This document shows positions 1 to 64,000 of a stretch of DNA of 64,000 bases, one piece after another. The position numbers were made by a program, and so were the translations under genes. Below the pieces are notes generated by a model. It was given only the letters and a program-made list of their open reading frames with translations, ran no database searches and had not been told where the DNA came from. This DNA comes from a bacterium. Its GTDB lineage: Bacteria; Zhuqueibacterota; Zhuqueibacteria; Zhuqueibacterales; Zhuqueibacteraceae. Location of the stretch: positions 64,001 through 128,000 of the forward strand of contig JBIOXB010000223.1 of NCBI GenBank assembly GCA_044869275.1, in the 5' to 3' direction. Numbering within the stretch: position 1 is the first letter of the stretch; each line of letters opens with the position of its first letter.

Positions 1-933
1 CCGCTGGGTCAATTGCCTGCGGAAGAAAGAGTGCATCTCGGCTTGGATTTTCATTATTGGCAATTTAATTTCAAGTTGCGCTATAACGGCGGCGATTTCT
101 ACGATTTGTTCGGCCCGACCAAGAGAAGCCGTAAGGGCTACTCCGCCGACCTGCTCTACAAAAAGTATCTGCAGTTTGACGAATCTTCCACCGGTTCATA
201 TAGCGTCGATTATTATCTGCAAGCCGCAGGATATGGCGGGCTGGAACGATTGCCGGAGTTTCAGAATATCGCGGCCTCGTTTGACAAGGCGTTCTATTTC
301 AACGCCGGTTTCAATCACCAAAATCTTGCCCGGCCTTTGGGCGCGGTCGAAGCGGAAAGGGGAATTCGCTTTCAAGTCCATTCTGAAAACAGCATCAGCA
401 ATGCCAAGTTTTTTCCGCATCTCTACACCGCCTTGGACCATGGCTTCATGTTGCCGATCCCGCATTCGTCGCTCTGGTTGCGCGGCTCTGCGGGTTATGC
501 CTACGGTGATCGCGACAACTCCTTTGCGAATTTCTATTTCGGCGGCTTTGGCAATAATTGGATCGATCATCTGTCGTACCAGCGTTTTCGCGAATACGAG
601 AGTTTTCCCGGTGTGGAGCTGAACAGCATCGGCGGGACCAATTTCGGCAAACTGCTGGCGGAATGGACTTTGCCGCCGTTGCGTTTTCGCCGTTTGGGTT
701 TGCCCACGCTGTATTGCCGTTGGGCGCGCCTCGCGCTTTTTTCTGCCGGTATCGTCACCAACGTTGACAGCGCACCGGTTCGCCGGGAAGTTTTCGATTT
801 CGGTGGGCAATTGGATTTCAATATCGTTTTGTTTTCGAATTTGAATTCGACGTTTTCGCTGGGTTATGCCGCAGCATTCGAGGCACGGCAGCGGCTGGCA
901 AAAGAGTTCATGATTTCGCTGAAGATTCTCTGA
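1..933 (+). CDS. Outer-membrane beta-barrel protein, C-terminal part (5' truncated by window edge)
   Basis: Frame is open from base 1. Alternating aromatic/polar beta-strand pattern, surface-antigen-like segment FYFGGFGNNW...R, hydrophobic C-terminal strand EFMISLKIL. Confidence 0.6.
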   Translation, partial: PLGQLPAEERVHLGLDFHYWQFNFKLRYNGGDFYDLFGPTKRSRKGYSADLLYKKYLQFDESSTGSYSVDYYLQAAGYGGLERLPEFQNIAASFDKAFYFNAGFNHQNLARPLGAVEAERGIRFQVHSENSISNAKFFPHLYTALDHGFMLPIPHSSLWLRGSAGYAYGDRDNSFANFYFGGFGNNWIDHLSYQRFREYESFPGVELNSIGGTNFGKLLAEWTLPPLRFRRLGLPTLYCRWARLALFSAGIVTNVDSAPVRREVFDFGGQLDFNIVLFSNLNSTFSLGYAAAFEARQRLAKEFMISLKIL

Positions 934-1019
934 GGGTGCTTGATAATGGCTACGATTGGGAGGTCCAGCAACGTGGACGGGTTTGGTGCTAGCCAGGGAC
1001 ATATCTCTTAGAGCCTAAA

Positions 1020-4000
1020 ATGAATTCCAGAATTAACTCTCTCGTTCTGGTTACCTTGCTGCTCGTAGGCCATCTTACAATCGTGTTTCATGCTCAGTCG
1101 CAGCCTCGGCAGCAAAGTGGCGCAGAAAAATTGGCCTGGCCACCGCCATCACCTAATCTCGGGAAGGTACAGATTGAACCCCTGCAGATTCAGGGTATCC
1201 AGGCAGTGCAGGATCAGCAGGGATTTATGTGGGTTGTAACCCAAAATGGCCTTTATCGCTATGACGGTTATTCTTATATCCACTACCGGCACGATCCGCT
1301 GGACTCGACCTCCATTTCATATCCCCGGCTGGAATGCCTGTACGTGGATCGCGACGGAATCTTGTGGGTGGGTAGCTATGGCGGCGGCCTCAACCGTTAT
1401 AACCGCGAAACCGACACGTTTACCCGCTTCCGGCACAACGAAAAGGATCCGAAGAGCTTGAGCCACGACGAGGTGACGGCAATTCTGGAAGATCGTCATA
1501 GCATGCTCTGGGTCGGCACGCACGGCGGCCTCAACCGCTTTGATCGCCAGACCGGCGTGTTCACGCGCTATCTGCATGATCCACTTAATCCCGCCAGTTT
1601 AAGCTGCGATCAGGCACGGGTGCTTTATGAAGATCGGCAAGGAACGCTTTGGATCGGCACCGGCGAACCGGATATATCTGCACTCCTGCGCATCCAGGGC
1701 GGCCTTAACCGTTTTGACCCCCAGAGCGAGACTTTTGTCCGGTACCTGCACGATTCGGCTGATCCCACCAGCCTGATCCACGATCAAGTGTTATCGCTCT
1801 GCGAGGATTCTCGGGGTAATTTCTGGGTCGGCACCATGGGCGATGGGTTGCACACCATGGATCGGAAGCGGGGAACCTTCACCCGCTTGCGCTACGATCC
1901 GGCCAATCCTCGGAAATTGAGCGCTCCGTTTTTAGATGGCACTCAGGTGGTACCGGAAGAATGTAATGGCTGGTTGAATTGTGGCGGGGTCACTTTCATT
2001 CATGAAGACCGTTACGGCATGCTCTGGATCGGCCGTCTTGGCGGCGGTATCAATCGCTATGATCCGGAGGCGGGAGCTCTGGTTCATTATGAAGTAGCAA
2101 CCAGTGGCCTGTCGGATAATTTTATTTGGCGGATGTATGAATCACATGACGGCACTTTGTGGATCGGGACCTGGCTTAGAACACATAAGCTGATTTCCTC
2201 AATAACTGCGTTTCCGCTGTATTTGCCGCATCCGGTGAACGCCAATGCAGGCTTGCAGCTCGTTACCAGCTTATTGGAAGACCGTGACGGAATGATTTGG
2301 AGCTCCACCTGGGGTAATGGTGTGGTTCGTATTGACCGCAGCACCGGTGTGGTTACAGAGTACCGGCACGATGCCAACGATCCCAATAGCTTGGGAAGTG
2401 ATATCGTCCCTTGTCTATATGAAGACCGGTCAGGCGCGCTTTGGATTGGGAGTGGAGGAATAGTACTCAGTCGCTACGACCGCGCTACGCAGCGGTTTAC
2501 CCACTTCCGGCATGATCCTGCAAACCCGGCAAGCCGGGGATCAAGCACCATAACGTGCATCCTTGAAGACCGGCATGGCAGGTTGTGGGTCGGCACCGAG
2601 TTTGGAGGACTTGAGCGACGTGACCCGGCCACGGGGCTTTTCAGGCATTTCCAGCATAACCAAAAAGACTCTACCAGCGTGGCACATCAATCTATCGACA
2701 CCATCCATGAAGATCGATCAGGCGTTCTGTGGATAGGAACTGGAAATGGCCTTAGCCGTTTTGATCCGAAAACGGAATCCTTTAAAACATTTCTCTACGG
2801 CAGGCGAATTACTTCCCTTTATGATGATTCAGGTGGTCATTTCTGGATTGGTACCCTGGGAAACGGGCTGCACCGTTTCGACCGCGAGACCGGAGCGAGC
2901 ACCCGCTTTGACCAGGAAAATGGTCTGCCTAGCGAAAACGTGGCAGGCCTGGTGGAAGACAACAACGGCTTTCTCTGGGTCAGCACCTCCGAAGGAGCAT
3001 TCGCCTCCATTGGCGGGCAGTTATCAAGATTTGATCGAAAAGCTGAGACCTTTACGAACTTCAGCAGCCTAGACGGACTGCCGGACATCGGGTTTTTTAG
3101 AGGGGCTTTTCTGAAGACCAGGGATGAGAAGTTGTTTTTCGGAGGAAACGGCGGCTTTACAGCTTTCGACCCGGCAACGATCCGGGAAAACAAGCTCGGA
3201 GCACCGAAGATGGTGCTGACCGGCCTGCGAGTGTTTAATAAAGAAGTCAGGCCCGGCTCGGCGTCACCACTCCGGCAACCACTATATAAGGCCACGGAAA
3301 TCATCCTCTCTTATGACCAAAACGATTTCACGATAGACTACACGGGGCTTTCCTACCACACGCCGGAGAAGAATCGGTATTATTACAAACTGGAGCCACG
3401 CGATGCCGATTGGGTGAATTCCTACGCTCAGCGCAGTGCGCGTTACTCCGGTTTATCGCCGGGGAGTTATGTTTTTCGCGTGCGTGCGGTGGATGACAAG
3501 GGGAATGCGAGCGAGGAAGACGCCTCGATTCGGGTGGTGATTCTGCCGCCTTTGTGGCGCACGATCTGGGCTTACATACTTTATGGCTTGTTGTTCATTG
3601 CGGCAGTGTATGCGATAGACCGGTTTCAACGCCGGCGACTGTTCCGCGAAGAACGCGAGCGCGCCCGGGAAAGGGAGCTACAGCAGGCGCGGGAAATCGA
3701 AAAGGCCTATAACGAATTGCAGAAAACGCAGCAGCAGCTCATTACGCAGGAAAAGCTCGCCTCGCTCGGCCAGCTCACCGCCGGCATCGCGCACGAAATT
3801 AAGAATCCGTTGAACTTCGTCAATAATTTTGCCGTGCTCACCACGGATTTAACCAAAGAATTACGCGAAGTGCTGGAAACGCACACCGGCAAATTGGATG
3901 CAGCAGCACAAGGAGAGGTGCAGGAAGTATTGCAGTTACTGGACCAGAATATCGCCAAGATCAATGAGCACAGCAAGCGCGCGGACAATATTGTGAAAGA

Positions 4001-4628
4001 TATGTTATTGCATTCGCGTGGTGAATCCGGCGAGCGGCGGGCAGCGGACGTCAACGGCATTCTGGATGAATATGTGATGCTGGCGTATCACAGCATGCGC
4101 GGCACGGATTCAACTTTTAATATTAAAATCGAAAAAGATTACGATCCCACGATTGGCCGTGTCGAAGTTTTTCCACAGGATTTGAGCCGGGTCTTTCTCA
4201 ACTTGGTCAATAACGCCTGCTACGCCACGCACGAGAAGAAAAAAAGTTTGACGGGGAGAGTGGGGGAAGGGGAGAGCGGGAGAGAGGGCGACGGGGCGAC
4301 GGGGAGAGATGGAGAAACCGCCAGGCACAGTCACCTACTCTCCCAGTCTCCCTCTCGGCTCTTCACGCCGACGCTTTCCGTCACAACCAAAAATCTCGGC
4401 GACAGAATCGAAATCCGCATTCGCGACAACGGCAACGGCATTCCTGCGGAGATTCGCGAAAAAATTTTCAATCCCTTCTTCACCACGAAACCGGCGGGAC
4501 AAGGCACGGGCTTGGGTTTGTCGATCAGTTACGACATCATCGTGCAGGAGCATCACGGGGAAATCAAAGTGGAAACGGAGGAAGGGAGTTTTACCGACTT
4601 TATCATCAGATTGCCTCGCAAACTATAA
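1020..4628 (+). CDS. Sensor histidine kinase HK1: signal peptide, two-component regulator beta-propeller repeats, Y_Y_Y domain, TM, HisKA, HATPase_c
   Basis: Repeated EDRxGxLWIGTxGGLNRFD blades; YVFRVRA (Y_Y_Y); PPLWRT+TM; H-box [15 protein letters not shown]1, F and G2 boxes (NNAC, DNGNG, FFTTK, GTGLGL). Confidence 0.95.
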   Translation: MNSRINSLVLVTLLLVGHLTIVFHAQSQPRQQSGAEKLAWPPPSPNLGKVQIEPLQIQGIQAVQDQQGFMWVVTQNGLYRYDGYSYIHYRHDPLDSTSISYPRLECLYVDRDGILWVGSYGGGLNRYNRETDTFTRFRHNEKDPKSLSHDEVTAILEDRHSMLWVGTHGGLNRFDRQTGVFTRYLHDPLNPASLSCDQARVLYEDRQGTLWIGTGEPDISALLRIQGGLNRFDPQSETFVRYLHDSADPTSLIHDQVLSLCEDSRGNFWVGTMGDGLHTMDRKRGTFTRLRYDPANPRKLSAPFLDGTQVVPEECNGWLNCGGVTFIHEDRYGMLWIGRLGGGINRYDPEAGALVHYEVATSGLSDNFIWRMYESHDGTLWIGTWLRTHKLISSITAFPLYLPHPVNANAGLQLVTSLLEDRDGMIWSSTWGNGVVRIDRSTGVVTEYRHDANDPNSLGSDIVPCLYEDRSGALWIGSGGIVLSRYDRATQRFTHFRHDPANPASRGSSTITCILEDRHGRLWVGTEFGGLERRDPATGLFRHFQHNQKDSTSVAHQSIDTIHEDRSGVLWIGTGNGLSRFDPKTESFKTFLYGRRITSLYDDSGGHFWIGTLGNGLHRFDRETGASTRFDQENGLPSENVAGLVEDNNGFLWVSTSEGAFASIGGQLSRFDRKAETFTNFSSLDGLPDIGFFRGAFLKTRDEKLFFGGNGGFTAFDPATIRENKLGAPKMVLTGLRVFNKEVRPGSASPLRQPLYKATEIILSYDQNDFTIDYTGLSYHTPEKNRYYYKLEPRDADWVNSYAQRSARYSGLSPGSYVFRVRAVDDKGNASEEDASIRVVILPPLWRTIWAYILYGLLFIAAVYAIDRFQRRRLFREERERARERELQQAREIEKAYNELQKTQQQLITQEKLASLGQLTAGIAHEIKNPLNFVNNFAVLTTDLTKELREVLETHTGKLDAAAQGEVQEVLQLLDQNIAKINEHSKRADNIVKDMLLHSRGESGERRAADVNGILDEYVMLAYHSMRGTDSTFNIKIEKDYDPTIGRVEVFPQDLSRVFLNLVNNACYATHEKKKSLTGRVGEGESGREGDGATGRDGETARHSHLLSQSPSRLFTPTLSVTTKNLGDRIEIRIRDNGNGIPAEIREKIFNPFFTTKPAGQGTGLGLSISYDIIVQEHHGEIKVETEEGSFTDFIIRLPRKL

Positions 4629-4643
4629 CACAAGGAGAATATC

Positions 4644-6548
4644 ATGTCCAGTGCTTATGAGCAACTCTATAAACGATCGCTTGAGGACCCGGAGGGCTTC
4701 TGGGCCCAGGCCGCCGAAGAGGTTCACTGGCTCAAGAAATGGGACAAAGTTTTCGATGATTCACGCCACCCGTTCTATCGCTGGTTTACCGGAGGCATGA
4801 CCAACAGTTGCTACAACGCTCTCGATTTGCACGTCGAAAACGGCCGCGCCCACCAACCCGCTCTCATCTATGACAGCCCGGTCACCGGCACGATCAAGAC
4901 TTTTACTTATCGCGAGTTGCTGGATGAGGTGTCGCGCTTTGCTGGTGTTCTGACTCGCCAGGGAGTTCAAAAAGGAGACGGCGTCATCATTTACATGCCA
5001 ATGGTGCCGGAGGCGGCGATTGCCATGCTGGCTTGCAGCCGAATCGGTGCGATTCACTCAGTGGTCTTCGGAGGTTTTGCTGCCAAAGAGCTGGCAAGCC
5101 GCCTCAGTGACGCCAGGCCAAAGCTGATCGTGTCCGCTTCCTGCGGCATCGAAGTCAACCGCGTTTTGCCGTACAAGCCGCTGCTTGACGAAGCGATTGC
5201 GATCGCCTCGGCGAAGCCTGAGCGATGTATTATTCTCCAACGTCCGCAAGAGAAGGCCGCCATGATCGCCGGGCGCGATCACGATTGGTCGGAGCTGATG
5301 GCGGACGCCAAGCCCGTCGCATGTGTGCCAGTGGCTGCCACTGATCCGCTTTACATTCTCTACACCTCCGGCACGACGGGAATTCCCAAGGGCATCGTGC
5401 GCGATAATGGCGGACACTTGGTTGCTCTCAAATGGAGCATGAGAAACATCTATGGCGTCGAGCCGGGTGAGGTCTATTGGGCGGCCTCCGATTTGGGTTG
5501 GGCGGTCGGCCATTCCTACATCATCTATGGCCCTCTCTTTAATGGAAACACCACTGTTCTTTACGAGGGCAAACCAGTCGGCACACCTGACCCCGGCGCC
5601 TTCTGGCGGGTCATCTCGCAACATAATGTGAGCGTCCTCTTCACGGCGCCGACAGCTTTTCGGGCGATCAAACGCGACGACCCCAACGGTGACTATATCC
5701 GCAAGTATGAATTGAGCCGCTTCCGAACGCTTTTCCTTGCCGGCGAGCGGTGCGATCCCGACACCTTATTATGGGCACAGAAGCAGCTTAATGTGCCGGT
5801 CATCGATCACTGGTGGCAAACGGAGACCGGCTGGCCAATTGGCGCCAACTGTGTGGGGTTAGGAATGTTCCCGGTCAAGCCGGGTTCCTGCACCAAGCCG
5901 GTTCCGGGCTATGACGTGCGTGTGTTGGGGGCAAATGGCACGGAAGTATCGGATGGTGAAATCGGCAACATCGTTATCAAGCTTCCCCTGCCGCCCGGCT
6001 GTCTGCCGACGCTGTGGAACAACGACGAAGGTTACCGGAATTCTTATCTAAGCGCCTTCCCCGGCTACTATTCGACCGCAGATGCCGGCTACAAGGATGA
6101 GGACGGCTATCTCTGGGTCATGAGCCGCACCGATGACATCATCAACGTCGCCGGCCACCGCTTGTCAACCGGCGCGATGGAGGAGGTGCTCGCCTCTCAT
6201 TCTGACGTCGCCGAGTGCGCTGTCTTCGGGGCTGCGGACGAGCTCAAAGGAGAAATTCCATTGGGTCTTGTCGTGCTCAAAGCCGGCGTGCAGCGTGCCC
6301 ACGACGAGATTATTCAGGAGCTGATCCGGATGGTGCGTGAGAGGATCGGCCCGGTGGCTTCTTTCAAAGTTGCGACGATTGTCAAGCGGTTGCCCAAGAC
6401 GCGCTCGGGCAAGATCGTGCGCGGCACCATCAAGAAGATTGCTGACGGTGTGGAATACCGCATTCCACCGACGATTGACGACCCGGCGATTCTCGAGGAA
6501 ATCACCGAAAGTCTGGCGGTTTTGGGCTATCCGCGGCGAGCATCATGA
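4644..6548 (+). CDS. prpE: Propionyl-CoA synthetase (acyl-CoA synthetase family)
   Basis: YILYTSGTTGIPKG AMP-binding motif, DHWWQTETG, LPKTRSGKI; LFLAGERCDPDT is typical of the PrpE subfamily; AGGAG RBS. Confidence 0.85.
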   Translation: MSSAYEQLYKRSLEDPEGFWAQAAEEVHWLKKWDKVFDDSRHPFYRWFTGGMTNSCYNALDLHVENGRAHQPALIYDSPVTGTIKTFTYRELLDEVSRFAGVLTRQGVQKGDGVIIYMPMVPEAAIAMLACSRIGAIHSVVFGGFAAKELASRLSDARPKLIVSASCGIEVNRVLPYKPLLDEAIAIASAKPERCIILQRPQEKAAMIAGRDHDWSELMADAKPVACVPVAATDPLYILYTSGTTGIPKGIVRDNGGHLVALKWSMRNIYGVEPGEVYWAASDLGWAVGHSYIIYGPLFNGNTTVLYEGKPVGTPDPGAFWRVISQHNVSVLFTAPTAFRAIKRDDPNGDYIRKYELSRFRTLFLAGERCDPDTLLWAQKQLNVPVIDHWWQTETGWPIGANCVGLGMFPVKPGSCTKPVPGYDVRVLGANGTEVSDGEIGNIVIKLPLPPGCLPTLWNNDEGYRNSYLSAFPGYYSTADAGYKDEDGYLWVMSRTDDIINVAGHRLSTGAMEEVLASHSDVAECAVFGAADELKGEIPLGLVVLKAGVQRAHDEIIQELIRMVRERIGPVASFKVATIVKRLPKTRSGKIVRGTIKKIADGVEYRIPPTIDDPAILEEITESLAVLGYPRRAS

Positions 6549-6576
6549 AATGGAGACAAAATACTGAGTTTTTGAT

Positions 6577-7750
6577 ATGCACTTCTTGGAAGGCTATCGC
6601 GAGCAGTGGATTCATCTGGGCACCCACCGCGAGGCCACGAATCGGATTCAACGTCGGCGCTTGATCAAAGAAGAACGCGAACGGGCGGAAGCGGAACGCA
6701 AAGACCTTGAGTTAAAAAAGGCTGCAGAGCTTAAAGTCGCTTATCAGAAATTGACGGAGGCCCACGGACGCCTGAAAGCCACGCAGCAACAACTGGTCAC
6801 GCAGGAGAAGCTCGCCTCGCTCGGCCAGCTTACCGCCGGCATCGCGCACGAGATCAAGAATCCGCTCAACTTCGTGAATAACTTTGCGGTGCTGTCGGTG
6901 GATTTGGCGAAGGAGTTGCGGGAGGCGATGGCGAAGATCGAGGATGGTGGATCGAGGATCGAAGATTGTGGATCGTGAAAGACTGGCGAAGATCGAGGAT
7001 CGTGGATCGTGAAAGTTTCGCCAATATCGAGGAGATTTTGGAGACGTTGATAAAGAATGCCGAAAAGATCAACCACCACGGCAAGTGCGCGGACAGCATC
7101 GTGAGGAGCATGATGCAGCACGCGCGCGGCGTTTCCGATCAGCGCGAGTTGGCGGGTATCAATCATTTGCTCGACGAGGCTGTGAATCTCACGTATCACG
7201 GCATGCGCGCCAACGAAGCTTCTTTCAACATCACGATTGAAAAGGATTACGATGAGACGATTGGCAAGCTCGAAATCGTGCCGCAGGATATTAGCCGGGT
7301 GTTTTTGAATATCGTCAACAATGCGTGTTACGCCGCGCACCAGAAAGCGCGAGTGGGTGAAGGGGAGAGCGGGAGAAAGGGAGACGGGGTGAGTGGGAGA
7401 GGGGGAGGGGCGACGGGGAGAGAGAGGGCGAAACCGCGAGGCCCAGTCACCCACTCTCCCAGTCTCCCTCTCGGCGCTTCACGCCGACGCTTTCCGTCAC
7501 AACCAAAAATCTCGGCGACAAAATCGAAATCCGCATTCGGGACAACGGCGACGGGATTCCGGTTGACATTCGCGACAAAATTTTTAATCCTTTTTTCACG
7601 ACAAAACCGACTGGACAAGGCACGGGGTTAGGCTTATCGATCAGCTATGATATCATTGTGCAAGCACACCAGGGCAATATCCGCGTCGAAACAGATGAAG
7701 GAAAATTTACGGAGTTTATCCTCAGCCTACCCCGAAATAAAGGACACTAA
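6577..7750 (+). pseudogene. Degenerate sensor histidine kinase remnant with an internal deletion and two frameshifts
   Basis: Frame 1 (6577-) carries a Y_Y_Y stub and the H-box. Frame 3 (~6966-7440) carries the DHp end and N-box. Frame 2 (~7478-7750) carries G1/F/G2 boxes up to TAA. Both shifts fall inside repeat arrays. Confidence 0.85.
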
Positions 7751-7752
7751 AT

Positions 7753-7890
7753 CTAGCAGGTTGCTGAAAAACTCCTTTTTCTGTCATGCCCGCGAAAGCG
7801 GGCATGCAAAAACTTCAACAAATTCATGGATCCCCGCATTCGCGGGGATGACAGATACAAGCAATTCGAGACTTTTCAGCATCCTGCTAG
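7753..7890. mobile_element. MITE-like element with terminal inverted repeats enclosing two REP-like palindromes
   Basis: Left end CTAGCAGGTTGCTGAAAA matches the reverse complement of the right end CTAGCAGGATGCTGAAAA (17/18). Internal GTCATGCCCGCGAAAGCGGGCAT and GGATCCCCGCATTCGCGGGGATGAC. Confidence 0.8.
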
Positions 7891-7968
7891 AAAACAATTT
7901 TAATATCGCTTAGGCAAGCAGCTTGACCTTATAGAAAACGGCTTTGCGCGGCGAAGGAGTGAAAAGCC

Positions 7969-9417
7969 ATGGCAATCAAAATCCTCGTTGTGGATGATGA
8001 ACCTGACTTTCAGGACGTCGTCAACCAGCAGTTCAGGGCCCAAATACGCGCGCAGCAAATGGAATTGGTTTTTGCGGAAAACGGCGCGCGTGCTTTGGAG
8101 AAACTACGGGGTAGTCAGAACTTTGACATGCTGCTCACCGACCTCAACATGCCGGTCATGGACGGCCTCACTTTGCTCACAGAGGTGCTGACCACCTTTC
8201 CGCTGTTGCGTTCCGTCGTGGTTTCGGCTTATGGCGATATGCACAATATCCGGGCCGCGATGAACCGCGGCGCTTTCGATTTCCTGATCAAGCCAATTGA
8301 TCTTGATGATTTGGAGATCACGATTAGGAAAACCTTGCACGCCGCGCAGCAATTGCAGGAAGGCGTGCGCCTGCAGCGGGAAAAAATCGAGCTCGAACGG
8401 CGCAATCAGTTTATTCGCGCAACCTTTGGCCGCTATGTTTCCGACGAAGTGGTGGAAACCCTGCTGGCCTCCCCGGAGGCCTTGAAGCTGGGCGGCGAAA
8501 AGCGCGAGGTCACCGTTGTGCTGTCGGATTTGCGCGGCTTTACCTCCCTGTCGGAACGGCTCATGCCTGAGCAAGTGGTTGCACTCTTGAATCGTTATTT
8601 TGAAGTTATGATCGACATCATCTTGCAATACGGCGGAACGATCAATGAGTTCATCGGTGATGCCATCTTGGTCATGTTTGGCGCGCCGATCGCACGCGCC
8701 GATGACGCGCAAAGGGCCGTGGCCTGCGCCGTTGCCATGCAACTCGCTATGCCCTCCATCAACAAAAAGAATAACGAGGACGGTTTACCCGCAATAGAAA
8801 TGGGTATTGGCATGAGCACCGGCGAGGTCGTGGCGGGAAATATTGGATCGCTCAGACGCACCAAATACGGCATTGTCGGTCGGCATGTCAATCTCGCTTC
8901 CCGAATTGAGTCTTATACGATAGGCAATCAGATTCTGGTTTCAGAAGCGACTTTGGCAGCAGTGGGTTCGATGGTGAGCGTCAGCCGGCAGATCAAGATG
9001 GAAGCAAAAGGGTTTGAAAATCCATCCACGATCTATGAAGTGATGGGGATTGAAGGCCAGTATAACTTCTTTTTATCGGAAAGAAGTGACCAGCTTGTGG
9101 CGCTGCCGCGTCCTCTGACCGTGCACTGCACGATACTCGAAGGCAAACACGTAAGTGGAATGAGCTTTTCGGCGAATTTTACCGCGCTTTCGTTGCGCGG
9201 AGGAGAAGTGCAGGCCGCGCATCCCGTTGCTGTTCTGGCCTCCGTTAAAATGCGGCTCAGCGACCTGGAGGGAAAAGAAATTGCGGCGGACATTTACGGC
9301 AAGGTAATATCCCTGCTCCAAAGTGCTCACGCGGATTTTTATGTTCATTTTACTTCGGTGCCGCCCGAAGTCAAGGAGTTTTTGCATGGCCTTGTAAGCG
9401 CTGTTGGGGCGCATTGA
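7969..9417 (+). CDS. Response-regulator (REC) class III nucleotide cyclase, guanylyl-type specificity residues, with C-terminal beta domain (possibly PilZ-like)
   Basis: KILVVDDE/DLNMP/FLIKP REC; FGRYVS linker; SDLRGFT, NEFIGDA, GEVVAGNIG, VNLASRIES cyclase motifs. Confidence 0.9.
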   Translation: MAIKILVVDDEPDFQDVVNQQFRAQIRAQQMELVFAENGARALEKLRGSQNFDMLLTDLNMPVMDGLTLLTEVLTTFPLLRSVVVSAYGDMHNIRAAMNRGAFDFLIKPIDLDDLEITIRKTLHAAQQLQEGVRLQREKIELERRNQFIRATFGRYVSDEVVETLLASPEALKLGGEKREVTVVLSDLRGFTSLSERLMPEQVVALLNRYFEVMIDIILQYGGTINEFIGDAILVMFGAPIARADDAQRAVACAVAMQLAMPSINKKNNEDGLPAIEMGIGMSTGEVVAGNIGSLRRTKYGIVGRHVNLASRIESYTIGNQILVSEATLAAVGSMVSVSRQIKMEAKGFENPSTIYEVMGIEGQYNFFLSERSDQLVALPRPLTVHCTILEGKHVSGMSFSANFTALSLRGGEVQAAHPVAVLASVKMRLSDLEGKEIAADIYGKVISLLQSAHADFYVHFTSVPPEVKEFLHGLVSAVGAH

Positions 9418-10490
9418 GACCGTCGATCGAATTACGAGCCGTCGTGTATCGAGAAAGACAAATCTTGAACGCAATCGATTTTAATCCGCCAGCCCGCCTC
9501 GCTTTCAGTCTGTTGCCGGTTCTGATTTTTCTGGTGATTTTAATTTGGCTGGACAGCTTCAAACTGATGCGCTGGCGCGCCGTGCTGCAGGCCATCCTCG
9601 CCGGCGGCCTGGCGGCGCTCTTGAGTCTGGTGCTCAATCGCATAGCTTTCCGGCTTTTCGAACCGGACATGACCCTGTATTCCCGTTATGCGGCGCCGAT
9701 GATTGAAGAATCGTGCAAAGCGCTATACGTGGTTTTCTTGGTCAAAACAAATCGCGTGGGCTTCATGGTCGATAGCGCGATTCACGGCTTCGCGCTGGGC
9801 GCGGGCTTTGCTTGTGTGGAGAATGTTTATTACCTTCGTTCTCTTACCGACGCCAACTTGCTGTTGTGGATCATTCGCGGTTTCGGCACGGCCATCATGC
9901 ACGGCGGCACCACCGCGATTTTTGCCCTGCTTGCACGCAATGCTTTCGCGCAACGCGCAGCAACCCGGCTGCCGTTTTTCCTGCCGGCGCTGGGTGCGGC
10001 GGTTGCCCTGCATTCTTTTTTCAATCATTTTTTTCTGCCGCCACTGCTCTCGACGCTGACGCTGTTGATTGCGCTGCCGGTGATCATGATTTTGGTCTTT
10101 CAGCACAGCGAGAATGCCACGCGCCATTGGCTGGAGGTGGGTTTTGGCACGGATCAGGAATTGCTGGAACTGCTCACCACGGAAAAAATTTCCACCAGCA
10201 AAATCGGCGCTTATTTGCAGTCGCTCAGAAAGATTTTTCCGGGAGAAATCGTCGCCGATATGTTGTGCCTGTTGCGTCTGCGTCTGGAATTATCCATTAA
10301 AGCCAAAGGCCTGATGCTCATGAGCGAAGCCGGTTTCGTGCCCGCACTGGATCCGGAAATCGGCAAAGCATTTGATGAGCTTGCGTATCTCGAAAAGAGT
10401 ATCGGCAAGACCGGCATGATGGCGCTTAAACCGTTCGTCAGCGCGGAAAGCCGGGATTTGTGGCAATTGCAAATGTTGGGGAGAGAATGA
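9414..10490 (+). CDS. PrsW-family intramembrane glutamic protease (start codon uncertain)
   Basis: Multi-TM; APMIEESCK, GFACVENVYY, AIMHGG and ALHSFFN match the PrsW motifs. Confidence 0.85.
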   Translation: MRPSIELRAVVYRERQILNAIDFNPPARLAFSLLPVLIFLVILIWLDSFKLMRWRAVLQAILAGGLAALLSLVLNRIAFRLFEPDMTLYSRYAAPMIEESCKALYVVFLVKTNRVGFMVDSAIHGFALGAGFACVENVYYLRSLTDANLLLWIIRGFGTAIMHGGTTAIFALLARNAFAQRAATRLPFFLPALGAAVALHSFFNHFFLPPLLSTLTLLIALPVIMILVFQHSENATRHWLEVGFGTDQELLELLTTEKISTSKIGAYLQSLRKIFPGEIVADMLCLLRLRLELSIKAKGLMLMSEAGFVPALDPEIGKAFDELAYLEKSIGKTGMMALKPFVSAESRDLWQLQMLGRE

Positions 10491-10541
10491 TCTTGCCAGC
10501 AAGTAACGCGGCGACAGCGTTGTAGGTCCTTAATGCACTCG

Positions 10542-10677
10542 AAGCCAGAACAATATTCTGAAAATTTCTTCGCCAACGGATGAGAAGCGACCAACGGATT
10601 CAGAATAATCCGTTGGCCGTTTTTAATCCGTTGGAGAGTTCTTTTGTTTAAAGCTGCTCCGCAAGGAGCTTCGGCTT
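10542..10677. repeat. Dispersed ~135 bp composite repeat, copy A (CCAACGGA...TCCGTTGG hairpin core)
   Basis: Colinear similarity to 21543-21690, e.g. shared ATTCTGAAAATTTCTTCGCCAA, GAGAAGCGACCAACG, ATCCGTTGG x2, GCTCCGxAAGGAG. Confidence 0.85.
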
Positions 10678-10727
10678 CCATCCCGACCCTTCGGGATGGA
10701 AATTCGATGAACATTCCTTTAAACATT

Positions 10728-11144
10728 ATGGATCAACTCTCGCTCACCCTCAAAAATGACCTGGTTGAAATAGAGCGCTTGAGCCAAAGCCTCGAAGCCT
10801 TTGGCCGGAGCCAGCAATTGCCGGAGGAGCTTTTGTACGCAGTCAATCTCGCGCTTGATGAAATTCTGACCAATGTGATTTCCTACGGCTATGCTGATGA
10901 GGCCGAGCATGAAATCACCGTTGGCCTTGGCATACAAGCCGGCGAGCTGATTGCCGAAGTTGCTGATGATGCCCTACCCTTCAATCCTTTGGCAGCGCCA
11001 CCTGCGGACGTCAATAGCCCGTTGGAGGAAAGGGCGGTGGGAGGCTTGGGGATTCACCTCGCGCGCACTTTGATGGATACGATGGAATACCGGCGCGAGG
11101 GTGACAAAAACATATTGATATTGAAGAAAAGAATTGCTTCATAG
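10728..11144 (+). CDS. Anti-sigma factor / Ser kinase (RsbW/SpoIIAB-like HATPase_c_2)
   Basis: LALDEILTNVISYGY, PFNP, GGLGIHL; start placed at ATG 10728. Confidence 0.9.
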   Translation: MDQLSLTLKNDLVEIERLSQSLEAFGRSQQLPEELLYAVNLALDEILTNVISYGYADEAEHEITVGLGIQAGELIAEVADDALPFNPLAAPPADVNSPLEERAVGGLGIHLARTLMDTMEYRREGDKNILILKKRIAS

Positions 11145-11249
11145 GCATTTGGCATTCCGGGATTCCTCCCGCAGCGGCGGCACGGGAATGACTTCGAGCT
11201 GCGTGGCAAGGTTTCGAACTCAATGTGGTATTTGCTGGACGGAGAAAAA

Positions 11250-11588
11250 ATGGAGATTACACAAACCCAACAAGCCCATGCGCTGGTGTTCGCCCTGAGC
11301 GGAAGATTAGACGCGAAAACCTCGGAAGGCTTCGAGCAACAACTGCTCGCTGCAATTGCAGCAGGCAACCAGAACGTGCTCCTGGATTTCTCCAAGCTGG
11401 ATTATATCAGCAGCGCCGGTCTGCGTGTTCTGCTGCTCGCCGCCAGAAAACTGCAGGAAAGCAGTGGCAAGATCGCGCTGTGCGGCCTCAAGCCCACACT
11501 CAAAACGGTCTTCGACATTGCGGGTTTTTCTAACATTTTTTCGATCTTTGCTTCGCAGGAAGAAGCGATTGCAGGCTGGTCGAAATAA
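11250..11588 (+). CDS. STAS anti-sigma-factor antagonist (RsbV/SpoIIAA-like)
   Basis: GRLDA, LDYISSAGLRVLL phospho-Ser motif; GGAG RBS. Confidence 0.92.
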   Translation: MEITQTQQAHALVFALSGRLDAKTSEGFEQQLLAAIAAGNQNVLLDFSKLDYISSAGLRVLLLAARKLQESSGKIALCGLKPTLKTVFDIAGFSNIFSIFASQEEAIAGWSK

Positions 11589-11632
11589 GCGCGCAACTGG
11601 TCGTCTGGACAATTGATAAGGAATTGCAGCAC

Positions 11633-12793
11633 ATGCCCACCAAAATCCTCGTGGTTGATGACGAACCTGATCTGAAAATGTTGATTAGTCAGAAGTTTCG
11701 AAAAAAGGTGCGAGACCACGAGCTCATTTTCACTTTTGCCGAAAGCGGTGTGGCGGCGCTGCACCGTTTGCAGGAGGAGCGTGATGTCGATCTCGTCATG
11801 ACCGACATCAATATGCCGGAAATGGACGGTTTGACGCTGTTGGCAAAACTCAATGAGCAATACCCACAAATCAAATCCTTGATCGTTTCCGCCTACGGCG
11901 ATATGTCGAACATTCGTACGGCACTCAACCGTGGCGCATTCGATTTCATCACCAAACCCATCGATTTTCAAGACCTCGAAATCACCCTCGACAAGACCAT
12001 TCAAGCGGCGCGCGCGCAAAGGCAATCGGAACAAGATCGCGATCAACTGGTCGCGCTGCAGCGCGAGCTGGACGTGGCACGGCGCATCCAGAGTGCCATT
12101 GTGCCGCGCACGTTTCCGCCCTTTCCGGAAAGAAAGGAATTTGAAATTCATGCGGCGATGATCCCGGCACGCGAGGTGGGCGGGGACTTTTATGATTTCT
12201 TTCTCATCGACAACGAACGCCTGGGCTTCGTCATTGGCGATGTGTCAGACAAGGGCGTGCCGGCGGCGCTGTTCATGGCGGTGAGCAAAACCTTGCTCAA
12301 AGCCACAGCACTGACCGGAGTGCCGCTGGAGGAGTGCCTGCAACAGGTGAACAGCATGCTTTGTTGGGACAATGCTTCGGCGATGTTCGTCACGGTTTTT
12401 TACGGCATCTTGCACCTGCGCACGGGCGAAGTGAGTTACAGCAATGGCGGTCATAACCCGCCCTTTATCTTGCGCGCGAACCGGCAGATCGAAACCACGG
12501 AAACCTCCGGCAGTTTGGTGTTGGGGGCGCTGCCAAATTCGAGCTACCAGGCAAAAAGCACAAAGCTGCTGCCGGGCGAAGGGCTCTTTCTCTATACCGA
12601 CGGCGTGACGGAAGCAACCGATGCCAACTACAATGCTTTTGCCGAAAAACGCTTGCAAGAAAGTCTGCAACGCCTGCACGGTGCGGCGTTGCACGACATG
12701 GTCGACCGTGTTGTTGAAGAGGTCAAAGCGTTCTCACAAGGCGCGCCCCAAGCGGATGATTTGACGATTCTGGCCTTGCGCTATCTGGCGTGA
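11633..12793 (+). CDS. REC-SpoIIE (PP2C) phosphatase, RsbU/RsbY-like
   Basis: N-terminal REC; EVGGDFYD, IGDVSDKG, LYTDGVTEA, ADDLT. Confidence 0.93.
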   Translation: MPTKILVVDDEPDLKMLISQKFRKKVRDHELIFTFAESGVAALHRLQEERDVDLVMTDINMPEMDGLTLLAKLNEQYPQIKSLIVSAYGDMSNIRTALNRGAFDFITKPIDFQDLEITLDKTIQAARAQRQSEQDRDQLVALQRELDVARRIQSAIVPRTFPPFPERKEFEIHAAMIPAREVGGDFYDFFLIDNERLGFVIGDVSDKGVPAALFMAVSKTLLKATALTGVPLEECLQQVNSMLCWDNASAMFVTVFYGILHLRTGEVSYSNGGHNPPFILRANRQIETTETSGSLVLGALPNSSYQAKSTKLLPGEGLFLYTDGVTEATDANYNAFAEKRLQESLQRLHGAALHDMVDRVVEEVKAFSQGAPQADDLTILALRYLA

Positions 12794-15700
12794 TCATGCA
12801 CAAAAATCTCCCCTTCGTAACTTTAATCCTTGTCCTTGTCGCGTTCCCCACTGCGCGCGCGCAGAACGCAAACGCGGCAGCAGTACCCTCGCCTCAAATT
12901 GGCTCTGACCGCCGCGCCGAGGGGGGGCGTAACGAAATCGGCCAGCCGTTCATCCGCAATTACAGTCCTAAAGAATACTCTGGTGCGCATCCGCAAAACT
13001 GGGCCATCGTTCAAGATCAGCGTGGCGTGATGTATTTTGGCAATGGCTTGGGTGTGCTGGAATATGATGCGGTCTCGTGGCGCCTGATTGCGCTGCCGAA
13101 TGCCTCCGTGGTGCGATCGCTTGACCTGGACGTGCACGGCAGAATCTACGCCGGCGCCCAGGGTGAGTTCGGCTACCTGGCTGCAGATGCCCTCGGACAA
13201 ATGCATTATGTATCGCTGCTCGCACAAGTGCCGCCGGAGGATCGTGAGTTCACGGATGTGTGGCGCACGTTCGTGACCGAAGAAGGCACTTATTTTCAAA
13301 CGGCGACACGGCTGTTTCGTTTTACATCGGCAGCCTCCTCCATCTCCCCGCAAGATGGGACGGAGGGAGGTGTAATCTCTCAAGTGGGAATCAAGAATGC
13401 CGTCATGAAAATTTGGAAACCCACGACGCGGTTCAATCGCGCCTCGTTGGTGCGCGGCCGCTTGTACATTCCCCAAGTGGAAACCGGAATCATGGCAATG
13501 GTGGGAGACTCTCTGCAACTGCTGCCGGGCACGGAGAGATTTGCCGAGGAGATTTATGCCGTCCTTCTGCCCTTTGACGAAGCGGCGGGTTCATCCGCGC
13601 GTGAAAAGATATTGATTGCCACCGCCAGCAACGGCTTGTTTTTGTACGACGGGGCCACTGCCCGGCCTTTCGTTACTGCGGCCGACGATTTCCTGCGCGC
13701 CAGCGAAATTTATCGCGGCGCGCTGTTGCGCAACGGCACGTTTGCCTTGGCAACACGCCAGGGCGGCGTGGCTATTGTCGATCGCAACGGCCAAGCTCGC
13801 ATCATCAACAAAGAAACCGGCTTGCGCGTGAACAAAGTCTATTTCGTCTATCCCGATCGCCACGGCGCGCTGTGGCTGGGATTGGAGAATGGCATCAGCC
13901 GGGTCGAAACGCCCTCGCCGTTTTCTCTATATGGTGAGTCGTTTGGCCTAAAGAGCACGGTTTACGGCATGATCAAGCATCAAGGCAAGCTGTATGTCTC
14001 CACCAATGCCGGGGTTTTTTATTTGCGCCTTCCCGCTTCTTCGGCACCCGGCAAAATCCCGAAGTTCTTGCCCGTCCAGGGCATTGCTGAGCAGAGTTGG
14101 ACTCTTCTTGCCTTGGATGGCGACCTGCTGGTAGCGACCGGTGATGGTGTTTTCCGCATCAACGGTGATCGCGCCGTGCCCGTGAAAGCCTCCGTGAGCG
14201 CGTCTTTTGTATCGTTGGTGCTGCAACGCTCCCGGCTCAATCGAAATCGTATCTATGTCGGTCTCAGCGATGGCCTGGCGTCTTTGCGATATGATGCGAG
14301 CGTGGCGCAATGGATTGATGAAGGACGCGCGCCCGGCATTTATGAGCAGATTTGGTCGATCGTGGAAAACGAGGAAGGGGCCTTGTGGCTGGGCACGGAT
14401 GCGCAGGGTGTCATTCACCTCGAGTTTCCGGCGGCGGAGGGCTCTTCCTCCGCAGCGAGATTGCCGCGCTCGGGTACGGAAAAACCGGAAGCGCGATGGC
14501 GCAATCTCAAGCTTGCACGTTATGGCGTGGCGCATGGCCTGGCTGAAGGCGGCGTGCAGGTCTTTGCCATAGGTGGAAGTCCTATTCGGGCCGGCAAGGA
14601 ATATTTCGTTACCTCGACCGGGATCTTTGGTTTTGACCGGGAGCGTCAGGTCTTTGTGCCGGATTCAACCTTTGCGGTAGTTGGTTTTGGCAATACGCAG
14701 GAAGAATACAATCTCAGAGAAGATCGCCAAGGCGATGTTTGGGTCAATTTTGGCAAAGAATCGGCAGTGGCCCGGCGCCAGAACCATGGCGCTTATGTCA
14801 TCGAAAAAACGCCTTTCCTGCGTTTTGCCGAAGCGCCGACCAGCGCCATTTATCCCGACGAGGAGGAAGGAGTGGTATGGTTCGGCGGTGCCGACGGCTT
14901 GGTGCGTTATGATGGTGCAGTTGCAAAAGACTATGCGCAAGATTATGCCGCGCTCATTCGGCGCGTGATTGTCAATGAAGACTCCGTGATTTTTGCCGGC
15001 ACCATCACCCCTCCCTTCAGCTCTGAGGAGAGGGCCATTTCCATTCTGCCGCATTCCAACAACGCTTTGCGCTTTGAATTTAGCGCTTCTTTTTACGAAG
15101 CAGAAACCGAAAATCGCTTTCAATCTTTTTTAGAAGGATTCGACGACCACTGGTCGGCGTGGAGCAAGGAAGCCAAAAAAGATTACACCAACCTGCCGAA
15201 GGGGGATTATCGCTTCCGCGTGCGCGCCCGTAATATTTACCATTATCCCAGTTCTGAAGCGGTATTTGCCTTTGCAATTCTGCCGCCGTGGTATCGCGCG
15301 TGGTGGGCGTATCTTGCATACGTTCTCGCTTTTTCCGGCGGGATTGCCGGGCTGGTCGGCCTGCGCACGCGCCAACTGCATGCGCGCAGCCGCGAGCTGG
15401 AAAAAACGGTGCAGGAGAGAACGCAGGAAATCCGGCAGCAAGCCGTGGCCATCCAGTCGCAAGCCGATGAGCTGGAAGAAAAGAATCGGGAAATTATCAA
15501 AACCCAGGAGCAATTGATTGTGCAGGAGAAGCTGGCCTCGCTCGGTCAGCTCACCGCCGGCATCGCGCATGAGATCAAAAACCCGCTCAATTTCGTCAAT
15601 AATTTTGCGAAGCTTTCCGTGGATTTGATCGTGGAACTGCGAGAAGGTTTTGAAAAGCAGAAGGAAAAACTTGATCCGGCGGCAAAAGAAGACTTGCAGG

Positions 15701-16392
15701 AAGTGATGGGGCTGCTTTCTCAAAACATTGCCAAGATCGACGAGCACGGCCGCCGCGCGGATAGTATCGTCAAGGGCATGTTGCTGCATTCGCGCGGCGA
15801 ATCCGGCGAACGGCGGCCGGTGGACCTCAATGCCGTGCTCGACGAGTACGTGATGCTCGCGTATCACGGCATGCGCGGCACAGACGCGACCTTCAACGTC
15901 AAAATCGAAAAAGACTACGATCCCGCCGTCGGCCGGGTCGAGGTTTTTCCGCAGGACATTAGCCGGGTGTTTCTCAATCTCGTCAACAATGCTTGTTACG
16001 CGACGCATCAAAAAGCCCGAATGGGAGACGAGCAGACAGGGAGAGAAGGAGACCAGGCGAAAGGGAAGGATGGCATTGCCCCCCGTCCCCCCCTCTCGCC
16101 GTCTCCCACTCTTCCCGTTCGGCCTTACGCTCCGACCCTTTCCGTCTCAACCAAAAACTTGGGCGACAGAGTCGAAATCCGCATTCGCGACAACGGTACG
16201 GGCATTCCCGCCAGCGTGCTCAATAAAGTTTTTCACCCGTTTTTTACCACCAAGCCGGCGGGCCAGGGCACAGGACTGGGTTTGTCCCTCAGCTATGACA
16301 TCGTGGTGCACGAGCACAGCGGCGAGATCAAAGTGGAAACCAAAGAGGGGGAGTTTACGGAGTTTGTCGTGCGGTTGCCGCGTAGCGCGTAG
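12790..16392 (+). CDS. Sensor histidine kinase HK3: beta-propeller, Y_Y_Y, TM, HisKA, HATPase_c
   Basis: QNWAIVQD-type propeller start, KDYTNLPKGDYRFRVRA, PPWY+TM, H/N/G boxes. Confidence 0.95.
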   Translation: MIMHKNLPFVTLILVLVAFPTARAQNANAAAVPSPQIGSDRRAEGGRNEIGQPFIRNYSPKEYSGAHPQNWAIVQDQRGVMYFGNGLGVLEYDAVSWRLIALPNASVVRSLDLDVHGRIYAGAQGEFGYLAADALGQMHYVSLLAQVPPEDREFTDVWRTFVTEEGTYFQTATRLFRFTSAASSISPQDGTEGGVISQVGIKNAVMKIWKPTTRFNRASLVRGRLYIPQVETGIMAMVGDSLQLLPGTERFAEEIYAVLLPFDEAAGSSAREKILIATASNGLFLYDGATARPFVTAADDFLRASEIYRGALLRNGTFALATRQGGVAIVDRNGQARIINKETGLRVNKVYFVYPDRHGALWLGLENGISRVETPSPFSLYGESFGLKSTVYGMIKHQGKLYVSTNAGVFYLRLPASSAPGKIPKFLPVQGIAEQSWTLLALDGDLLVATGDGVFRINGDRAVPVKASVSASFVSLVLQRSRLNRNRIYVGLSDGLASLRYDASVAQWIDEGRAPGIYEQIWSIVENEEGALWLGTDAQGVIHLEFPAAEGSSSAARLPRSGTEKPEARWRNLKLARYGVAHGLAEGGVQVFAIGGSPIRAGKEYFVTSTGIFGFDRERQVFVPDSTFAVVGFGNTQEEYNLREDRQGDVWVNFGKESAVARRQNHGAYVIEKTPFLRFAEAPTSAIYPDEEEGVVWFGGADGLVRYDGAVAKDYAQDYAALIRRVIVNEDSVIFAGTITPPFSSEERAISILPHSNNALRFEFSASFYEAETENRFQSFLEGFDDHWSAWSKEAKKDYTNLPKGDYRFRVRARNIYHYPSSEAVFAFAILPPWYRAWWAYLAYVLAFSGGIAGLVGLRTRQLHARSRELEKTVQERTQEIRQQAVAIQSQADELEEKNREIIKTQEQLIVQEKLASLGQLTAGIAHEIKNPLNFVNNFAKLSVDLIVELREGFEKQKEKLDPAAKEDLQEVMGLLSQNIAKIDEHGRRADSIVKGMLLHSRGESGERRPVDLNAVLDEYVMLAYHGMRGTDATFNVKIEKDYDPAVGRVEVFPQDISRVFLNLVNNACYATHQKARMGDEQTGREGDQAKGKDGIAPRPPLSPSPTLPVRPYAPTLSVSTKNLGDRVEIRIRDNGTGIPASVLNKVFHPFFTTKPAGQGTGLGLSLSYDIVVHEHSGEIKVETKEGEFTEFVVRLPRSA

Positions 16393-16772
16393 CGCATGGC
16401 GTTTGAATTCTATCAACGAGATCATCAGCGTCGTGAAATCTTATTCATTATACCAGGTGATTTGAAAATTCACTGCAGTTACTCCCCCCATCTCAACCAG
16501 GGGACCCAAAGGGATCAGTCCTGCAAAAAAGCGAGTTCTGGCGTCCAAATTTATCACCTCCCAGCGAGTGAGTGTCTATTTAGAGTCGTAAGGCGTCTTT
16601 TGTGCGGTGAAATTCCATGCCGAGGAGGCGAAACGGAGAACGGCGGGCAGAGCATGCTTAAGCCAGGGTCAAATTTTAGTAAAGCTCGGAAGAAACACTT
16701 GCAATCAATCGAACTGCGAATCCACTAAGCGCTCCCATGCGCTCATGCAACATCACAATGGAGGCAATTCTC

Positions 16773-19700
16773 ATGGCGAACAAAATCTATGCATTGCTGG
16801 TGGGCATCAATGACTATGCTCCGGAAATCGGCAGGCTGGCCGGATGTCTCAATGATGTGGATCATTTTAAGGACTATTTGACCAGCGCTTTTGACAAAGC
16901 CAGTCTCGCCATTGAAGTGCTCAAAGAAGGCGAGGCCACGCGCGACAACATCATCAGACTGTTCCGCGCCCATCTCGGCCAGGCGAAGGCTGGTGACGTG
17001 GCCGTGTTCCAATATTCCGGCCATGGCGCGCGTTGGGCCGCTGCGAAGGAATTCAAAGAGTTCTATCCCGATGGCAAAGACGAGGGTCTGGTATGTCACG
17101 ACAGCCGCCGCAAAGACGGCACCTACCCCTTTGACCTGGCCGACAAAGAATTGGCGATGCTGCTTGCCGAGGTCGCAGCCAAAGATCCTCATCTTGCCGT
17201 TATTTTGGATTGCTGCCATTCCGGCTCCGGCACGCGCGACGTGGATGCGTTCACGCATTTGAAAGCGCGGCAAACCCACGAGGTTGCCGTGGAGCGTCCT
17301 CTCGACAGCTATCTTGACGGCCATTATGCCAAGCTGCGCCAACAGGGAAAAAAGTTGTCGATCCCGAGAAGCAAGCATATTTTATTGGCTGCTTGCGACC
17401 GCAAACAAAAGGCCTATGAGGCCACAGACCGCAGCGGGCTCTTTACCAGCACGCTGCTCAAGGTGTTGGAAAAATCCGGCAGCGATATCACTTATGCCGA
17501 TCTGTTCATGCGCTGCCGGGCGGAGATTCGCAAGGAAGCCGACAATCAGACGCCGCAATTCGAGGCCAACGAGAAGTTCAACGCCCTTGGCGGCTTTCTC
17601 GGGCGTAAGGCTTCTCACACAGCGCCTCGCTTCAGCGTGTATTTCAAGGATGGCAACTGGACTATCGATGCCGGTGCCTTGCACGGACTTCCCACTGCGC
17701 CGGAAAAAAGCGTCGGCTTGGCGCTTTATCCGGAAAATGAGCAGGCGCGTTTAGCCGGGCACGCGTCGACGGTTCAAGTGGGGCCGCAGAAGAGCGAGCT
17801 GCAGCTGGATTTTACCGGCGATCAAGCGGCGCGCTATTATGCCGAAGTCACCAGTCTACCGGTTGCGCCGATTCCGGTTTATGTCGATGGCGATGAGAAT
17901 GGCAAGACCATTCTCCGCAAGGCACTCAACCCTTCCATGGGCGTCGATTTAACTGACGTCGCCGAGGGCACCCGTTATGCGATCACCGCGCAAGAGGGAG
18001 TATTTCTGCTGAAACAGCGGGAATTGGATTTGCTCATCCAGGGCGTCAAGGGCGTGCTCGTGCGCGAGCGTAGCACGGGAAAAGAGGTGGCGACATATTC
18101 CGAAGAGTCCGCGCAAGTGGCGCTTGGCATTGTCAAGCAGGTTGCGCAATGGGAAAGAAGCCTTGCGCTGCAGAATCATGGAACGAAAATGGACACCTCG
18201 CTGGTTGACTTCATTTACACCGAGCAATTAAATGCCGGAAAGGAGTATGTCCATCCCTCGGGCGAGATTACGCTCGATTTGGTGAAATCCAAGGAACAAT
18301 GGCAAGAGATTCGGGGCAAATTCAAAGCGCGGAATAGCACTGAGCAAACGTTGCATTTTATTCTCGCTTATTTCTCCGCGTCGTATGGCATTCACATTTT
18401 GCGCAACGAAGAGGTTCCCCCGGGCAAAGAATTCGTTACTTTGTGGGGGGAGGATGAGAAGGACTATTTTTATTTGGAAGATCATGCCAATGAATCGCTG
18501 GAGAATTTCAAGCTGATTGTCAGCACTGAGCGGGTCGACGACTTTTTGTTGAGCCAGGATGATTTAGAACTCGGCAAGATCATCTCCTCTTTTCGTGCCG
18601 TGGGCACGATCAAGCCGATGAAAAAGTTGGTACATGAGAATGAATGGTTTACCAAAAGTATCCGCGTCAAAGTCGTGCGGCAACTCGACCAAGTGGGCGC
18701 GAAAGACGCGGGTCTGGCTAAAGGCAAGATCGTCGTCAAAGGCCATCCTACGCTCAAAGCCAATTTGAGTTTGAGCGCCGCCAAGGCTCCTTCTCGCAGC
18801 ATCGGGGAAGGAACTGATTTCTTCAAGGCTTTCGAGCGACAAGGCTTGGAGATGCTCAACTTTGCCGGCACGCGCGGCGATAACGAGAGCATATTGGAAT
18901 TGACCGATATTGAAAACGCTGAAGCGCTGGCAAAGAACCCGCTGGAGATTGACGTGAATGTCCCGCTCAATGCCGACGAGGGGATTCTCCCCCTGGTGTT
19001 CGACGGCCAGCACGTTTTGCTCGGCGGGGATACGTATAAAGACGAGCAGGGCAACACCCATATCAGCATCGACCACATTCCCGAGGTGCCGGACAACCGC
19101 CGCAGCGTTGGCAAGGCATTGAAGCTGTACTTTTTCAAAACTTATCTCAAGCAGGATAGCGTCAATCAATTGCGCTGGGTGGAGTACAAAGCCGACGGCA
19201 CGATAGCGCAGCACAAGACTATGATTGCCGAGAAAGTGAACGCGGCGCAGAACGTGGTGGTGCTGATGCACGGCCTCATCGGCGACACCGAAAACCTTGC
19301 CAAAACTCTGCGCATGATCAATGCCGGCGGTACAAGCCTCGATCAAAAATTCGATCTGGTGCTGACCTATGACTATGAAAACCTCAGCACGCCGCTGGCA
19401 GAGACGGCGCTCGATCTCAAAAAGAAGTTGGAAGCGGCCGGATTCGGCGCGAATGACAACAAAAAGCTTACACTCTTGACGCATTCCATGGGCGGCCTGG
19501 TGGGGCGCTGGTTTATCGAGCGCGAAGGCGGCAACACCATGGTCGATCATCTCGTCATGTGTGGCACGCCCAATCAGGGCTCGCCGTTTGGCAAAATCGA
19601 CGCGGCGCGCAAAATCTTGAACGTTTTGACCGGCGTGGCGATGAATTATGTTCCCGCGCTCATCCCGTTCAACGGCGCCATCATATTCCTGCTGAACCGT

Positions 19701-20057
19701 TCGAAAAAAATCACGCCCACGCTGGAGCAAATGAACTCGTCTTCCGAATTTATCACCACGCTCAACAGCAGCGGCGATCCCGGCATCCGCTACACCCTTC
19801 TCGCCGGGGACGTGGAGGCGTATCAGGAACCCTCGGATCAATTCTTTCAGCAGCTGTTGGCGAAAGCTGGAAAAGGTTTTGTGTTCAGCGCCCTTTTTGG
19901 CAGTGGCGCACACGATCTAGCGGCCGGCGTGGAGAGCGTGCTCGGCATCGCGGGCTCGCGCAATCCCATGCCCAAGCGCGGCAATGTCGCCTGCCATCAT
20001 TTGAATTATTTTGTTTCCGAAGCTGGGCAGAAGGCGCTGGCGGGAGTGGAGTGGTGA
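16773..20057 (+). CDS. Caspase (peptidase C14, metacaspase-like) fused to a C-terminal alpha/beta-hydrolase
   Basis: ALLVGINDY, YSGHG (His), LDCCHSG (Cys); C-terminal VLMHG, THSMGG nucleophile elbow, GTPNQGS, HLNYF; GGAGG RBS before ATG 16773. Confidence 0.92.
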   Translation: MANKIYALLVGINDYAPEIGRLAGCLNDVDHFKDYLTSAFDKASLAIEVLKEGEATRDNIIRLFRAHLGQAKAGDVAVFQYSGHGARWAAAKEFKEFYPDGKDEGLVCHDSRRKDGTYPFDLADKELAMLLAEVAAKDPHLAVILDCCHSGSGTRDVDAFTHLKARQTHEVAVERPLDSYLDGHYAKLRQQGKKLSIPRSKHILLAACDRKQKAYEATDRSGLFTSTLLKVLEKSGSDITYADLFMRCRAEIRKEADNQTPQFEANEKFNALGGFLGRKASHTAPRFSVYFKDGNWTIDAGALHGLPTAPEKSVGLALYPENEQARLAGHASTVQVGPQKSELQLDFTGDQAARYYAEVTSLPVAPIPVYVDGDENGKTILRKALNPSMGVDLTDVAEGTRYAITAQEGVFLLKQRELDLLIQGVKGVLVRERSTGKEVATYSEESAQVALGIVKQVAQWERSLALQNHGTKMDTSLVDFIYTEQLNAGKEYVHPSGEITLDLVKSKEQWQEIRGKFKARNSTEQTLHFILAYFSASYGIHILRNEEVPPGKEFVTLWGEDEKDYFYLEDHANESLENFKLIVSTERVDDFLLSQDDLELGKIISSFRAVGTIKPMKKLVHENEWFTKSIRVKVVRQLDQVGAKDAGLAKGKIVVKGHPTLKANLSLSAAKAPSRSIGEGTDFFKAFERQGLEMLNFAGTRGDNESILELTDIENAEALAKNPLEIDVNVPLNADEGILPLVFDGQHVLLGGDTYKDEQGNTHISIDHIPEVPDNRRSVGKALKLYFFKTYLKQDSVNQLRWVEYKADGTIAQHKTMIAEKVNAAQNVVVLMHGLIGDTENLAKTLRMINAGGTSLDQKFDLVLTYDYENLSTPLAETALDLKKKLEAAGFGANDNKKLTLLTHSMGGLVGRWFIEREGGNTMVDHLVMCGTPNQGSPFGKIDAARKILNVLTGVAMNYVPALIPFNGAIIFLLNRSKKITPTLEQMNSSSEFITTLNSSGDPGIRYTLLAGDVEAYQEPSDQFFQQLLAKAGKGFVFSALFGSGAHDLAAGVESVLGIAGSRNPMPKRGNVACHHLNYFVSEAGQKALAGVEW

Positions 20058-20479
20058 GGCTGGATGCCGGATCCTGGATGCTGGATCCTGGGGGCCGTGC
20101 ACGGTTAACTTGAGAATCACACCCTCAACCATGTCATTCTGAAAGAATCTTGCCACGAGCTGGGCACAATGCTTAGACGGTGCTTTATCCGAGCACCTGG
20201 GAAGCTTCAGCCCGTGCGAGCACTCTCGTTTCACCGCTCAGCGGTGGAACGCATGCAATGACGCTCTGCGTCCCAGAATGCTAGTCCATTGCTCCATTAC
20301 AAGTGAAATCTGTGCTTAGAGAAGTTTTCTGTTTTGATTTCCGTGGGAGTTCAGAGTAGCCGGAATTCGAAGCACAAAGCTCAAAGGGTGTTTTGAGATC
20401 TGCAATTCGAATTTTTATTTCGCTAAGCGCCTGTCCCGGATTTATTGGCGAGCTGAAAACCGATGCCCTGCGGGCGGCG

Positions 20480-20601
20480 CCAACGGATAGATCAAGACCA
20501 ACGGATGAAGGGACGAAAATGTTTTGTCCGTTGGCCTTAATCTATCCGTTGATGAAAAAAGCCAGAGTATTATATTGAATTTAATTTTCTAATTTGCCTA
20601 A
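20480..20601. repeat. CCAACGGATAGAT 18-nt-period hairpin repeat, copy C
   Basis: CCAACGGATAGATCAAGACCAACGGAT...TCCGTTGGCCTTAATCTATCCGTTG; similar to 26348-26460. Confidence 0.8.
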
Positions 20602-20628
20602 CCCAGTTTATCAAAAGAAGGAACTGCT

Positions 20629-21498
20629 ATGATCACCGAAGACTCATTGAAACAAATTATGCCTAAACTCCCGGACGCCAAGCGTGCGGCATTGCTGCCG
20701 GCATTGCAGAGCGCAATGAATGAGTTCGGTGTGAACACGCCGAAGCGCGAAGCCGCGTTTCTGGCGCAAATCGCCCACGAGTCCGGGGAATTAACCGTCT
20801 TTGCCGAGAACCTGAATTACTCGGCCAAAGGCTTGATGGCAACCTGGCCCAAACGCTTCCCCGATCCCGCCACAGCGCAGAAGTATGAGCGGAATCCGGA
20901 GAAGCTGGCCAACTACGTTTATGCGAATCGCGTTGGCAACGGCAATGAAGCGAGCGGCGACGGTTGGCGGTTTCGCGGCCGTGGCCCCATTCAAATTACC
21001 GGACGCGAGAACTATCAAAAATATGGCAGTCGACTGAATGTCGATATCATCAATAATTCCGACAAAGCCGCCACGCCGGAGGTCGGGTTTCGCGTTGCGG
21101 GTTTGTATTGGAAAGAAAACGGCTTGAATGAGCTTGCCGACAGTGAAATGTTCGAGACCATCACGAAGCGGATCAATGGCGGAACCAAAGGCCTCGAGGA
21201 GCGCAGGCAATACTACACACGCGCGAAAACTGTGTTGGGCGTGCCGCTCTCTCGCGGCATGGCGATACCGGAATCCATGCAAGACATTGATCTCGTTCCA
21301 GAGTTCACGCGCGGGCGCGAGGCGCAAGAAGATACCAAGCCGCCGGTCAGGAAAACACGCAAGGCGCGCGTGAAAAAAAGCAAACGTGCGGCCGCAAAGA
21401 AAAAAGTTGCCAAGAAGAAAGTGGCCAAGAAAACCGCCGGCAGCAAAACGCGCGCACGGGCAAAGGCAAAGCCCAAAGCCGCCAAGCGCCGGAAATAA
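20629..21498 (+). CDS. Glycoside hydrolase family 19 (endolysin-type lysozyme/chitinase) with Lys/Ala-rich C-terminal tail
   Basis: AFLAQIAHESG, ENLNYS, GDGWRFRGRGPIQITGRENY, ITKRINGG; tail KKKVAKKKVAKK. Confidence 0.9.
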   Translation: MITEDSLKQIMPKLPDAKRAALLPALQSAMNEFGVNTPKREAAFLAQIAHESGELTVFAENLNYSAKGLMATWPKRFPDPATAQKYERNPEKLANYVYANRVGNGNEASGDGWRFRGRGPIQITGRENYQKYGSRLNVDIINNSDKAATPEVGFRVAGLYWKENGLNELADSEMFETITKRINGGTKGLEERRQYYTRAKTVLGVPLSRGMAIPESMQDIDLVPEFTRGREAQEDTKPPVRKTRKARVKKSKRAAAKKKVAKKKVAKKTAGSKTRARAKAKPKAAKRRK

Positions 21499-21542
21499 GC
21501 ATTGAGGCATTATAGTCGAATTCGTACGCCATATGGCGCTCA

Positions 21543-21690
21543 AAGTCAGAACAAAATTCTGAAAATTTCTTCGCCAATGAAGGAGAAGCGACCAACGAAT
21601 TCAGGAAAATCCGTTGGTCGTTTTTTGATCCGTTGGAGCGTTTTTGGTCTAAAGTTGCTCCGTAAGGAGTTTTGGTTTTCAGCTTGTCTG
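21543..21690. repeat. Dispersed composite repeat, copy B
   Basis: Homologous to 10542-10677. Confidence 0.85.
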
Positions 21691-22086
21691 AAAACATCGG
21701 AAGACAGAAAGATGGAGGACAGAAAAATGTTTGCCGTTTGCTCCATGCTGTCATTGTCCACTTCCCTGGCTTAATCGCGAACGCCATTTTTCTGTCTTTC
21801 ATTTTTCTGTCTTGGCCTTTGGTTAAGCCAATTGAACAATTCCAAGATAAGAATTCTCTATCTCTCTTTGTTCAGCCGCCCGCAGAGCTTCGATTTCTAG
21901 CTTGTTTGAAAATCTGAGGTAGAAGGTTAGTCATCTGAAACAGGTTCTCTCCCACGGAAATGGAACTGCCACGGAAAAATTGTTTTCAATTCCGTGTGAG
22001 TTCCATTTCCGTGGGCGATTTTTGGGCTTGGGCTTCAATTTGTTTCGCACTCAGTTTTTATAGCTTGCTTACGTGCAAAATAACCT

Positions 22087-25000
22087 ATGGTACAATCAAA
22101 CGATCAGCAAAACACCAAACCCGTCATCTTCCTCGCCTTCGCCCAAGACCGCGTCGAAGGCGGCGCGTATTTGCGCAACCTGCCCATCGAGCTGGACGGC
22201 ATTCTAGAAGCGTTGCAAAAGGCGGAGCAGGCAGGGCTGTGCGAGGTGAAACATCGATCCAATACCACGGTCAAGAATATTCTCGACATCTTCCAGCAGT
22301 ATCAGGATCGCATCGCCATTTTTCATTACGGCGGACATGCTGACAGCTACGAGCTTTTGCTCGAGTCCTTGACCGGCGAGCACGCGATGGCGCACAGCGA
22401 AGGGCTGGTTTCTTTTCTTGCCAAACAAAAAAGTCTGCGGCTCATTTTCCTAAACGGCTGCTCTTCTCGGCAGCAGGCATTGGACTTGACCGAGGCGGGC
22501 GTGCCGGCCGTAATCGGCACTTCGCAAAAAATCGACGATGAGATCGCAACCAATTTGTCAGGGCGCTTTTACAAAGGCCTCGCTGCCGGCCTCTCGCTTG
22601 ATCGCGCCTGGGCGGAAGCCATCGATCAAATCAAAGTGGAGAAAGGCACCAGCAATACCCGCGCACTGCATTGGAAAGGCAAAGTTGAAGCCAGCGACGG
22701 TATTCCGTGGGACATCTATTATCGCAAGGGCGCGGAGATTGTTAAGGAATGGAATCTGCCGGCGGCTGCGAATCAACCTCTGTTTGGCTTGCCGCTGCCG
22801 GAAGTTTATTACCGCAAGTTGCCGGCTGCGCCGTTTCTCTGGTTGAATGATTTCAGGAGAGAAGACGCCGCCATCTTTTTCGGCCGCGGCGCCGAGATTC
22901 GGAAACTGTACACGCAGTTGACCACCGGCATGCAACCGATCATTCTGTACTACGGAAAAGCCGGCGTGGGAAAATCTTCCCTGCTGCAAGCCGGCCTGGC
23001 GCCGCGCATTGAAAACGATTATGCCGTCAAATATATCTGCCGCCTCCCGGCGAAAGGATTGACCGGCACTTTGCTGCAGGCCCTGCAAGAAGTAGGTGAC
23101 GAGCTCGGACTGCCGCCGGTTGAACCTGCCGAGAAAGACACCCTCCGCACCAAAATCGAGGAGCTGCAAAAAGCTTTGGAGGGCAGCGCGGGATTCACCC
23201 GGCAAGTGCTGGAAAGCGAGCTGCAAAAACTCACCGCGCTTGCCGGCGAGAGCCTTTTGTTTTCAGCACATTGGCGGCGGATCGAAGATAAAACCAACCG
23301 GCCATTAGTGGTCATGCTCGATCAAGTGGAGGAAAAATCTACCCGCCCCGCGCCTGACGACAGAGAATCTGCCGATGAATTGGAGATCTTCCTCGAGACC
23401 GTGCGGAGTATTTTTGACCAACAAGACCTGCCCCTGCGGGGAAAACTCATTCTCAGTTGCCGCGAAGAATATCAGCCCGCGATGCGTGCGGCCTTGCAAG
23501 CGTTTTCACTGCCTTTTGCGGAAGCATTTCTTCCGCCACTGGGCTGGCAGGGAATTGTCGAAGCGACGGAAGGTGTGACCACGCATCCTTCGACTCGCGA
23601 TCAGTATCACCTGGAAATTGAAAATTACAAGGGTAGTAATTTGCCGGAGATCATCGCCGACGATATGCTGGAAAGCGAGGAATCTCCGCTTGCGCCGATG
23701 CTGCAAGTGGTGCTGACCGAGTTATGGAGAGGCGCAGTTAAAGAAAACACCAAAGCGCCGCGTCTGAGCGTGCGGCAATATCAGGAGCTCAAGCAATCGG
23801 GCGCCAGCATGGGTGAATTTTTCAAACAGCGCATGGCGGAAGTGCAGGAGTGGCAGAAAACCGTCGTGACGTCCGGTTTGACACTGGACTTGCTCTACCG
23901 GCATATCACGCCCGCCGGTGCTGCCGCGAGCCTGAGCCGGGAGCAACTGCATGACATCTACTGCGACCGCGAGCAGGTCATTGATCAGCTTATGGCGAAG
24001 TGCCAAGACCTTTATCTGTTGACTGATTTTCAGCTGCGCGGCACCAGCCTGGCGCATCATCTGCTCGCGCCGGTGGTGATCAAGGAATACAGCAATTCCG
24101 TTATGCCCGGCCAGCAAGCCGCCCGCATTTTGAACAGCAAGATCGAGGAATTTCGTGCCAATGAAAAAGACATCTGGCTGAATGATGCGGATTTGGAAAT
24201 TGTGGAAAACGGCAAAGCCGGCATGCGGCAGTTGCATGCCGATGAAGAGAAGCTGTTGCAGATCAGCCGGGAGCGCAAGGCGCAGCGGGAAAAAGAGCGA
24301 AAGCGCAATCGCGTCATACGCAACGTTTTGGCAACTTTCATTTTCCTGTTTGCCATATTAGCCGGTTGGCAATGGCAAGTGTCGGAGCGCAACTATAAGC
24401 AAGCCAAGGCGAGCCAACTGGCGTTCATCGCGGGCGAGGCTTTCAATTCCGACAACACGAAAGCGCTGCGCATTGCCGAAGCGGCTTACGCGATTTTGGG
24501 TGAGCATTCGCCGGCGGCGGTGACGCGAACGTTGAGTGAGATTTTTCATTCCCAAGACCTGAGGCCGTTTTATGCGGCGAATTTTCCTCACGATGAACCC
24601 GTCAATACGGCGGTGTTTTCGCCGGATGGCCAGCAAATTCTCACCGCCTCGGAAGGCGGGTCTGCCAGGCTCTGGGATCGGCGCGGAGAATTGATCCACA
24701 CTTTTGATCATGAGGGCTACGACGTCACCTCCGCCGCCTTTTCCCCCAATGGCAAGCAAATTCTTACGCTCGCCAACGATATCGTCAGGCTTTGGGAAAT
24801 GAATGGGAAACTTGTCGATGGCGATACGCTGCAACCCGAGCAAGCAACCGACTTAGCCGATTTATCGACCGACGGCATGCGGATTCTAAAAGTGTTTGCC
24901 GGTAGCGATGATGAAAAATACCGCGCGCTGATCCATCGTCTCAAGCAAGAAAATGGAATTGCCGAAGTCATTCCCGCTTCGAACCGGCAGCGGATTCTCA

Positions 25001-26328
25001 CCATCTCATCCGATGGCACTGTGACGCTGCTGAATGGGGAAGGGAAAATCCTGAAGGCAATTGATAGCAGCGTAGTTTCTGCCGCTTTGTCGCCCGACGG
25101 CAAGCGCCTGTTGACCGTGGCCTTCGACAGCCTCAGCACCATCCGGTTTTGGGACGAGCAGGGAAGTTTCCTCGGAAGTTTCAAGTATAGAGGAGAAGTG
25201 AACAAAGCCGCTTTCTCCCCGGACGGCAGGCAGATTCTCACCGCCGCCGCCGACCATACGGCAAAACTCTGGGAGGTTTCACAGAAATTCACCCAGCACT
25301 TGCCGCGCCACAGTTTGGGAGTCTCCACCGCGGTGTTTTCTCCAGATGGGAAGCGTATCCTCACTGCTTCACACGATGGATTCGCCCGGCTTTGGGATGA
25401 ACAAGGAAATCCGCTCGACAGTCTCAAGCATGGCGGCGTGGTGAACGCGGCGGTTTTTTCACCTGAAGGCAATCGAATTCTAACGGCGGCTAGGGACGGC
25501 ACTGCCCGGCTGTGGCTGCGCGATGAGGCGCGAGTGGTCAACTTGCCGCATCGGGGAGAAGTCAACTCCGCGCTGTTCTCTCCCGACAATGGCAGCCGGA
25601 TTCTCACGGCTTCAAGCGACAGCACCGCCAGATTATGGACTGGAAACGGCGTTCCGATTGATACACTTGAGCATCACGGTGAGGTGCGTGCCGCAGTCTT
25701 TTCGCCCGACGGCCGGCAAATTCTGACGGCGTCATCCGACGGCACGGCGACATTGTGGTGGGCAAGCGGCGTTTTGATCAGGATATTCAAGCATGATGAC
25801 GAAGTTATTTCGGCAGTCTATTCGCTGGACGGGAAGCGGATTTTGACCGCCTGTGCGGATGGCGCGGTAAGATTATTTGCGGTCAATGGTGATTCGCTTG
25901 GAACTTTTAAGCATCATGATAAAATCAAGCTCGCGGTTTTTTTGCCTGAGGGCCGGCGCCTGTTGACGGCAAGCAGTATGGTCTGGCTCTGGGACGAAGC
26001 GGGGAAGCCGCTCGTTAGTGTCGCACACACTGCGGCGGTCACCTCGGTGGATTTCTCCCCCGATGGCAAGCACCTGCTTACGGCTTCAATCGACCAAAGC
26101 GCCAAGCTGTGGAACCTACAAGGCGAGTTGCAGGCAGATTACGACAAACACGAACTGCCGGTGAATTCGGCGCGTTTTTCACCCGACGGCGAAAAAATTA
26201 TCACCGCCTCGGTCGATGGGCAAGTGATGATCTGGTGGACACCGCGAGCCATTTACGATTGGCTGAAAACCGCGCCGCTTTACCGGATCACGCGGCAGGA
26301 AGAAGAATTGTATGGAATCGTGCAGTAG
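22087..26328 (+). CDS. CHAT protease - STAND NTPase (nSTAND1-like) - TM - WD40 repeat protein
   Basis: FHYGGHA and FLNGCSS CHAT dyad; FFGR, GKAGVGKSS Walker A, LDQVEE Walker B; TM helix; many FSPDGxxILTASxDxTARLW repeats. Confidence 0.93.
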   Translation: MVQSNDQQNTKPVIFLAFAQDRVEGGAYLRNLPIELDGILEALQKAEQAGLCEVKHRSNTTVKNILDIFQQYQDRIAIFHYGGHADSYELLLESLTGEHAMAHSEGLVSFLAKQKSLRLIFLNGCSSRQQALDLTEAGVPAVIGTSQKIDDEIATNLSGRFYKGLAAGLSLDRAWAEAIDQIKVEKGTSNTRALHWKGKVEASDGIPWDIYYRKGAEIVKEWNLPAAANQPLFGLPLPEVYYRKLPAAPFLWLNDFRREDAAIFFGRGAEIRKLYTQLTTGMQPIILYYGKAGVGKSSLLQAGLAPRIENDYAVKYICRLPAKGLTGTLLQALQEVGDELGLPPVEPAEKDTLRTKIEELQKALEGSAGFTRQVLESELQKLTALAGESLLFSAHWRRIEDKTNRPLVVMLDQVEEKSTRPAPDDRESADELEIFLETVRSIFDQQDLPLRGKLILSCREEYQPAMRAALQAFSLPFAEAFLPPLGWQGIVEATEGVTTHPSTRDQYHLEIENYKGSNLPEIIADDMLESEESPLAPMLQVVLTELWRGAVKENTKAPRLSVRQYQELKQSGASMGEFFKQRMAEVQEWQKTVVTSGLTLDLLYRHITPAGAAASLSREQLHDIYCDREQVIDQLMAKCQDLYLLTDFQLRGTSLAHHLLAPVVIKEYSNSVMPGQQAARILNSKIEEFRANEKDIWLNDADLEIVENGKAGMRQLHADEEKLLQISRERKAQREKERKRNRVIRNVLATFIFLFAILAGWQWQVSERNYKQAKASQLAFIAGEAFNSDNTKALRIAEAAYAILGEHSPAAVTRTLSEIFHSQDLRPFYAANFPHDEPVNTAVFSPDGQQILTASEGGSARLWDRRGELIHTFDHEGYDVTSAAFSPNGKQILTLANDIVRLWEMNGKLVDGDTLQPEQATDLADLSTDGMRILKVFAGSDDEKYRALIHRLKQENGIAEVIPASNRQRILTISSDGTVTLLNGEGKILKAIDSSVVSAALSPDGKRLLTVAFDSLSTIRFWDEQGSFLGSFKYRGEVNKAAFSPDGRQILTAAADHTAKLWEVSQKFTQHLPRHSLGVSTAVFSPDGKRILTASHDGFARLWDEQGNPLDSLKHGGVVNAAVFSPEGNRILTAARDGTARLWLRDEARVVNLPHRGEVNSALFSPDNGSRILTASSDSTARLWTGNGVPIDTLEHHGEVRAAVFSPDGRQILTASSDGTATLWWASGVLIRIFKHDDEVISAVYSLDGKRILTACADGAVRLFAVNGDSLGTFKHHDKIKLAVFLPEGRRLLTASSMVWLWDEAGKPLVSVAHTAAVTSVDFSPDGKHLLTASIDQSAKLWNLQGELQADYDKHELPVNSARFSPDGEKIITASVDGQVMIWWTPRAIYDWLKTAPLYRITRQEEELYGIVQ

Positions 26329-26347
26329 GGAAGATTTTAAGAAATCT

Positions 26348-26460
26348 CCAACGGATAGATTAAGTCCAACGGATAAAACTCTTAGTCTTTTCATCAGTTG
26401 GTCTTAATCTATCTGCTGGCGATAAAAAGCTGGAGTTTTATTCTAAGTTTGTTTGCCTAA
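26348..26460. repeat. CCAACGGATAGAT hairpin repeat, copy D
   Basis: Similar to 20480-20601, including the downstream AAAAAGCxxGAGT and TTTGCCTAA. Confidence 0.8.
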
Positions 26461-26800
26461 GCGCCTATGCCGAATTTTCAACCGCGCTGAAAACAGAAGC
26501 TCTTCAAGCAACCTTAAATCAGAAGCTTTTGAACACGAATAACGCGGATGACACGGATCGTCGCAGATTTTTGTTTTTGCTGCGAATGAGCAGTTGTAAA
26601 ACAAGAAAGCCTAAGGCATACAGTCAAAAATAATTGGAAGCCAAAATCATTGAAAGAGTCTCAATCATTTTGACTTTAACACTCCCTCGAAACTTTCATA
26701 TTCTTGCTCTATCCGTGTTCCTCCGCGCAATCCGTGTCATCCGCGTTCAAAAAATCAAGAAACTCCCAAAATATCATTCTGTGTTTGTGTGCTTTATGGC

Positions 26801-28327
26801 TTAATAGTACGCAAAATCAGTCAAGATAGCGCAGGCTTCCATCAAATAATTGAAGAGCCGCTCCTGGCTCGTCATCTCTTCCCGGTTATTCACGACAATC
26901 ACCACACCGAGAAAATCATTTTGGTCGATTGTGAGCGTGGCAAAAAGCTCGGCGACGATGGATTCACCGTCGGCGCCATAGACTACTCGATCCTTGAGCG
27001 CACCAAGATAGGGATCGTCGGGATCATCCATCCAATCTTCAATCTCATCTTCATTATTTTCTTCCACTACCCAGTTCCGTCCATCGCTCACCATGTATTG
27101 CTCAAACCAATCCCATGCTGCTTTGCTATTTTCTACGGAGGCCGTAGCCTGAACTGATAAAAACATGGTCGTGCCGGCGCGGGGGCTGGAGACCTTGATC
27201 AGGGTATGGCCGCCCTCTTGCACGGCGCTCAATTTGCTGCCGGTTGGAATGGCAATGGTCGCCCCGTTTTCCTCGTCCTGAAAAACGTCGAGGGACTGGC
27301 TGAACAACTCTTGCAGCGTGATCCTGCCATTTTCAAAGTGCTCTTCGTCTTGCAGCAGCTCCTGGATGTACTTTTGGTCCTCCTCAAACATGGTCTCATA
27401 AATCTCCTGGAAGGGCGCGCGATAGTCCAGCGCTAAAACCAATTTGTCGCCGTTGTCATCGGCAAATCTAAAGGGCTGCTCTTGGGCAGCCGCTAAAGCA
27501 CGCGCCAGCTCGGCGGATTTTGGGTCCAGATGGGGATTGTCTGCCCGCAGGCCGCTATAAAGCCTTTCAGAGGTGCATGCGCTTGCGGGAGCCGCGGTTG
27601 ATCCCGCGCTCATTAATTTGGTAAAATTGCCGGCCGCAGGTATGGCCCAAATAAAGCCTTTGCCATTGATAGGCGGGCCGCCGTCAACCATGCCGACGAT
27701 ATGGCCTTGATAAGTCAGCGGTGAGCCGGAATGCGCCTTGCGGATGTTTTTTTCCTCAAATTTAAAAACACTGGTCTTCAAGGTCGGGTAATTGCTTTGG
27801 CCATCCGAGCAGAGCGCCTGCGCCAAAGCGGCCGAGTTCTGTTCGAGCCGGTTATCCAATTGCTCCAAAGGGACGGCGCGATCGAGCTTGGTTTCCTTTT
27901 TATCCATTCTGGATATCTTCTCCGGAGCCTCCCAAAAGTTGAGCGGCGTGTCCATGGGAGCATCTCCCGGATAGACTTTGAGTGCGGGAATGTTCGGTGG
28001 GGTGGAAGCCTGCAAGCGCAAAAGCGCCAGATCAGCCGGCGTATAGATTTTTTCAAGCTTGGCGGGAAATTCTTGATTTTTCCACACGACGGTTATCGGC
28101 GACCTGCCGGCAACGACGTGAAGCGCGGTGATGATGTTGCCGGGGCTGCCATAAGCCACACCGTAACCTGAGGCCTTGCCGGCATGGACGAGCACGACAG
28201 ATTCCTGCTGGCCTGCAGCGGGTGCAACCGCCAATAACAAGGCGGCCCAAAAGAGACTGATGCAGATTGCCAAGGAGTAAACATGGACCCTCCGAGTGAC
28301 ACAGTTCATAACACAACTTTGTCTCAT
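26801..28327 (-). CDS. Secreted trypsin-like serine protease with acidic C-terminal domain
   Basis: Signal-peptide-like segment; ITALHVV (His), ADLALL (Asp), AHSGSPL (Ser). Confidence 0.8.
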   Translation of the reverse strand: MRQSCVMNCVTRRVHVYSLAICISLFWAALLLAVAPAAGQQESVVLVHAGKASGYGVAYGSPGNIITALHVVAGRSPITVVWKNQEFPAKLEKIYTPADLALLRLQASTPPNIPALKVYPGDAPMDTPLNFWEAPEKISRMDKKETKLDRAVPLEQLDNRLEQNSAALAQALCSDGQSNYPTLKTSVFKFEEKNIRKAHSGSPLTYQGHIVGMVDGGPPINGKGFIWAIPAAGNFTKLMSAGSTAAPASACTSERLYSGLRADNPHLDPKSAELARALAAAQEQPFRFADDNGDKLVLALDYRAPFQEIYETMFEEDQKYIQELLQDEEHFENGRITLQELFSQSLDVFQDEENGATIAIPTGSKLSAVQEGGHTLIKVSSPRAGTTMFLSVQATASVENSKAAWDWFEQYMVSDGRNWVVEENNEDEIEDWMDDPDDPYLGALKDRVVYGADGESIVAELFATLTIDQNDFLGVVIVVNNREEMTSQERLFNYLMEACAILTDFAYY

Positions 28328-28590
28328 CCACCGCCTCCGCCACTGCGCACCGGTTCTCCTCTGCTGCGCCTGAATTTGATCTTGTAGGTCTGCTCACCAT
28401 TTGTTCCCGTCACTGTGCCGACCTGCTGTCCCGTGTCTTTGTCTATGACGCTCCACACTTCACCTTCTACTGTGCTTTGCTTGGATGATTCCGATGGCGC
28501 CAAGTCGATCACCAGAGCGGTGCCGCGATGAACACTCACAACGTACACGCTCTCGTTCACGAACGTAATGCTCCCCTGTGGAGCTGGCAT
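28324..28590 (-). CDS. Small beta-rich protein, VHL beta-domain-like, ending RRSRGEPVRSGGGGG
   Basis: Strong AAGGAGG RBS; ITFVNES...LAPSES..QST..GEVWSVID resembles the bacterial VHL-beta pattern; stop overlaps the trypsin ATG (ATGA). Confidence 0.7.
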   Translation of the reverse strand: MPAPQGSITFVNESVYVVSVHRGTALVIDLAPSESSKQSTVEGEVWSVIDKDTGQQVGTVTGTNGEQTYKIKFRRSRGEPVRSGGGGG

Positions 28591-28651
28591 AACTCGCCTC
28601 CTTAACAATGAGTTTTGGAATGGATTGTTGTAAAAATATAACTATATTACT

Positions 28652-31600
28652 ATGATTCGCAAGCCAAATCTCTTTAGCAGATACCACTTTGAATCCGGGC
28701 CGCCGCCCATGAACCTGCATCTTCCTTTTGTCCTTTGCTCGAGCGGTATTTTTTATTGCGTCGCGTTGTCGGCCCAAACTTTTTCAACCGGCACCGGCGA
28801 GCAGCTTAAATTTGAGCATCTTTCGGTGGAGCAAGGACTTTCACAAAACACGGTGCAGTGTGTCTTGCAAGATCGCCAAGGATTCATGTGGTTTGGCACG
28901 CAGGACGGGCTGAATAAGTATGATGGATTCGGTTTTGTGGTCTACAAACCCGATCCGCAGAGTCCTCTGAGCCTGAGCGACAATCGGATCGAGTCGCTCT
29001 ATGAAGACCGCGCGGGAGTGCTGTGGATTGGAACGCGAAACGGCGGGCTTAATCAATTCGATCCGGGAACAGAAACGTTCCGGCGTTATCAACACGACCC
29101 CCAAAATCTCCAAAGCTTGAGCAACAATAACATCATCTCCATTTACGAAGATCGTTCGGGAATGCTATGGATCGGAACCGAAAACGGACTCAATCAACTT
29201 GATCGTGCAACCAAAACATTCAGGCGTTATCAACACCAGCCCGAGAATCCGCACAGCCTGCCGCACAATGCGGCCAGCTCAATTTACGAAGACCAGGAGG
29301 GAGTGTTGTGGGTTGGTACCTGGGGTGGCGGGCTTTCTCATATGAGCCGGGAGGATCGGGCCACAGTTACGTTCCGGCATTTTCAGTATGATCCCGAAAA
29401 TCCTCAAAGCTTGAGCGACAATTGGGTAAGATCAATCTCTGAGGACAAAAACGGGGTGCTGTGGGTTGCTACTAAAAGCGGCTTGGCTTGCTTAACGCGA
29501 GAGAATCGAAAGGCGGGAACCTTCCAGCGTTATCAACGCAACCGCCAAAACCCCCTGCGCTTGAGTCACAATGACGTTTGGCCACTCTATATCGACCGGT
29601 CCGGCGTGCTCTGGATCGGAACGCATGGTGGGGGACTCAATCAGTTCGATCAAGCTGCTGGAACCTTCCGGCATTTTGGGCACGACTCGCAGAATTCTCA
29701 TAGCTTGAGTAGCGATGAAGTGTTCTCCATCTATGAAGATCAATCCGGGGAAATATGGATTGGCACCAGGGAGGGAGTCAATCGCTTCAATCGAACGCCA
29801 GAACCTTTCCGGCATTACCAGCACGACGCTAATAACCCTCGCAGCTTGAGCGACAATTCCATTTGGTCGATCCACGAAGACCACTCTGGCAGCGTCTGGA
29901 TTGGAACCTTGAGTGGCGGCCTCGATCAATTTGATCGCGCGACCGAAAGCTTCAGACACTATCAAAATGACCCGAATGATCCTTATAGCTTGAGCAACAA
30001 CTCGATCTGGGCTACCTATGAAGATCGCGCTGGAGAGATGTGGGTTGGTGCGCAAGGGGGGCTTTCACGCATGAGCTGGGATGGCCGCGGCCAAGCAAGA
30101 TTTCGGAACTATCAACATGATCCCCAGAATTTCCAGAGCTTAAGTCATAACTGGGTCACCTCAATTTATGAAGACTCCGTTCAGCCGGGAGTGCTATGGA
30201 TTGGAACCTGGGGTGGCGGACTCAACCGCTTTGATCGCACCACCGGAACCTTCCGACATTTTCGACTCGATGCCAACGATCCGCGCAGCTTGAGCTCAAA
30301 TGCAGTCTGGTCGATTTATCACGATCAATCGGGAAGGTTATGGATTGCAACCGAGGCCGAGGGGCTTAATGAATTTGATCGCGCCACCGAAACCTTTCGG
30401 CGCTATCAACACGAACCCATGAATCCGAATAGCTTGAGTAGTAACTCGATCTGGTCAATTTATGAAGATCGCAATCGTGTGCTGTGGCTTGGTACCAGAG
30501 CGGGGCTCAATCAATTCGATCCCCGCAAGGAAACTTTCAAGCACTACCGGGAAAAAGACGGTTTGCCGAATGATGTGATCTACGGCATCTTGGAAGATGA
30601 TCACGGCAATCTCTGGCTGAGCACCAATAAAGGCCTATCCAGATTCAACCCCCAAACAGAGATTTTTCGAAACTTTGACGTGCGTGACGGGTTGCAGAGC
30701 AATGAGTTTAACGCGGATGCCGCTTTTCGCAGCCGCAACGGAGAAATGTTTTTTGGTGGAATCAATGGTTTCAATGTTTTTCATCCCGACAGCATCAAAG
30801 ACAATCCTTACGTTCCGCCCGTGGTCATCACCGGGCTGAAACGATACAACACCGACGTTCCGGAGGGCATTGCCCTCGCGGAAAAAGGCATGGCAGCAAG
30901 ATCAGGCATCGAGCTTTCCTATAAAGACGAAATTCTTGTCTTCGAGGTGGCGGCGCTCAATTATCGCAACAGCGCAAAGAATCAATATGCCTATAAATTG
31001 GAAGGATTGCACGACCGGTGGATTCAGCTTGGCACCAAGCGTGAGATCACTTTCACCAATCTCGATCCCCGCGAGTACACGTTGCGAGTGAAAGGCTCCA
31101 ACAACGATGGCGTTTGGAATGAAGAGGGCACGTCGCTCAAAATCACCATTACGCCGCCCTGGTGGCGAACGCGCTGGGCGTATGCGCTGTATGGGTTGCT
31201 GTTGATCGCCGGCATTTTCGCCACGGATCGGATGATGCGCCGGCGGCTGCTGGCTAAAGAACGGGCGCACGCGCAAATCCGTGAGGCCGAGCTGCGTGCG
31301 CGCGCGGCGGAGGCGCAAATCCAGGTGGTCGAGACCCAGGCGAAAGTCCTGCAAGCAGAGAATGAACGCAAGGAATCGGAATTGCAGAGGGCGGCCGAAC
31401 TTAAATCGGCTTATGAGGCTTTGGGAAAGGCTCATGAGCACTTGCAAAACACGCAGCAGCAGCTTATCACCCAGGCAAAATTGGCTTCGCTGGGCCAGCT
31501 CACCGCCGGAGTCGCACACGAGATCAAGAACCCCTTGAACTTTGTGAATAATTTTGCCGCGCTGTCGGTGGATTTGGCCAAGGAGCTGCGGCAGGAGATA

Positions 31601-32317
31601 ACGAAGATCGAGGATGGTGGAGCGAGGATCGTGGATCGTGAAAGCTTTGCAAACGTCGAGGGGATTTTAGAGGTGCTGATTCAAAACGCTGAGAAGATCA
31701 ATCATCACGGCAAGCGCGCGGATAACATTGTGAAGAGCATGATGCAGCATGCGCGTGGCGCGTCGCAAGAACGTGAGCTGTCGGATATCAATCAATTGTT
31801 GGACGAAGCGGTAAATTTAGTGTATCACGGCCTGCGCGCTCAGGATAGATCCTTCAATGTTTCGATCGAAAGAGCCTACGATGCCAACTTGAGCAAGCTC
31901 AGCGTCGTGCCGCAGGGCATCAGCCGCGTGTTTTTGAATATGATCAACAATGCGTGCTACGCGGCGCACCAAAAGGCGAAGGAGAGAACGGGTGACAGGG
32001 AGAACGGGAGAAACGGAGAGGGAAATTTTCCTCCCATTCCCCCATTCTCTCCAACGCTTGCAGTAGCAACAAAAAACTTGGGCGACCAAATCGAAATCCG
32101 TATCCGTGATAACGGGGGCGGCATTCCGCCAGATATTCGTGAGAAAATTTTTGATCCTTTTTTCACCACGAAACCCACCGGGCAGGGCACGGGCTTGGGC
32201 TTGTCGATCAGTCATGATATTGTCGTTTTGGAGCATAATGGCGAGATTAAAGTAGCAACGGAAGAAGGAAAGTTCACAGAGTTCATAATCCTGCTGCCGC
32301 TGAGCGCAAGGCTGTGA
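28652..32317 (+). CDS. Sensor histidine kinase HK4: beta-propeller, Y_Y_Y, TM, coiled coil, HisKA, HATPase_c (start may be 28709)
   Basis: [13 protein letters not shown], many YEDRxGxLWIGT blades, [24 protein letters not shown] boxes. Confidence 0.95.
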
Positions 32318-32631
32318 CGGATGAAGCCGGCCGCGCCCATTCACTCTCACTCCCTCCCACACTTTCATGCACGCCGCTGCTTACAGTGCGCACAGTCTAT
32401 CTCAACGTACAAACCGGAATCCGCATTCGTGACAGTGGCAACGGCATTCCCCGGGACATTCGCGACAAAATCTTCAATCCTTTTTTCACCACCAAACCGA
32501 CGGGGCAAGGCACAGGCTTGGGCTTGTCGATCAGCTATCACATCATCGTGCAGGAGCACAAAGGGGAAATTGGGATGGAATCAGAGGAGGAAAAATTCAC
32601 GGAGTTTGTAATTGACCTGCAAAAGCCCTAA
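32314..32631 (+). pseudogene. Orphan C-terminal half of a HATPase_c domain (kinase remnant)
   Basis: [11 protein letters not shown]...[18 protein letters not shown]; no H-box or N-box. Confidence 0.75.
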
Positions 32632-32726
32632 ATTGCGGGCCGCGGGACCAAAATCTTGCGGCGCCGGGGCGGGAAAACAAGCCATGGGGTATCGGCAGTT
32701 TATGAATGAGAGGAATGTAAACGACG

Positions 32727-33101
32727 ATGAGCATGAAGATTATGGTGGTTGATGACGAGCAAGACGTGCAAGTGCTTTTTCAACAACGCTTCCGCAAGGA
32801 GGTGAAAGCCGGCCAGCTTGAATTTCAGTTTGCGCTCTCCGGAGAGGCGGCATGGACTTTTTTGGAACAGCAAGCTCCCTCGGAGGCCTTTTTGATTCTT
32901 TCCGATATCAACATGCCGGGCATGAACGGCTTGGAATTGTTGAAGCGCATCAAAGCGAAATATTCTCATTTAAAGGTGTTCATGATTACGGCTTACGGTG
33001 ACGAGAATTATTACCGCACGGCCATCGCCAGCGGCGCCGACGGCTATGCCACCAAGCCGATCAATTTCGACGAATTGAAGAAAAACATCCTTCATCTGTG
33101 A
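32727..33101 (+). CDS. Single-domain response regulator (REC)
   Basis: KIMVVDDE, SDINMPGMNG, ITAYG, TKP. Confidence 0.93.
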   Translation: MSMKIMVVDDEQDVQVLFQQRFRKEVKAGQLEFQFALSGEAAWTFLEQQAPSEAFLILSDINMPGMNGLELLKRIKAKYSHLKVFMITAYGDENYYRTAIASGADGYATKPINFDELKKNILHL

Positions 33102-33110
33102 GACCAGCCC

Positions 33111-34262
33111 ATGCCAACCAAGATCCTCGTTGTGGACGACGAACCCGATTTGGAGCTGCTCATCAGCCAGAAATTTCGCAAGCCGGTGCGCGAGGGTGAG
33201 TTGGTTTTTGTCTTTGCGCAGAACGGCATCGAGGCTTTGCAAAAGCTGGAGCAAGACAGCGAGCTGGACGTGGTGCTCACCGACATCAATATGCCGGAGA
33301 TGGACGGCCTGGCGCTGCTGGCGAAGATCAACGTGCTTTACCCCCTGGTCAAATCCGTCATCGTCTCGGCCTACGGCGACATGGCGAACATCCGCACGGC
33401 GCTCAACCGCGGCGCGTTCGATTTCGTCACCAAGCCGATTGATTTCGGCGATCTCGAAATCACTCTCAATAAAACCATTCAAGAAGCGCGCGTGCGCAAA
33501 CAAGCGGCGAAAGATCACGATCGCTTGGTGGCGTTGCAACGGGAATTGGACGTCGCCCGCCGGATTCAGCAATCCATTTTGCCGCGCACTTTTCCGCAGC
33601 TTCAGAATTTCGCGCTTTGCGCGGAAATGATTACGGCCAAGGAAGTGGGCGGAGATCTGTACGATTTTTTTATGATTGATGACGATCGTCTGGGGTTCAT
33701 GATCGGCGATGCCTCGGGCAAAGGCGTGCCGGCGGCATTGTTCATGGCTGTGAGCCGCACGCTGCTGCGCTCGACCGCGCTGCGCGGTGCCTCCCCCGAC
33801 GAATGCTTGCAGCAAGTCAACGCCTTGCTGCATGCGAACAGCGATCACGAAACGTTCATTACGCTCTTTTACGCCATCTTGGACACGCGCAACGGTGAAA
33901 TCGCCTATTGCAACGCCGGCCACAATCCGCCCTATCTTTTGCGGCGCAGCGGCGACCTCGAAAGCGTGACGGCGGCGGGCGGACTGATGCTGGGCCTGTT
34001 TGGACATGCCACCTATCAGATCGGCAAGCTCACGCTGCAGCCCGGCGATCGCTTGATCATGTTCACGGATGGCGTGACCGAAGCAAAAAACCCCGCACAG
34101 GATGATTTTACCGAAGCGCGCCTGGAAGAATTTTTGCGGCGCGCGCCAGGAACTGCATTGCCGCAATTGATCTCCGGCATGATCAGTGAAGTGCAAGCTT
34201 TCGCCGGCGGTGCGCCGCAGGCCGATGATCTGACGGTCTTGGCGCTGGGCCACACGGGGTGA
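33111..34262 (+). CDS. REC-SpoIIE (PP2C) phosphatase, paralog of 11633-12793
   Basis: Same REC; EVGGDLYD, IGDASGKG, FTDGVTEA, ADDLT. Confidence 0.93.
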   Translation: MPTKILVVDDEPDLELLISQKFRKPVREGELVFVFAQNGIEALQKLEQDSELDVVLTDINMPEMDGLALLAKINVLYPLVKSVIVSAYGDMANIRTALNRGAFDFVTKPIDFGDLEITLNKTIQEARVRKQAAKDHDRLVALQRELDVARRIQQSILPRTFPQLQNFALCAEMITAKEVGGDLYDFFMIDDDRLGFMIGDASGKGVPAALFMAVSRTLLRSTALRGASPDECLQQVNALLHANSDHETFITLFYAILDTRNGEIAYCNAGHNPPYLLRRSGDLESVTAAGGLMLGLFGHATYQIGKLTLQPGDRLIMFTDGVTEAKNPAQDDFTEARLEEFLRRAPGTALPQLISGMISEVQAFAGGAPQADDLTVLALGHTG

Positions 34263-34299
34263 GACGAATTGGCGTAATCACATCGTTAAATTCTGCCAT

Positions 34300-37200
34300 A
34301 TGCTGACGCGGAATCATCTCTCTGTATTAATCCTGTTGGTGTGTTGCGCCCAGACCGTGCCCGCCCGGGCACAGAGTAGCTTGGCATCCACTCCGGGCCG
34401 AGAGGCGCGGAATGCGGAGATCGGCATTCCCTACTTAAAGAATTTTAGCCCCAAGGACTATAATGCTGACGCGCAGAATTGGGCGATCGTACAAGATCGG
34501 CGCGGCGTCATGTACTTCGGCAATAACAGCGGTGTATTGGAATATGATGGTGTGTCGTGGCGTGCGATTCCTGTGGCCAATGGCAGCGCGGTGCGAGCGT
34601 TGGCATTGGATGGCGATGGCAGAATTTATGTCGGCGCGCAAGGGGAATTCGGATATTTGGCGCCAGCGCAAGAAGACAACAGAACGGGGCAAGTGCAATA
34701 CGTCTCTCTGCGTGACAGTGTGCCGGCGGAGTACCGCGATTTCGCGGATATCGCCAAGTGCTATGTGACTTCGAGTGGTGTTTATTTTCAAGCCCTCGAT
34801 CGTTTATTCCTGTGGCCGCGCCACGGCAGTACGCGAGTTTGGAAGCCGGAGATGCCGTTTCATCTTTCGTTTGTCGTGCGTGACCACTTCTACATTCGCC
34901 AACCGGGCGTCGGCCTTTTGCAAATGCTGGGAGATTCACTGCAATTAGCGCCCGATGGTGAAAAGTTCGCGCACGTGCGCATTTATTTCATGGCGCCAGC
35001 GGGCGATGATAAAATTATGATCGGCACACGCGAGCAAGGGTTGTTCTGGTATGACGGCGCCGTGGCGCGACCCTTTGCCACGGAAGTTGATGCGTTTCTG
35101 CTCGAGCATCAAATTTATCACGGTGAGGGATTGCCCAATGGCGACTTCGCTCTGGGGACACTTCGGGGCGGCGCCGCCATCATTGCACAGGATGGCAAGT
35201 TGCGACAACTCTTGAATAAAACGGCCGGAATTCAGGACGAGGTCGTCAGATTCGTTTATACGGATCGCCAAGACGGCCTGTGGCTGGCATTAGATAATGG
35301 CATTACGCGCGCGGAAGCGCTCGGCCTGCTCTCTCATTTTGACGAACGCGCGGGCGTCGTCGGTAGTGTCCAATCAATTCTGCGCCACAAAGGACGATTA
35401 TATGTTGCAACTGGCAGCGGCGTGTCTTATTTGCAACCATCCACAGCCGAAAGGGATCGGGCAATTTTGCCATTGCCGGTGTTCAAGCCCGTCATGGGGA
35501 TTATCGGAGAGAGTTGGAATCTTCTCTCCGCCGGCGAGGCTTTACTGGCCGCGGTAAACGACGGCGTTTATCAAATTCATGGCGAGCAAGCTGAACTCAT
35601 CAGAAGCTGGGATGAACATTCCTTGGCGCTCTATTGCTCTAAGATCGATACGGCTCGCGTCTACGTGGGCCTGAGAGACGGTCTCGCCGCCATGCGCCGC
35701 TCCGGTACTCAATGGAGCGATGAAGGCAAAATCACCGGAGTTGATGAAGAGATTCGCAGTATTTTGGAAACGCCCGGAGGCCTGTTGTGGCTGGGAACGC
35801 GTTCGCAGGGATATATTCGGGTTGACTTCTCGGCGGGATTCGTCAAAAATCCAAAAATCGAAAGATATGATTCCCGACACGGGTTGCCCAAAAAGTTAGG
35901 ATTGGTTACTGCGTTTGCGCTGGGGGATCGTGAAGTGTTTGCTACCGAAGGAGGAATTTATAGCTTCGATCAAAAGACCAATCGCTTTTTCCCTGATTCG
36001 ACATTCGCGGTTGCTCAAGGCAATGAGACGGAGAAAACAGGCGAAGTGGTGCCGGACCAGGCTGGTAATATATGGATGCAATTGGCCAAAAAAAGAAAGG
36101 AAATCGGTCTGGCAAAACGCCACCCAGATGGCGCTTACGATTGGCAATCGGCCCCGTTAAACCCCTTCGCGGATTTTGCGGTTTGGGATATCTGTCCGGA
36201 AGGAAGCGGGGTGATTTGGTTCGGCGGCCCGGACGGTTTGATTCGATATGATGCCAATATTGAAAAGGACTATGCGGTTGATTTTACCGCTCTCATACGC
36301 AAGGTGATGACCATCAAAAGCGACTCGCTGCTTTACGATGGCGAGAGCGCAATGCAAAGCGGCACCGCCTTTTTCCCTATTTTGGACCATGACGATAACA
36401 GCTTACGGTTTGAATTTGCCGCAGCGAGCTATGACGGCGAAGCCGGCAATCAATTTCAATATTTTTTGGAAGGCTTCGATGCAAACTGGTCGGAGTGGAC
36501 GAGGGAAACCAAAAAAGACTATACCAACATCTTTGAAGGCAGATATCGTTTTCGGGTTCGTGCTAAGAATATCTATGATTATTTGAGTGCGGAAGCCATT
36601 TATTCATTCAAAATCCTGCCGCCCTGGTATCGTGCGTGGTGGGCTTATATTTTTTATGCCGGCGCGATTGGGTTCGCTATTTATAGCTTCATTAGATATC
36701 GCACCCGCCAGCTCGTGCAGCGCAGCCGCACGCTCGAAAAGACCGTGCAGCAACGCACCGAGGAAATTCGGCAGCAAGCGGAGGAATTGGAAACGCTCGA
36801 CGGCATCGTAAGAAATATCAATCAGGAAGTCGTTCTTGAAAGTGTGTTGCGTTCGTTGCTGGAGCAAGGCTTGAAGCTATTCCCGCAGGCGGAAAAAGCT
36901 TCTGTGCTGCTTTATGATCACGCCAGCGGCCGGTTCGAGTTTGCCGCGGCTGCCGGCTATGATCTGGGCTTGCTGAAGAATATTTCCTTCAGCCCGGAGC
37001 AGCTCGCCAGCCGTTACACGATGAGCTCGGAGGAAGTGGGTGAGGGCGTTTATATCGTGCGCAATTTGCAGAATCTTTATATTGAGGAAGAACGAAACGC
37101 CGTTTCCCGGCTGATATCGGTGCTGGCGATGACGGTCGTTCGAGAAGGCAAAACCGAGGCTTATTTGGTGTTTGATAATCTGTCGAGCGCCGAGGCCTTT

Positions 37201-38139
37201 AGCCATTCTGATGCACGAAAGCTCAGCCGCTTCCGCAGCCATGCTATTTCGGCGATGGTCAAGGCGAAAATCTTGCAGGAGCTGCAAGAGAAAAATGTGG
37301 AAATTATCCGGACGCAGCAGCAGCTGGTCATGCAGGAAAAACTGGCTTCGCTCGGCGCGCTGACCGCGGGTATTGCGCATGAGATCAAAAACCCATTGAA
37401 CTTTGTCAATAATTTTGCCGAGTTGTCGGTGGAATTGGTGCATGAATTGTGTGAAGAAATCGAGCAGCAAACCGGCAAAATCGAGTCCCGCGCCGCAGCG
37501 GCCATTGCTGACACATTGCGCACCCTGCAACAAAACGCGCAGAAGATCAACGAGCATGGCAAGCGCGCCGACAGCATCGTGCGCGGCATGCTTCAGCATT
37601 CGCGGACGCAAGCCGGTGAGCGCGAAGGCGCGGATATCAACGCCCTGGTGCAACAAGCGGTCAATCTATCCTATCATGGCATGCGGGCACAAGAGGCGGG
37701 GTTCAATATTTCCATTCAAGAAAACTATGACGCCGCCGTGGGAATCATAGAAGCAATGCCGCAAGATTTAAGCCGGGTGTTCTTGAATATCATCAACAAC
37801 GCCTGTTATGCCGCGCAGCAAAAAAAGAAAAAACTGGAAGGCACTCCCTTGAGCCTGGCGCGGGAGGCGTTCGCCCCCACCTTGAGCGTGCGCACGAAAA
37901 GCCTGGGGGATAAAGTGGAAATTCGCATTCGAGACAACGGCGACGGCATTCCTGGCGAAGTGCGCAACAAGATTTTCAATCCTTTCTTCACCACCAAACC
38001 CACCGGGCAGGGCACTGGGTTGGGGCTGTCCATCAGCTACGACATCATTCAGCAACACGGCGGTGAGATCAGCGTTGAAACAGAAGAAGGAAACTACACG
38101 GAGTTCATCCTCCATTTGCCAACGAATGGAAAACGCTAG
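34300..38139 (+). CDS. Sensor histidine kinase HK5: beta-propeller, Y_Y_Y, TM, GAF-like, HisKA, HATPase_c
   Basis: Paralog of HK3 with an extra GAF-like segment (ASVLLYD...YLVFDN...FSHSD); H/N/G boxes. Confidence 0.93.
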   Translation: MLTRNHLSVLILLVCCAQTVPARAQSSLASTPGREARNAEIGIPYLKNFSPKDYNADAQNWAIVQDRRGVMYFGNNSGVLEYDGVSWRAIPVANGSAVRALALDGDGRIYVGAQGEFGYLAPAQEDNRTGQVQYVSLRDSVPAEYRDFADIAKCYVTSSGVYFQALDRLFLWPRHGSTRVWKPEMPFHLSFVVRDHFYIRQPGVGLLQMLGDSLQLAPDGEKFAHVRIYFMAPAGDDKIMIGTREQGLFWYDGAVARPFATEVDAFLLEHQIYHGEGLPNGDFALGTLRGGAAIIAQDGKLRQLLNKTAGIQDEVVRFVYTDRQDGLWLALDNGITRAEALGLLSHFDERAGVVGSVQSILRHKGRLYVATGSGVSYLQPSTAERDRAILPLPVFKPVMGIIGESWNLLSAGEALLAAVNDGVYQIHGEQAELIRSWDEHSLALYCSKIDTARVYVGLRDGLAAMRRSGTQWSDEGKITGVDEEIRSILETPGGLLWLGTRSQGYIRVDFSAGFVKNPKIERYDSRHGLPKKLGLVTAFALGDREVFATEGGIYSFDQKTNRFFPDSTFAVAQGNETEKTGEVVPDQAGNIWMQLAKKRKEIGLAKRHPDGAYDWQSAPLNPFADFAVWDICPEGSGVIWFGGPDGLIRYDANIEKDYAVDFTALIRKVMTIKSDSLLYDGESAMQSGTAFFPILDHDDNSLRFEFAAASYDGEAGNQFQYFLEGFDANWSEWTRETKKDYTNIFEGRYRFRVRAKNIYDYLSAEAIYSFKILPPWYRAWWAYIFYAGAIGFAIYSFIRYRTRQLVQRSRTLEKTVQQRTEEIRQQAEELETLDGIVRNINQEVVLESVLRSLLEQGLKLFPQAEKASVLLYDHASGRFEFAAAAGYDLGLLKNISFSPEQLASRYTMSSEEVGEGVYIVRNLQNLYIEEERNAVSRLISVLAMTVVREGKTEAYLVFDNLSSAEAFSHSDARKLSRFRSHAISAMVKAKILQELQEKNVEIIRTQQQLVMQEKLASLGALTAGIAHEIKNPLNFVNNFAELSVELVHELCEEIEQQTGKIESRAAAAIADTLRTLQQNAQKINEHGKRADSIVRGMLQHSRTQAGEREGADINALVQQAVNLSYHGMRAQEAGFNISIQENYDAAVGIIEAMPQDLSRVFLNIINNACYAAQQKKKKLEGTPLSLAREAFAPTLSVRTKSLGDKVEIRIRDNGDGIPGEVRNKIFNPFFTTKPTGQGTGLGLSISYDIIQQHGGEISVETEEGNYTEFILHLPTNGKR

Positions 38140-38217
38140 ACCAAACGCCCTGCAGTCACTGTTTAGTGATCAGTAATTGGTGATCACTTACTGAATACTG
38201 TTCACTGATTCCCTCTT

Positions 38218-40074
38218 CTACTTCGTCAGTATCATCTTCTTCGTTTGCTCAAAGCCATTCACGCGCAATTTGTAGAAGTACATGCCGCTGGGCACCGCCT
38301 GGCCGCGCTGATCTTTGCCATCCCAATTTATCGCATGCGGACCGGCCGGCATCTCGCTCGTGATCAAAGTCCGTACTTCCTGGCCTTGTAGGTTGTAAAT
38401 CGACAGGCGCACGTCGCCGGCTTCTTTCAGGTCAAAGCGAATCGTGGTTGTGGGATTGAACGGGTTCGGATAATTCTGCTGCAACTGATAACTCGTCACT
38501 GACGACTGATCACTCGCTACTGCTTCCACGGACGGCGCCGGCTTGGTCAAATTCGCTGCGAAGGAGTGGGGGACGAAAACGGCGCCTTCGTCCACCGTCA
38601 CGGCGTTAGCCACCACCGCGCCTTTGAAGCGGCAATCCTCATTGAAATGAACTTCAGCATTGGGCGCATAAATCCAGCCCAAAATCAAAGCGCATTCCCC
38701 GATGTCGACGATCTTCCGCTGCAGAGTGACAAAACTGACTTGATGCGTTGCCGCCTGGCCGGAGGGTGTGATCACGATTTCAATCTCCTCGTCAAAAGCC
38801 AGTTTAGAGACAACGTTGACACTCACCGGGCCGTGGGAAACATCGATGGAAATGACAGCGCCTTTGTCCACGTCAAGTTCGTCGAGAAAGTATTCGCCAG
38901 AACGCAGGAATAACGTGCCGTGTTCTTTGACGCTCACCTCACCGTATGCGCCCGGTGGCAAGCTCAGTGTGCCGCGCTTGGGGATGGTCACCGCGGTGTT
39001 ACCAGCGGCAAAGGAAAATGTTGGCAATACCAGTGGCGCAGCCTGCGCTGCTGCTTGGGCTTGTCCACTGATACTGGCGTTGCCTTCGAGCCTGAGAGTG
39101 CCGCCGGCAAAAGCATCGCCCACGATCGCATTGTTTCTTTTGATCGTGATGTCGCCAACGGCTGTGAGGTTGCCGGTGTGCGTGCCGGGCTCGCCTTTGC
39201 CGAACGCGATTTTGCCATTGGAATGAAGGTCGCCAGCGGAGGTTTGGTTGCCGTCAATTTTCACCAGGCTGTCGGCGAGAAAAACAAAGCCGCGTGCAAT
39301 CGTCAAGCGTGAGAATCCGGGTACACCGCCTTTGGAGATCGTTTTCGTAGTAGCGTCGATTGTGCCGCCGAGAAATTCCCAAGTGGAGGCCGCGGCAATT
39401 TGAGTCAAGTTCTTGCCGCCGTTGGCTTGTGACAGCGCAACCGCATCATGGGATATAAAAAGCGCCAAGTCTGCTTCCGACACGTCGTCGAGCTCGGAGG
39501 CGTCGTAACGAAATTCAACAAAGGCGTTCAAGTTGCCATTATTGGTGGGCTGGACGTCGAAAAAACGCCGGCTGCTGAACGTGGCTGGCGTCAGTTGTTG
39601 CTGCTGATTGCCGCGCGCGATCGTGGTTTGGCCCAAACCGACGCTGGTTCGGATCGTCAAACCAAAGTTGCCGACGTTTTGCCCCGCGGTGAGATTGTTT
39701 AGCATGCGCGTGACGCTGATGCTCCCGCCGCCGCCGATGACGATGTTTCCGGGCGTTTCCTGCAAGGCCGCGAATTCCCCGAAAATGACGGTGTTGCCGT
39801 TCAAATTGAAATCGCCGTTCAAGGTCGCGAGCGTGCCCGTGATGGTAATGCTCTTGCTCAAAGTCACTCCCGCGGCATTGTTGACCGTCAGATCGTGCAC
39901 GACGTCGGGCAGTTCGTCGCCGGTAATGATCGGGGTCGTGCCTTCGTAGAGAATATCGTCCGAGCGGGAGGACACATAACCATCACCATTTCCGCCGCTG
40001 TATTGCGCTCGTGCCGGGTAGCTCATGAGCACCATGGTGGCCAGCAGGAGGAGAAGCTGGAATTTTGTTTTCAT
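38218..40074 (-). CDS. Secreted protein with C-terminal FlgD-Ig/T9SS-type sorting domain
   Basis: Signal peptide; YQLQQNYPNPFNPTTTIRF...WDGKD...SGMYFYKL...KKMIL. Confidence 0.85.
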   Translation of the reverse strand: MKTKFQLLLLLATMVLMSYPARAQYSGGNGDGYVSSRSDDILYEGTTPIITGDELPDVVHDLTVNNAAGVTLSKSITITGTLATLNGDFNLNGNTVIFGEFAALQETPGNIVIGGGGSISVTRMLNNLTAGQNVGNFGLTIRTSVGLGQTTIARGNQQQQLTPATFSSRRFFDVQPTNNGNLNAFVEFRYDASELDDVSEADLALFISHDAVALSQANGGKNLTQIAAASTWEFLGGTIDATTKTISKGGVPGFSRLTIARGFVFLADSLVKIDGNQTSAGDLHSNGKIAFGKGEPGTHTGNLTAVGDITIKRNNAIVGDAFAGGTLRLEGNASISGQAQAAAQAAPLVLPTFSFAAGNTAVTIPKRGTLSLPPGAYGEVSVKEHGTLFLRSGEYFLDELDVDKGAVISIDVSHGPVSVNVVSKLAFDEEIEIVITPSGQAATHQVSFVTLQRKIVDIGECALILGWIYAPNAEVHFNEDCRFKGAVVANAVTVDEGAVFVPHSFAANLTKPAPSVEAVASDQSSVTSYQLQQNYPNPFNPTTTIRFDLKEAGDVRLSIYNLQGQEVRTLITSEMPAGPHAINWDGKDQRGQAVPSGMYFYKLRVNGFEQTKKMILTK

Positions 40075-40188
40075 TTTATGTGATCTCCGGATTTTTCCAT
40101 TCATCATTCATCGTTCACAATTCACCATTGACCATTGGCCACTGACAATTGTGAATTGTCAATTGTCAATGATGAATGATTGTGCTCC

Positions 40189-41724
40189 TCACGGCGCGGT
40201 GCGCACGCAGCGGAAGCCGTGTTGATTCGCGCGTTGATCATCAGGTGTGGCCGCTCCGGCACGATCGGCCAAGCGCAGCAGCTGGGCTGCGGCTTTCCAT
40301 GCGCCGCCGCGTAGTCCGGAACCTGTGGCGCCGGTTACGCCGCGGGGGGCATAAGCATCAATTCCCGGCCAGTCCTTATTCGTGGCGTTGCCATTGAATC
40401 CCGCCACAGCCGAAAGCTCGCCGTCGCCGTGCGTGCCCGTGAAGCGGCGCCCTGCTGCATTCCCCAGAGTGACGGCGCGCTCGAATACATTCCCGCTCAA
40501 TTCCATTACGCCATAAAAAGAAGCACCGGCTTGCGCACGATCGCCGCCGGAAGCTGCCGCAAAAATTCCCGCACGCACCGGCCCATTGATGCCGGAATCG
40601 AAATTGGCGTTTGCACCGGAGGGACTGGCAGCCTCACTGCCGCTGCCATCGGTGCCAAGGTGCTCGGTTTGCCGCGTGATTTCGGCGCTGCCCCAAACGA
40701 ACTCGCCGCTGACGGCGGATTGATCCCCGCGGCTCGCTTTCTCAAACTCCAGCTCCGTCATGGGCCGCAAGCCGGCCCAGTCGGCATAGGCTGCGCCATC
40801 TTGCCAGGACAGAAAATTGCAGGCGCGATCGGGCGCGGTAGCGGCGAACACCGGATAGCCTCCGGCGATGGTCCCGCGAAAAGTCACATAATCCGTCGCA
40901 CCGGAGACGGCGCGCTGCTGGGCCTCTGTGCTCGTCAACAGATTCAAAAAATCGGCATATTGTCCCTGTGTGATTTCGTGCTTCATCAGGTAGAAGGCGG
41001 AGACACCCTTGGGAAATTTTTCAGATAGTTTCTGTTTGAGGTGGTCATTGAAGTCGTCTTCATGGGTCATGCCTTCCGCATTGTTATTGCCGAGGCTCCC
41101 CTTCCTGCCACCGCCCAGAGTGATATCGTCTTCTTCTTCGACCTCGAAAGGCTGGCCGGAATCGCCGTCTTCAAATTGCCCGCTGACGGGATGAGGATGG
41201 ATATCACCTGCATAGAAACTGCCAGAAGGAATGTACACCATTTCGAGCGCAATGACTTTTGCAATCACCGCACTGCCTATGCTGTTAACGCCGTCAATGG
41301 CATACTTCCAGCGCAATTGGACGTCCTGCCAACTGTTCGCGCCGGTGCCGTTGTATTTACGGAATATGAAAACGCCCTTGCCCCCCGGCACGGCTTTCAA
41401 TTTCGCGGGCACACCATTGTCGTTCAGAACGCTATGTTCGTCACTTTTGGACGAAAGCGTTGCATGCCGCCAGCTCTGGCCGCCATCGGTGCTGAATTTC
41501 ACGAAGACCCAAGCCGCGTCATAATTGTACGGCGCCGCTTTACCTGCGTCCTTCAAATCATTGCGCCAGGAATTCTGCCAGCTCAGGTCGAATTCGACTA
41601 TGCCGTGGCTGCCGGCTGCGGCTTCGCGCAGGGCAACATGTTTGACAGCGAGGCCGTTGGCTCGCGCGCTTCCGGTGAGCAGGCCTAGCATCATGAACAA
41701 CCACAGTTTTTTGCCAAGCTTCAT
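40189..41724 (-). CDS. FGE-sulfatase (SUMF1/EgtB/PvdO-like) domain protein, secreted
   Basis: MVYIPSGSF, HEITQGQY, LRPMTELEFEKASRG, ELSGNVFE, RGGAW, GFRCVR. Confidence 0.88.
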   Translation of the reverse strand: MKLGKKLWLFMMLGLLTGSARANGLAVKHVALREAAAGSHGIVEFDLSWQNSWRNDLKDAGKAAPYNYDAAWVFVKFSTDGGQSWRHATLSSKSDEHSVLNDNGVPAKLKAVPGGKGVFIFRKYNGTGANSWQDVQLRWKYAIDGVNSIGSAVIAKVIALEMVYIPSGSFYAGDIHPHPVSGQFEDGDSGQPFEVEEEDDITLGGGRKGSLGNNNAEGMTHEDDFNDHLKQKLSEKFPKGVSAFYLMKHEITQGQYADFLNLLTSTEAQQRAVSGATDYVTFRGTIAGGYPVFAATAPDRACNFLSWQDGAAYADWAGLRPMTELEFEKASRGDQSAVSGEFVWGSAEITRQTEHLGTDGSGSEAASPSGANANFDSGINGPVRAGIFAAASGGDRAQAGASFYGVMELSGNVFERAVTLGNAAGRRFTGTHGDGELSAVAGFNGNATNKDWPGIDAYAPRGVTGATGSGLRGGAWKAAAQLLRLADRAGAATPDDQRANQHGFRCVRTAP

Positions 41725-42292
41725 TTTAGTCTCTCCACAAAATGGAAATAGGTGCAAGCGCTTGCCTGCAGATCAATTTCAACCGATGGGATATGCCGAA
41801 TCAAAATTAAAAAGTCAACAAAAAAAAGCTGTGGCAGGCATTCATGCGCGCACATTTTTTGAACTCAGGCCTCATGAGAGATGAGTAGCACATTGCCAGT
41901 TGACTTTAGACAGAAGAGAGAGGTGGTAAGGTGATCTGAAAGGTTGGGAACTTTCGGGAAGGAAAGGCGTTCCCTTCACAGCAATCAAAATGACAATCGA
42001 AATCGGGGCTTAATATCGCACGTTGATTTTTACCGAATAATTCGAGTTTCTGCGGAGTCCGGCGGAGAATTTCTAAATACCATCATCAAGTAATCTACCC
42101 AATGCTGCATATTCTGGTCAAAAATCAGCCAGACTGATTCAGAATGGAATATTATTACACTGCTGCAACTTTTTTTTGAAGCAATTGATAAATAAATTCA
42201 GTAACTTAGTGTTGGCATGTGTTTTGTGGTACTTTTTATGTGATTCGAAACTTACAACTCCGTAGATTGTGGCAAGGAAGGAGGTGGCTGCG

Positions 42293-43318
42293 TTGCCAAA
42301 AAAAATATCGCTGAAATTGCCGCTGTTGTTCGGGCTGCTGTTGCTAGGAAGAGTACAAAGCCTGGCGCAACAAGAAAGTTTCAATCGCGGCTCTGAAGAA
42401 CGAAGTCCGGCCCAGATATTGGCCTATGCAGAAAGCGGCAAAGATCGAGACGGCGACGGCCTTAGTGACCAGGCCGAAAAGGAATTCGGCACCAACCCCA
42501 AATCTCCAGACACCGACCAGGACGGCTTGGTCGACACCGATGAAGTTTTGATCTATCACACCGACCCTCTCCAAGCTGACTCCGACTACGATAATCTTTC
42601 CGATCTCGATGAGATCATGAAATACTTGACGCAACCGCAGGAAGCTGACACCGATCAGGATGGCCTGGAAGACGGCACAGAGCTTTTCGCGCGCGGCACC
42701 AATCCCCTCAAAGCTGACTCGGATAACGATGGCCTGAGCGATGGCGAAGAATTGATGACGTATCATACTCATCCTCTCATTGCGGATTCAGATTCCGATG
42801 GCGTCAAAGACGGGATAGAGGTCGATCGCTTCGTTTCCAACCCGAACGAGCGCGACACGGACGGCGACGGTGTTGACGACGGCCGTGATAAATGCCCAAC
42901 CGAAGCCGCGAGCGCAAATAGCATGGGCACCACCGAGGGCTGCCCGGATTTTAAGCCGCAAATTTGGATGGAAGTCGATCAAGTGATCGTACTGGTGGGA
43001 GTGAATTTTCTCGCGGGCGAGGCCCGGCCCACGCCGCAGTCGGTGGAGGCGCTGGAGCGAGTTTACAACACGCTCATGGAAAACCCCGAGGTGTCTTTTG
43101 AGATTCAAGGCCATGCCGATGGCGCCGGCGATGTGAATACGAATCTGCGCCTGTCGCAGCGCCGCGCCCAAGCGGTTTTTGAGTATTTCACGCAGCGAGG
43201 GGTCGCGTCCGCACGATTGCGCGCCACAGGTTTTGGCGAAAGCTATCCTATCGCTTCGAATGATACGGCCGAAGGCCGCGCGAAAAACCGGCGTATTGAG
43301 CTGCACCGGTTGCAATAA
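42293..43318 (+). CDS. OmpA-family protein with Ca-binding DxDxDG (TSP3-like) repeats
   Basis: DTDQDGLxD repeats; IQGHAD, NLRLSQRRA, GFGESYP, NRRIE; GGAGG RBS before TTG 42293. Confidence 0.92.
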   Translation: MPKKISLKLPLLFGLLLLGRVQSLAQQESFNRGSEERSPAQILAYAESGKDRDGDGLSDQAEKEFGTNPKSPDTDQDGLVDTDEVLIYHTDPLQADSDYDNLSDLDEIMKYLTQPQEADTDQDGLEDGTELFARGTNPLKADSDNDGLSDGEELMTYHTHPLIADSDSDGVKDGIEVDRFVSNPNERDTDGDGVDDGRDKCPTEAASANSMGTTEGCPDFKPQIWMEVDQVIVLVGVNFLAGEARPTPQSVEALERVYNTLMENPEVSFEIQGHADGAGDVNTNLRLSQRRAQAVFEYFTQRGVASARLRATGFGESYPIASNDTAEGRAKNRRIELHRLQ

Positions 43319-43585
43319 AGTTCACATTACCTTTTCCCGCCCCATTTTCTGCTCAGCGCAAGCCAGGCGCTATTTTGTTTGGCAGAACGAGCATTACTCC
43401 CACCATTCGAATTTTTTCTCATCTCAGTTTTTTAAGGAAAGAATCTTGCTTTAGGGCGATCAATTCAGTCTTTCAATTATTTCGGATTTCAGTTCAAATA
43501 TTGATTTTCATCAAGATAGATTGAACTAGAGTAGGAGAATAATGTCAGTTGAACGGGGAGAAATAAAAATAAGTTTTAAAAAAGC

Positions 43586-43614
43586 TTGCTTTCGCGTACA
43601 CAATGTATTATATT
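43586..43614 (+). promoter_or_regulatory. Sigma70-type rRNA promoter with upstream A-tracts; boxA-like motif at 43655-43666
   Basis: TTGCTT-17bp-TATATT; AGTTCTTTGAAA downstream, second boxA AGTTCTTTGACA at 45854-45865. Confidence 0.7.
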
Positions 43615-43724
43615 TGCTTCTGCGCCTGACAAAAATCGGGCGATGGATTTCTAGAGTTCTTTGAAAAAATCAGAGCGTGCACGGCCCAAAAGTTGTGCAA
43701 AGTCAATGCCTTGAGTCAAACAAT

Positions 43725-45261
<1,537 letters not shown>

Positions 45262-45479
45262 GAGAGTCTCGCTCACTGGCTTCGGCTGGTGAATATTTAA
45301 GAGACTTTAACCCCACGACTTCGCGCAACCCAGGGAGTGTACGCTCTGTCTATAATTTTTGGTTTCAACGCAAGAGGGCAAAGCTGTTTGGGGCAAAACA
45401 ATTGACTTGATGTTTGATCGTTTTGGCCATGATGGTTTTGCCTTCTTGTTCATTGCTTCAATAATCTGCTGAAGTACGA

Positions 45480-45553
<74 letters not shown>

Positions 45554-45665
45554 CTGCGTTTTGAAAGGCAAAAAGAAAGCAGCAAAAAGAAAAAAGCAAA
45601 GAAAACCAAGAAGGTCTGAAAATAATTGCATTTTGCATTTTTCTCTTTGCTTTTTGTTTCACAAC

Positions 45666-45738
45666 GGGGCTGTAGCTCAGTTGGGAGAGCGTCGGTTTTG
45701 CAAGCCGAAGGTCGTCGGTTCGATCCCGATCAGCTCCA
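45666..45738 (+). tRNA. tRNA-Ala(TGC), CCA not encoded
   Basis: GGGGCTG...CAGCTCCA with G3:U70; anticodon loop TT-TGC-AA. Confidence 0.97.
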
Positions 45739-45919
45739 CTCTGAGTAGCAAAAAGAAAATAGCAAAAAGAAAATAGCAAAAAGAAAATAGAAAAAAGAAA
45801 ATAGAAAATCTGTTTGTGGTTTGTTTTTTGAATTTTGCTTTTTGTTTTACAAGAGTTCTTTGACAATTGCGCTGTAAAAATCTCGAGCTAAATACTTTCT
45901 ACTGTGTAGGAAGATATTT

Positions 45920-48931
<3,012 letters not shown>

Positions 48932-49011
48932 AATTTTTTTTATCTACACAGTAGAAAGTATGCAGCTTGAGAAAGCTTTTACAGCGCAATTTTGTTCTTG
49001 TGAATAATAAA

Positions 49012-49129
49012 TTCCGGCGGCTATAGCGAAGGGGTTCCACCTCTTCCCATTCCGAACAGAGCCGTTAAGCCCTTCAGCGCCGATGGTACTGCCTTGGTAA
49101 CGAGGTGGGAGAGTAGGTCGTCGCCGGGA
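49012..49129 (+). rRNA. rrf: 5S rRNA
   Basis: CCCATTCCGAAC, GCCGATGGTACT, GGGAGAGTAGG; terminal stem. Confidence 0.97.
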
Positions 49130-49138
49130 TCTAATTTT

Positions 49139-49173
49139 AAAGGCCATGTGCGTTAAGCATCATGGCCTTTTTT
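49139..49173 (+). terminator. Intrinsic terminator of the rRNA operon
   Basis: AAAGGCCATG...CATGGCCTTT followed by a T tract. Confidence 0.85.
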
Positions 49174-49429
49174 GTTTTGATCAATTCTACGCCAGATTTT
49201 GTTTCTACGTTCGCTAATTTTGCTCACGAGAATAAGAGAATCTATGCCAAGCTAGAAAGGTATTCTTCAAACATCAAGGGAATAGGTTCGATGTTTCGTA
49301 TTTGAGTAACGCGTCGAAACTTTTCGACGAGTTTGTTGACCGCCGGATCAATGAGAATGAGCTTTTTACACTATCGCGCTCGTTGTTCAACGAGAGGTAT
49401 TTCTTTCGCTCCCGTCGCTGAATTCTATT

Positions 49430-49711
49430 TCAAATGGATTCCAAACCAATTTCGGAAGCTTGCTTGCAAAGCTTTCCATTTGCAACAAGATATTCAATAG
49501 ACAAATCCTCGTCAACAGCCGGCCAATGAATTCCCGCTTTGGGGCCAATCCACTCCCATTCTGTTAGCAGCGAAGAATCGATGAGCCGCAAACGCTCAGA
49601 AATATCGAGCAAAGAACAGCAATATATTTTTCCGTCTTCAAGGGTGATCTCCACAACTCGTGTCCTCGGGTCTACTTTGGCGGCAGCAGCACATAAAAAG
49701 GGACTATTCAT
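49430..49711 (-). CDS. DUF2442 protein (putative antitoxin)
   Basis: GIHWPAVDEDLSIEYL motif; ATGA-coupled to DUF4160. Confidence 0.85.
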   Translation of the reverse strand: MNSPFLCAAAAKVDPRTRVVEITLEDGKIYCCSLLDISERLRLIDSSLLTEWEWIGPKAGIHWPAVDEDLSIEYLVANGKLCKQASEIGLESI

Positions 49712-49950
49712 GATTGTTCTCCACAAAATTTATGCCAACGCATGCTGATGTAAGCTTGATTGTCGGCAACAATTTTTAGAATTCTGTGTTCCTCGTGTTG
49801 TCGAAAACCAACTGATTTTGCAATTTTCAGACTTTCGATCCATATTTTCGCGAGCCCGTTTCCGCGTGTAACATGGATATGCATCGGCTCTTCGCAATCT
49901 TTGGGATAGAAGAAAAAACGAAACCCCTCAGCTCTTAAAACTGTCGGCAT
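49708..49950 (-). CDS. DUF4160 protein (putative toxin)
   Basis: MPTVLRAEGFRFFFY...EEPMHIHV...AKIW. Confidence 0.88.
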   Translation of the reverse strand: MPTVLRAEGFRFFFYPKDCEEPMHIHVTRGNGLAKIWIESLKIAKSVGFRQHEEHRILKIVADNQAYISMRWHKFCGEQS

Positions 49951-50437
49951 ATACCAACCCCCCCTCTTAAAAAATAAAACCCTTTCGAACTTTAGGATGG
50001 TGATCTCTTATGTCAATCGAACTGACAGAAAGGTACACTGTTCTAACAAAAATAACAACAACGATGTTCCTGCGTAATTTGCACCATTCTTCATGAGATT
50101 TAATGCGTTTTCTGCGTCTGGGATTTTTTCAAGCTGAATCGCAGTATTGGGTAAAGGCTCTGGAAAACTATACACGCCAGGCGCATCTTTGAGCGCGAAG
50201 AATGTCTCGCCGCAAACCCGGTTAGCATTTACTGTAAAGCAAATTGACACATCTTTTTACTTATTCAAGCACTAAAGGTCGATTTCAAGATCATTGAGTT
50301 GCAATAACGACCGATCTACAGTTTCTGCCATTCCGTTCTTGTGGGAAATCGCAAAAAAGAACACATATGGACGCAATCGCGCGTGCACAATTTGGACTTA
50401 TAGCATGAATGAATGATCTTGACAAATTAAATCCACC

Positions 50438-50452
50438 TGGCATGCGAGTTGC
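50438..50452 (+). promoter_or_regulatory. Possible sigma54 -24/-12 promoter
   Basis: TGGCATGCGAGTTGC (GG-N10-GC) about 125 bp upstream of the 50579 gene. Confidence 0.45.
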
Positions 50453-50578
50453 GTAAAGCAAAGATAAAAATGTTTGTGGTAAATGGATTGAGCGGATTGA
50501 ACAGATATCTTTGGCAAAGAACTGTTATCTGTTCAATCCGTTGAATCCGTTTACCTCTTCAATAGAAAGGATGGAGCC

Positions 50579-53572
50579 ATGTTGGGAAAATCACATACTG
50601 TTTTCCGGTACGCATTTGCGCTGACACTCTTCATGATAAGCGCAAATGGGGCCCTGGCGCAGCCCGGTTATCAATTCGGCCAAAACAAGGTACAGCACAA
50701 AAACTTTGATTGGAAAGTGCTGCGCACCGGGCATTTCGAGGTGCATTATTACGGTGAAGCCGCGGAAACCGCGGTCGATGCTGCGCGCATGGCCGAGCGC
50801 GGTTATGCGTACTTGAGCGAAACACTTGATCATCATATCAAGAGCAGAATTCCTTTGATTCTCTATGCTTCGCTGAATGATTTTCAACAAACCAATGTTA
50901 TCGATGGCCTGCTCGACGACGGCACGCGGGGCGTCACCGAGTCGCTCAAGAATCGCGTGGTGTTGCCCATCACCGGCTCGTATCGCGAGCTCAATCACGT
51001 GTTGGTGCACGAACTGGTGCACGCGTTCCAGTTCGACATTATCAAAACTCACGACAAAAGCAGCGTGGGAGGGTTCAATCCACCCCTGTGGTTTGTGGAA
51101 GGCATGGCCGAATATCTTTCCGTCGGCATGGACAATATCACGCGCATGTGGGTGCGCGACGGCTTGCTGAATGACAAGCTGCTCACGGTCGACGAGCTCA
51201 ATGGCGCATTCGACATTCGTGTGTATCGCCTGGGTGAATCGCTGTGGCATTACGTGGGCGAAAAGCACGGCAAAAAGAAAGTCGGCCTAATCTTGAAAAA
51301 TGCCGTCACCTTCGGCGATCTCGAGGGCGCGTTCAAAGAGAACCTGGGCATGAATTTCAAACAACTGACCACGGCCTGGCACGCTGCGGTGCGCGCGCAA
51401 GTTTTGCCGCAGGAGCAAAATGCCTTTCCCAAACCGGAAGACGTCGCGCAGCGGCTTTCCCAGCAAGCTGGTTATTTCCATCGTTTGAATCTGGTGCCTG
51501 CGGTCAGCCCCGACGGCAGGCATATCGCCTACGTCGCCAACAAAAACCTGGTCGAAGACATCTATTTGCTCTCGCAGCGCCCGGACGGCAAATGGGAAGA
51601 TCGCCAATTGGTGAAGGGCGGACAAAGCCGTGATTTCGAATCGCTGCGCTTTTTCGACACCACCATCAACTGGTCTCGCGACGGCAAACGTCTGGCTTTT
51701 ATATCGAAATCCGGCAAAGACGACGCGCTGTTTGTGATGGATCCGTTCAACCATCGCATCATCCACAAGCTGGTATTTGCGGAATTGAATGGCTTGACCT
51801 CACCGAGCTTCTCGCCGGATGGAGATATGCTGGTATTCGCCGGCATGCGCGGCGGGCGCTCAGATTTGTACACGGTCAACCTGAGTGAAACCAAATTGCA
51901 GCGCCTGACGCAGGACCGTTTTGCGGAGTTGCAGCCACAATGGTCGCCCGATGGGAAGTCGATTTTGTTCGTCACCGATCGCGGCGAAGGCACGAACGAA
52001 GAAAAGTTGCTGTTTGGCGATTGGGACTTGGGGCGGTATTCGCTGGCCACGGGCGAGATCACCTTGCTCACGCATCTCAACGGCGATGCCATCAACCCGC
52101 AGTGGTCTCCCGATGGCAGCGAGATCGCCTTTATCTCCAATCATCAAGGGGTCGCCAATATCTATCGCTTGAATATCGCCAGCGGAATCATTACGCCCAT
52201 GACGCGGCTGCAAACGGGCGTCACCGGCATCACCGAAACCACGCCCGCGATGAGCTGGTCCGCCAACGGCCACACGCTGGTCTTCTCGACGTTTTGGAAA
52301 GGCGGCTGGCAGCTTTATCGCATGGAGGTGCCAGAAGCACTGCCGTTAACGACATTCAACTTGAGCCCCGGTCTCGATGAAATCATCTTCACGCATCGCG
52401 CTTCCGACTCCTCCCTGGTGAGCACGATCATCGCATCAGATTCTGCGTGGCTGCCCTCCGTCCCCGACCCGAACGTCCTATTTGCCGGTTATGCTCTGAC
52501 AGATACCGGGGCCATCGAATCGCGGAATTACAGCAGTTTTCCCAAATTTACCGCAGCTTCCGTTGGCGCCAGCTTTGGCGGCGGATATTTCGGCAACGTC
52601 GGCGGTGCGCAGTTTCTGTTTAGCGACATGCTCAACCATCACAATTTGATTTTTTCGGCCAATCTGCGCCGCAGCATCAGCAACACCGACGTGGGCCTGG
52701 TTTATTTGAACCAGAGCCGGCGCATCCATTGGGGCGTGGAGACGTATCAAATCAAGAACCAGTTCGGCGCTTTCGCGACTTTTGACGCGGCGGGATTTGT
52801 GAACCAAACGTATCGGAGCCTGAGCGGGTTCGTGTTCTTCCCGTTCAGCAAGTTTTCAAGATTGGAAGTGAGCGCGGGTGCCACTTTCGTGAGCCAGAAT
52901 CTATTCGTTGACCGTATTGATTATGACCGCGGCGAGCTCGTGCGTGAAAAGCAGAAACTCGAAGGCGCCACGTTCGCACAGTACGGCGCGGCGTTGGTCT
53001 TTGACAACACTGTCAATGGCCCTCTCGGCCCGATGCGCGGCAAGCGCAGCCGGCTGGAAGTGCAGCGCACGACCAATGATTTCAAGTTCACCACGGCGGT
53101 GCTGGATTACCGCCGCTATTACAATGTCAAGCAACGTTCGGTTTTGGCGTGGCGCGTTTTGGGCGGCGCGAGCTTCGAGCGTGATGCGCAGGTTTTTCAA
53201 ATCGGCGGGCCATATACTTTTCGCGGCTCCGATTACGGCCAGGTGGTGGGCACGCGTTTTCTCGTGACGAGCCTCGAATATCGCTTTCCATTGCTGCCTT
53301 TCCTGCCGCCTTCGGCGGACTTGTTGAGCGCGGTGGCTTTTGCCGACGCGGCTTCCGGCTGGGGTTTGAATGTGCCGGGATTGGTGAAGGAAAGTTTTCA
53401 GCCTTTCTCGACGCAGGGCGGGTTTCACCTGCAGGATTTGCGCGGCGCCGTCGGGGTGGGCGCGCGTTTGAATCTCGGGTTGTTGCAGTTCAAATACGAT
53501 GTCGCCTGGCCGACGGATGCGAGAGACTTTGGCAAGCCGATGCGTTTGTTTTCGATCGGCACTGATTTCTGA
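50579..53572 (+). CDS. Peptidase MA-like (HExxH) + PD40/TolB-like propeller + BamA/TamA-type beta-barrel protein
   Basis: FGQNKVQ, HELVHAFQ, WFVEGMAEY, PxWSPDG repeats, FRG motif, terminal FSIGTDF. Confidence 0.88.
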   Translation: MLGKSHTVFRYAFALTLFMISANGALAQPGYQFGQNKVQHKNFDWKVLRTGHFEVHYYGEAAETAVDAARMAERGYAYLSETLDHHIKSRIPLILYASLNDFQQTNVIDGLLDDGTRGVTESLKNRVVLPITGSYRELNHVLVHELVHAFQFDIIKTHDKSSVGGFNPPLWFVEGMAEYLSVGMDNITRMWVRDGLLNDKLLTVDELNGAFDIRVYRLGESLWHYVGEKHGKKKVGLILKNAVTFGDLEGAFKENLGMNFKQLTTAWHAAVRAQVLPQEQNAFPKPEDVAQRLSQQAGYFHRLNLVPAVSPDGRHIAYVANKNLVEDIYLLSQRPDGKWEDRQLVKGGQSRDFESLRFFDTTINWSRDGKRLAFISKSGKDDALFVMDPFNHRIIHKLVFAELNGLTSPSFSPDGDMLVFAGMRGGRSDLYTVNLSETKLQRLTQDRFAELQPQWSPDGKSILFVTDRGEGTNEEKLLFGDWDLGRYSLATGEITLLTHLNGDAINPQWSPDGSEIAFISNHQGVANIYRLNIASGIITPMTRLQTGVTGITETTPAMSWSANGHTLVFSTFWKGGWQLYRMEVPEALPLTTFNLSPGLDEIIFTHRASDSSLVSTIIASDSAWLPSVPDPNVLFAGYALTDTGAIESRNYSSFPKFTAASVGASFGGGYFGNVGGAQFLFSDMLNHHNLIFSANLRRSISNTDVGLVYLNQSRRIHWGVETYQIKNQFGAFATFDAAGFVNQTYRSLSGFVFFPFSKFSRLEVSAGATFVSQNLFVDRIDYDRGELVREKQKLEGATFAQYGAALVFDNTVNGPLGPMRGKRSRLEVQRTTNDFKFTTAVLDYRRYYNVKQRSVLAWRVLGGASFERDAQVFQIGGPYTFRGSDYGQVVGTRFLVTSLEYRFPLLPFLPPSADLLSAVAFADAASGWGLNVPGLVKESFQPFSTQGGFHLQDLRGAVGVGARLNLGLLQFKYDVAWPTDARDFGKPMRLFSIGTDF

Positions 53573-53720
53573 GTCTCACCTCCCCGTAAAATACAGAGCA
53601 AGTTTTTCGCGCACGGAAATCGAACACCTACGGAATTGAAGTCAAGAAATGCTTCCGTGGGAGTGCATTTCCGTGAGCTCGGCTTTCAGATTTAATTTAA
53701 GGTAGATGAGCTAATCGCAC

Positions 53721-53762
53721 AAAAGCGCAGCAGGATCAAGAATGACCCTGCTGCGCTTTTTT
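53721..53762. terminator. Intrinsic terminator-like hairpin (possibly bidirectional)
   Basis: AAAAGCGCAGCAGG...CCTGCTGCGCTTTTTT. Confidence 0.7.
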
Positions 53763-53852
53763 GTTCTTGCAGCAGTGAAGAGCTTTCACTAACTTCGGAC
53801 GCATCGTTGTGTTAGACGGGGGCAAAATAAAATTTCTCATGAGACCAGAACA

Positions 53853-56750
53853 ATGATCGGCCGAACGATCTCTCATTACAAAATCATCGAAAAGCTCGGC
53901 GGCGGCGGAATGGGTGTGGTCTATAAAGCTGAAGATACCAAACTCAAGCGTCTGGTTGCTCTCAAGTTCCTGCCCCTGGATTTGGTCCGCGACGATGATG
54001 CCAAAGAGCGCTTCGTACATGAGGCGCAGGCGGCCTCAGCTCTGGATCATCCCAACATTTGCACCGTCCACGAAATCGCCGAGGCCGACGACGGCCAACT
54101 ATTTATTTGCATGGCGCATTATGAAGGCGAAACCCTGAAAAAGAAAATCGAGTCCCATTTGGTGGGACTGCCGGTTGAACAGGTAATTGACTATGCAGCG
54201 CAAACAGCGCAGGGTTTGGCCAAAGCACACAGTAAAGCGATCGTTCATCGGGACATCAAACCGGCGAACCTCATGGTGACGGACGAAGGCGTCGTCAAGA
54301 TTGTCGATTTCGGACTGGCAAAACTGGCCGGAAGGACAAAGATCACCAGGAGTGGAACCACCCTGGGGACAGTCGCCTACATGTCACCCGAGCAAGCACA
54401 GGGCACGGACGTTGATCATCGCACTGATATTTGGTCATTGGGCGTCGTGCTCTATGAGATGTTGACTGGTCAACTGCCGTTCAAAGGAGAGTACGAGCAC
54501 GCTGTCATCTACGGCATCGTGAATCTCGATCCCGCACCGATAACAAAATTCCGTTCCGATGCACCATCGGAATTGGAGCTTATTGTAAAGAAGGCTCTGG
54601 CCAAGAAACTCGATGATCGCTATCAATCTGCCGCTGATTTATTGCTCGATTTGCGCAAGTTGCAGCGCGCTTCGAATGGGAAGCGTGTTGTCCCAGAAAT
54701 TCATTCAAAGAGAACAAAAGGCCAGCGCTCGTTGTTCGTGGCCTCTGCCATTGCTCTAGGGCTCTGCGCGCTGGCAATCGCCTCGTATTTGCTTTTAGGA
54801 AGGGAGGCCAAGAGCAATGATCGTATTCCCATAGCGGTGGTGGATTTCATCAATCAAACGGGTGAAAAAGAGCTGGATGGCCTTTCCGGCATGTTGATCA
54901 CCGCGCTGGAACAATCTCGGCGGCTTTCGGTCATGACGCGGCCGCGCATGCTAGACATTCTCAAGCAACTAGGAAAAAAAGATATCGATCGCATCGATGA
55001 AACCCTGGCGCGGGAAATTTGCAGCTATGCCAAAGTCTCTGCCCTGGCTATCCCAACCATCCAAAAGTTTGATGACCGCTACGTAGTGGATTTGAAAGTC
55101 GTGGATCCTCTGCAAGAAGTTTATCTTTTTGCTGAAAAAGTCGATGACACGGGGCGAGCGCAGCTCCCGGATTTGATCGACAAACTTGCCGAGAAAACCA
55201 GAACCGGCTTACGAGTGCAAACCACTAATGAAACAAAGATGCGGCCGGTTGCCGATTTGACCACAACCAATATGGAAGCATACGCACATTATTTTCGAGG
55301 CGAGCAGCTTATCAGCAAATTTGAATTTGTGCCTGCGCGCGCCGAGTTTAAGAAAGCCATTGGCTTGGACTCCGCCTTTGCTTTGGCTTATTATCAACTG
55401 GCGTATTGTTACGCTTGGCATTTCGTCACGGACAGCGCCAAAGCGCCTATGCAAAAGGCTTTGCAATATGTTGACAAAGCACCCGAAAAAGAGCAGCATT
55501 TGATTCGCGCGCTGGCAGCAGAGATCGACGGCAACAGTGATAAAGTCATTGCACTTTCACGAGAACTGGTAGATCGTTTTCCCAATGAGAAATCGGTGCT
55601 CTTTCGCATGGGGGATACCTACTGGCACTTCACCTCTGAGATTGAAACGGCGCGCCAATATTTTGAAAAAGTCGTGGCTTTGGATCCGTTTTTCGACCCT
55701 GCTTGGGTGCACATATATGATATTTACGAATTTGCCGAGCAGTATGACAGGCTATTGCCGTTAAGCAAACAGCACTATGAAAAAACACATTTTTATGGTC
55801 AATGGACATTATTTTTCGAACTTAGAGGTTACTGGCGGTTGGGAGAATTCCTCAAAGCGCGAGATACGATCAAAAAGCATAAAGAGCTATATCCTAATGA
55901 GGCAAGTTTTGTCGCAGATTTGTATGATACGTATGTACTTGAAAATGACTACCAAAAAGCAGAAGCCGAAGCGCAGCGACTGCTCGTTGCCTCGCAGCAG
56001 CAGCAAGGGTATTTGCTTATAGGCTATCTCTATCCCTATTGGGGCAAATACCGAGAAGCCTTACAAGCATGCAATATGGCGATTTCGCAAGATTTAAAGG
56101 CAGGCAGAATCGCTTCAGCTACGAGGAAGCGCGCCGTTAATGCATTTATGCTCGTTGCAGGTTGCGGCGACAAAGACAAAGCGAGAACTGAAGTTCAGGA
56201 AGTACTAAAAAATGGTTCTGCCATGGAAATGTTTGCTTCTATGCATCTTCTCATTACTTATGTGATGCTGGGTGAATATGATGCGGCTCGTTCTCTCGCT
56301 AAAACGCATGGCTCATCGGGCAGGAGTTTGGAGTGGCGACTACGCTTTGTGGATGCATACGAACATATTTCCAAGCAGGAATACAGTGAAGCTATTGAAG
56401 ATTTCGAAGCTACGACTTCGAGCTTACGATTTGATGGCTTGTTCAAAAAATACCTGCAAGCGGAATGTCATTTTGCCGCGGGACAATATGATCAGGCCAT
56501 TGCCACCCTGCAAAAAGTCCTCGGTCGACACGAGAACACCTATTGTTTCCGCGCGGTTGCCTATCCCAAAGCGCTTCTTCTTCTCGGAAAAACTCATGAG
56601 CAAAGGAGAGAGCCCCACCTTGCTATCGAGAACTACGAAAAGCTTTTGAAGATGTGGAAGGATGCCGATGAAGATTTGCCTGATCTAATCGATGCCAAAG
56701 CACGGCTGGCGAGGTTGAAAACGAATTTACCTCTTGAAATTCATCATTGA
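53853..56750 (+). CDS. Hanks-type Ser/Thr protein kinase with TM, TolB_N/FlgO-like domain and TPR repeats
   Basis: GGGGMGVVY, VALK, HRDIKPAN, DFG, YMSPEQ, DIWSLG; helical TPR-like C-terminus. Confidence 0.93.
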   Translation: MIGRTISHYKIIEKLGGGGMGVVYKAEDTKLKRLVALKFLPLDLVRDDDAKERFVHEAQAASALDHPNICTVHEIAEADDGQLFICMAHYEGETLKKKIESHLVGLPVEQVIDYAAQTAQGLAKAHSKAIVHRDIKPANLMVTDEGVVKIVDFGLAKLAGRTKITRSGTTLGTVAYMSPEQAQGTDVDHRTDIWSLGVVLYEMLTGQLPFKGEYEHAVIYGIVNLDPAPITKFRSDAPSELELIVKKALAKKLDDRYQSAADLLLDLRKLQRASNGKRVVPEIHSKRTKGQRSLFVASAIALGLCALAIASYLLLGREAKSNDRIPIAVVDFINQTGEKELDGLSGMLITALEQSRRLSVMTRPRMLDILKQLGKKDIDRIDETLAREICSYAKVSALAIPTIQKFDDRYVVDLKVVDPLQEVYLFAEKVDDTGRAQLPDLIDKLAEKTRTGLRVQTTNETKMRPVADLTTTNMEAYAHYFRGEQLISKFEFVPARAEFKKAIGLDSAFALAYYQLAYCYAWHFVTDSAKAPMQKALQYVDKAPEKEQHLIRALAAEIDGNSDKVIALSRELVDRFPNEKSVLFRMGDTYWHFTSEIETARQYFEKVVALDPFFDPAWVHIYDIYEFAEQYDRLLPLSKQHYEKTHFYGQWTLFFELRGYWRLGEFLKARDTIKKHKELYPNEASFVADLYDTYVLENDYQKAEAEAQRLLVASQQQQGYLLIGYLYPYWGKYREALQACNMAISQDLKAGRIASATRKRAVNAFMLVAGCGDKDKARTEVQEVLKNGSAMEMFASMHLLITYVMLGEYDAARSLAKTHGSSGRSLEWRLRFVDAYEHISKQEYSEAIEDFEATTSSLRFDGLFKKYLQAECHFAAGQYDQAIATLQKVLGRHENTYCFRAVAYPKALLLLGKTHEQRREPHLAIENYEKLLKMWKDADEDLPDLIDAKARLARLKTNLPLEIHH

Positions 56751-56777
56751 TAAGAGCGGGACGACAGGCATTTTTCA

Positions 56778-57071
56778 TCAAACCGAGGGTCGCATATTTT
56801 CTTGAATTTTTTCGCGCAGCCAATTCTCAACGAGCCGTGTGGCCGAGAGGCCGTGACGGCGAGCAATGCCCCGTATCTGCCGGCTCATTTGTTTCCTAAT
56901 CGAAATCGTTTCAATCCTGTTTTCATCGGATCCGCTCAAAAGGATTTCCAAATCTGGGGAGACGGCGAATTTCGTGGGCTTGTTGCGCAAGTCCGCGGTG
57001 GAGTGGTTATCCAACCATTCGCCGGCTTCTTTGTAGCTCGCAAAATCAGGTAAATCTCTACGCTTTGGCAT
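56778..57071 (-). CDS. CopG/BrnA-like antitoxin
   Basis: LPDFASYKEAGEWLDNHSTAD...ISIR...IARRHGLSATRLVENWLREK; overlaps the toxin stop. Confidence 0.8.
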   Translation of the reverse strand: MPKRRDLPDFASYKEAGEWLDNHSTADLRNKPTKFAVSPDLEILLSGSDENRIETISIRKQMSRQIRGIARRHGLSATRLVENWLREKIQENMRPSV

Positions 57072-57345
57072 ATCGTCTTCTCTGCCGATGATCCATGTCG
57101 CGTGCACTTATCACCAGCGCAACTTGATTGGGTTTATAGATGAAGAAAATGCTCAAGTATCGTCCCGCCTCGCTCCGGCCATAGGCTCCGAATAGATCTT
57201 CACCGGAAACACGCCCTTTTTCTAATTTCCTGAAGGATGTTCTCCGAGATAGAAAAACCTCACGCAGCTCATTCTCTGTAATACGATGTTTGCGTCGAAT
57301 CTTGTCTGCATATTCATATCAGATGATGACGCGCTTAATATGCAT
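57058..57345 (-). pseudogene. BrnT-family toxin with an in-frame TGA at codon 9 (absent from the ORF track)
   Basis: Manual translation: MHIKRVII*YEYADKIRRKHRITENELREVF...GEDLFGAYGRSEAGRYLSIFFIYKPNQVALVISARDMDHRQRRRYAKA. Confidence 0.85.
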
Positions 57346-57508
57346 TCCTGATCCCCTCAACTTGACGACGGAATCTAATGAACACCCTCTTGCAGAGCAA
57401 TTAATTTCTTGGCACTTTCCTCTTTTCTGTTCACGCCTCCTTGCTTTTCTCCCTCACACCTTTTAGATTGTTTACTGTCTGAACTCTTTTTCCGTTCATC
57501 TCATCGGA

Positions 57509-58789
57509 GTGAAAATGACCAACTCAAAACACCTTTGGGGTTTGAGCATTATTTTAGCCGCATGCAATTTATCCTGCGGCAGCGCGAGGATTTCTGAAGA
57601 GGAGTTGAGCAAAAACGCCGCGGTGATTCACGAGCGCGTGCTCACACTCGACACGCACATCGACTGGCCCTCACGGCAATTCCGCACCCCGGGCTTCGTT
57701 CCCGGCGAGCGCCACGAGCCGAAAAAACGCCAAAGCGGACAATGGGATTTGGTGCGCATGAAAGAAGGCGGACTGGACGCCGTGTTCATGTCCATCTTCA
57801 CCGCACAAGGCCCGCGCAATGAAGAAGGCCATCGCAAGGCCAAGGAGCATGCGCTCAAATTGATCCAGCTCACCCAGGAATTGATCGCGGATTATCCCGA
57901 ACAAACCGGACTGGCGTTCACTGCTGACGAAGTCGAGCGCATTGTCCAAAATGGCAGCCGTGCCATTCTGCTGGGCATGGAAAACGGCTATCCGATGGGT
58001 GAAGACGTAAAAAATGTGGAATTGTTTTTCAATCTCGGCGTGCGATACATCACCCTGACGCATTCGCGCAACAACGAATTGGGTGATTCCTCCACCGATC
58101 CGACACAGGAATGGGACGGCCTCAGCCCGCTGGGCGAACAAGTGGTGCGCGAGATGAATCGCCTTGGCATCATGGTTGACATTTCGCACGTGCACGACGA
58201 TACCTTTTGGGACGTGATGAAAATCGTGCAAGCGCCGGTGATCGCCTCGCATTCCAGTGCGTGGACCGTGAATGAACACGCGCGCAATATGAAAGATGAC
58301 ATGCTGAAGGAAGTGGCGAAGAACGGCGGCGTGGTGCAAGTTTGCCTGCTGGGCGAATTTATCAAGAAAATGCCGCAGAATCCCCAGCGCGAGGAAGCCA
58401 TGAAACCGTTGCGAGAAATGCGCGACAGATGGCGCAAAGGTGAATTGACGGAGGAGGAAGAAGAAAAGATGTGGCAAGCGACCGCCGAGTTGAATGAAAA
58501 ATTTCCACCGAATCGCCCGAGCTTAAAAGACGGCGTCGATCACCTCGACCACATGGTGAAGATTATGGGCGTGGACCACGTCGGCATCGGGTCGGATTTT
58601 GACGGCGGCGGCGGGTTGATCGATATTGACGATGTTTCCGAAATGCCGAACATGACGAAAGAATTGCTGCGGCGCGGCTATTCCGAGGATGATATTCGGA
58701 AGATTTGGGGTGGAAATTTATTGCGCGTGATGCGCGGTGTGGAGGCAGCGGCCAGGAAACTGCAACAAAATGGCAGACGCTCGGAATGA
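57509..58789 (+). CDS. Membrane dipeptidase (peptidase M19), probable lipoprotein
   Basis: LDTHID, GMENG, LTHSRNN, VDISH, ASHS, GIGSDFDG. Confidence 0.92.
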   Translation: MKMTNSKHLWGLSIILAACNLSCGSARISEEELSKNAAVIHERVLTLDTHIDWPSRQFRTPGFVPGERHEPKKRQSGQWDLVRMKEGGLDAVFMSIFTAQGPRNEEGHRKAKEHALKLIQLTQELIADYPEQTGLAFTADEVERIVQNGSRAILLGMENGYPMGEDVKNVELFFNLGVRYITLTHSRNNELGDSSTDPTQEWDGLSPLGEQVVREMNRLGIMVDISHVHDDTFWDVMKIVQAPVIASHSSAWTVNEHARNMKDDMLKEVAKNGGVVQVCLLGEFIKKMPQNPQREEAMKPLREMRDRWRKGELTEEEEEKMWQATAELNEKFPPNRPSLKDGVDHLDHMVKIMGVDHVGIGSDFDGGGGLIDIDDVSEMPNMTKELLRRGYSEDDIRKIWGGNLLRVMRGVEAAARKLQQNGRRSE

Positions 58790-58922
58790 AATCAGCCCCG
58801 CTGGTGAAAGTCCTGGCCCTGGCGCGGGCCCTTCTGTTCGAATGAAGAGCGCACGCGCATAGGCCAGGAATTGGAGCCGCAAGAAAATATGCGTTGAAAC
58901 TGATTTTCGCAGCGCTTTTGAC

Positions 58923-59519
58923 TCAGCGCTTCTGGCCGCCCAACAGCGTTCCGAGCAACCCGCCCAGCAATCCGCCTGCTCCCGCTTGCGAACCCTGACC
59001 GCCACCCATGCCGTGCGTGAGAAAACCCGCGACGTCATCCAATATATTGCCGTCACCGTTTTGATCGATCAAATTCGCAATCCCTGCCGAACCGGCGCCG
59101 CCGGTGTTGCGCGTGCGGCTCAACATGCCGAGCAGAATCGGCGCCAGCATGGGAATGATTTTGGTTGCGGTGTTCATATCCAAATTGAAATTCTTGGCCA
59201 GCATATTGGCGGCTTGCGTCCCCGCATCGCCGAGCAATCCGCCCAATTGGGGATCGGCGTTCTGGCTGCCCGCCATGTTTTGAAACAGCCCGCCAATGTC
59301 GTCGAGCACGCTATCGTCGCCGTATTTGTTCAAAATATGATCCACACGCGGCGCGCCGCCGCGTTGCTCCATTTGCCGTTTCAAGCCGCCGAGAATCAAC
59401 GGCGCCACTTGCGGGAGAATTTGATCGGCCGTACCACGGTCAATGCCGAGGTGCGAAGAAAGCTGCTGCGCCACCTCCGGCGCCATGGATCCGACGAGTT
59501 GTTCGAAAAAGTCGTTCAC
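58923..59519 (-). CDS. DUF937 domain protein
   Basis: Gly/Leu-rich helical protein, MLAPILLG, LIDQNGDGNILDDV. Confidence 0.75.
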   Translation of the reverse strand: MNDFFEQLVGSMAPEVAQQLSSHLGIDRGTADQILPQVAPLILGGLKRQMEQRGGAPRVDHILNKYGDDSVLDDIGGLFQNMAGSQNADPQLGGLLGDAGTQAANMLAKNFNLDMNTATKIIPMLAPILLGMLSRTRNTGGAGSAGIANLIDQNGDGNILDDVAGFLTHGMGGGQGSQAGAGGLLGGLLGTLLGGQKR

Positions 59520-59796
59520 GAAATCACCTGCTGAAGATTGGGTCCATCATGAAAAACCTGCCCGTTTGAAACGCCTCTCCAGCGAGACATTTTTCAGGAA
59601 TATCAGGCGGGAGGAGCCTTGTCCGTCGTTGCGCGCCCGCGCAAGTGCAGAACGCCTCCGGTTTTGCGCCAGGTTCGCGCGGCGTGACATTTTCTCAATG
59701 GTATCAATTCTGGCACGATAAAACAAGCGAAAACTCACCTTAAGAGGGCCGGTGGATGCGCACGCCCATGGCATGTGCAGAACTGTTTTGACGCGC

Positions 59797-60834
59797 TCAG
59801 AATCTGCTCAGGATGAATGCCGCCAGCGCAATGAAGGCACACAGCATAACTCCGAGCCACATCTGCTGCATTCTGGCGTGAACAGTTTCGTCCCTGGAGT
59901 CTAGCAGATTTTGCAGCTCCGAGTTTTGCAACGAGATTTCATTCACTTCCTCATGAATTTGTTGTTGAAACTTGCCGAGCGTATCGCCCATGGTTCTTTT
60001 GAGCGCATCGGTGATTGCAGCAATGCGTAGCTCATTGCTGTCTTGCTCCGCTTGAACTTTTTCCTCCATTTCCCTCACTTGTCGCTGCATGGCTTTGGTC
60101 TCGTTCTCCACTGAGACTTCCATCGCATTAACGGAAGAGTGAAAGGTGTCATAAGCGACGTGCATGCGGCGATAAACCTTGTTGATTTGCTCCATATGCT
60201 CAAAATGCTTGCTGCTAAACTTTTCGAAACGGTTATCCAGGTCGCTGGCGCGTGAATTGAAAGCCCGGTGCAGCTCGGCGATGGCATTGTTGAGTTTTTC
60301 GGCCAGGCTTTGCGCATGCTCGATGCTCGCCTTTTTGTATCTGGCGGCGGAGGATTCCAGCGCCTCAATCTTGTCATGCACCTCCCCTGCAATAGACCGG
60401 TCGAGATCAGAACCCAGCGTTTCCATGGTTTGTAACTTTTCATGGAACTCACTGCGCAGCTGATTTACAATCAGATCGAGCTCACGAGGAGAATCCCGCA
60501 GTTGTGCACCGTCATCATTCTGCCATCGCGCGAGAGCTTCAGACGCGGCTTGCAAGGCACGCTGAGAATCCTCTTGAAAGCTTCGCAGCGATTGCAACAG
60601 TTCCTGTTTTAAAGCATGGCCATCGGCATCAAGCGTTAGCATGACAGACTTCAGATCATTCGACCATTGCTCCGCTTCATCGCGCTTCTGCTCGAGGCCG
60701 GCCATTGACGCCGACATCGCCGCCCGCAGCTCTTTGAGCTCGTTGGCGAGATCAGATAGACCCTGGCGTTCTTTTTCGAGTTTTTCCAAGCGCTCGCGTA
60801 CCGCTTCGATTTCCAATGGACTGGTATCCGTCAT
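59797..60834 (-). CDS. Coiled-coil protein with C-terminal membrane anchor
   Basis: Heptad-rich E/L/Q composition and a terminal hydrophobic helix. Confidence 0.7.
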   Translation of the reverse strand: MTDTSPLEIEAVRERLEKLEKERQGLSDLANELKELRAAMSASMAGLEQKRDEAEQWSNDLKSVMLTLDADGHALKQELLQSLRSFQEDSQRALQAASEALARWQNDDGAQLRDSPRELDLIVNQLRSEFHEKLQTMETLGSDLDRSIAGEVHDKIEALESSAARYKKASIEHAQSLAEKLNNAIAELHRAFNSRASDLDNRFEKFSSKHFEHMEQINKVYRRMHVAYDTFHSSVNAMEVSVENETKAMQRQVREMEEKVQAEQDSNELRIAAITDALKRTMGDTLGKFQQQIHEEVNEISLQNSELQNLLDSRDETVHARMQQMWLGVMLCAFIALAAFILSRF

Positions 60835-61549
60835 GTGTTGCCTCGCTACTTTGCAAGTGCATTCTGCACCGCTTGATCTTCAATGCATTGCTGGGTCGTT
60901 GCCCGGAATCGCTCAATGCGGCGATTGGCCGCTAAGCAAAGCTTCTCGCCCAATTCCGGCGTTGTTGCTTCCGCTTCTCATTCGAATCATACGTGCGATG
61001 ATCTCCAGAATCTCTTGCTGTACCAAAACCAAGCTTTGGGTTGGTCGAATCCTGGCGAGACGCTTCAGACTTCGAAGGCCGCTGGAGTCGCTTGGGGCTG
61101 CCCCATTGACACCTGGGACCGTCAGTCCATAACAAGTGAAATCTGTGCTTTTTGAGCAAAGAAACCCAAAATCCAAAGCTCAAAATTCAATACCACCTTT
61201 GGGCTTTGTATTTTGAGTTTTTCGTTTCCGGCTTGTCCGGGTTAGGCTTAGCTAAGCTTCTATACCAGCAATATCGTCAGTTTGCGAATACAGTTTTGTG
61301 GCAGGAATTTGGAATTGAAGCATCAGAAGACGATATTATCGGCAGCTTAAATGATGCCACATTTATTCAGCAATGGGAAATCCCCGTTTCATCGCAACAA
61401 CGGAGTGACAACCAACTCCAAATTTTATGGCTGCATATGGAGCAATTTCACGGCGAACAAAATACACCTTGCTTTTAAGAGAAAATTGTGTGATTTTTGA
61501 GGGAGTTTAATTGTGCAGCAACCGCGGTCGTTGCACGCCGAAAGTTCAC

Positions 61550-61966
61550 ATGAATCCTTCTCGCAACAAAAATCTTGTCGTGGCGTTGCTGTTGATTACC
61601 AGTCTATTTCAAGGCTGGCCGTTGGTTGTCGCCACACAATGCAGCATGCTTACGGCCACGGCCCCAATCTGTGGAATGAAATCTGCTTGCTGCTGCGATG
61701 AACCCCAAAACCCGGGTGCGCCGGCCTATGCCAAATGCACCACCGCCAAGAGACTGGCCGGCATGCTGAGCACCGATCCCACGCTGTTGTCCACCAAGGA
61801 AAAAAATGAGAAATCTCTTCTGTCTTGCGTTTGTGACGGGGTGAGTTTCTCAAGGCTTCTCGCGGATGTCGCCTCACCCACTCACTTCTTATTGCACCCC
61901 CACCTGCCCGCCGGGCATCAAGACTTGCCTGCTGTTTTTCTTCTGGGTTGCGTTTTCCGTATTTGA
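61550..61966 (+). CDS. Cys/His-rich hypothetical protein upstream of the metal-efflux operon
   Basis: N-terminal hydrophobic segment, CGMKSACCC, ends LLGCVFRI. Confidence 0.6.
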   Translation: MNPSRNKNLVVALLLITSLFQGWPLVVATQCSMLTATAPICGMKSACCCDEPQNPGAPAYAKCTTAKRLAGMLSTDPTLLSTKEKNEKSLLSCVCDGVSFSRLLADVASPTHFLLHPHLPAGHQDLPAVFLLGCVFRI

Positions 61967-62170
61967 TCAAGCCTGCCTCGCGAAGTGACGGCAAATGGTG
62001 AAATAGCCCGTCGTCGCTTTCCGCTCTCTGATTCTCTTTCCATAAACAGAGTGTCCGCATCGTCGCCGTTCACGTCTCAGCAGGCGTGAGGGTGGTTCTG
62101 GTTTTGAGCGTATTTGTCAATGACTCTTGTGGCTGTATCAAGCATATGACGGCCTCCCGGGAGATGAGAT

Positions 62171-63418
62171 ATGCACAGATTCACATGGTATTTCATATTG
62201 CTATTTGCTCAGGCGATATGGTCGCAACCGCACAACACGGCCGCGAAGCTTCAGGATCTTCTGCGCGAAGCGAGCGAGCGTAATCCGGAAATTCTTGCGG
62301 CACAGAAAGGATGGCAGGCGGCGCAATCCCGGATCAAACCGGCCGGCACTCTTGCCGATCCGCAAATAGCGTTTCAGGCGATGTACGCGCCCTATCCACT
62401 CGACAATGTTTTCAACGGCGAACGCATCTTCACCTTCTCGCAGATGTTTGAATTTCCCGGCAAGCTCGGACTGATGTCCGGCATGGCGCGCAAGGAATCC
62501 GAGGCAGTGGGCGCGGATCTTGAAACCGTCCGCCTGCGCGTGCTAAAAGACGTGAAAGTAACCTACTTCATGCTTTACCGCGTGGATCGCGAGCTGGAGA
62601 TCAATGCCGAGAACCGCACCTTAATGAAGCAATTCATCGAAATCGCCAGCGTCAAGTATGCCACCGGCATGGGTCTGCAGCCGGACATCATCAAGGCGCA
62701 GGTGGAATATTCGATGCTGGTGAATGACAGCTTGATGCTGGGGCAGGAGCGCGGCTCGGCAGCGGCGATGCTCAACTCGTTGCTTAATCGCCCTCGTGAA
62801 ACTTCGGTGCCGCCAACGGTGGAATTTTTCGATCCGCGGCAGTTCACATTTTCGTTGGATTCTCTTGCGCAGAGAGCTTATGCGCAACGCCCTGAGCTGC
62901 GCAACATGCAGTCAATGGTGGAGATGTATCAACTCTCCGCGCGGCTGGCGCGCAAAGAATATATTCCGAATTTCATGCTCAGTTTTTCACACCGCCAAAT
63001 GCCGGACATGATGAAAAACTTCGATGCCATGATCTCGCTCAACCTGCCGATTTATTTCTGGCGCAAACAGACGCCACGCGTGCAAGAAGCCGAGGCCAAT
63101 TACAGTATGGCAACAGCCAGCCTGCAAGCCATGCGTAACATGGTGCGCTTTGAAGTGGAGAGCGCCTTCTTGAAAGTTGAGCAAGCCGGCCGCAGCGTGC
63201 GAATTTTTCAAAATACCATCGTGCCTCAGGCTGAACAATCCCTGCTCGCCAATCGCGCCGCGTATGAGACCAACAAGGTGGATTTTCTCATGCTGATCGA
63301 TAGCCAGCGCACTTTGCGTGACATGAAGCTGGCTTACTATCAGGCTCTCGCCGAGTTCGGCACGCGGCTGGCCGAACTCGAGCGCGTGGTCGGCGTGGAG
63401 TTGGCAAAAATGGATTGA
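62171..63418 (+). CDS. TolC-family outer-membrane efflux protein (CusC-like)
   Basis: NPEILAA, LADPQ, FEFPGKL, RPEL, NLPIY, Met-rich. Confidence 0.9.
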   Translation: MHRFTWYFILLFAQAIWSQPHNTAAKLQDLLREASERNPEILAAQKGWQAAQSRIKPAGTLADPQIAFQAMYAPYPLDNVFNGERIFTFSQMFEFPGKLGLMSGMARKESEAVGADLETVRLRVLKDVKVTYFMLYRVDRELEINAENRTLMKQFIEIASVKYATGMGLQPDIIKAQVEYSMLVNDSLMLGQERGSAAAMLNSLLNRPRETSVPPTVEFFDPRQFTFSLDSLAQRAYAQRPELRNMQSMVEMYQLSARLARKEYIPNFMLSFSHRQMPDMMKNFDAMISLNLPIYFWRKQTPRVQEAEANYSMATASLQAMRNMVRFEVESAFLKVEQAGRSVRIFQNTIVPQAEQSLLANRAAYETNKVDFLMLIDSQRTLRDMKLAYYQALAEFGTRLAELERVVGVELAKMD

Positions 63419-63566
63419 TGGAGTGCTGGAGTATTGGATTTCTCGATCATTGGATTGAAGGAGCTCTCACGCAGTAATTCAATGATCCATCTATCCAACA
63501 ATCCGGCACTGGAACGGCCAAATGAATTTATGAAATTGAAAGAGATCCATAGAGGAGCACAGCGTC

Positions 63567-64000
63567 ATGAAAAAGATTGTACTCGCCATCATTTTCAGCC
63601 TGACTTTGGGTTTGGGTGCCGGTTATTTCATCTTCCGACCGGCGACGGAAAGCGGCACGGCCTCGGAGCGCAGGATTCTCCACTACGTCGATCCGATGCA
63701 TCCGCAATACAAGTCTGACAAGCCCGGCACAGCGCCTGACTGCGGCATGGACTTGGTGCCGGTGTATGCTGACGAGCAGACGTCTTCAGCAGACGGCGCG
63801 AATATTCCTGGCGCGGTGAAAATCAGCGCGGAGAAACAGCAGCTCATCGGGGTTCAAACCGGCTTGGCAGAGTATCGAGACGTCCAAAAGGTGATTCGTA
63901 CCGTCGGAGAGATTACCTACGCCGAACCCAAGCAAGCCTATGTCACCACCAAATTTGAGGGCTACATCGAAGAGCTTTTCGTCGATTACACCGGCAAGCT
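63567..64000 (+). CDS. RND periplasmic adaptor (CusB-like) with heavy-metal-binding domain, 3' truncated by window edge
   Basis: Manual translation MKKIVLAIIF...YVDPMHPQYKSDKPGTAPDCGMDLVP...EGYIEELFVDYTGK; GAGGAG RBS. Confidence 0.9.
   Translation, partial: MKKIVLAIIFSLTLGLGAGYFIFRPATESGTASERRILHYVDPMHPQYKSDKPGTAPDCGMDLVPVYADEQTSSADGANIPGAVKISAEKQQLIGVQTGLAEYRDVQKVIRTVGEITYAEPKQAYVTTKFEGYIEELFVDYTGK

Follow-up and report, generated by a model that had tools for sequence, protein, structure and literature searches.

A probable protease-gated caspase/alpha-beta-hydrolase module with lineage-restricted accessory genes, among them an endolysin-type GH19

A bacterial effector module of the caspase/alpha-beta-hydrolase type was predicted by Kaur, Burroughs, Iyer, and Aravind (2020, eLife, PMC7159879); in the passages of that paper that deal with it, the caspase always has an alpha/beta hydrolase as a neighbor. 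In the LcCaspase-LcHydrolase pair of Lysobacter capsici, activation consists of two cuts between Arg and Gly, at R73 and R117 (Evans et al. 2025, preprint, PMC12642450). This Arg-Gly motif is kept in 161 homologues, and phage defense is the role of those comparable protease-effector modules that have been put to the test (PMC12642450). Here we call the whole 64-kb stretch of DNA that was analyzed the window; its relevant features are given in Table 1. An earlier note did not recognize the gene combination as a named system, but its core is the module just described, as far as the cited passages of PMC7159879 and PMC12642450 characterize it. The design of the module was already known; new in this lineage are a cell-wall-digesting enzyme and other parts. 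Two genes probably form the core, as a protease-gated module for cell death or defense in which cuts at arginines free a zymogen lipase; directly seen are the domains and catalytic residues, the linkage of the genes, and Arg sites that are conserved and predicted to be disordered.

Table 1 Features of the locus and of its flanking signaling genes
Feature	Position (nt)	Strand	Details	Basis
Response regulator-PP2C phosphatase	11624-12793	+	Possible regulator; context	Pfam
Second Reg_prop histidine kinase	12790-16392	+	Directly 5' of effector gene; possible regulator	Pfam
Effector P0001, metacaspase-like protease plus lipase-like alpha/beta hydrolase (DUF7379)	16773-20057	+	1094 aa	Pfam, orthologue alignments, AF2, Foldseek
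P0001 caspase (C14) domain	16773-17612	+	aa 1-280; dyad H84/C148	
P0001 first Arg loop	18591-18638	+	aa 607-622, R608 first (FRAV); candidate cleavage site 1	
P0001 four-strand beta unit	18597-18797	+	aa 609-675, between two disordered Arg loops	AF2 secondary structure
P0001 second Arg loop	18792-18812	+	aa 674-680, with R675 (SRSI); candidate cleavage site 2	
P0001 R701	18873-18875	+	T-R-G; further conserved Arg	Alignment
P0001 R777	19101-19103	+	R-R-S; conserved Arg just 5' of hydrolase core	Alignment
P0001 alpha/beta-hydrolase core	19233-20054	+	aa 821-1094	DUF7379, LCAT, PGAP1 matches
GH19, endolysin-type	20629-21498	+	Muramidase aa 1-205; conserved linker with R209 and T227-R228-G229; Lys/Arg/Ala-rich tail aa 235-289	Pfam, PDB matches, alignment, hydropathy scan
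CHAT-nSTAND1-TM-WD40 sensor-protease P0002	22087-26328	+	CHAT aa 1-190; nSTAND1 NTPase aa 249-647, Walker A at 290; WD40 propellers aa 830-1413	Domain searches, alignment, hydropathy
P0002 TM helix	24322-24381	+	aa 746-765	Hydropathy
HtrA-like serine protease, secreted	26801-28327	-	Signal peptide aa 1-39; protease aa 40-250 (H70, D99, S200); uncharacterized C-terminal domain aa 251-508	Pfam, family profile, alignment, hydropathy
88-aa protein	28324-28590	-		AF2, Foldseek, Atlas, alignment
Reg_prop/Y_Y_Y sensor histidine kinase (HK2)	28652-32317	+	Divergent from 88-aa gene	Pfam

The domains named in the earlier note were all found at the coordinates given there, with intact catalytic residues that are invariant in orthologue alignments, and the nucleotide positions of all its Arg motifs were right when recomputed from the translations. 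The effector frame runs from 16737 or 16773 to 20057, and orthologues begin at M13 (nt 16773). In Pfam, P0001 matches Peptidase_C14 (E = 1e-24) and the DUF7379 alpha/beta hydrolase (E = 1e-13); its AF2 model has a pLDDT of 84.6 and a pTM of 0.74. The caspase dyad, H84 and C148, does not vary across 48 sequences. The domain is metacaspase-like: metacaspases are its best solved relatives and are also what Foldseek gave for the N terminus. The metacaspase family cuts after basic residues (PMC6426788), in support of cleavage after Arg. R166, 18 aa past the catalytic Cys, is kept in 51 of 51 sequences (flank entropy, 2.3 bits) and is a candidate p20/p10 self-processing site. A beta-rich region of ∼540 aa separates the caspase from the hydrolase, which has an HG oxyanion motif at 833-834 and invariant triad columns at S905 (HSMGG), D1048, and H1076. 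Lipases of Proteus, Pseudomonas, and Burkholderia matched this C terminus in Foldseek at ∼1e-7.

The only segments of the P0001 model with pLDDT below 50 are aa 607 to 622 and 674 to 680, exactly the R608 and R675 loops. At R608 the column holds R in 43 of 51 sequences (84%) and K in 7 (R or K, 98%), and the flanks are the most variable of the whole protein (2.7 to 2.9 bits). R675 is R in 51/51, with T (20) or S (13) at P2 and G (19) or S (18) at P1', and ranks second of 1094 columns as a conserved island. Among the 30 best columns of the type "conserved island in variable flank," 5 are Arg, versus 4.4% of residues (binomial P = 0.009). Between the two loops, the beta unit is modeled at a pLDDT of ∼90; because of this position, and since LcHydrolase loses a middle fragment by excision, we regard its 67 aa as a candidate excised "plug." Two other arginines are R701 (R in 48/51, 94%; T at P2 in 37, G at P1' in 42; pLDDT ∼80) and R777 (R in 50/51, 98%), the latter invariant in stand-alone hydrolase forms too. 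Because both are in confidently modeled coil, R701 and R777 may be structural. The stand-alone forms retain these arginines, and two of them start five residues ahead of the R675 equivalent.

The earlier note had based its proposal in part on a recurring Arg motif of the [ST]R[GSA] type in apparent linkers. As a raw pattern, this motif is at chance level in the five proteins (8 observed versus 5.2 expected from shuffles, P = 0.15); it is enriched in GH19 only (4 versus 0.6, P = 0.003), and the count in the serine protease was zero. Four of the sequences listed under the motif, GTRD, FRAV, RRSV, and VRSG, do not fit it, and GTRD lies within the caspase domain, not in a linker. Conservation above the flanks was borne out for specific arginines of the caspase-hydrolase protein, in variable loops between the two domains that are predicted to be disordered, but not for GH19 and the 88-aa protein, where shallow alignments showed them to be no better conserved than their flanks.

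In architecture and context, P0001 resembles the described module (PMC12642450 and the cited passages of PMC7159879) in combining a caspase-like Cys protease with a lipase-fold alpha/beta hydrolase, in having conserved Arg plus a small residue flanking or interrupting the hydrolase, in having two main exposed sites around a small piece, and in being linked to STAND or beta-propeller sensors that bear a protease. It differs from LcCaspase-LcHydrolase in that caspase and hydrolase form one chain with the beta-rich domains between them. The candidate sites are upstream of the core, spaced 67 and 76 aa, versus 44 aa inside an enzyme of ∼300 aa, and there are two further candidate sites. In addition, a second protease (CHAT or caspase) is carried by the neighboring STAND protein, giving a two-tier layout.

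That neighbor, P0002, matches CHAT within its first 250 aa (E = 2e-11), nSTAND1 (2e-24), and WD40 (2e-80) in Pfam, and H80, H84, and C125 of CHAT are invariant in the orthologue alignment. Past the CHAT domain, all 15 CHAT-nSTAND1 proteins compared have R192, followed by G in 9 and A in 3. The TM helix, with basic residues ahead of it, also occurs in partners from four other loci; from hydropathy alone, CHAT and nSTAND1 are predicted to be cytoplasmic and the WD40 part to be outside the membrane. Like the bacterial Apaf-1-like or Avs-type STAND NTPases (nSTAND1 of Pfam; described in passages of PMC13581612), P0002 has an N-terminal clan-CD protease, an intact Walker A, and C-terminal WD40 repeats. 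Unlike the proteins in those passages, it has a conserved TM helix between NTPase and WD40, predicting an outward-facing sensor, and its protease is CHAT, not caspase.

The expected co-occurrence of the caspase-hydrolase protein with a protease-STAND sensor was found across phyla. All genomes compared were MAGs. The fused caspase-middle-hydrolase architecture was present in 613 of 670 pattern-matched stretches of a species-genome collection, with record titles from KSB1, Planctomycetota, Acidobacteriota, Proteobacteria, Calditrichota, Bacteroidota, and Gemmatimonadota. The core gene was accompanied by a CHAT or nSTAND partner at 42 of 61 loci. At the 22 well-flanked loci outside the lineage (≥5 kb on both sides), 19 had a partner, directly adjacent in 13, and three had none. 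For 41 of the 44 partners, a scan of the first 340 aa gave 13 CHAT-nSTAND1, 14 caspase-nSTAND1, 10 nSTAND1 alone, 3 protein kinase, and 1 with nothing; on this basis, the partner is nearly always a second clan-CD protease on a STAND protein. The two reading frames often overlap or nearly abut, and gene order varies among relatives. In contrast to this pair, GH19, the serine protease, the small protein, and the histidine kinase are accessories seen only in KSB1 and Calditrichota; the first three were found in 3, 3, and 4 of 66 loci, respectively.

GH19 passes the Glyco_hydro_19 cut-off (35 versus 25.5 bits), and its closest PDB matches are phage endolysins (9ms6 PWe1 at 1.9e-54, also 9eoi and 4ok7), with which its catalytic part aligns end to end, including the GH19 signature and conserved glutamates. 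Like them, it has no signal peptide by hydropathy scan. Unlike them, it is chromosomal, in an operon with the protease-STAND gene, and has a linker with two invariant arginines and a polycationic tail of ∼55 aa; in one relative, a single open frame joins nSTAND1, TM helix, and GH19. Linkage of GH19 to the sensor gene is tight: at 10 of the 11 loci with this subfamily, a protease-STAND gene follows directly, in 6 of them after a gap of 3 nt. One member of the subfamily, with FTRG motif and tail retained, lies in a neighborhood of unrelated metabolic genes.

Could these genes simply be independent neighbors, GH19 being an endolysin remnant and the arginines structural or supporting catalysis? 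The window is crowded with paralogous Reg_prop histidine kinases and other signaling genes, no classic defense genes were found in its 64 kb, and a PADLOC run on these proteins gave no named system. The chance-level motif count, the shuffled gene order, and the likeness of GH19 to phage enzymes would also fit. However, the linkage across phyla, the 3-nt gaps, and the nSTAND1-TM-GH19 fusion argue against independence, and the coincidence of conserved arginines with the only two low-confidence loops would be unusual for structural residues. We consider this reading unlikely.

Under the favored reading, a protease-gated module, P0001 would be a metacaspase-like (Arg/Lys-specific) protease joined to a lipase-like hydrolase kept as a zymogen. 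A cue at the WD40 propellers would lead to STAND oligomerization and turn on the CHAT protease, which would trigger the effector's own caspase domain. The effector would be cut on the C-terminal side of R608 and R675, possibly also of R701 and R777, with Gly or Ser as the residue past the Arg; removal of the plug would free an active esterase or lipase that would damage the cell, most likely its membrane. GH19, presumably cytoplasmic and cotranscribed with the sensor, would gain access to the wall through the damaged membrane, and R209 or R228 may be points at which it is trimmed itself. The HtrA-like protease, the 88-aa protein with its Arg-Gly tail, and the two-component regulators would be further KSB1/Calditrichota add-ons. 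The succession of steps, all cleavages, the membrane topology, and a lipid as the target are our inference. Proteolytic release of the hydrolase, as first suggested, has a precedent in the Arg-Gly cuts of the caspase/hydrolase pair (PMC12642450), but the serine protease is an unlikely step.

That protease scored 22 bits with Trypsin_2, below the cut-off of 27.6 (a Calditrichia homologue passes with 29), and its family profile matches HtrA/DegP/DegS proteases. The HtrA/DegP group favors aliphatic P1 residues. H70, D99, and S200 are invariant in orthologue alignments, and the C-terminal domain had no match above 0.81 in Atlas. Because the protease appears from its sequence to be periplasmic and not trypsin-specific, it is unlikely to be a cascade step. 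With the protein of this locus as query, it was not found in G021 (97% complete), G025 (91%), or G008 (78%), all of which retain the caspase-hydrolase gene.

The 88-aa protein is modeled as a seven-strand beta sandwich like the VHL beta domain (AF2 pLDDT 86); Foldseek gave pVHL chains (E = 1.7e-4, TM 0.67), and VHL clusters in Atlas scored 0.95. Its disordered tail (aa 78 to 88, pLDDT below 50) opens at R77-G78 and has a Gly-rich end. It resembles the Trypco/Pepco-trypsin pairs (Kaur 2020; Evans 2025) and the gasdermin-protease systems of bacteria in being small and rich in beta strands, in having a C-terminal tail that looks cleavable, and in the overlap of its gene with an adjacent serine-protease gene. 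Unlike theirs, its fold is VHL-beta-like, with no match to Trypco or gasdermin families even at E up to 10; the protease is secreted, whereas the small protein has no signal peptide, and the small protein tracks the caspase-hydrolase gene and HK2, not the protease.

These data weigh on the original proposal that CHAT, caspase, and serine protease form one Arg-specific cascade that frees the lipase and GH19 and processes the 88-aa protein through [ST]-R-[GSA] linkers. The five genes are together in 6 of 10 related stretches (one from a genome flagged as unpublished) and in one metagenome locus, the small-protein and serine-protease genes overlap by 4 nt in the window, and R209 and T227-R228-G229 of GH19, R75 and R77 of the small protein (R77-G78 being at the edge of its tail), and R192 of P0002 are all invariant. 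However, the GH19 and small-protein arginines do not stand out from their flanks, the serine protease is HtrA-like, motif-free, and has a signal peptide that its putative substrates lack, and it was not found in relatives that keep the rest. GH19 was likewise not found in G016, G021, and G025, and in three genomes the small-protein and caspase-hydrolase genes are neighbors without an intervening serine protease. A single cascade is very doubtful.

The same biochemistry could instead serve regulated autolysis or an envelope-stress or developmental program under the neighboring two-component and partner-switching regulators, with the HtrA-like protease making a putative signal for WD40; we think this quite improbable. 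The comparable modules tested so far point to phage defense (PMC12642450), and with four histidine kinases in 64 kb, adjacency is weak evidence. Such a role would accord with the predicted extracytoplasmic WD40 part and with the lack of a defense island around the genes. Serine-protease and sensor genes have a convergent orientation in the window, six related stretches, G016, L046, and L090. In the Calditrichia locus L046, homologues of the upstream Reg_prop kinase and the response regulator-PP2C accompany the sensor and serine protease. In KSB1 and in a Calditrichaeota locus, the genes for HK2, the small protein, and the effector stay together as a trio; HK2, a possible regulator, is kept as a neighbor in 8 of 10 related stretches and in that locus.

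The genes that an earlier note on this DNA had proposed as an Arg-specific protease cascade were found where it placed them by an open reading frame (ORF) map together with family scans. The effector, a fusion of a caspase and a hydrolase, most likely starts at position 16773 (1,094 amino acids) because its orthologues begin at the 13th codon of the frame that opens at 16737; effector residues are numbered from the later start. In the sensor, nSTAND1 scored 87 bits against a cutoff of 27, with the Walker A motif GKAGVGKSS at residue 290, and the CHAT domain was detected solely when the first 250 residues were scanned alone (E = 2e-11; 44 bits against a cutoff of 24). The catalytic residues, which had been described as intact, are invariant in every orthologue alignment that we made: the caspase dyad H84/C148 (48 sequences), the hydrolase triad S905/D1048/H1076, H80/H84/C125 of CHAT, and H70/D99/S200 of the serine protease. 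The window's genome is a 6.67-Mb metagenome-assembled genome (MAG) that is 94% complete, and all of the genomes compared were MAGs.

Positions of the genes and other features discussed. All positions are those of the window.
Feature	Position	Strand	Description
Reg_prop/Y_Y_Y kinase	1020-4628		Paralogue
Response regulator-PP2C gene	11624-12793		Family scan
Reg_prop/Y_Y_Y histidine kinase	12790-16392		Flanks the gene set
110-codon ORF	16396-16728	+	No family match; odd composition
Caspase-hydrolase effector	16737/16773-20057	+	N-terminal Peptidase_C14, E = 1e-24; C-terminal DUF7379 alpha/beta hydrolase, E = 1e-13
Imperfect inverted repeat	20481-20551
GH19 protein	20629-21498	+	Profile match above cutoff
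Imperfect inverted repeat	21701-21813
Imperfect inverted repeat	21948-22018
CHAT-nSTAND1-WD40 sensor	22087-26328	+	Family scans
Hydrophobic helix of the sensor	24322-24381		Residues 746-765; hydropathy
Serine protease	26801-28327	-	Weak Trypsin_2 match, 22 bits against a cutoff of 27.6
88-aa protein	28324-28590	-	No known family
Reg_prop/Y_Y_Y histidine kinase HK2	28652-32317	+	Flanks the gene set
Reg_prop/Y_Y_Y kinase	34300-38139		Paralogue

A species-genome collection was scanned with the alignment of effector orthologues. At least 670 stretches matched, and 613 of the 670 matches listed encode an effector relative. By their record titles, the best 66 loci come from KSB1, Planctomycetota, Acidobacteriota, Beta-, Gamma-, and Alphaproteobacteria, Calditrichota, Bacteroidota, Gemmatimonadota, and Desulfobacterota. 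Neighbors were counted with HMMs built from our own alignments and run over the ORFs of these 66 loci, for which a crude ORF caller was used; 39 of the loci have an nSTAND part and 28 have CHAT. The core gene itself was present in 61 of the best 66 loci, with a CHAT or STAND partner in 42 of the 61. When five loci of the window's own lineage were set aside and at least 5 kb was required on both sides, 22 well-flanked loci were left. Nineteen of these had a partner, which was directly adjacent in 13 and lay downstream on the same strand within 100 nucleotides (nt) in 9. Of the 44 partners, 41 were typed with Pfam over their N-terminal 340 residues (the other three are from the window's lineage or a flagged genome), which gave 14 Peptidase_C14-nSTAND1 proteins, 13 CHAT-nSTAND1 proteins, 10 with nSTAND1 alone, 3 with a protein kinase, and 1 with nothing; the partners with nSTAND1 alone mostly have a separate CHAT gene alongside. 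Thus, what is conserved is the pairing of a caspase-hydrolase protein with a STAND NTPase that has a second clan-CD protease either on itself or next to it.

The expectation that the whole gene set would recur in other genomes held for this pair across phyla and over a narrower range for the remaining genes. A six-frame search of the best 66 loci found GH19 in three, the serine protease in three, and the small protein in four, all of them in the window's lineage or Calditrichota. Within the lineage, 41 related genomes were searched, and full-length or nearly full-length effector orthologues were found in 11, not counting the window's own genome. We mapped the window proteins onto 10 of the 11 neighborhoods, one of which (L019) is from a genome flagged as unpublished; none of the conclusions rests on that stretch by itself. 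The related genomes are not independent samples; among their 10 stretches, the CHAT-STAND-WD40 orthologue was present in 9 (the tenth has a caspase-nSTAND1-WD40 gene in its stead), the 88-aa protein in 9, HK2 in 8, GH19 in 7, and the serine protease in 6, with a seventh copy just beyond the stretch from genome G016, adjoining the sensor gene. With the queries used, GH19 was not found anywhere in G016, G021, or G025, nor was the serine protease found in G008 (78% complete), G021 (97%), or G025 (91%). Gene order is variable: the 88-aa gene directly adjoins the caspase-hydrolase gene, with nothing between, in three genomes, and in three others an extra split CHAT and STAND-WD40 pair is inserted.

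The earlier note had based its cascade on a recurring [ST]R[GSA]-type motif in apparent linkers. The motifs all lie at the nucleotides that it listed, but four of them deviate from this pattern, and GTRD is part of an invariant CCHSGSGTR block inside the caspase domain, not in a linker. The raw count in the five proteins was at chance level (8 observed versus 5.2 expected from residue shuffles; P = 0.15), and we dropped it as evidence; GH19 alone was enriched (4 versus 0.6; P = 0.003). What stood was the conservation of particular arginines. In an alignment of 51 full-length effectors, R675 is present in all 51, preceded by T in 20 and S in 13 and followed by G in 19 and S in 18. R166, 18 residues past the catalytic Cys, is also present in all 51. 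R777 is present in 50 (followed by S in 46) and R701 in 48 (T before it in 37, G after it in 42). Position 608, within the most variable stretch of the effector, is R in 43 and K in 7, followed by G in 27. When all 1,094 columns were ranked by conservation in excess of their surroundings, R675 was 2nd, R166 7th, R608 8th, R701 19th, and R777 30th. After the CHAT domain of the sensor, R192 (TRAL in the window) is present in 15 of 15 CHAT-nSTAND1 proteins from several phyla, followed by G in nine and A in three; it borders a stretch rich in indels and comes 8th when the 340 columns are ranked. In GH19, R209 and T227-R228-G229 are invariant, but this comparison of Arg with its flanks lacks power because, among the seven close sequences, further linker positions show no variation either.

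Arg accounts for 5 of the top 30 effector columns versus 4.4% of effector residues (binomial P = 0.009); Gly, Leu, Trp, Phe, and residues of a similarly structural kind make up the remainder. That the conserved arginines are themselves structural, and the genes merely co-located, we consider unlikely, with the sensor linked to the effector across phyla. An AlphaFold2 model of the effector, built from 48 sequences (pLDDT 84.6; pTM 0.74), bears on the same point. Its only segments with pLDDT below 50 are residues 607 to 622 and 674 to 680, loops opened by R608 and R675, and between these loops lies a well-modeled four-strand beta unit of 67 residues. At both candidate sites, P1' is G or S, not strictly G.

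The caspase part of the effector is metacaspase-like. Foldseek matched the N terminus to metacaspases (AtMC9, 1e-12) and also to GSU0716, and a sequence search gave TbMCA2 (8.7e-10), AtMC4, AtMC9, and Yca1 as the closest solved relatives. E104 and D110, candidates for an acidic S1 pocket, are invariant and align in sequence near the metacaspase "PVD" stretch. Orthocaspases cleave after basic residues (PMC6426788). The C terminus matched bacterial lipases of Proteus, Pseudomonas, and Burkholderia at about 1e-7. On long contigs, everything from about residue 570 onward also occurs as a stand-alone gene for a shorter protein that retains the arginines, and two divergent stand-alone forms start just five residues ahead of the R675 equivalent. 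Both of the latter (P0104 and P0116) are hydrolases of about 450 residues with the N terminus MPQ, a small residue, and [TS]-R-D, so that the gene start resembles the predicted cut point of the fused form. A complex predicted from the caspase domain, residues 586 to 1094, with the 88-aa protein as partner, scored 0.18 (mark, 0.32), which weighs neither for nor against contact.

PADLOC returned no named system, the sole matches being to a generic "caspase" model and to a repeat model, and the NCBIfam scan gave only sub-threshold matches. The earlier note, too, had recognized no named system; the core of the finding is nevertheless a kind of module that has already been described, as three precedents indicate. 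Kaur et al. (2020; PMC7159879) state that the caspase domain in these conflict systems always has a neighboring alpha/beta hydrolase. In a 2025 preprint by Evans et al. (PMC12642450), the Lysobacter capsici caspase cleaves its hydrolase (LcHydrolase) at R73 and R117, an Arg|Gly motif is conserved in 161 homologues, and such proteases are fused to sensors that include beta-transducin repeats and STAND NTPases; the substrate of LcHydrolase is given there as unknown. A 2026 Nature paper (PMC13581612) notes Apaf-1-like STANDs of bacteria, which combine WD40 sensors with caspases at the N terminus. The window's genes share with this module a caspase-like protease with an intact His-Cys dyad, an alpha/beta hydrolase encoded with it (here fused in one chain), and a linked STAND sensor that carries or neighbors a protease. 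The conserved-arginine idea matches the experimentally found logic of the module. The spacing and placement of the sites differ between the effector and LcHydrolase, which was compared by its published description; a simple offset mapping of the effector sites onto R73 and R117 gave a contradiction and was dropped. "DUF7379" occurred in none of the papers searched, a literature search for KSB1 with caspase gave nothing relevant, and no paper was found on a fused caspase-hydrolase chain or, without a dedicated search, on a link between GH19 and STAND.

We favor, as probably correct, a reading of the core as a sensor-linked, Arg-cut caspase-lipase module for death or defense. The WD40 part would bind a cue, the STAND NTPase would assemble and activate the CHAT protease, and CHAT would trigger the effector's metacaspase domain. 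Cleavage following R608 and R675, and perhaps R701 and R777, would then excise the 67-residue unit and free a lipase-like, cell-damaging enzyme, after which the cytoplasmic GH19 endolysin could reach the wall; we infer each of these steps. The P1 Arg is invariant whether the sensor is of the CHAT or the caspase type, so, most simply, the cuts would be made by the effector's own Arg-specific caspase, with the sensor protease acting upstream. With a second clan-CD protease on the adjoining STAND sensor, the layout suggests an initiator and an executioner. Death effectors gated by proteolysis are coming to be seen as central to bacterial immunity and resemble the caspase pathways of animals; here the protease and its zymogen are on one chain. 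The cut sites can be predicted easily, since each of the only disordered loops starts at a near-invariant Arg, and this makes the substrate of the hydrolase directly testable.

The same biochemistry could instead serve regulated autolysis or envelope-stress signaling, not phage defense. The window lacks classic defense genes, and the region is signaling rich rather than a defense island; comparable protease-effector modules studied by experiment act against phages (PMC12642450), and we regard this alternative as quite improbable. As for a bacterial gasdermin system, no gasdermin family was hit among the proteins scanned between 11.4 and 34.3 kb. Besides four paralogous Reg_prop/Y_Y_Y kinases in 64 kb, the window encodes a response regulator-cyclase, PrsW, an RsbW-like kinase, and a response regulator-PP2C protein. 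The 110-codon ORF between a histidine kinase gene and the effector gene is probably not a gene.

By hydropathy, on which the topology of the sensor rests, it has a hydrophobic helix preceded by KERKRNR, and a helix occurs at the same place in partners from Pirellulaceae, Burkholderiales, Calditrichia, and another KSB1-like locus. This single transmembrane (TM) helix, which separates the STAND NTPase from the WD40 propellers, thus recurs in partners from several phyla (loci L029, L037, L046, and L054). The WD40 part is therefore predicted to face outward, into the periplasm, the compartment also expected for the serine protease. A sensor that reads the periplasm, as the helix suggests, would be unusual among STAND immune receptors. 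The serine protease has a signal peptide, and its profile matched Deg1, DegP, DegS, and HtrA1 over the His-Asp half only (best E = 3.9e-6). Family scans found no PDZ domain in it and no match for its C-terminal 258 residues, for which an Atlas search returned nothing above 0.81. Its gene travels with the sensor gene in convergent orientation, including at a Calditrichia locus with a caspase-type sensor. A metagenome scan with its profile gave 173 pattern matches and one confirmed locus, which is of the window's lineage, and thus the scan is no independent test of this linkage.

Over its whole length, the GH19 catalytic domain aligns with phage endolysins of solved structure (9ms6, 1.9e-54), and E51, E54, and E60 are invariant in seven sequences. 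The protein has no signal peptide and ends in a Lys/Arg/Ala tail of about 55 residues. This subfamily lies directly upstream of a protease-STAND gene in 10 of 11 loci, with a gap of 3 nt in six of the 10; once, the partner is a caspase-type sensor. Genome G010 (82% complete, 970 contigs) has on contig C364 (L091:3080-5227, minus strand) a 716-residue open frame that runs from nSTAND1 through a TM helix to a GH19 part 43% identical to the window's GH19. This frame comes after a CHAT gene and is itself followed by the usual stand-alone GH19 and by a CHAT-STAND fragment. In so fragmentary a genome, the frame may be a "Rosetta stone" fusion that joins sensor and muramidase. A counterexample is G018 (59% complete), in which GH19 retains the FTRG motif and the tail amid metabolic genes. 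An endolysin-type GH19 wired to a sensor in KSB1, and once fused to it, would be a new effector class for such systems. In the window, three imperfect inverted repeats (25 to 29 nt, 90 to 92% complementary) sit in unusually long spacers that flank GH19, and the spacer between GH19 and the sensor is only 3 nt in relatives; the repeats may be inserted hairpin elements or regulatory sites.

The 88-aa gene accompanies HK2 and the caspase-hydrolase gene, including at a Calditrichaeota locus. Its product is modeled as a seven-strand sandwich (pLDDT 86) with a tail that is disordered from residue 78, right after the invariant R77. The fold resembles the beta domain of the tumor suppressor VHL (Foldseek E = 1.7e-4; TM score 0.67), and an independent feature search gave the same lead. 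The VHL beta domain is a peptide-binding sandwich, and the 88-aa protein is predicted to share its fold, with a disordered Arg/Gly tail. Bacterial VHL-like minidomains beside death proteases seem undescribed. A Trypco/Pepco identity was rejected, since none of eight members matched a Trypco family at E values up to 10 and the topology is against it; so was a ubiquitin-like reading of the Gly-rich C terminus, since the fold is not a beta-grasp.

The five-part Arg-specific cascade of the earlier note would have the three proteases act together to release the lipase and GH19 at related linker sites. The conserved arginines of GH19 and the 88-aa protein are consistent with it, and the HtrA-like match and signal peptide of the serine protease, along with the lack of accessory genes in relatives that retain the effector, speak against it; we think it very unlikely. 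Given as little credence is a bacterial "extrinsic death pathway" in which a genuine two-tier cascade of proteases leads to holin-free programmed lysis. In it, an envelope-spanning STAND receptor would read, through its periplasmic WD40 part, a cue from that compartment, perhaps generated by the secreted HtrA-like protease that is inherited with it. This receptor would activate cytoplasmic CHAT as initiator, and CHAT the metacaspase, an executioner that carries its own lipase zymogen in fusion. That Arg-specific activity would also trim the GH19 endolysin and the VHL-like small regulator at common Arg-Gly sites, coupling membrane breach to wall digestion. The hosts are uncultured, so it is in heterologous tests that the family would be of value.

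Two variants were seen among the loci from other phyla. In three Pirellulaceae loci (L068, L075, and L076), the STAND partner bears an N-terminal Ser/Thr protein kinase in place of the protease, and in two of them a separate CHAT gene lies alongside. In Pacificimonas pallii, a gene for a CHAT-OmpA fusion (L078:7245-9962) lies directly upstream of genes for the caspase-hydrolase, CHAT, and nSTAND1, and the four genes appear to form one operon; this cultured isolate could serve as a tractable model organism.
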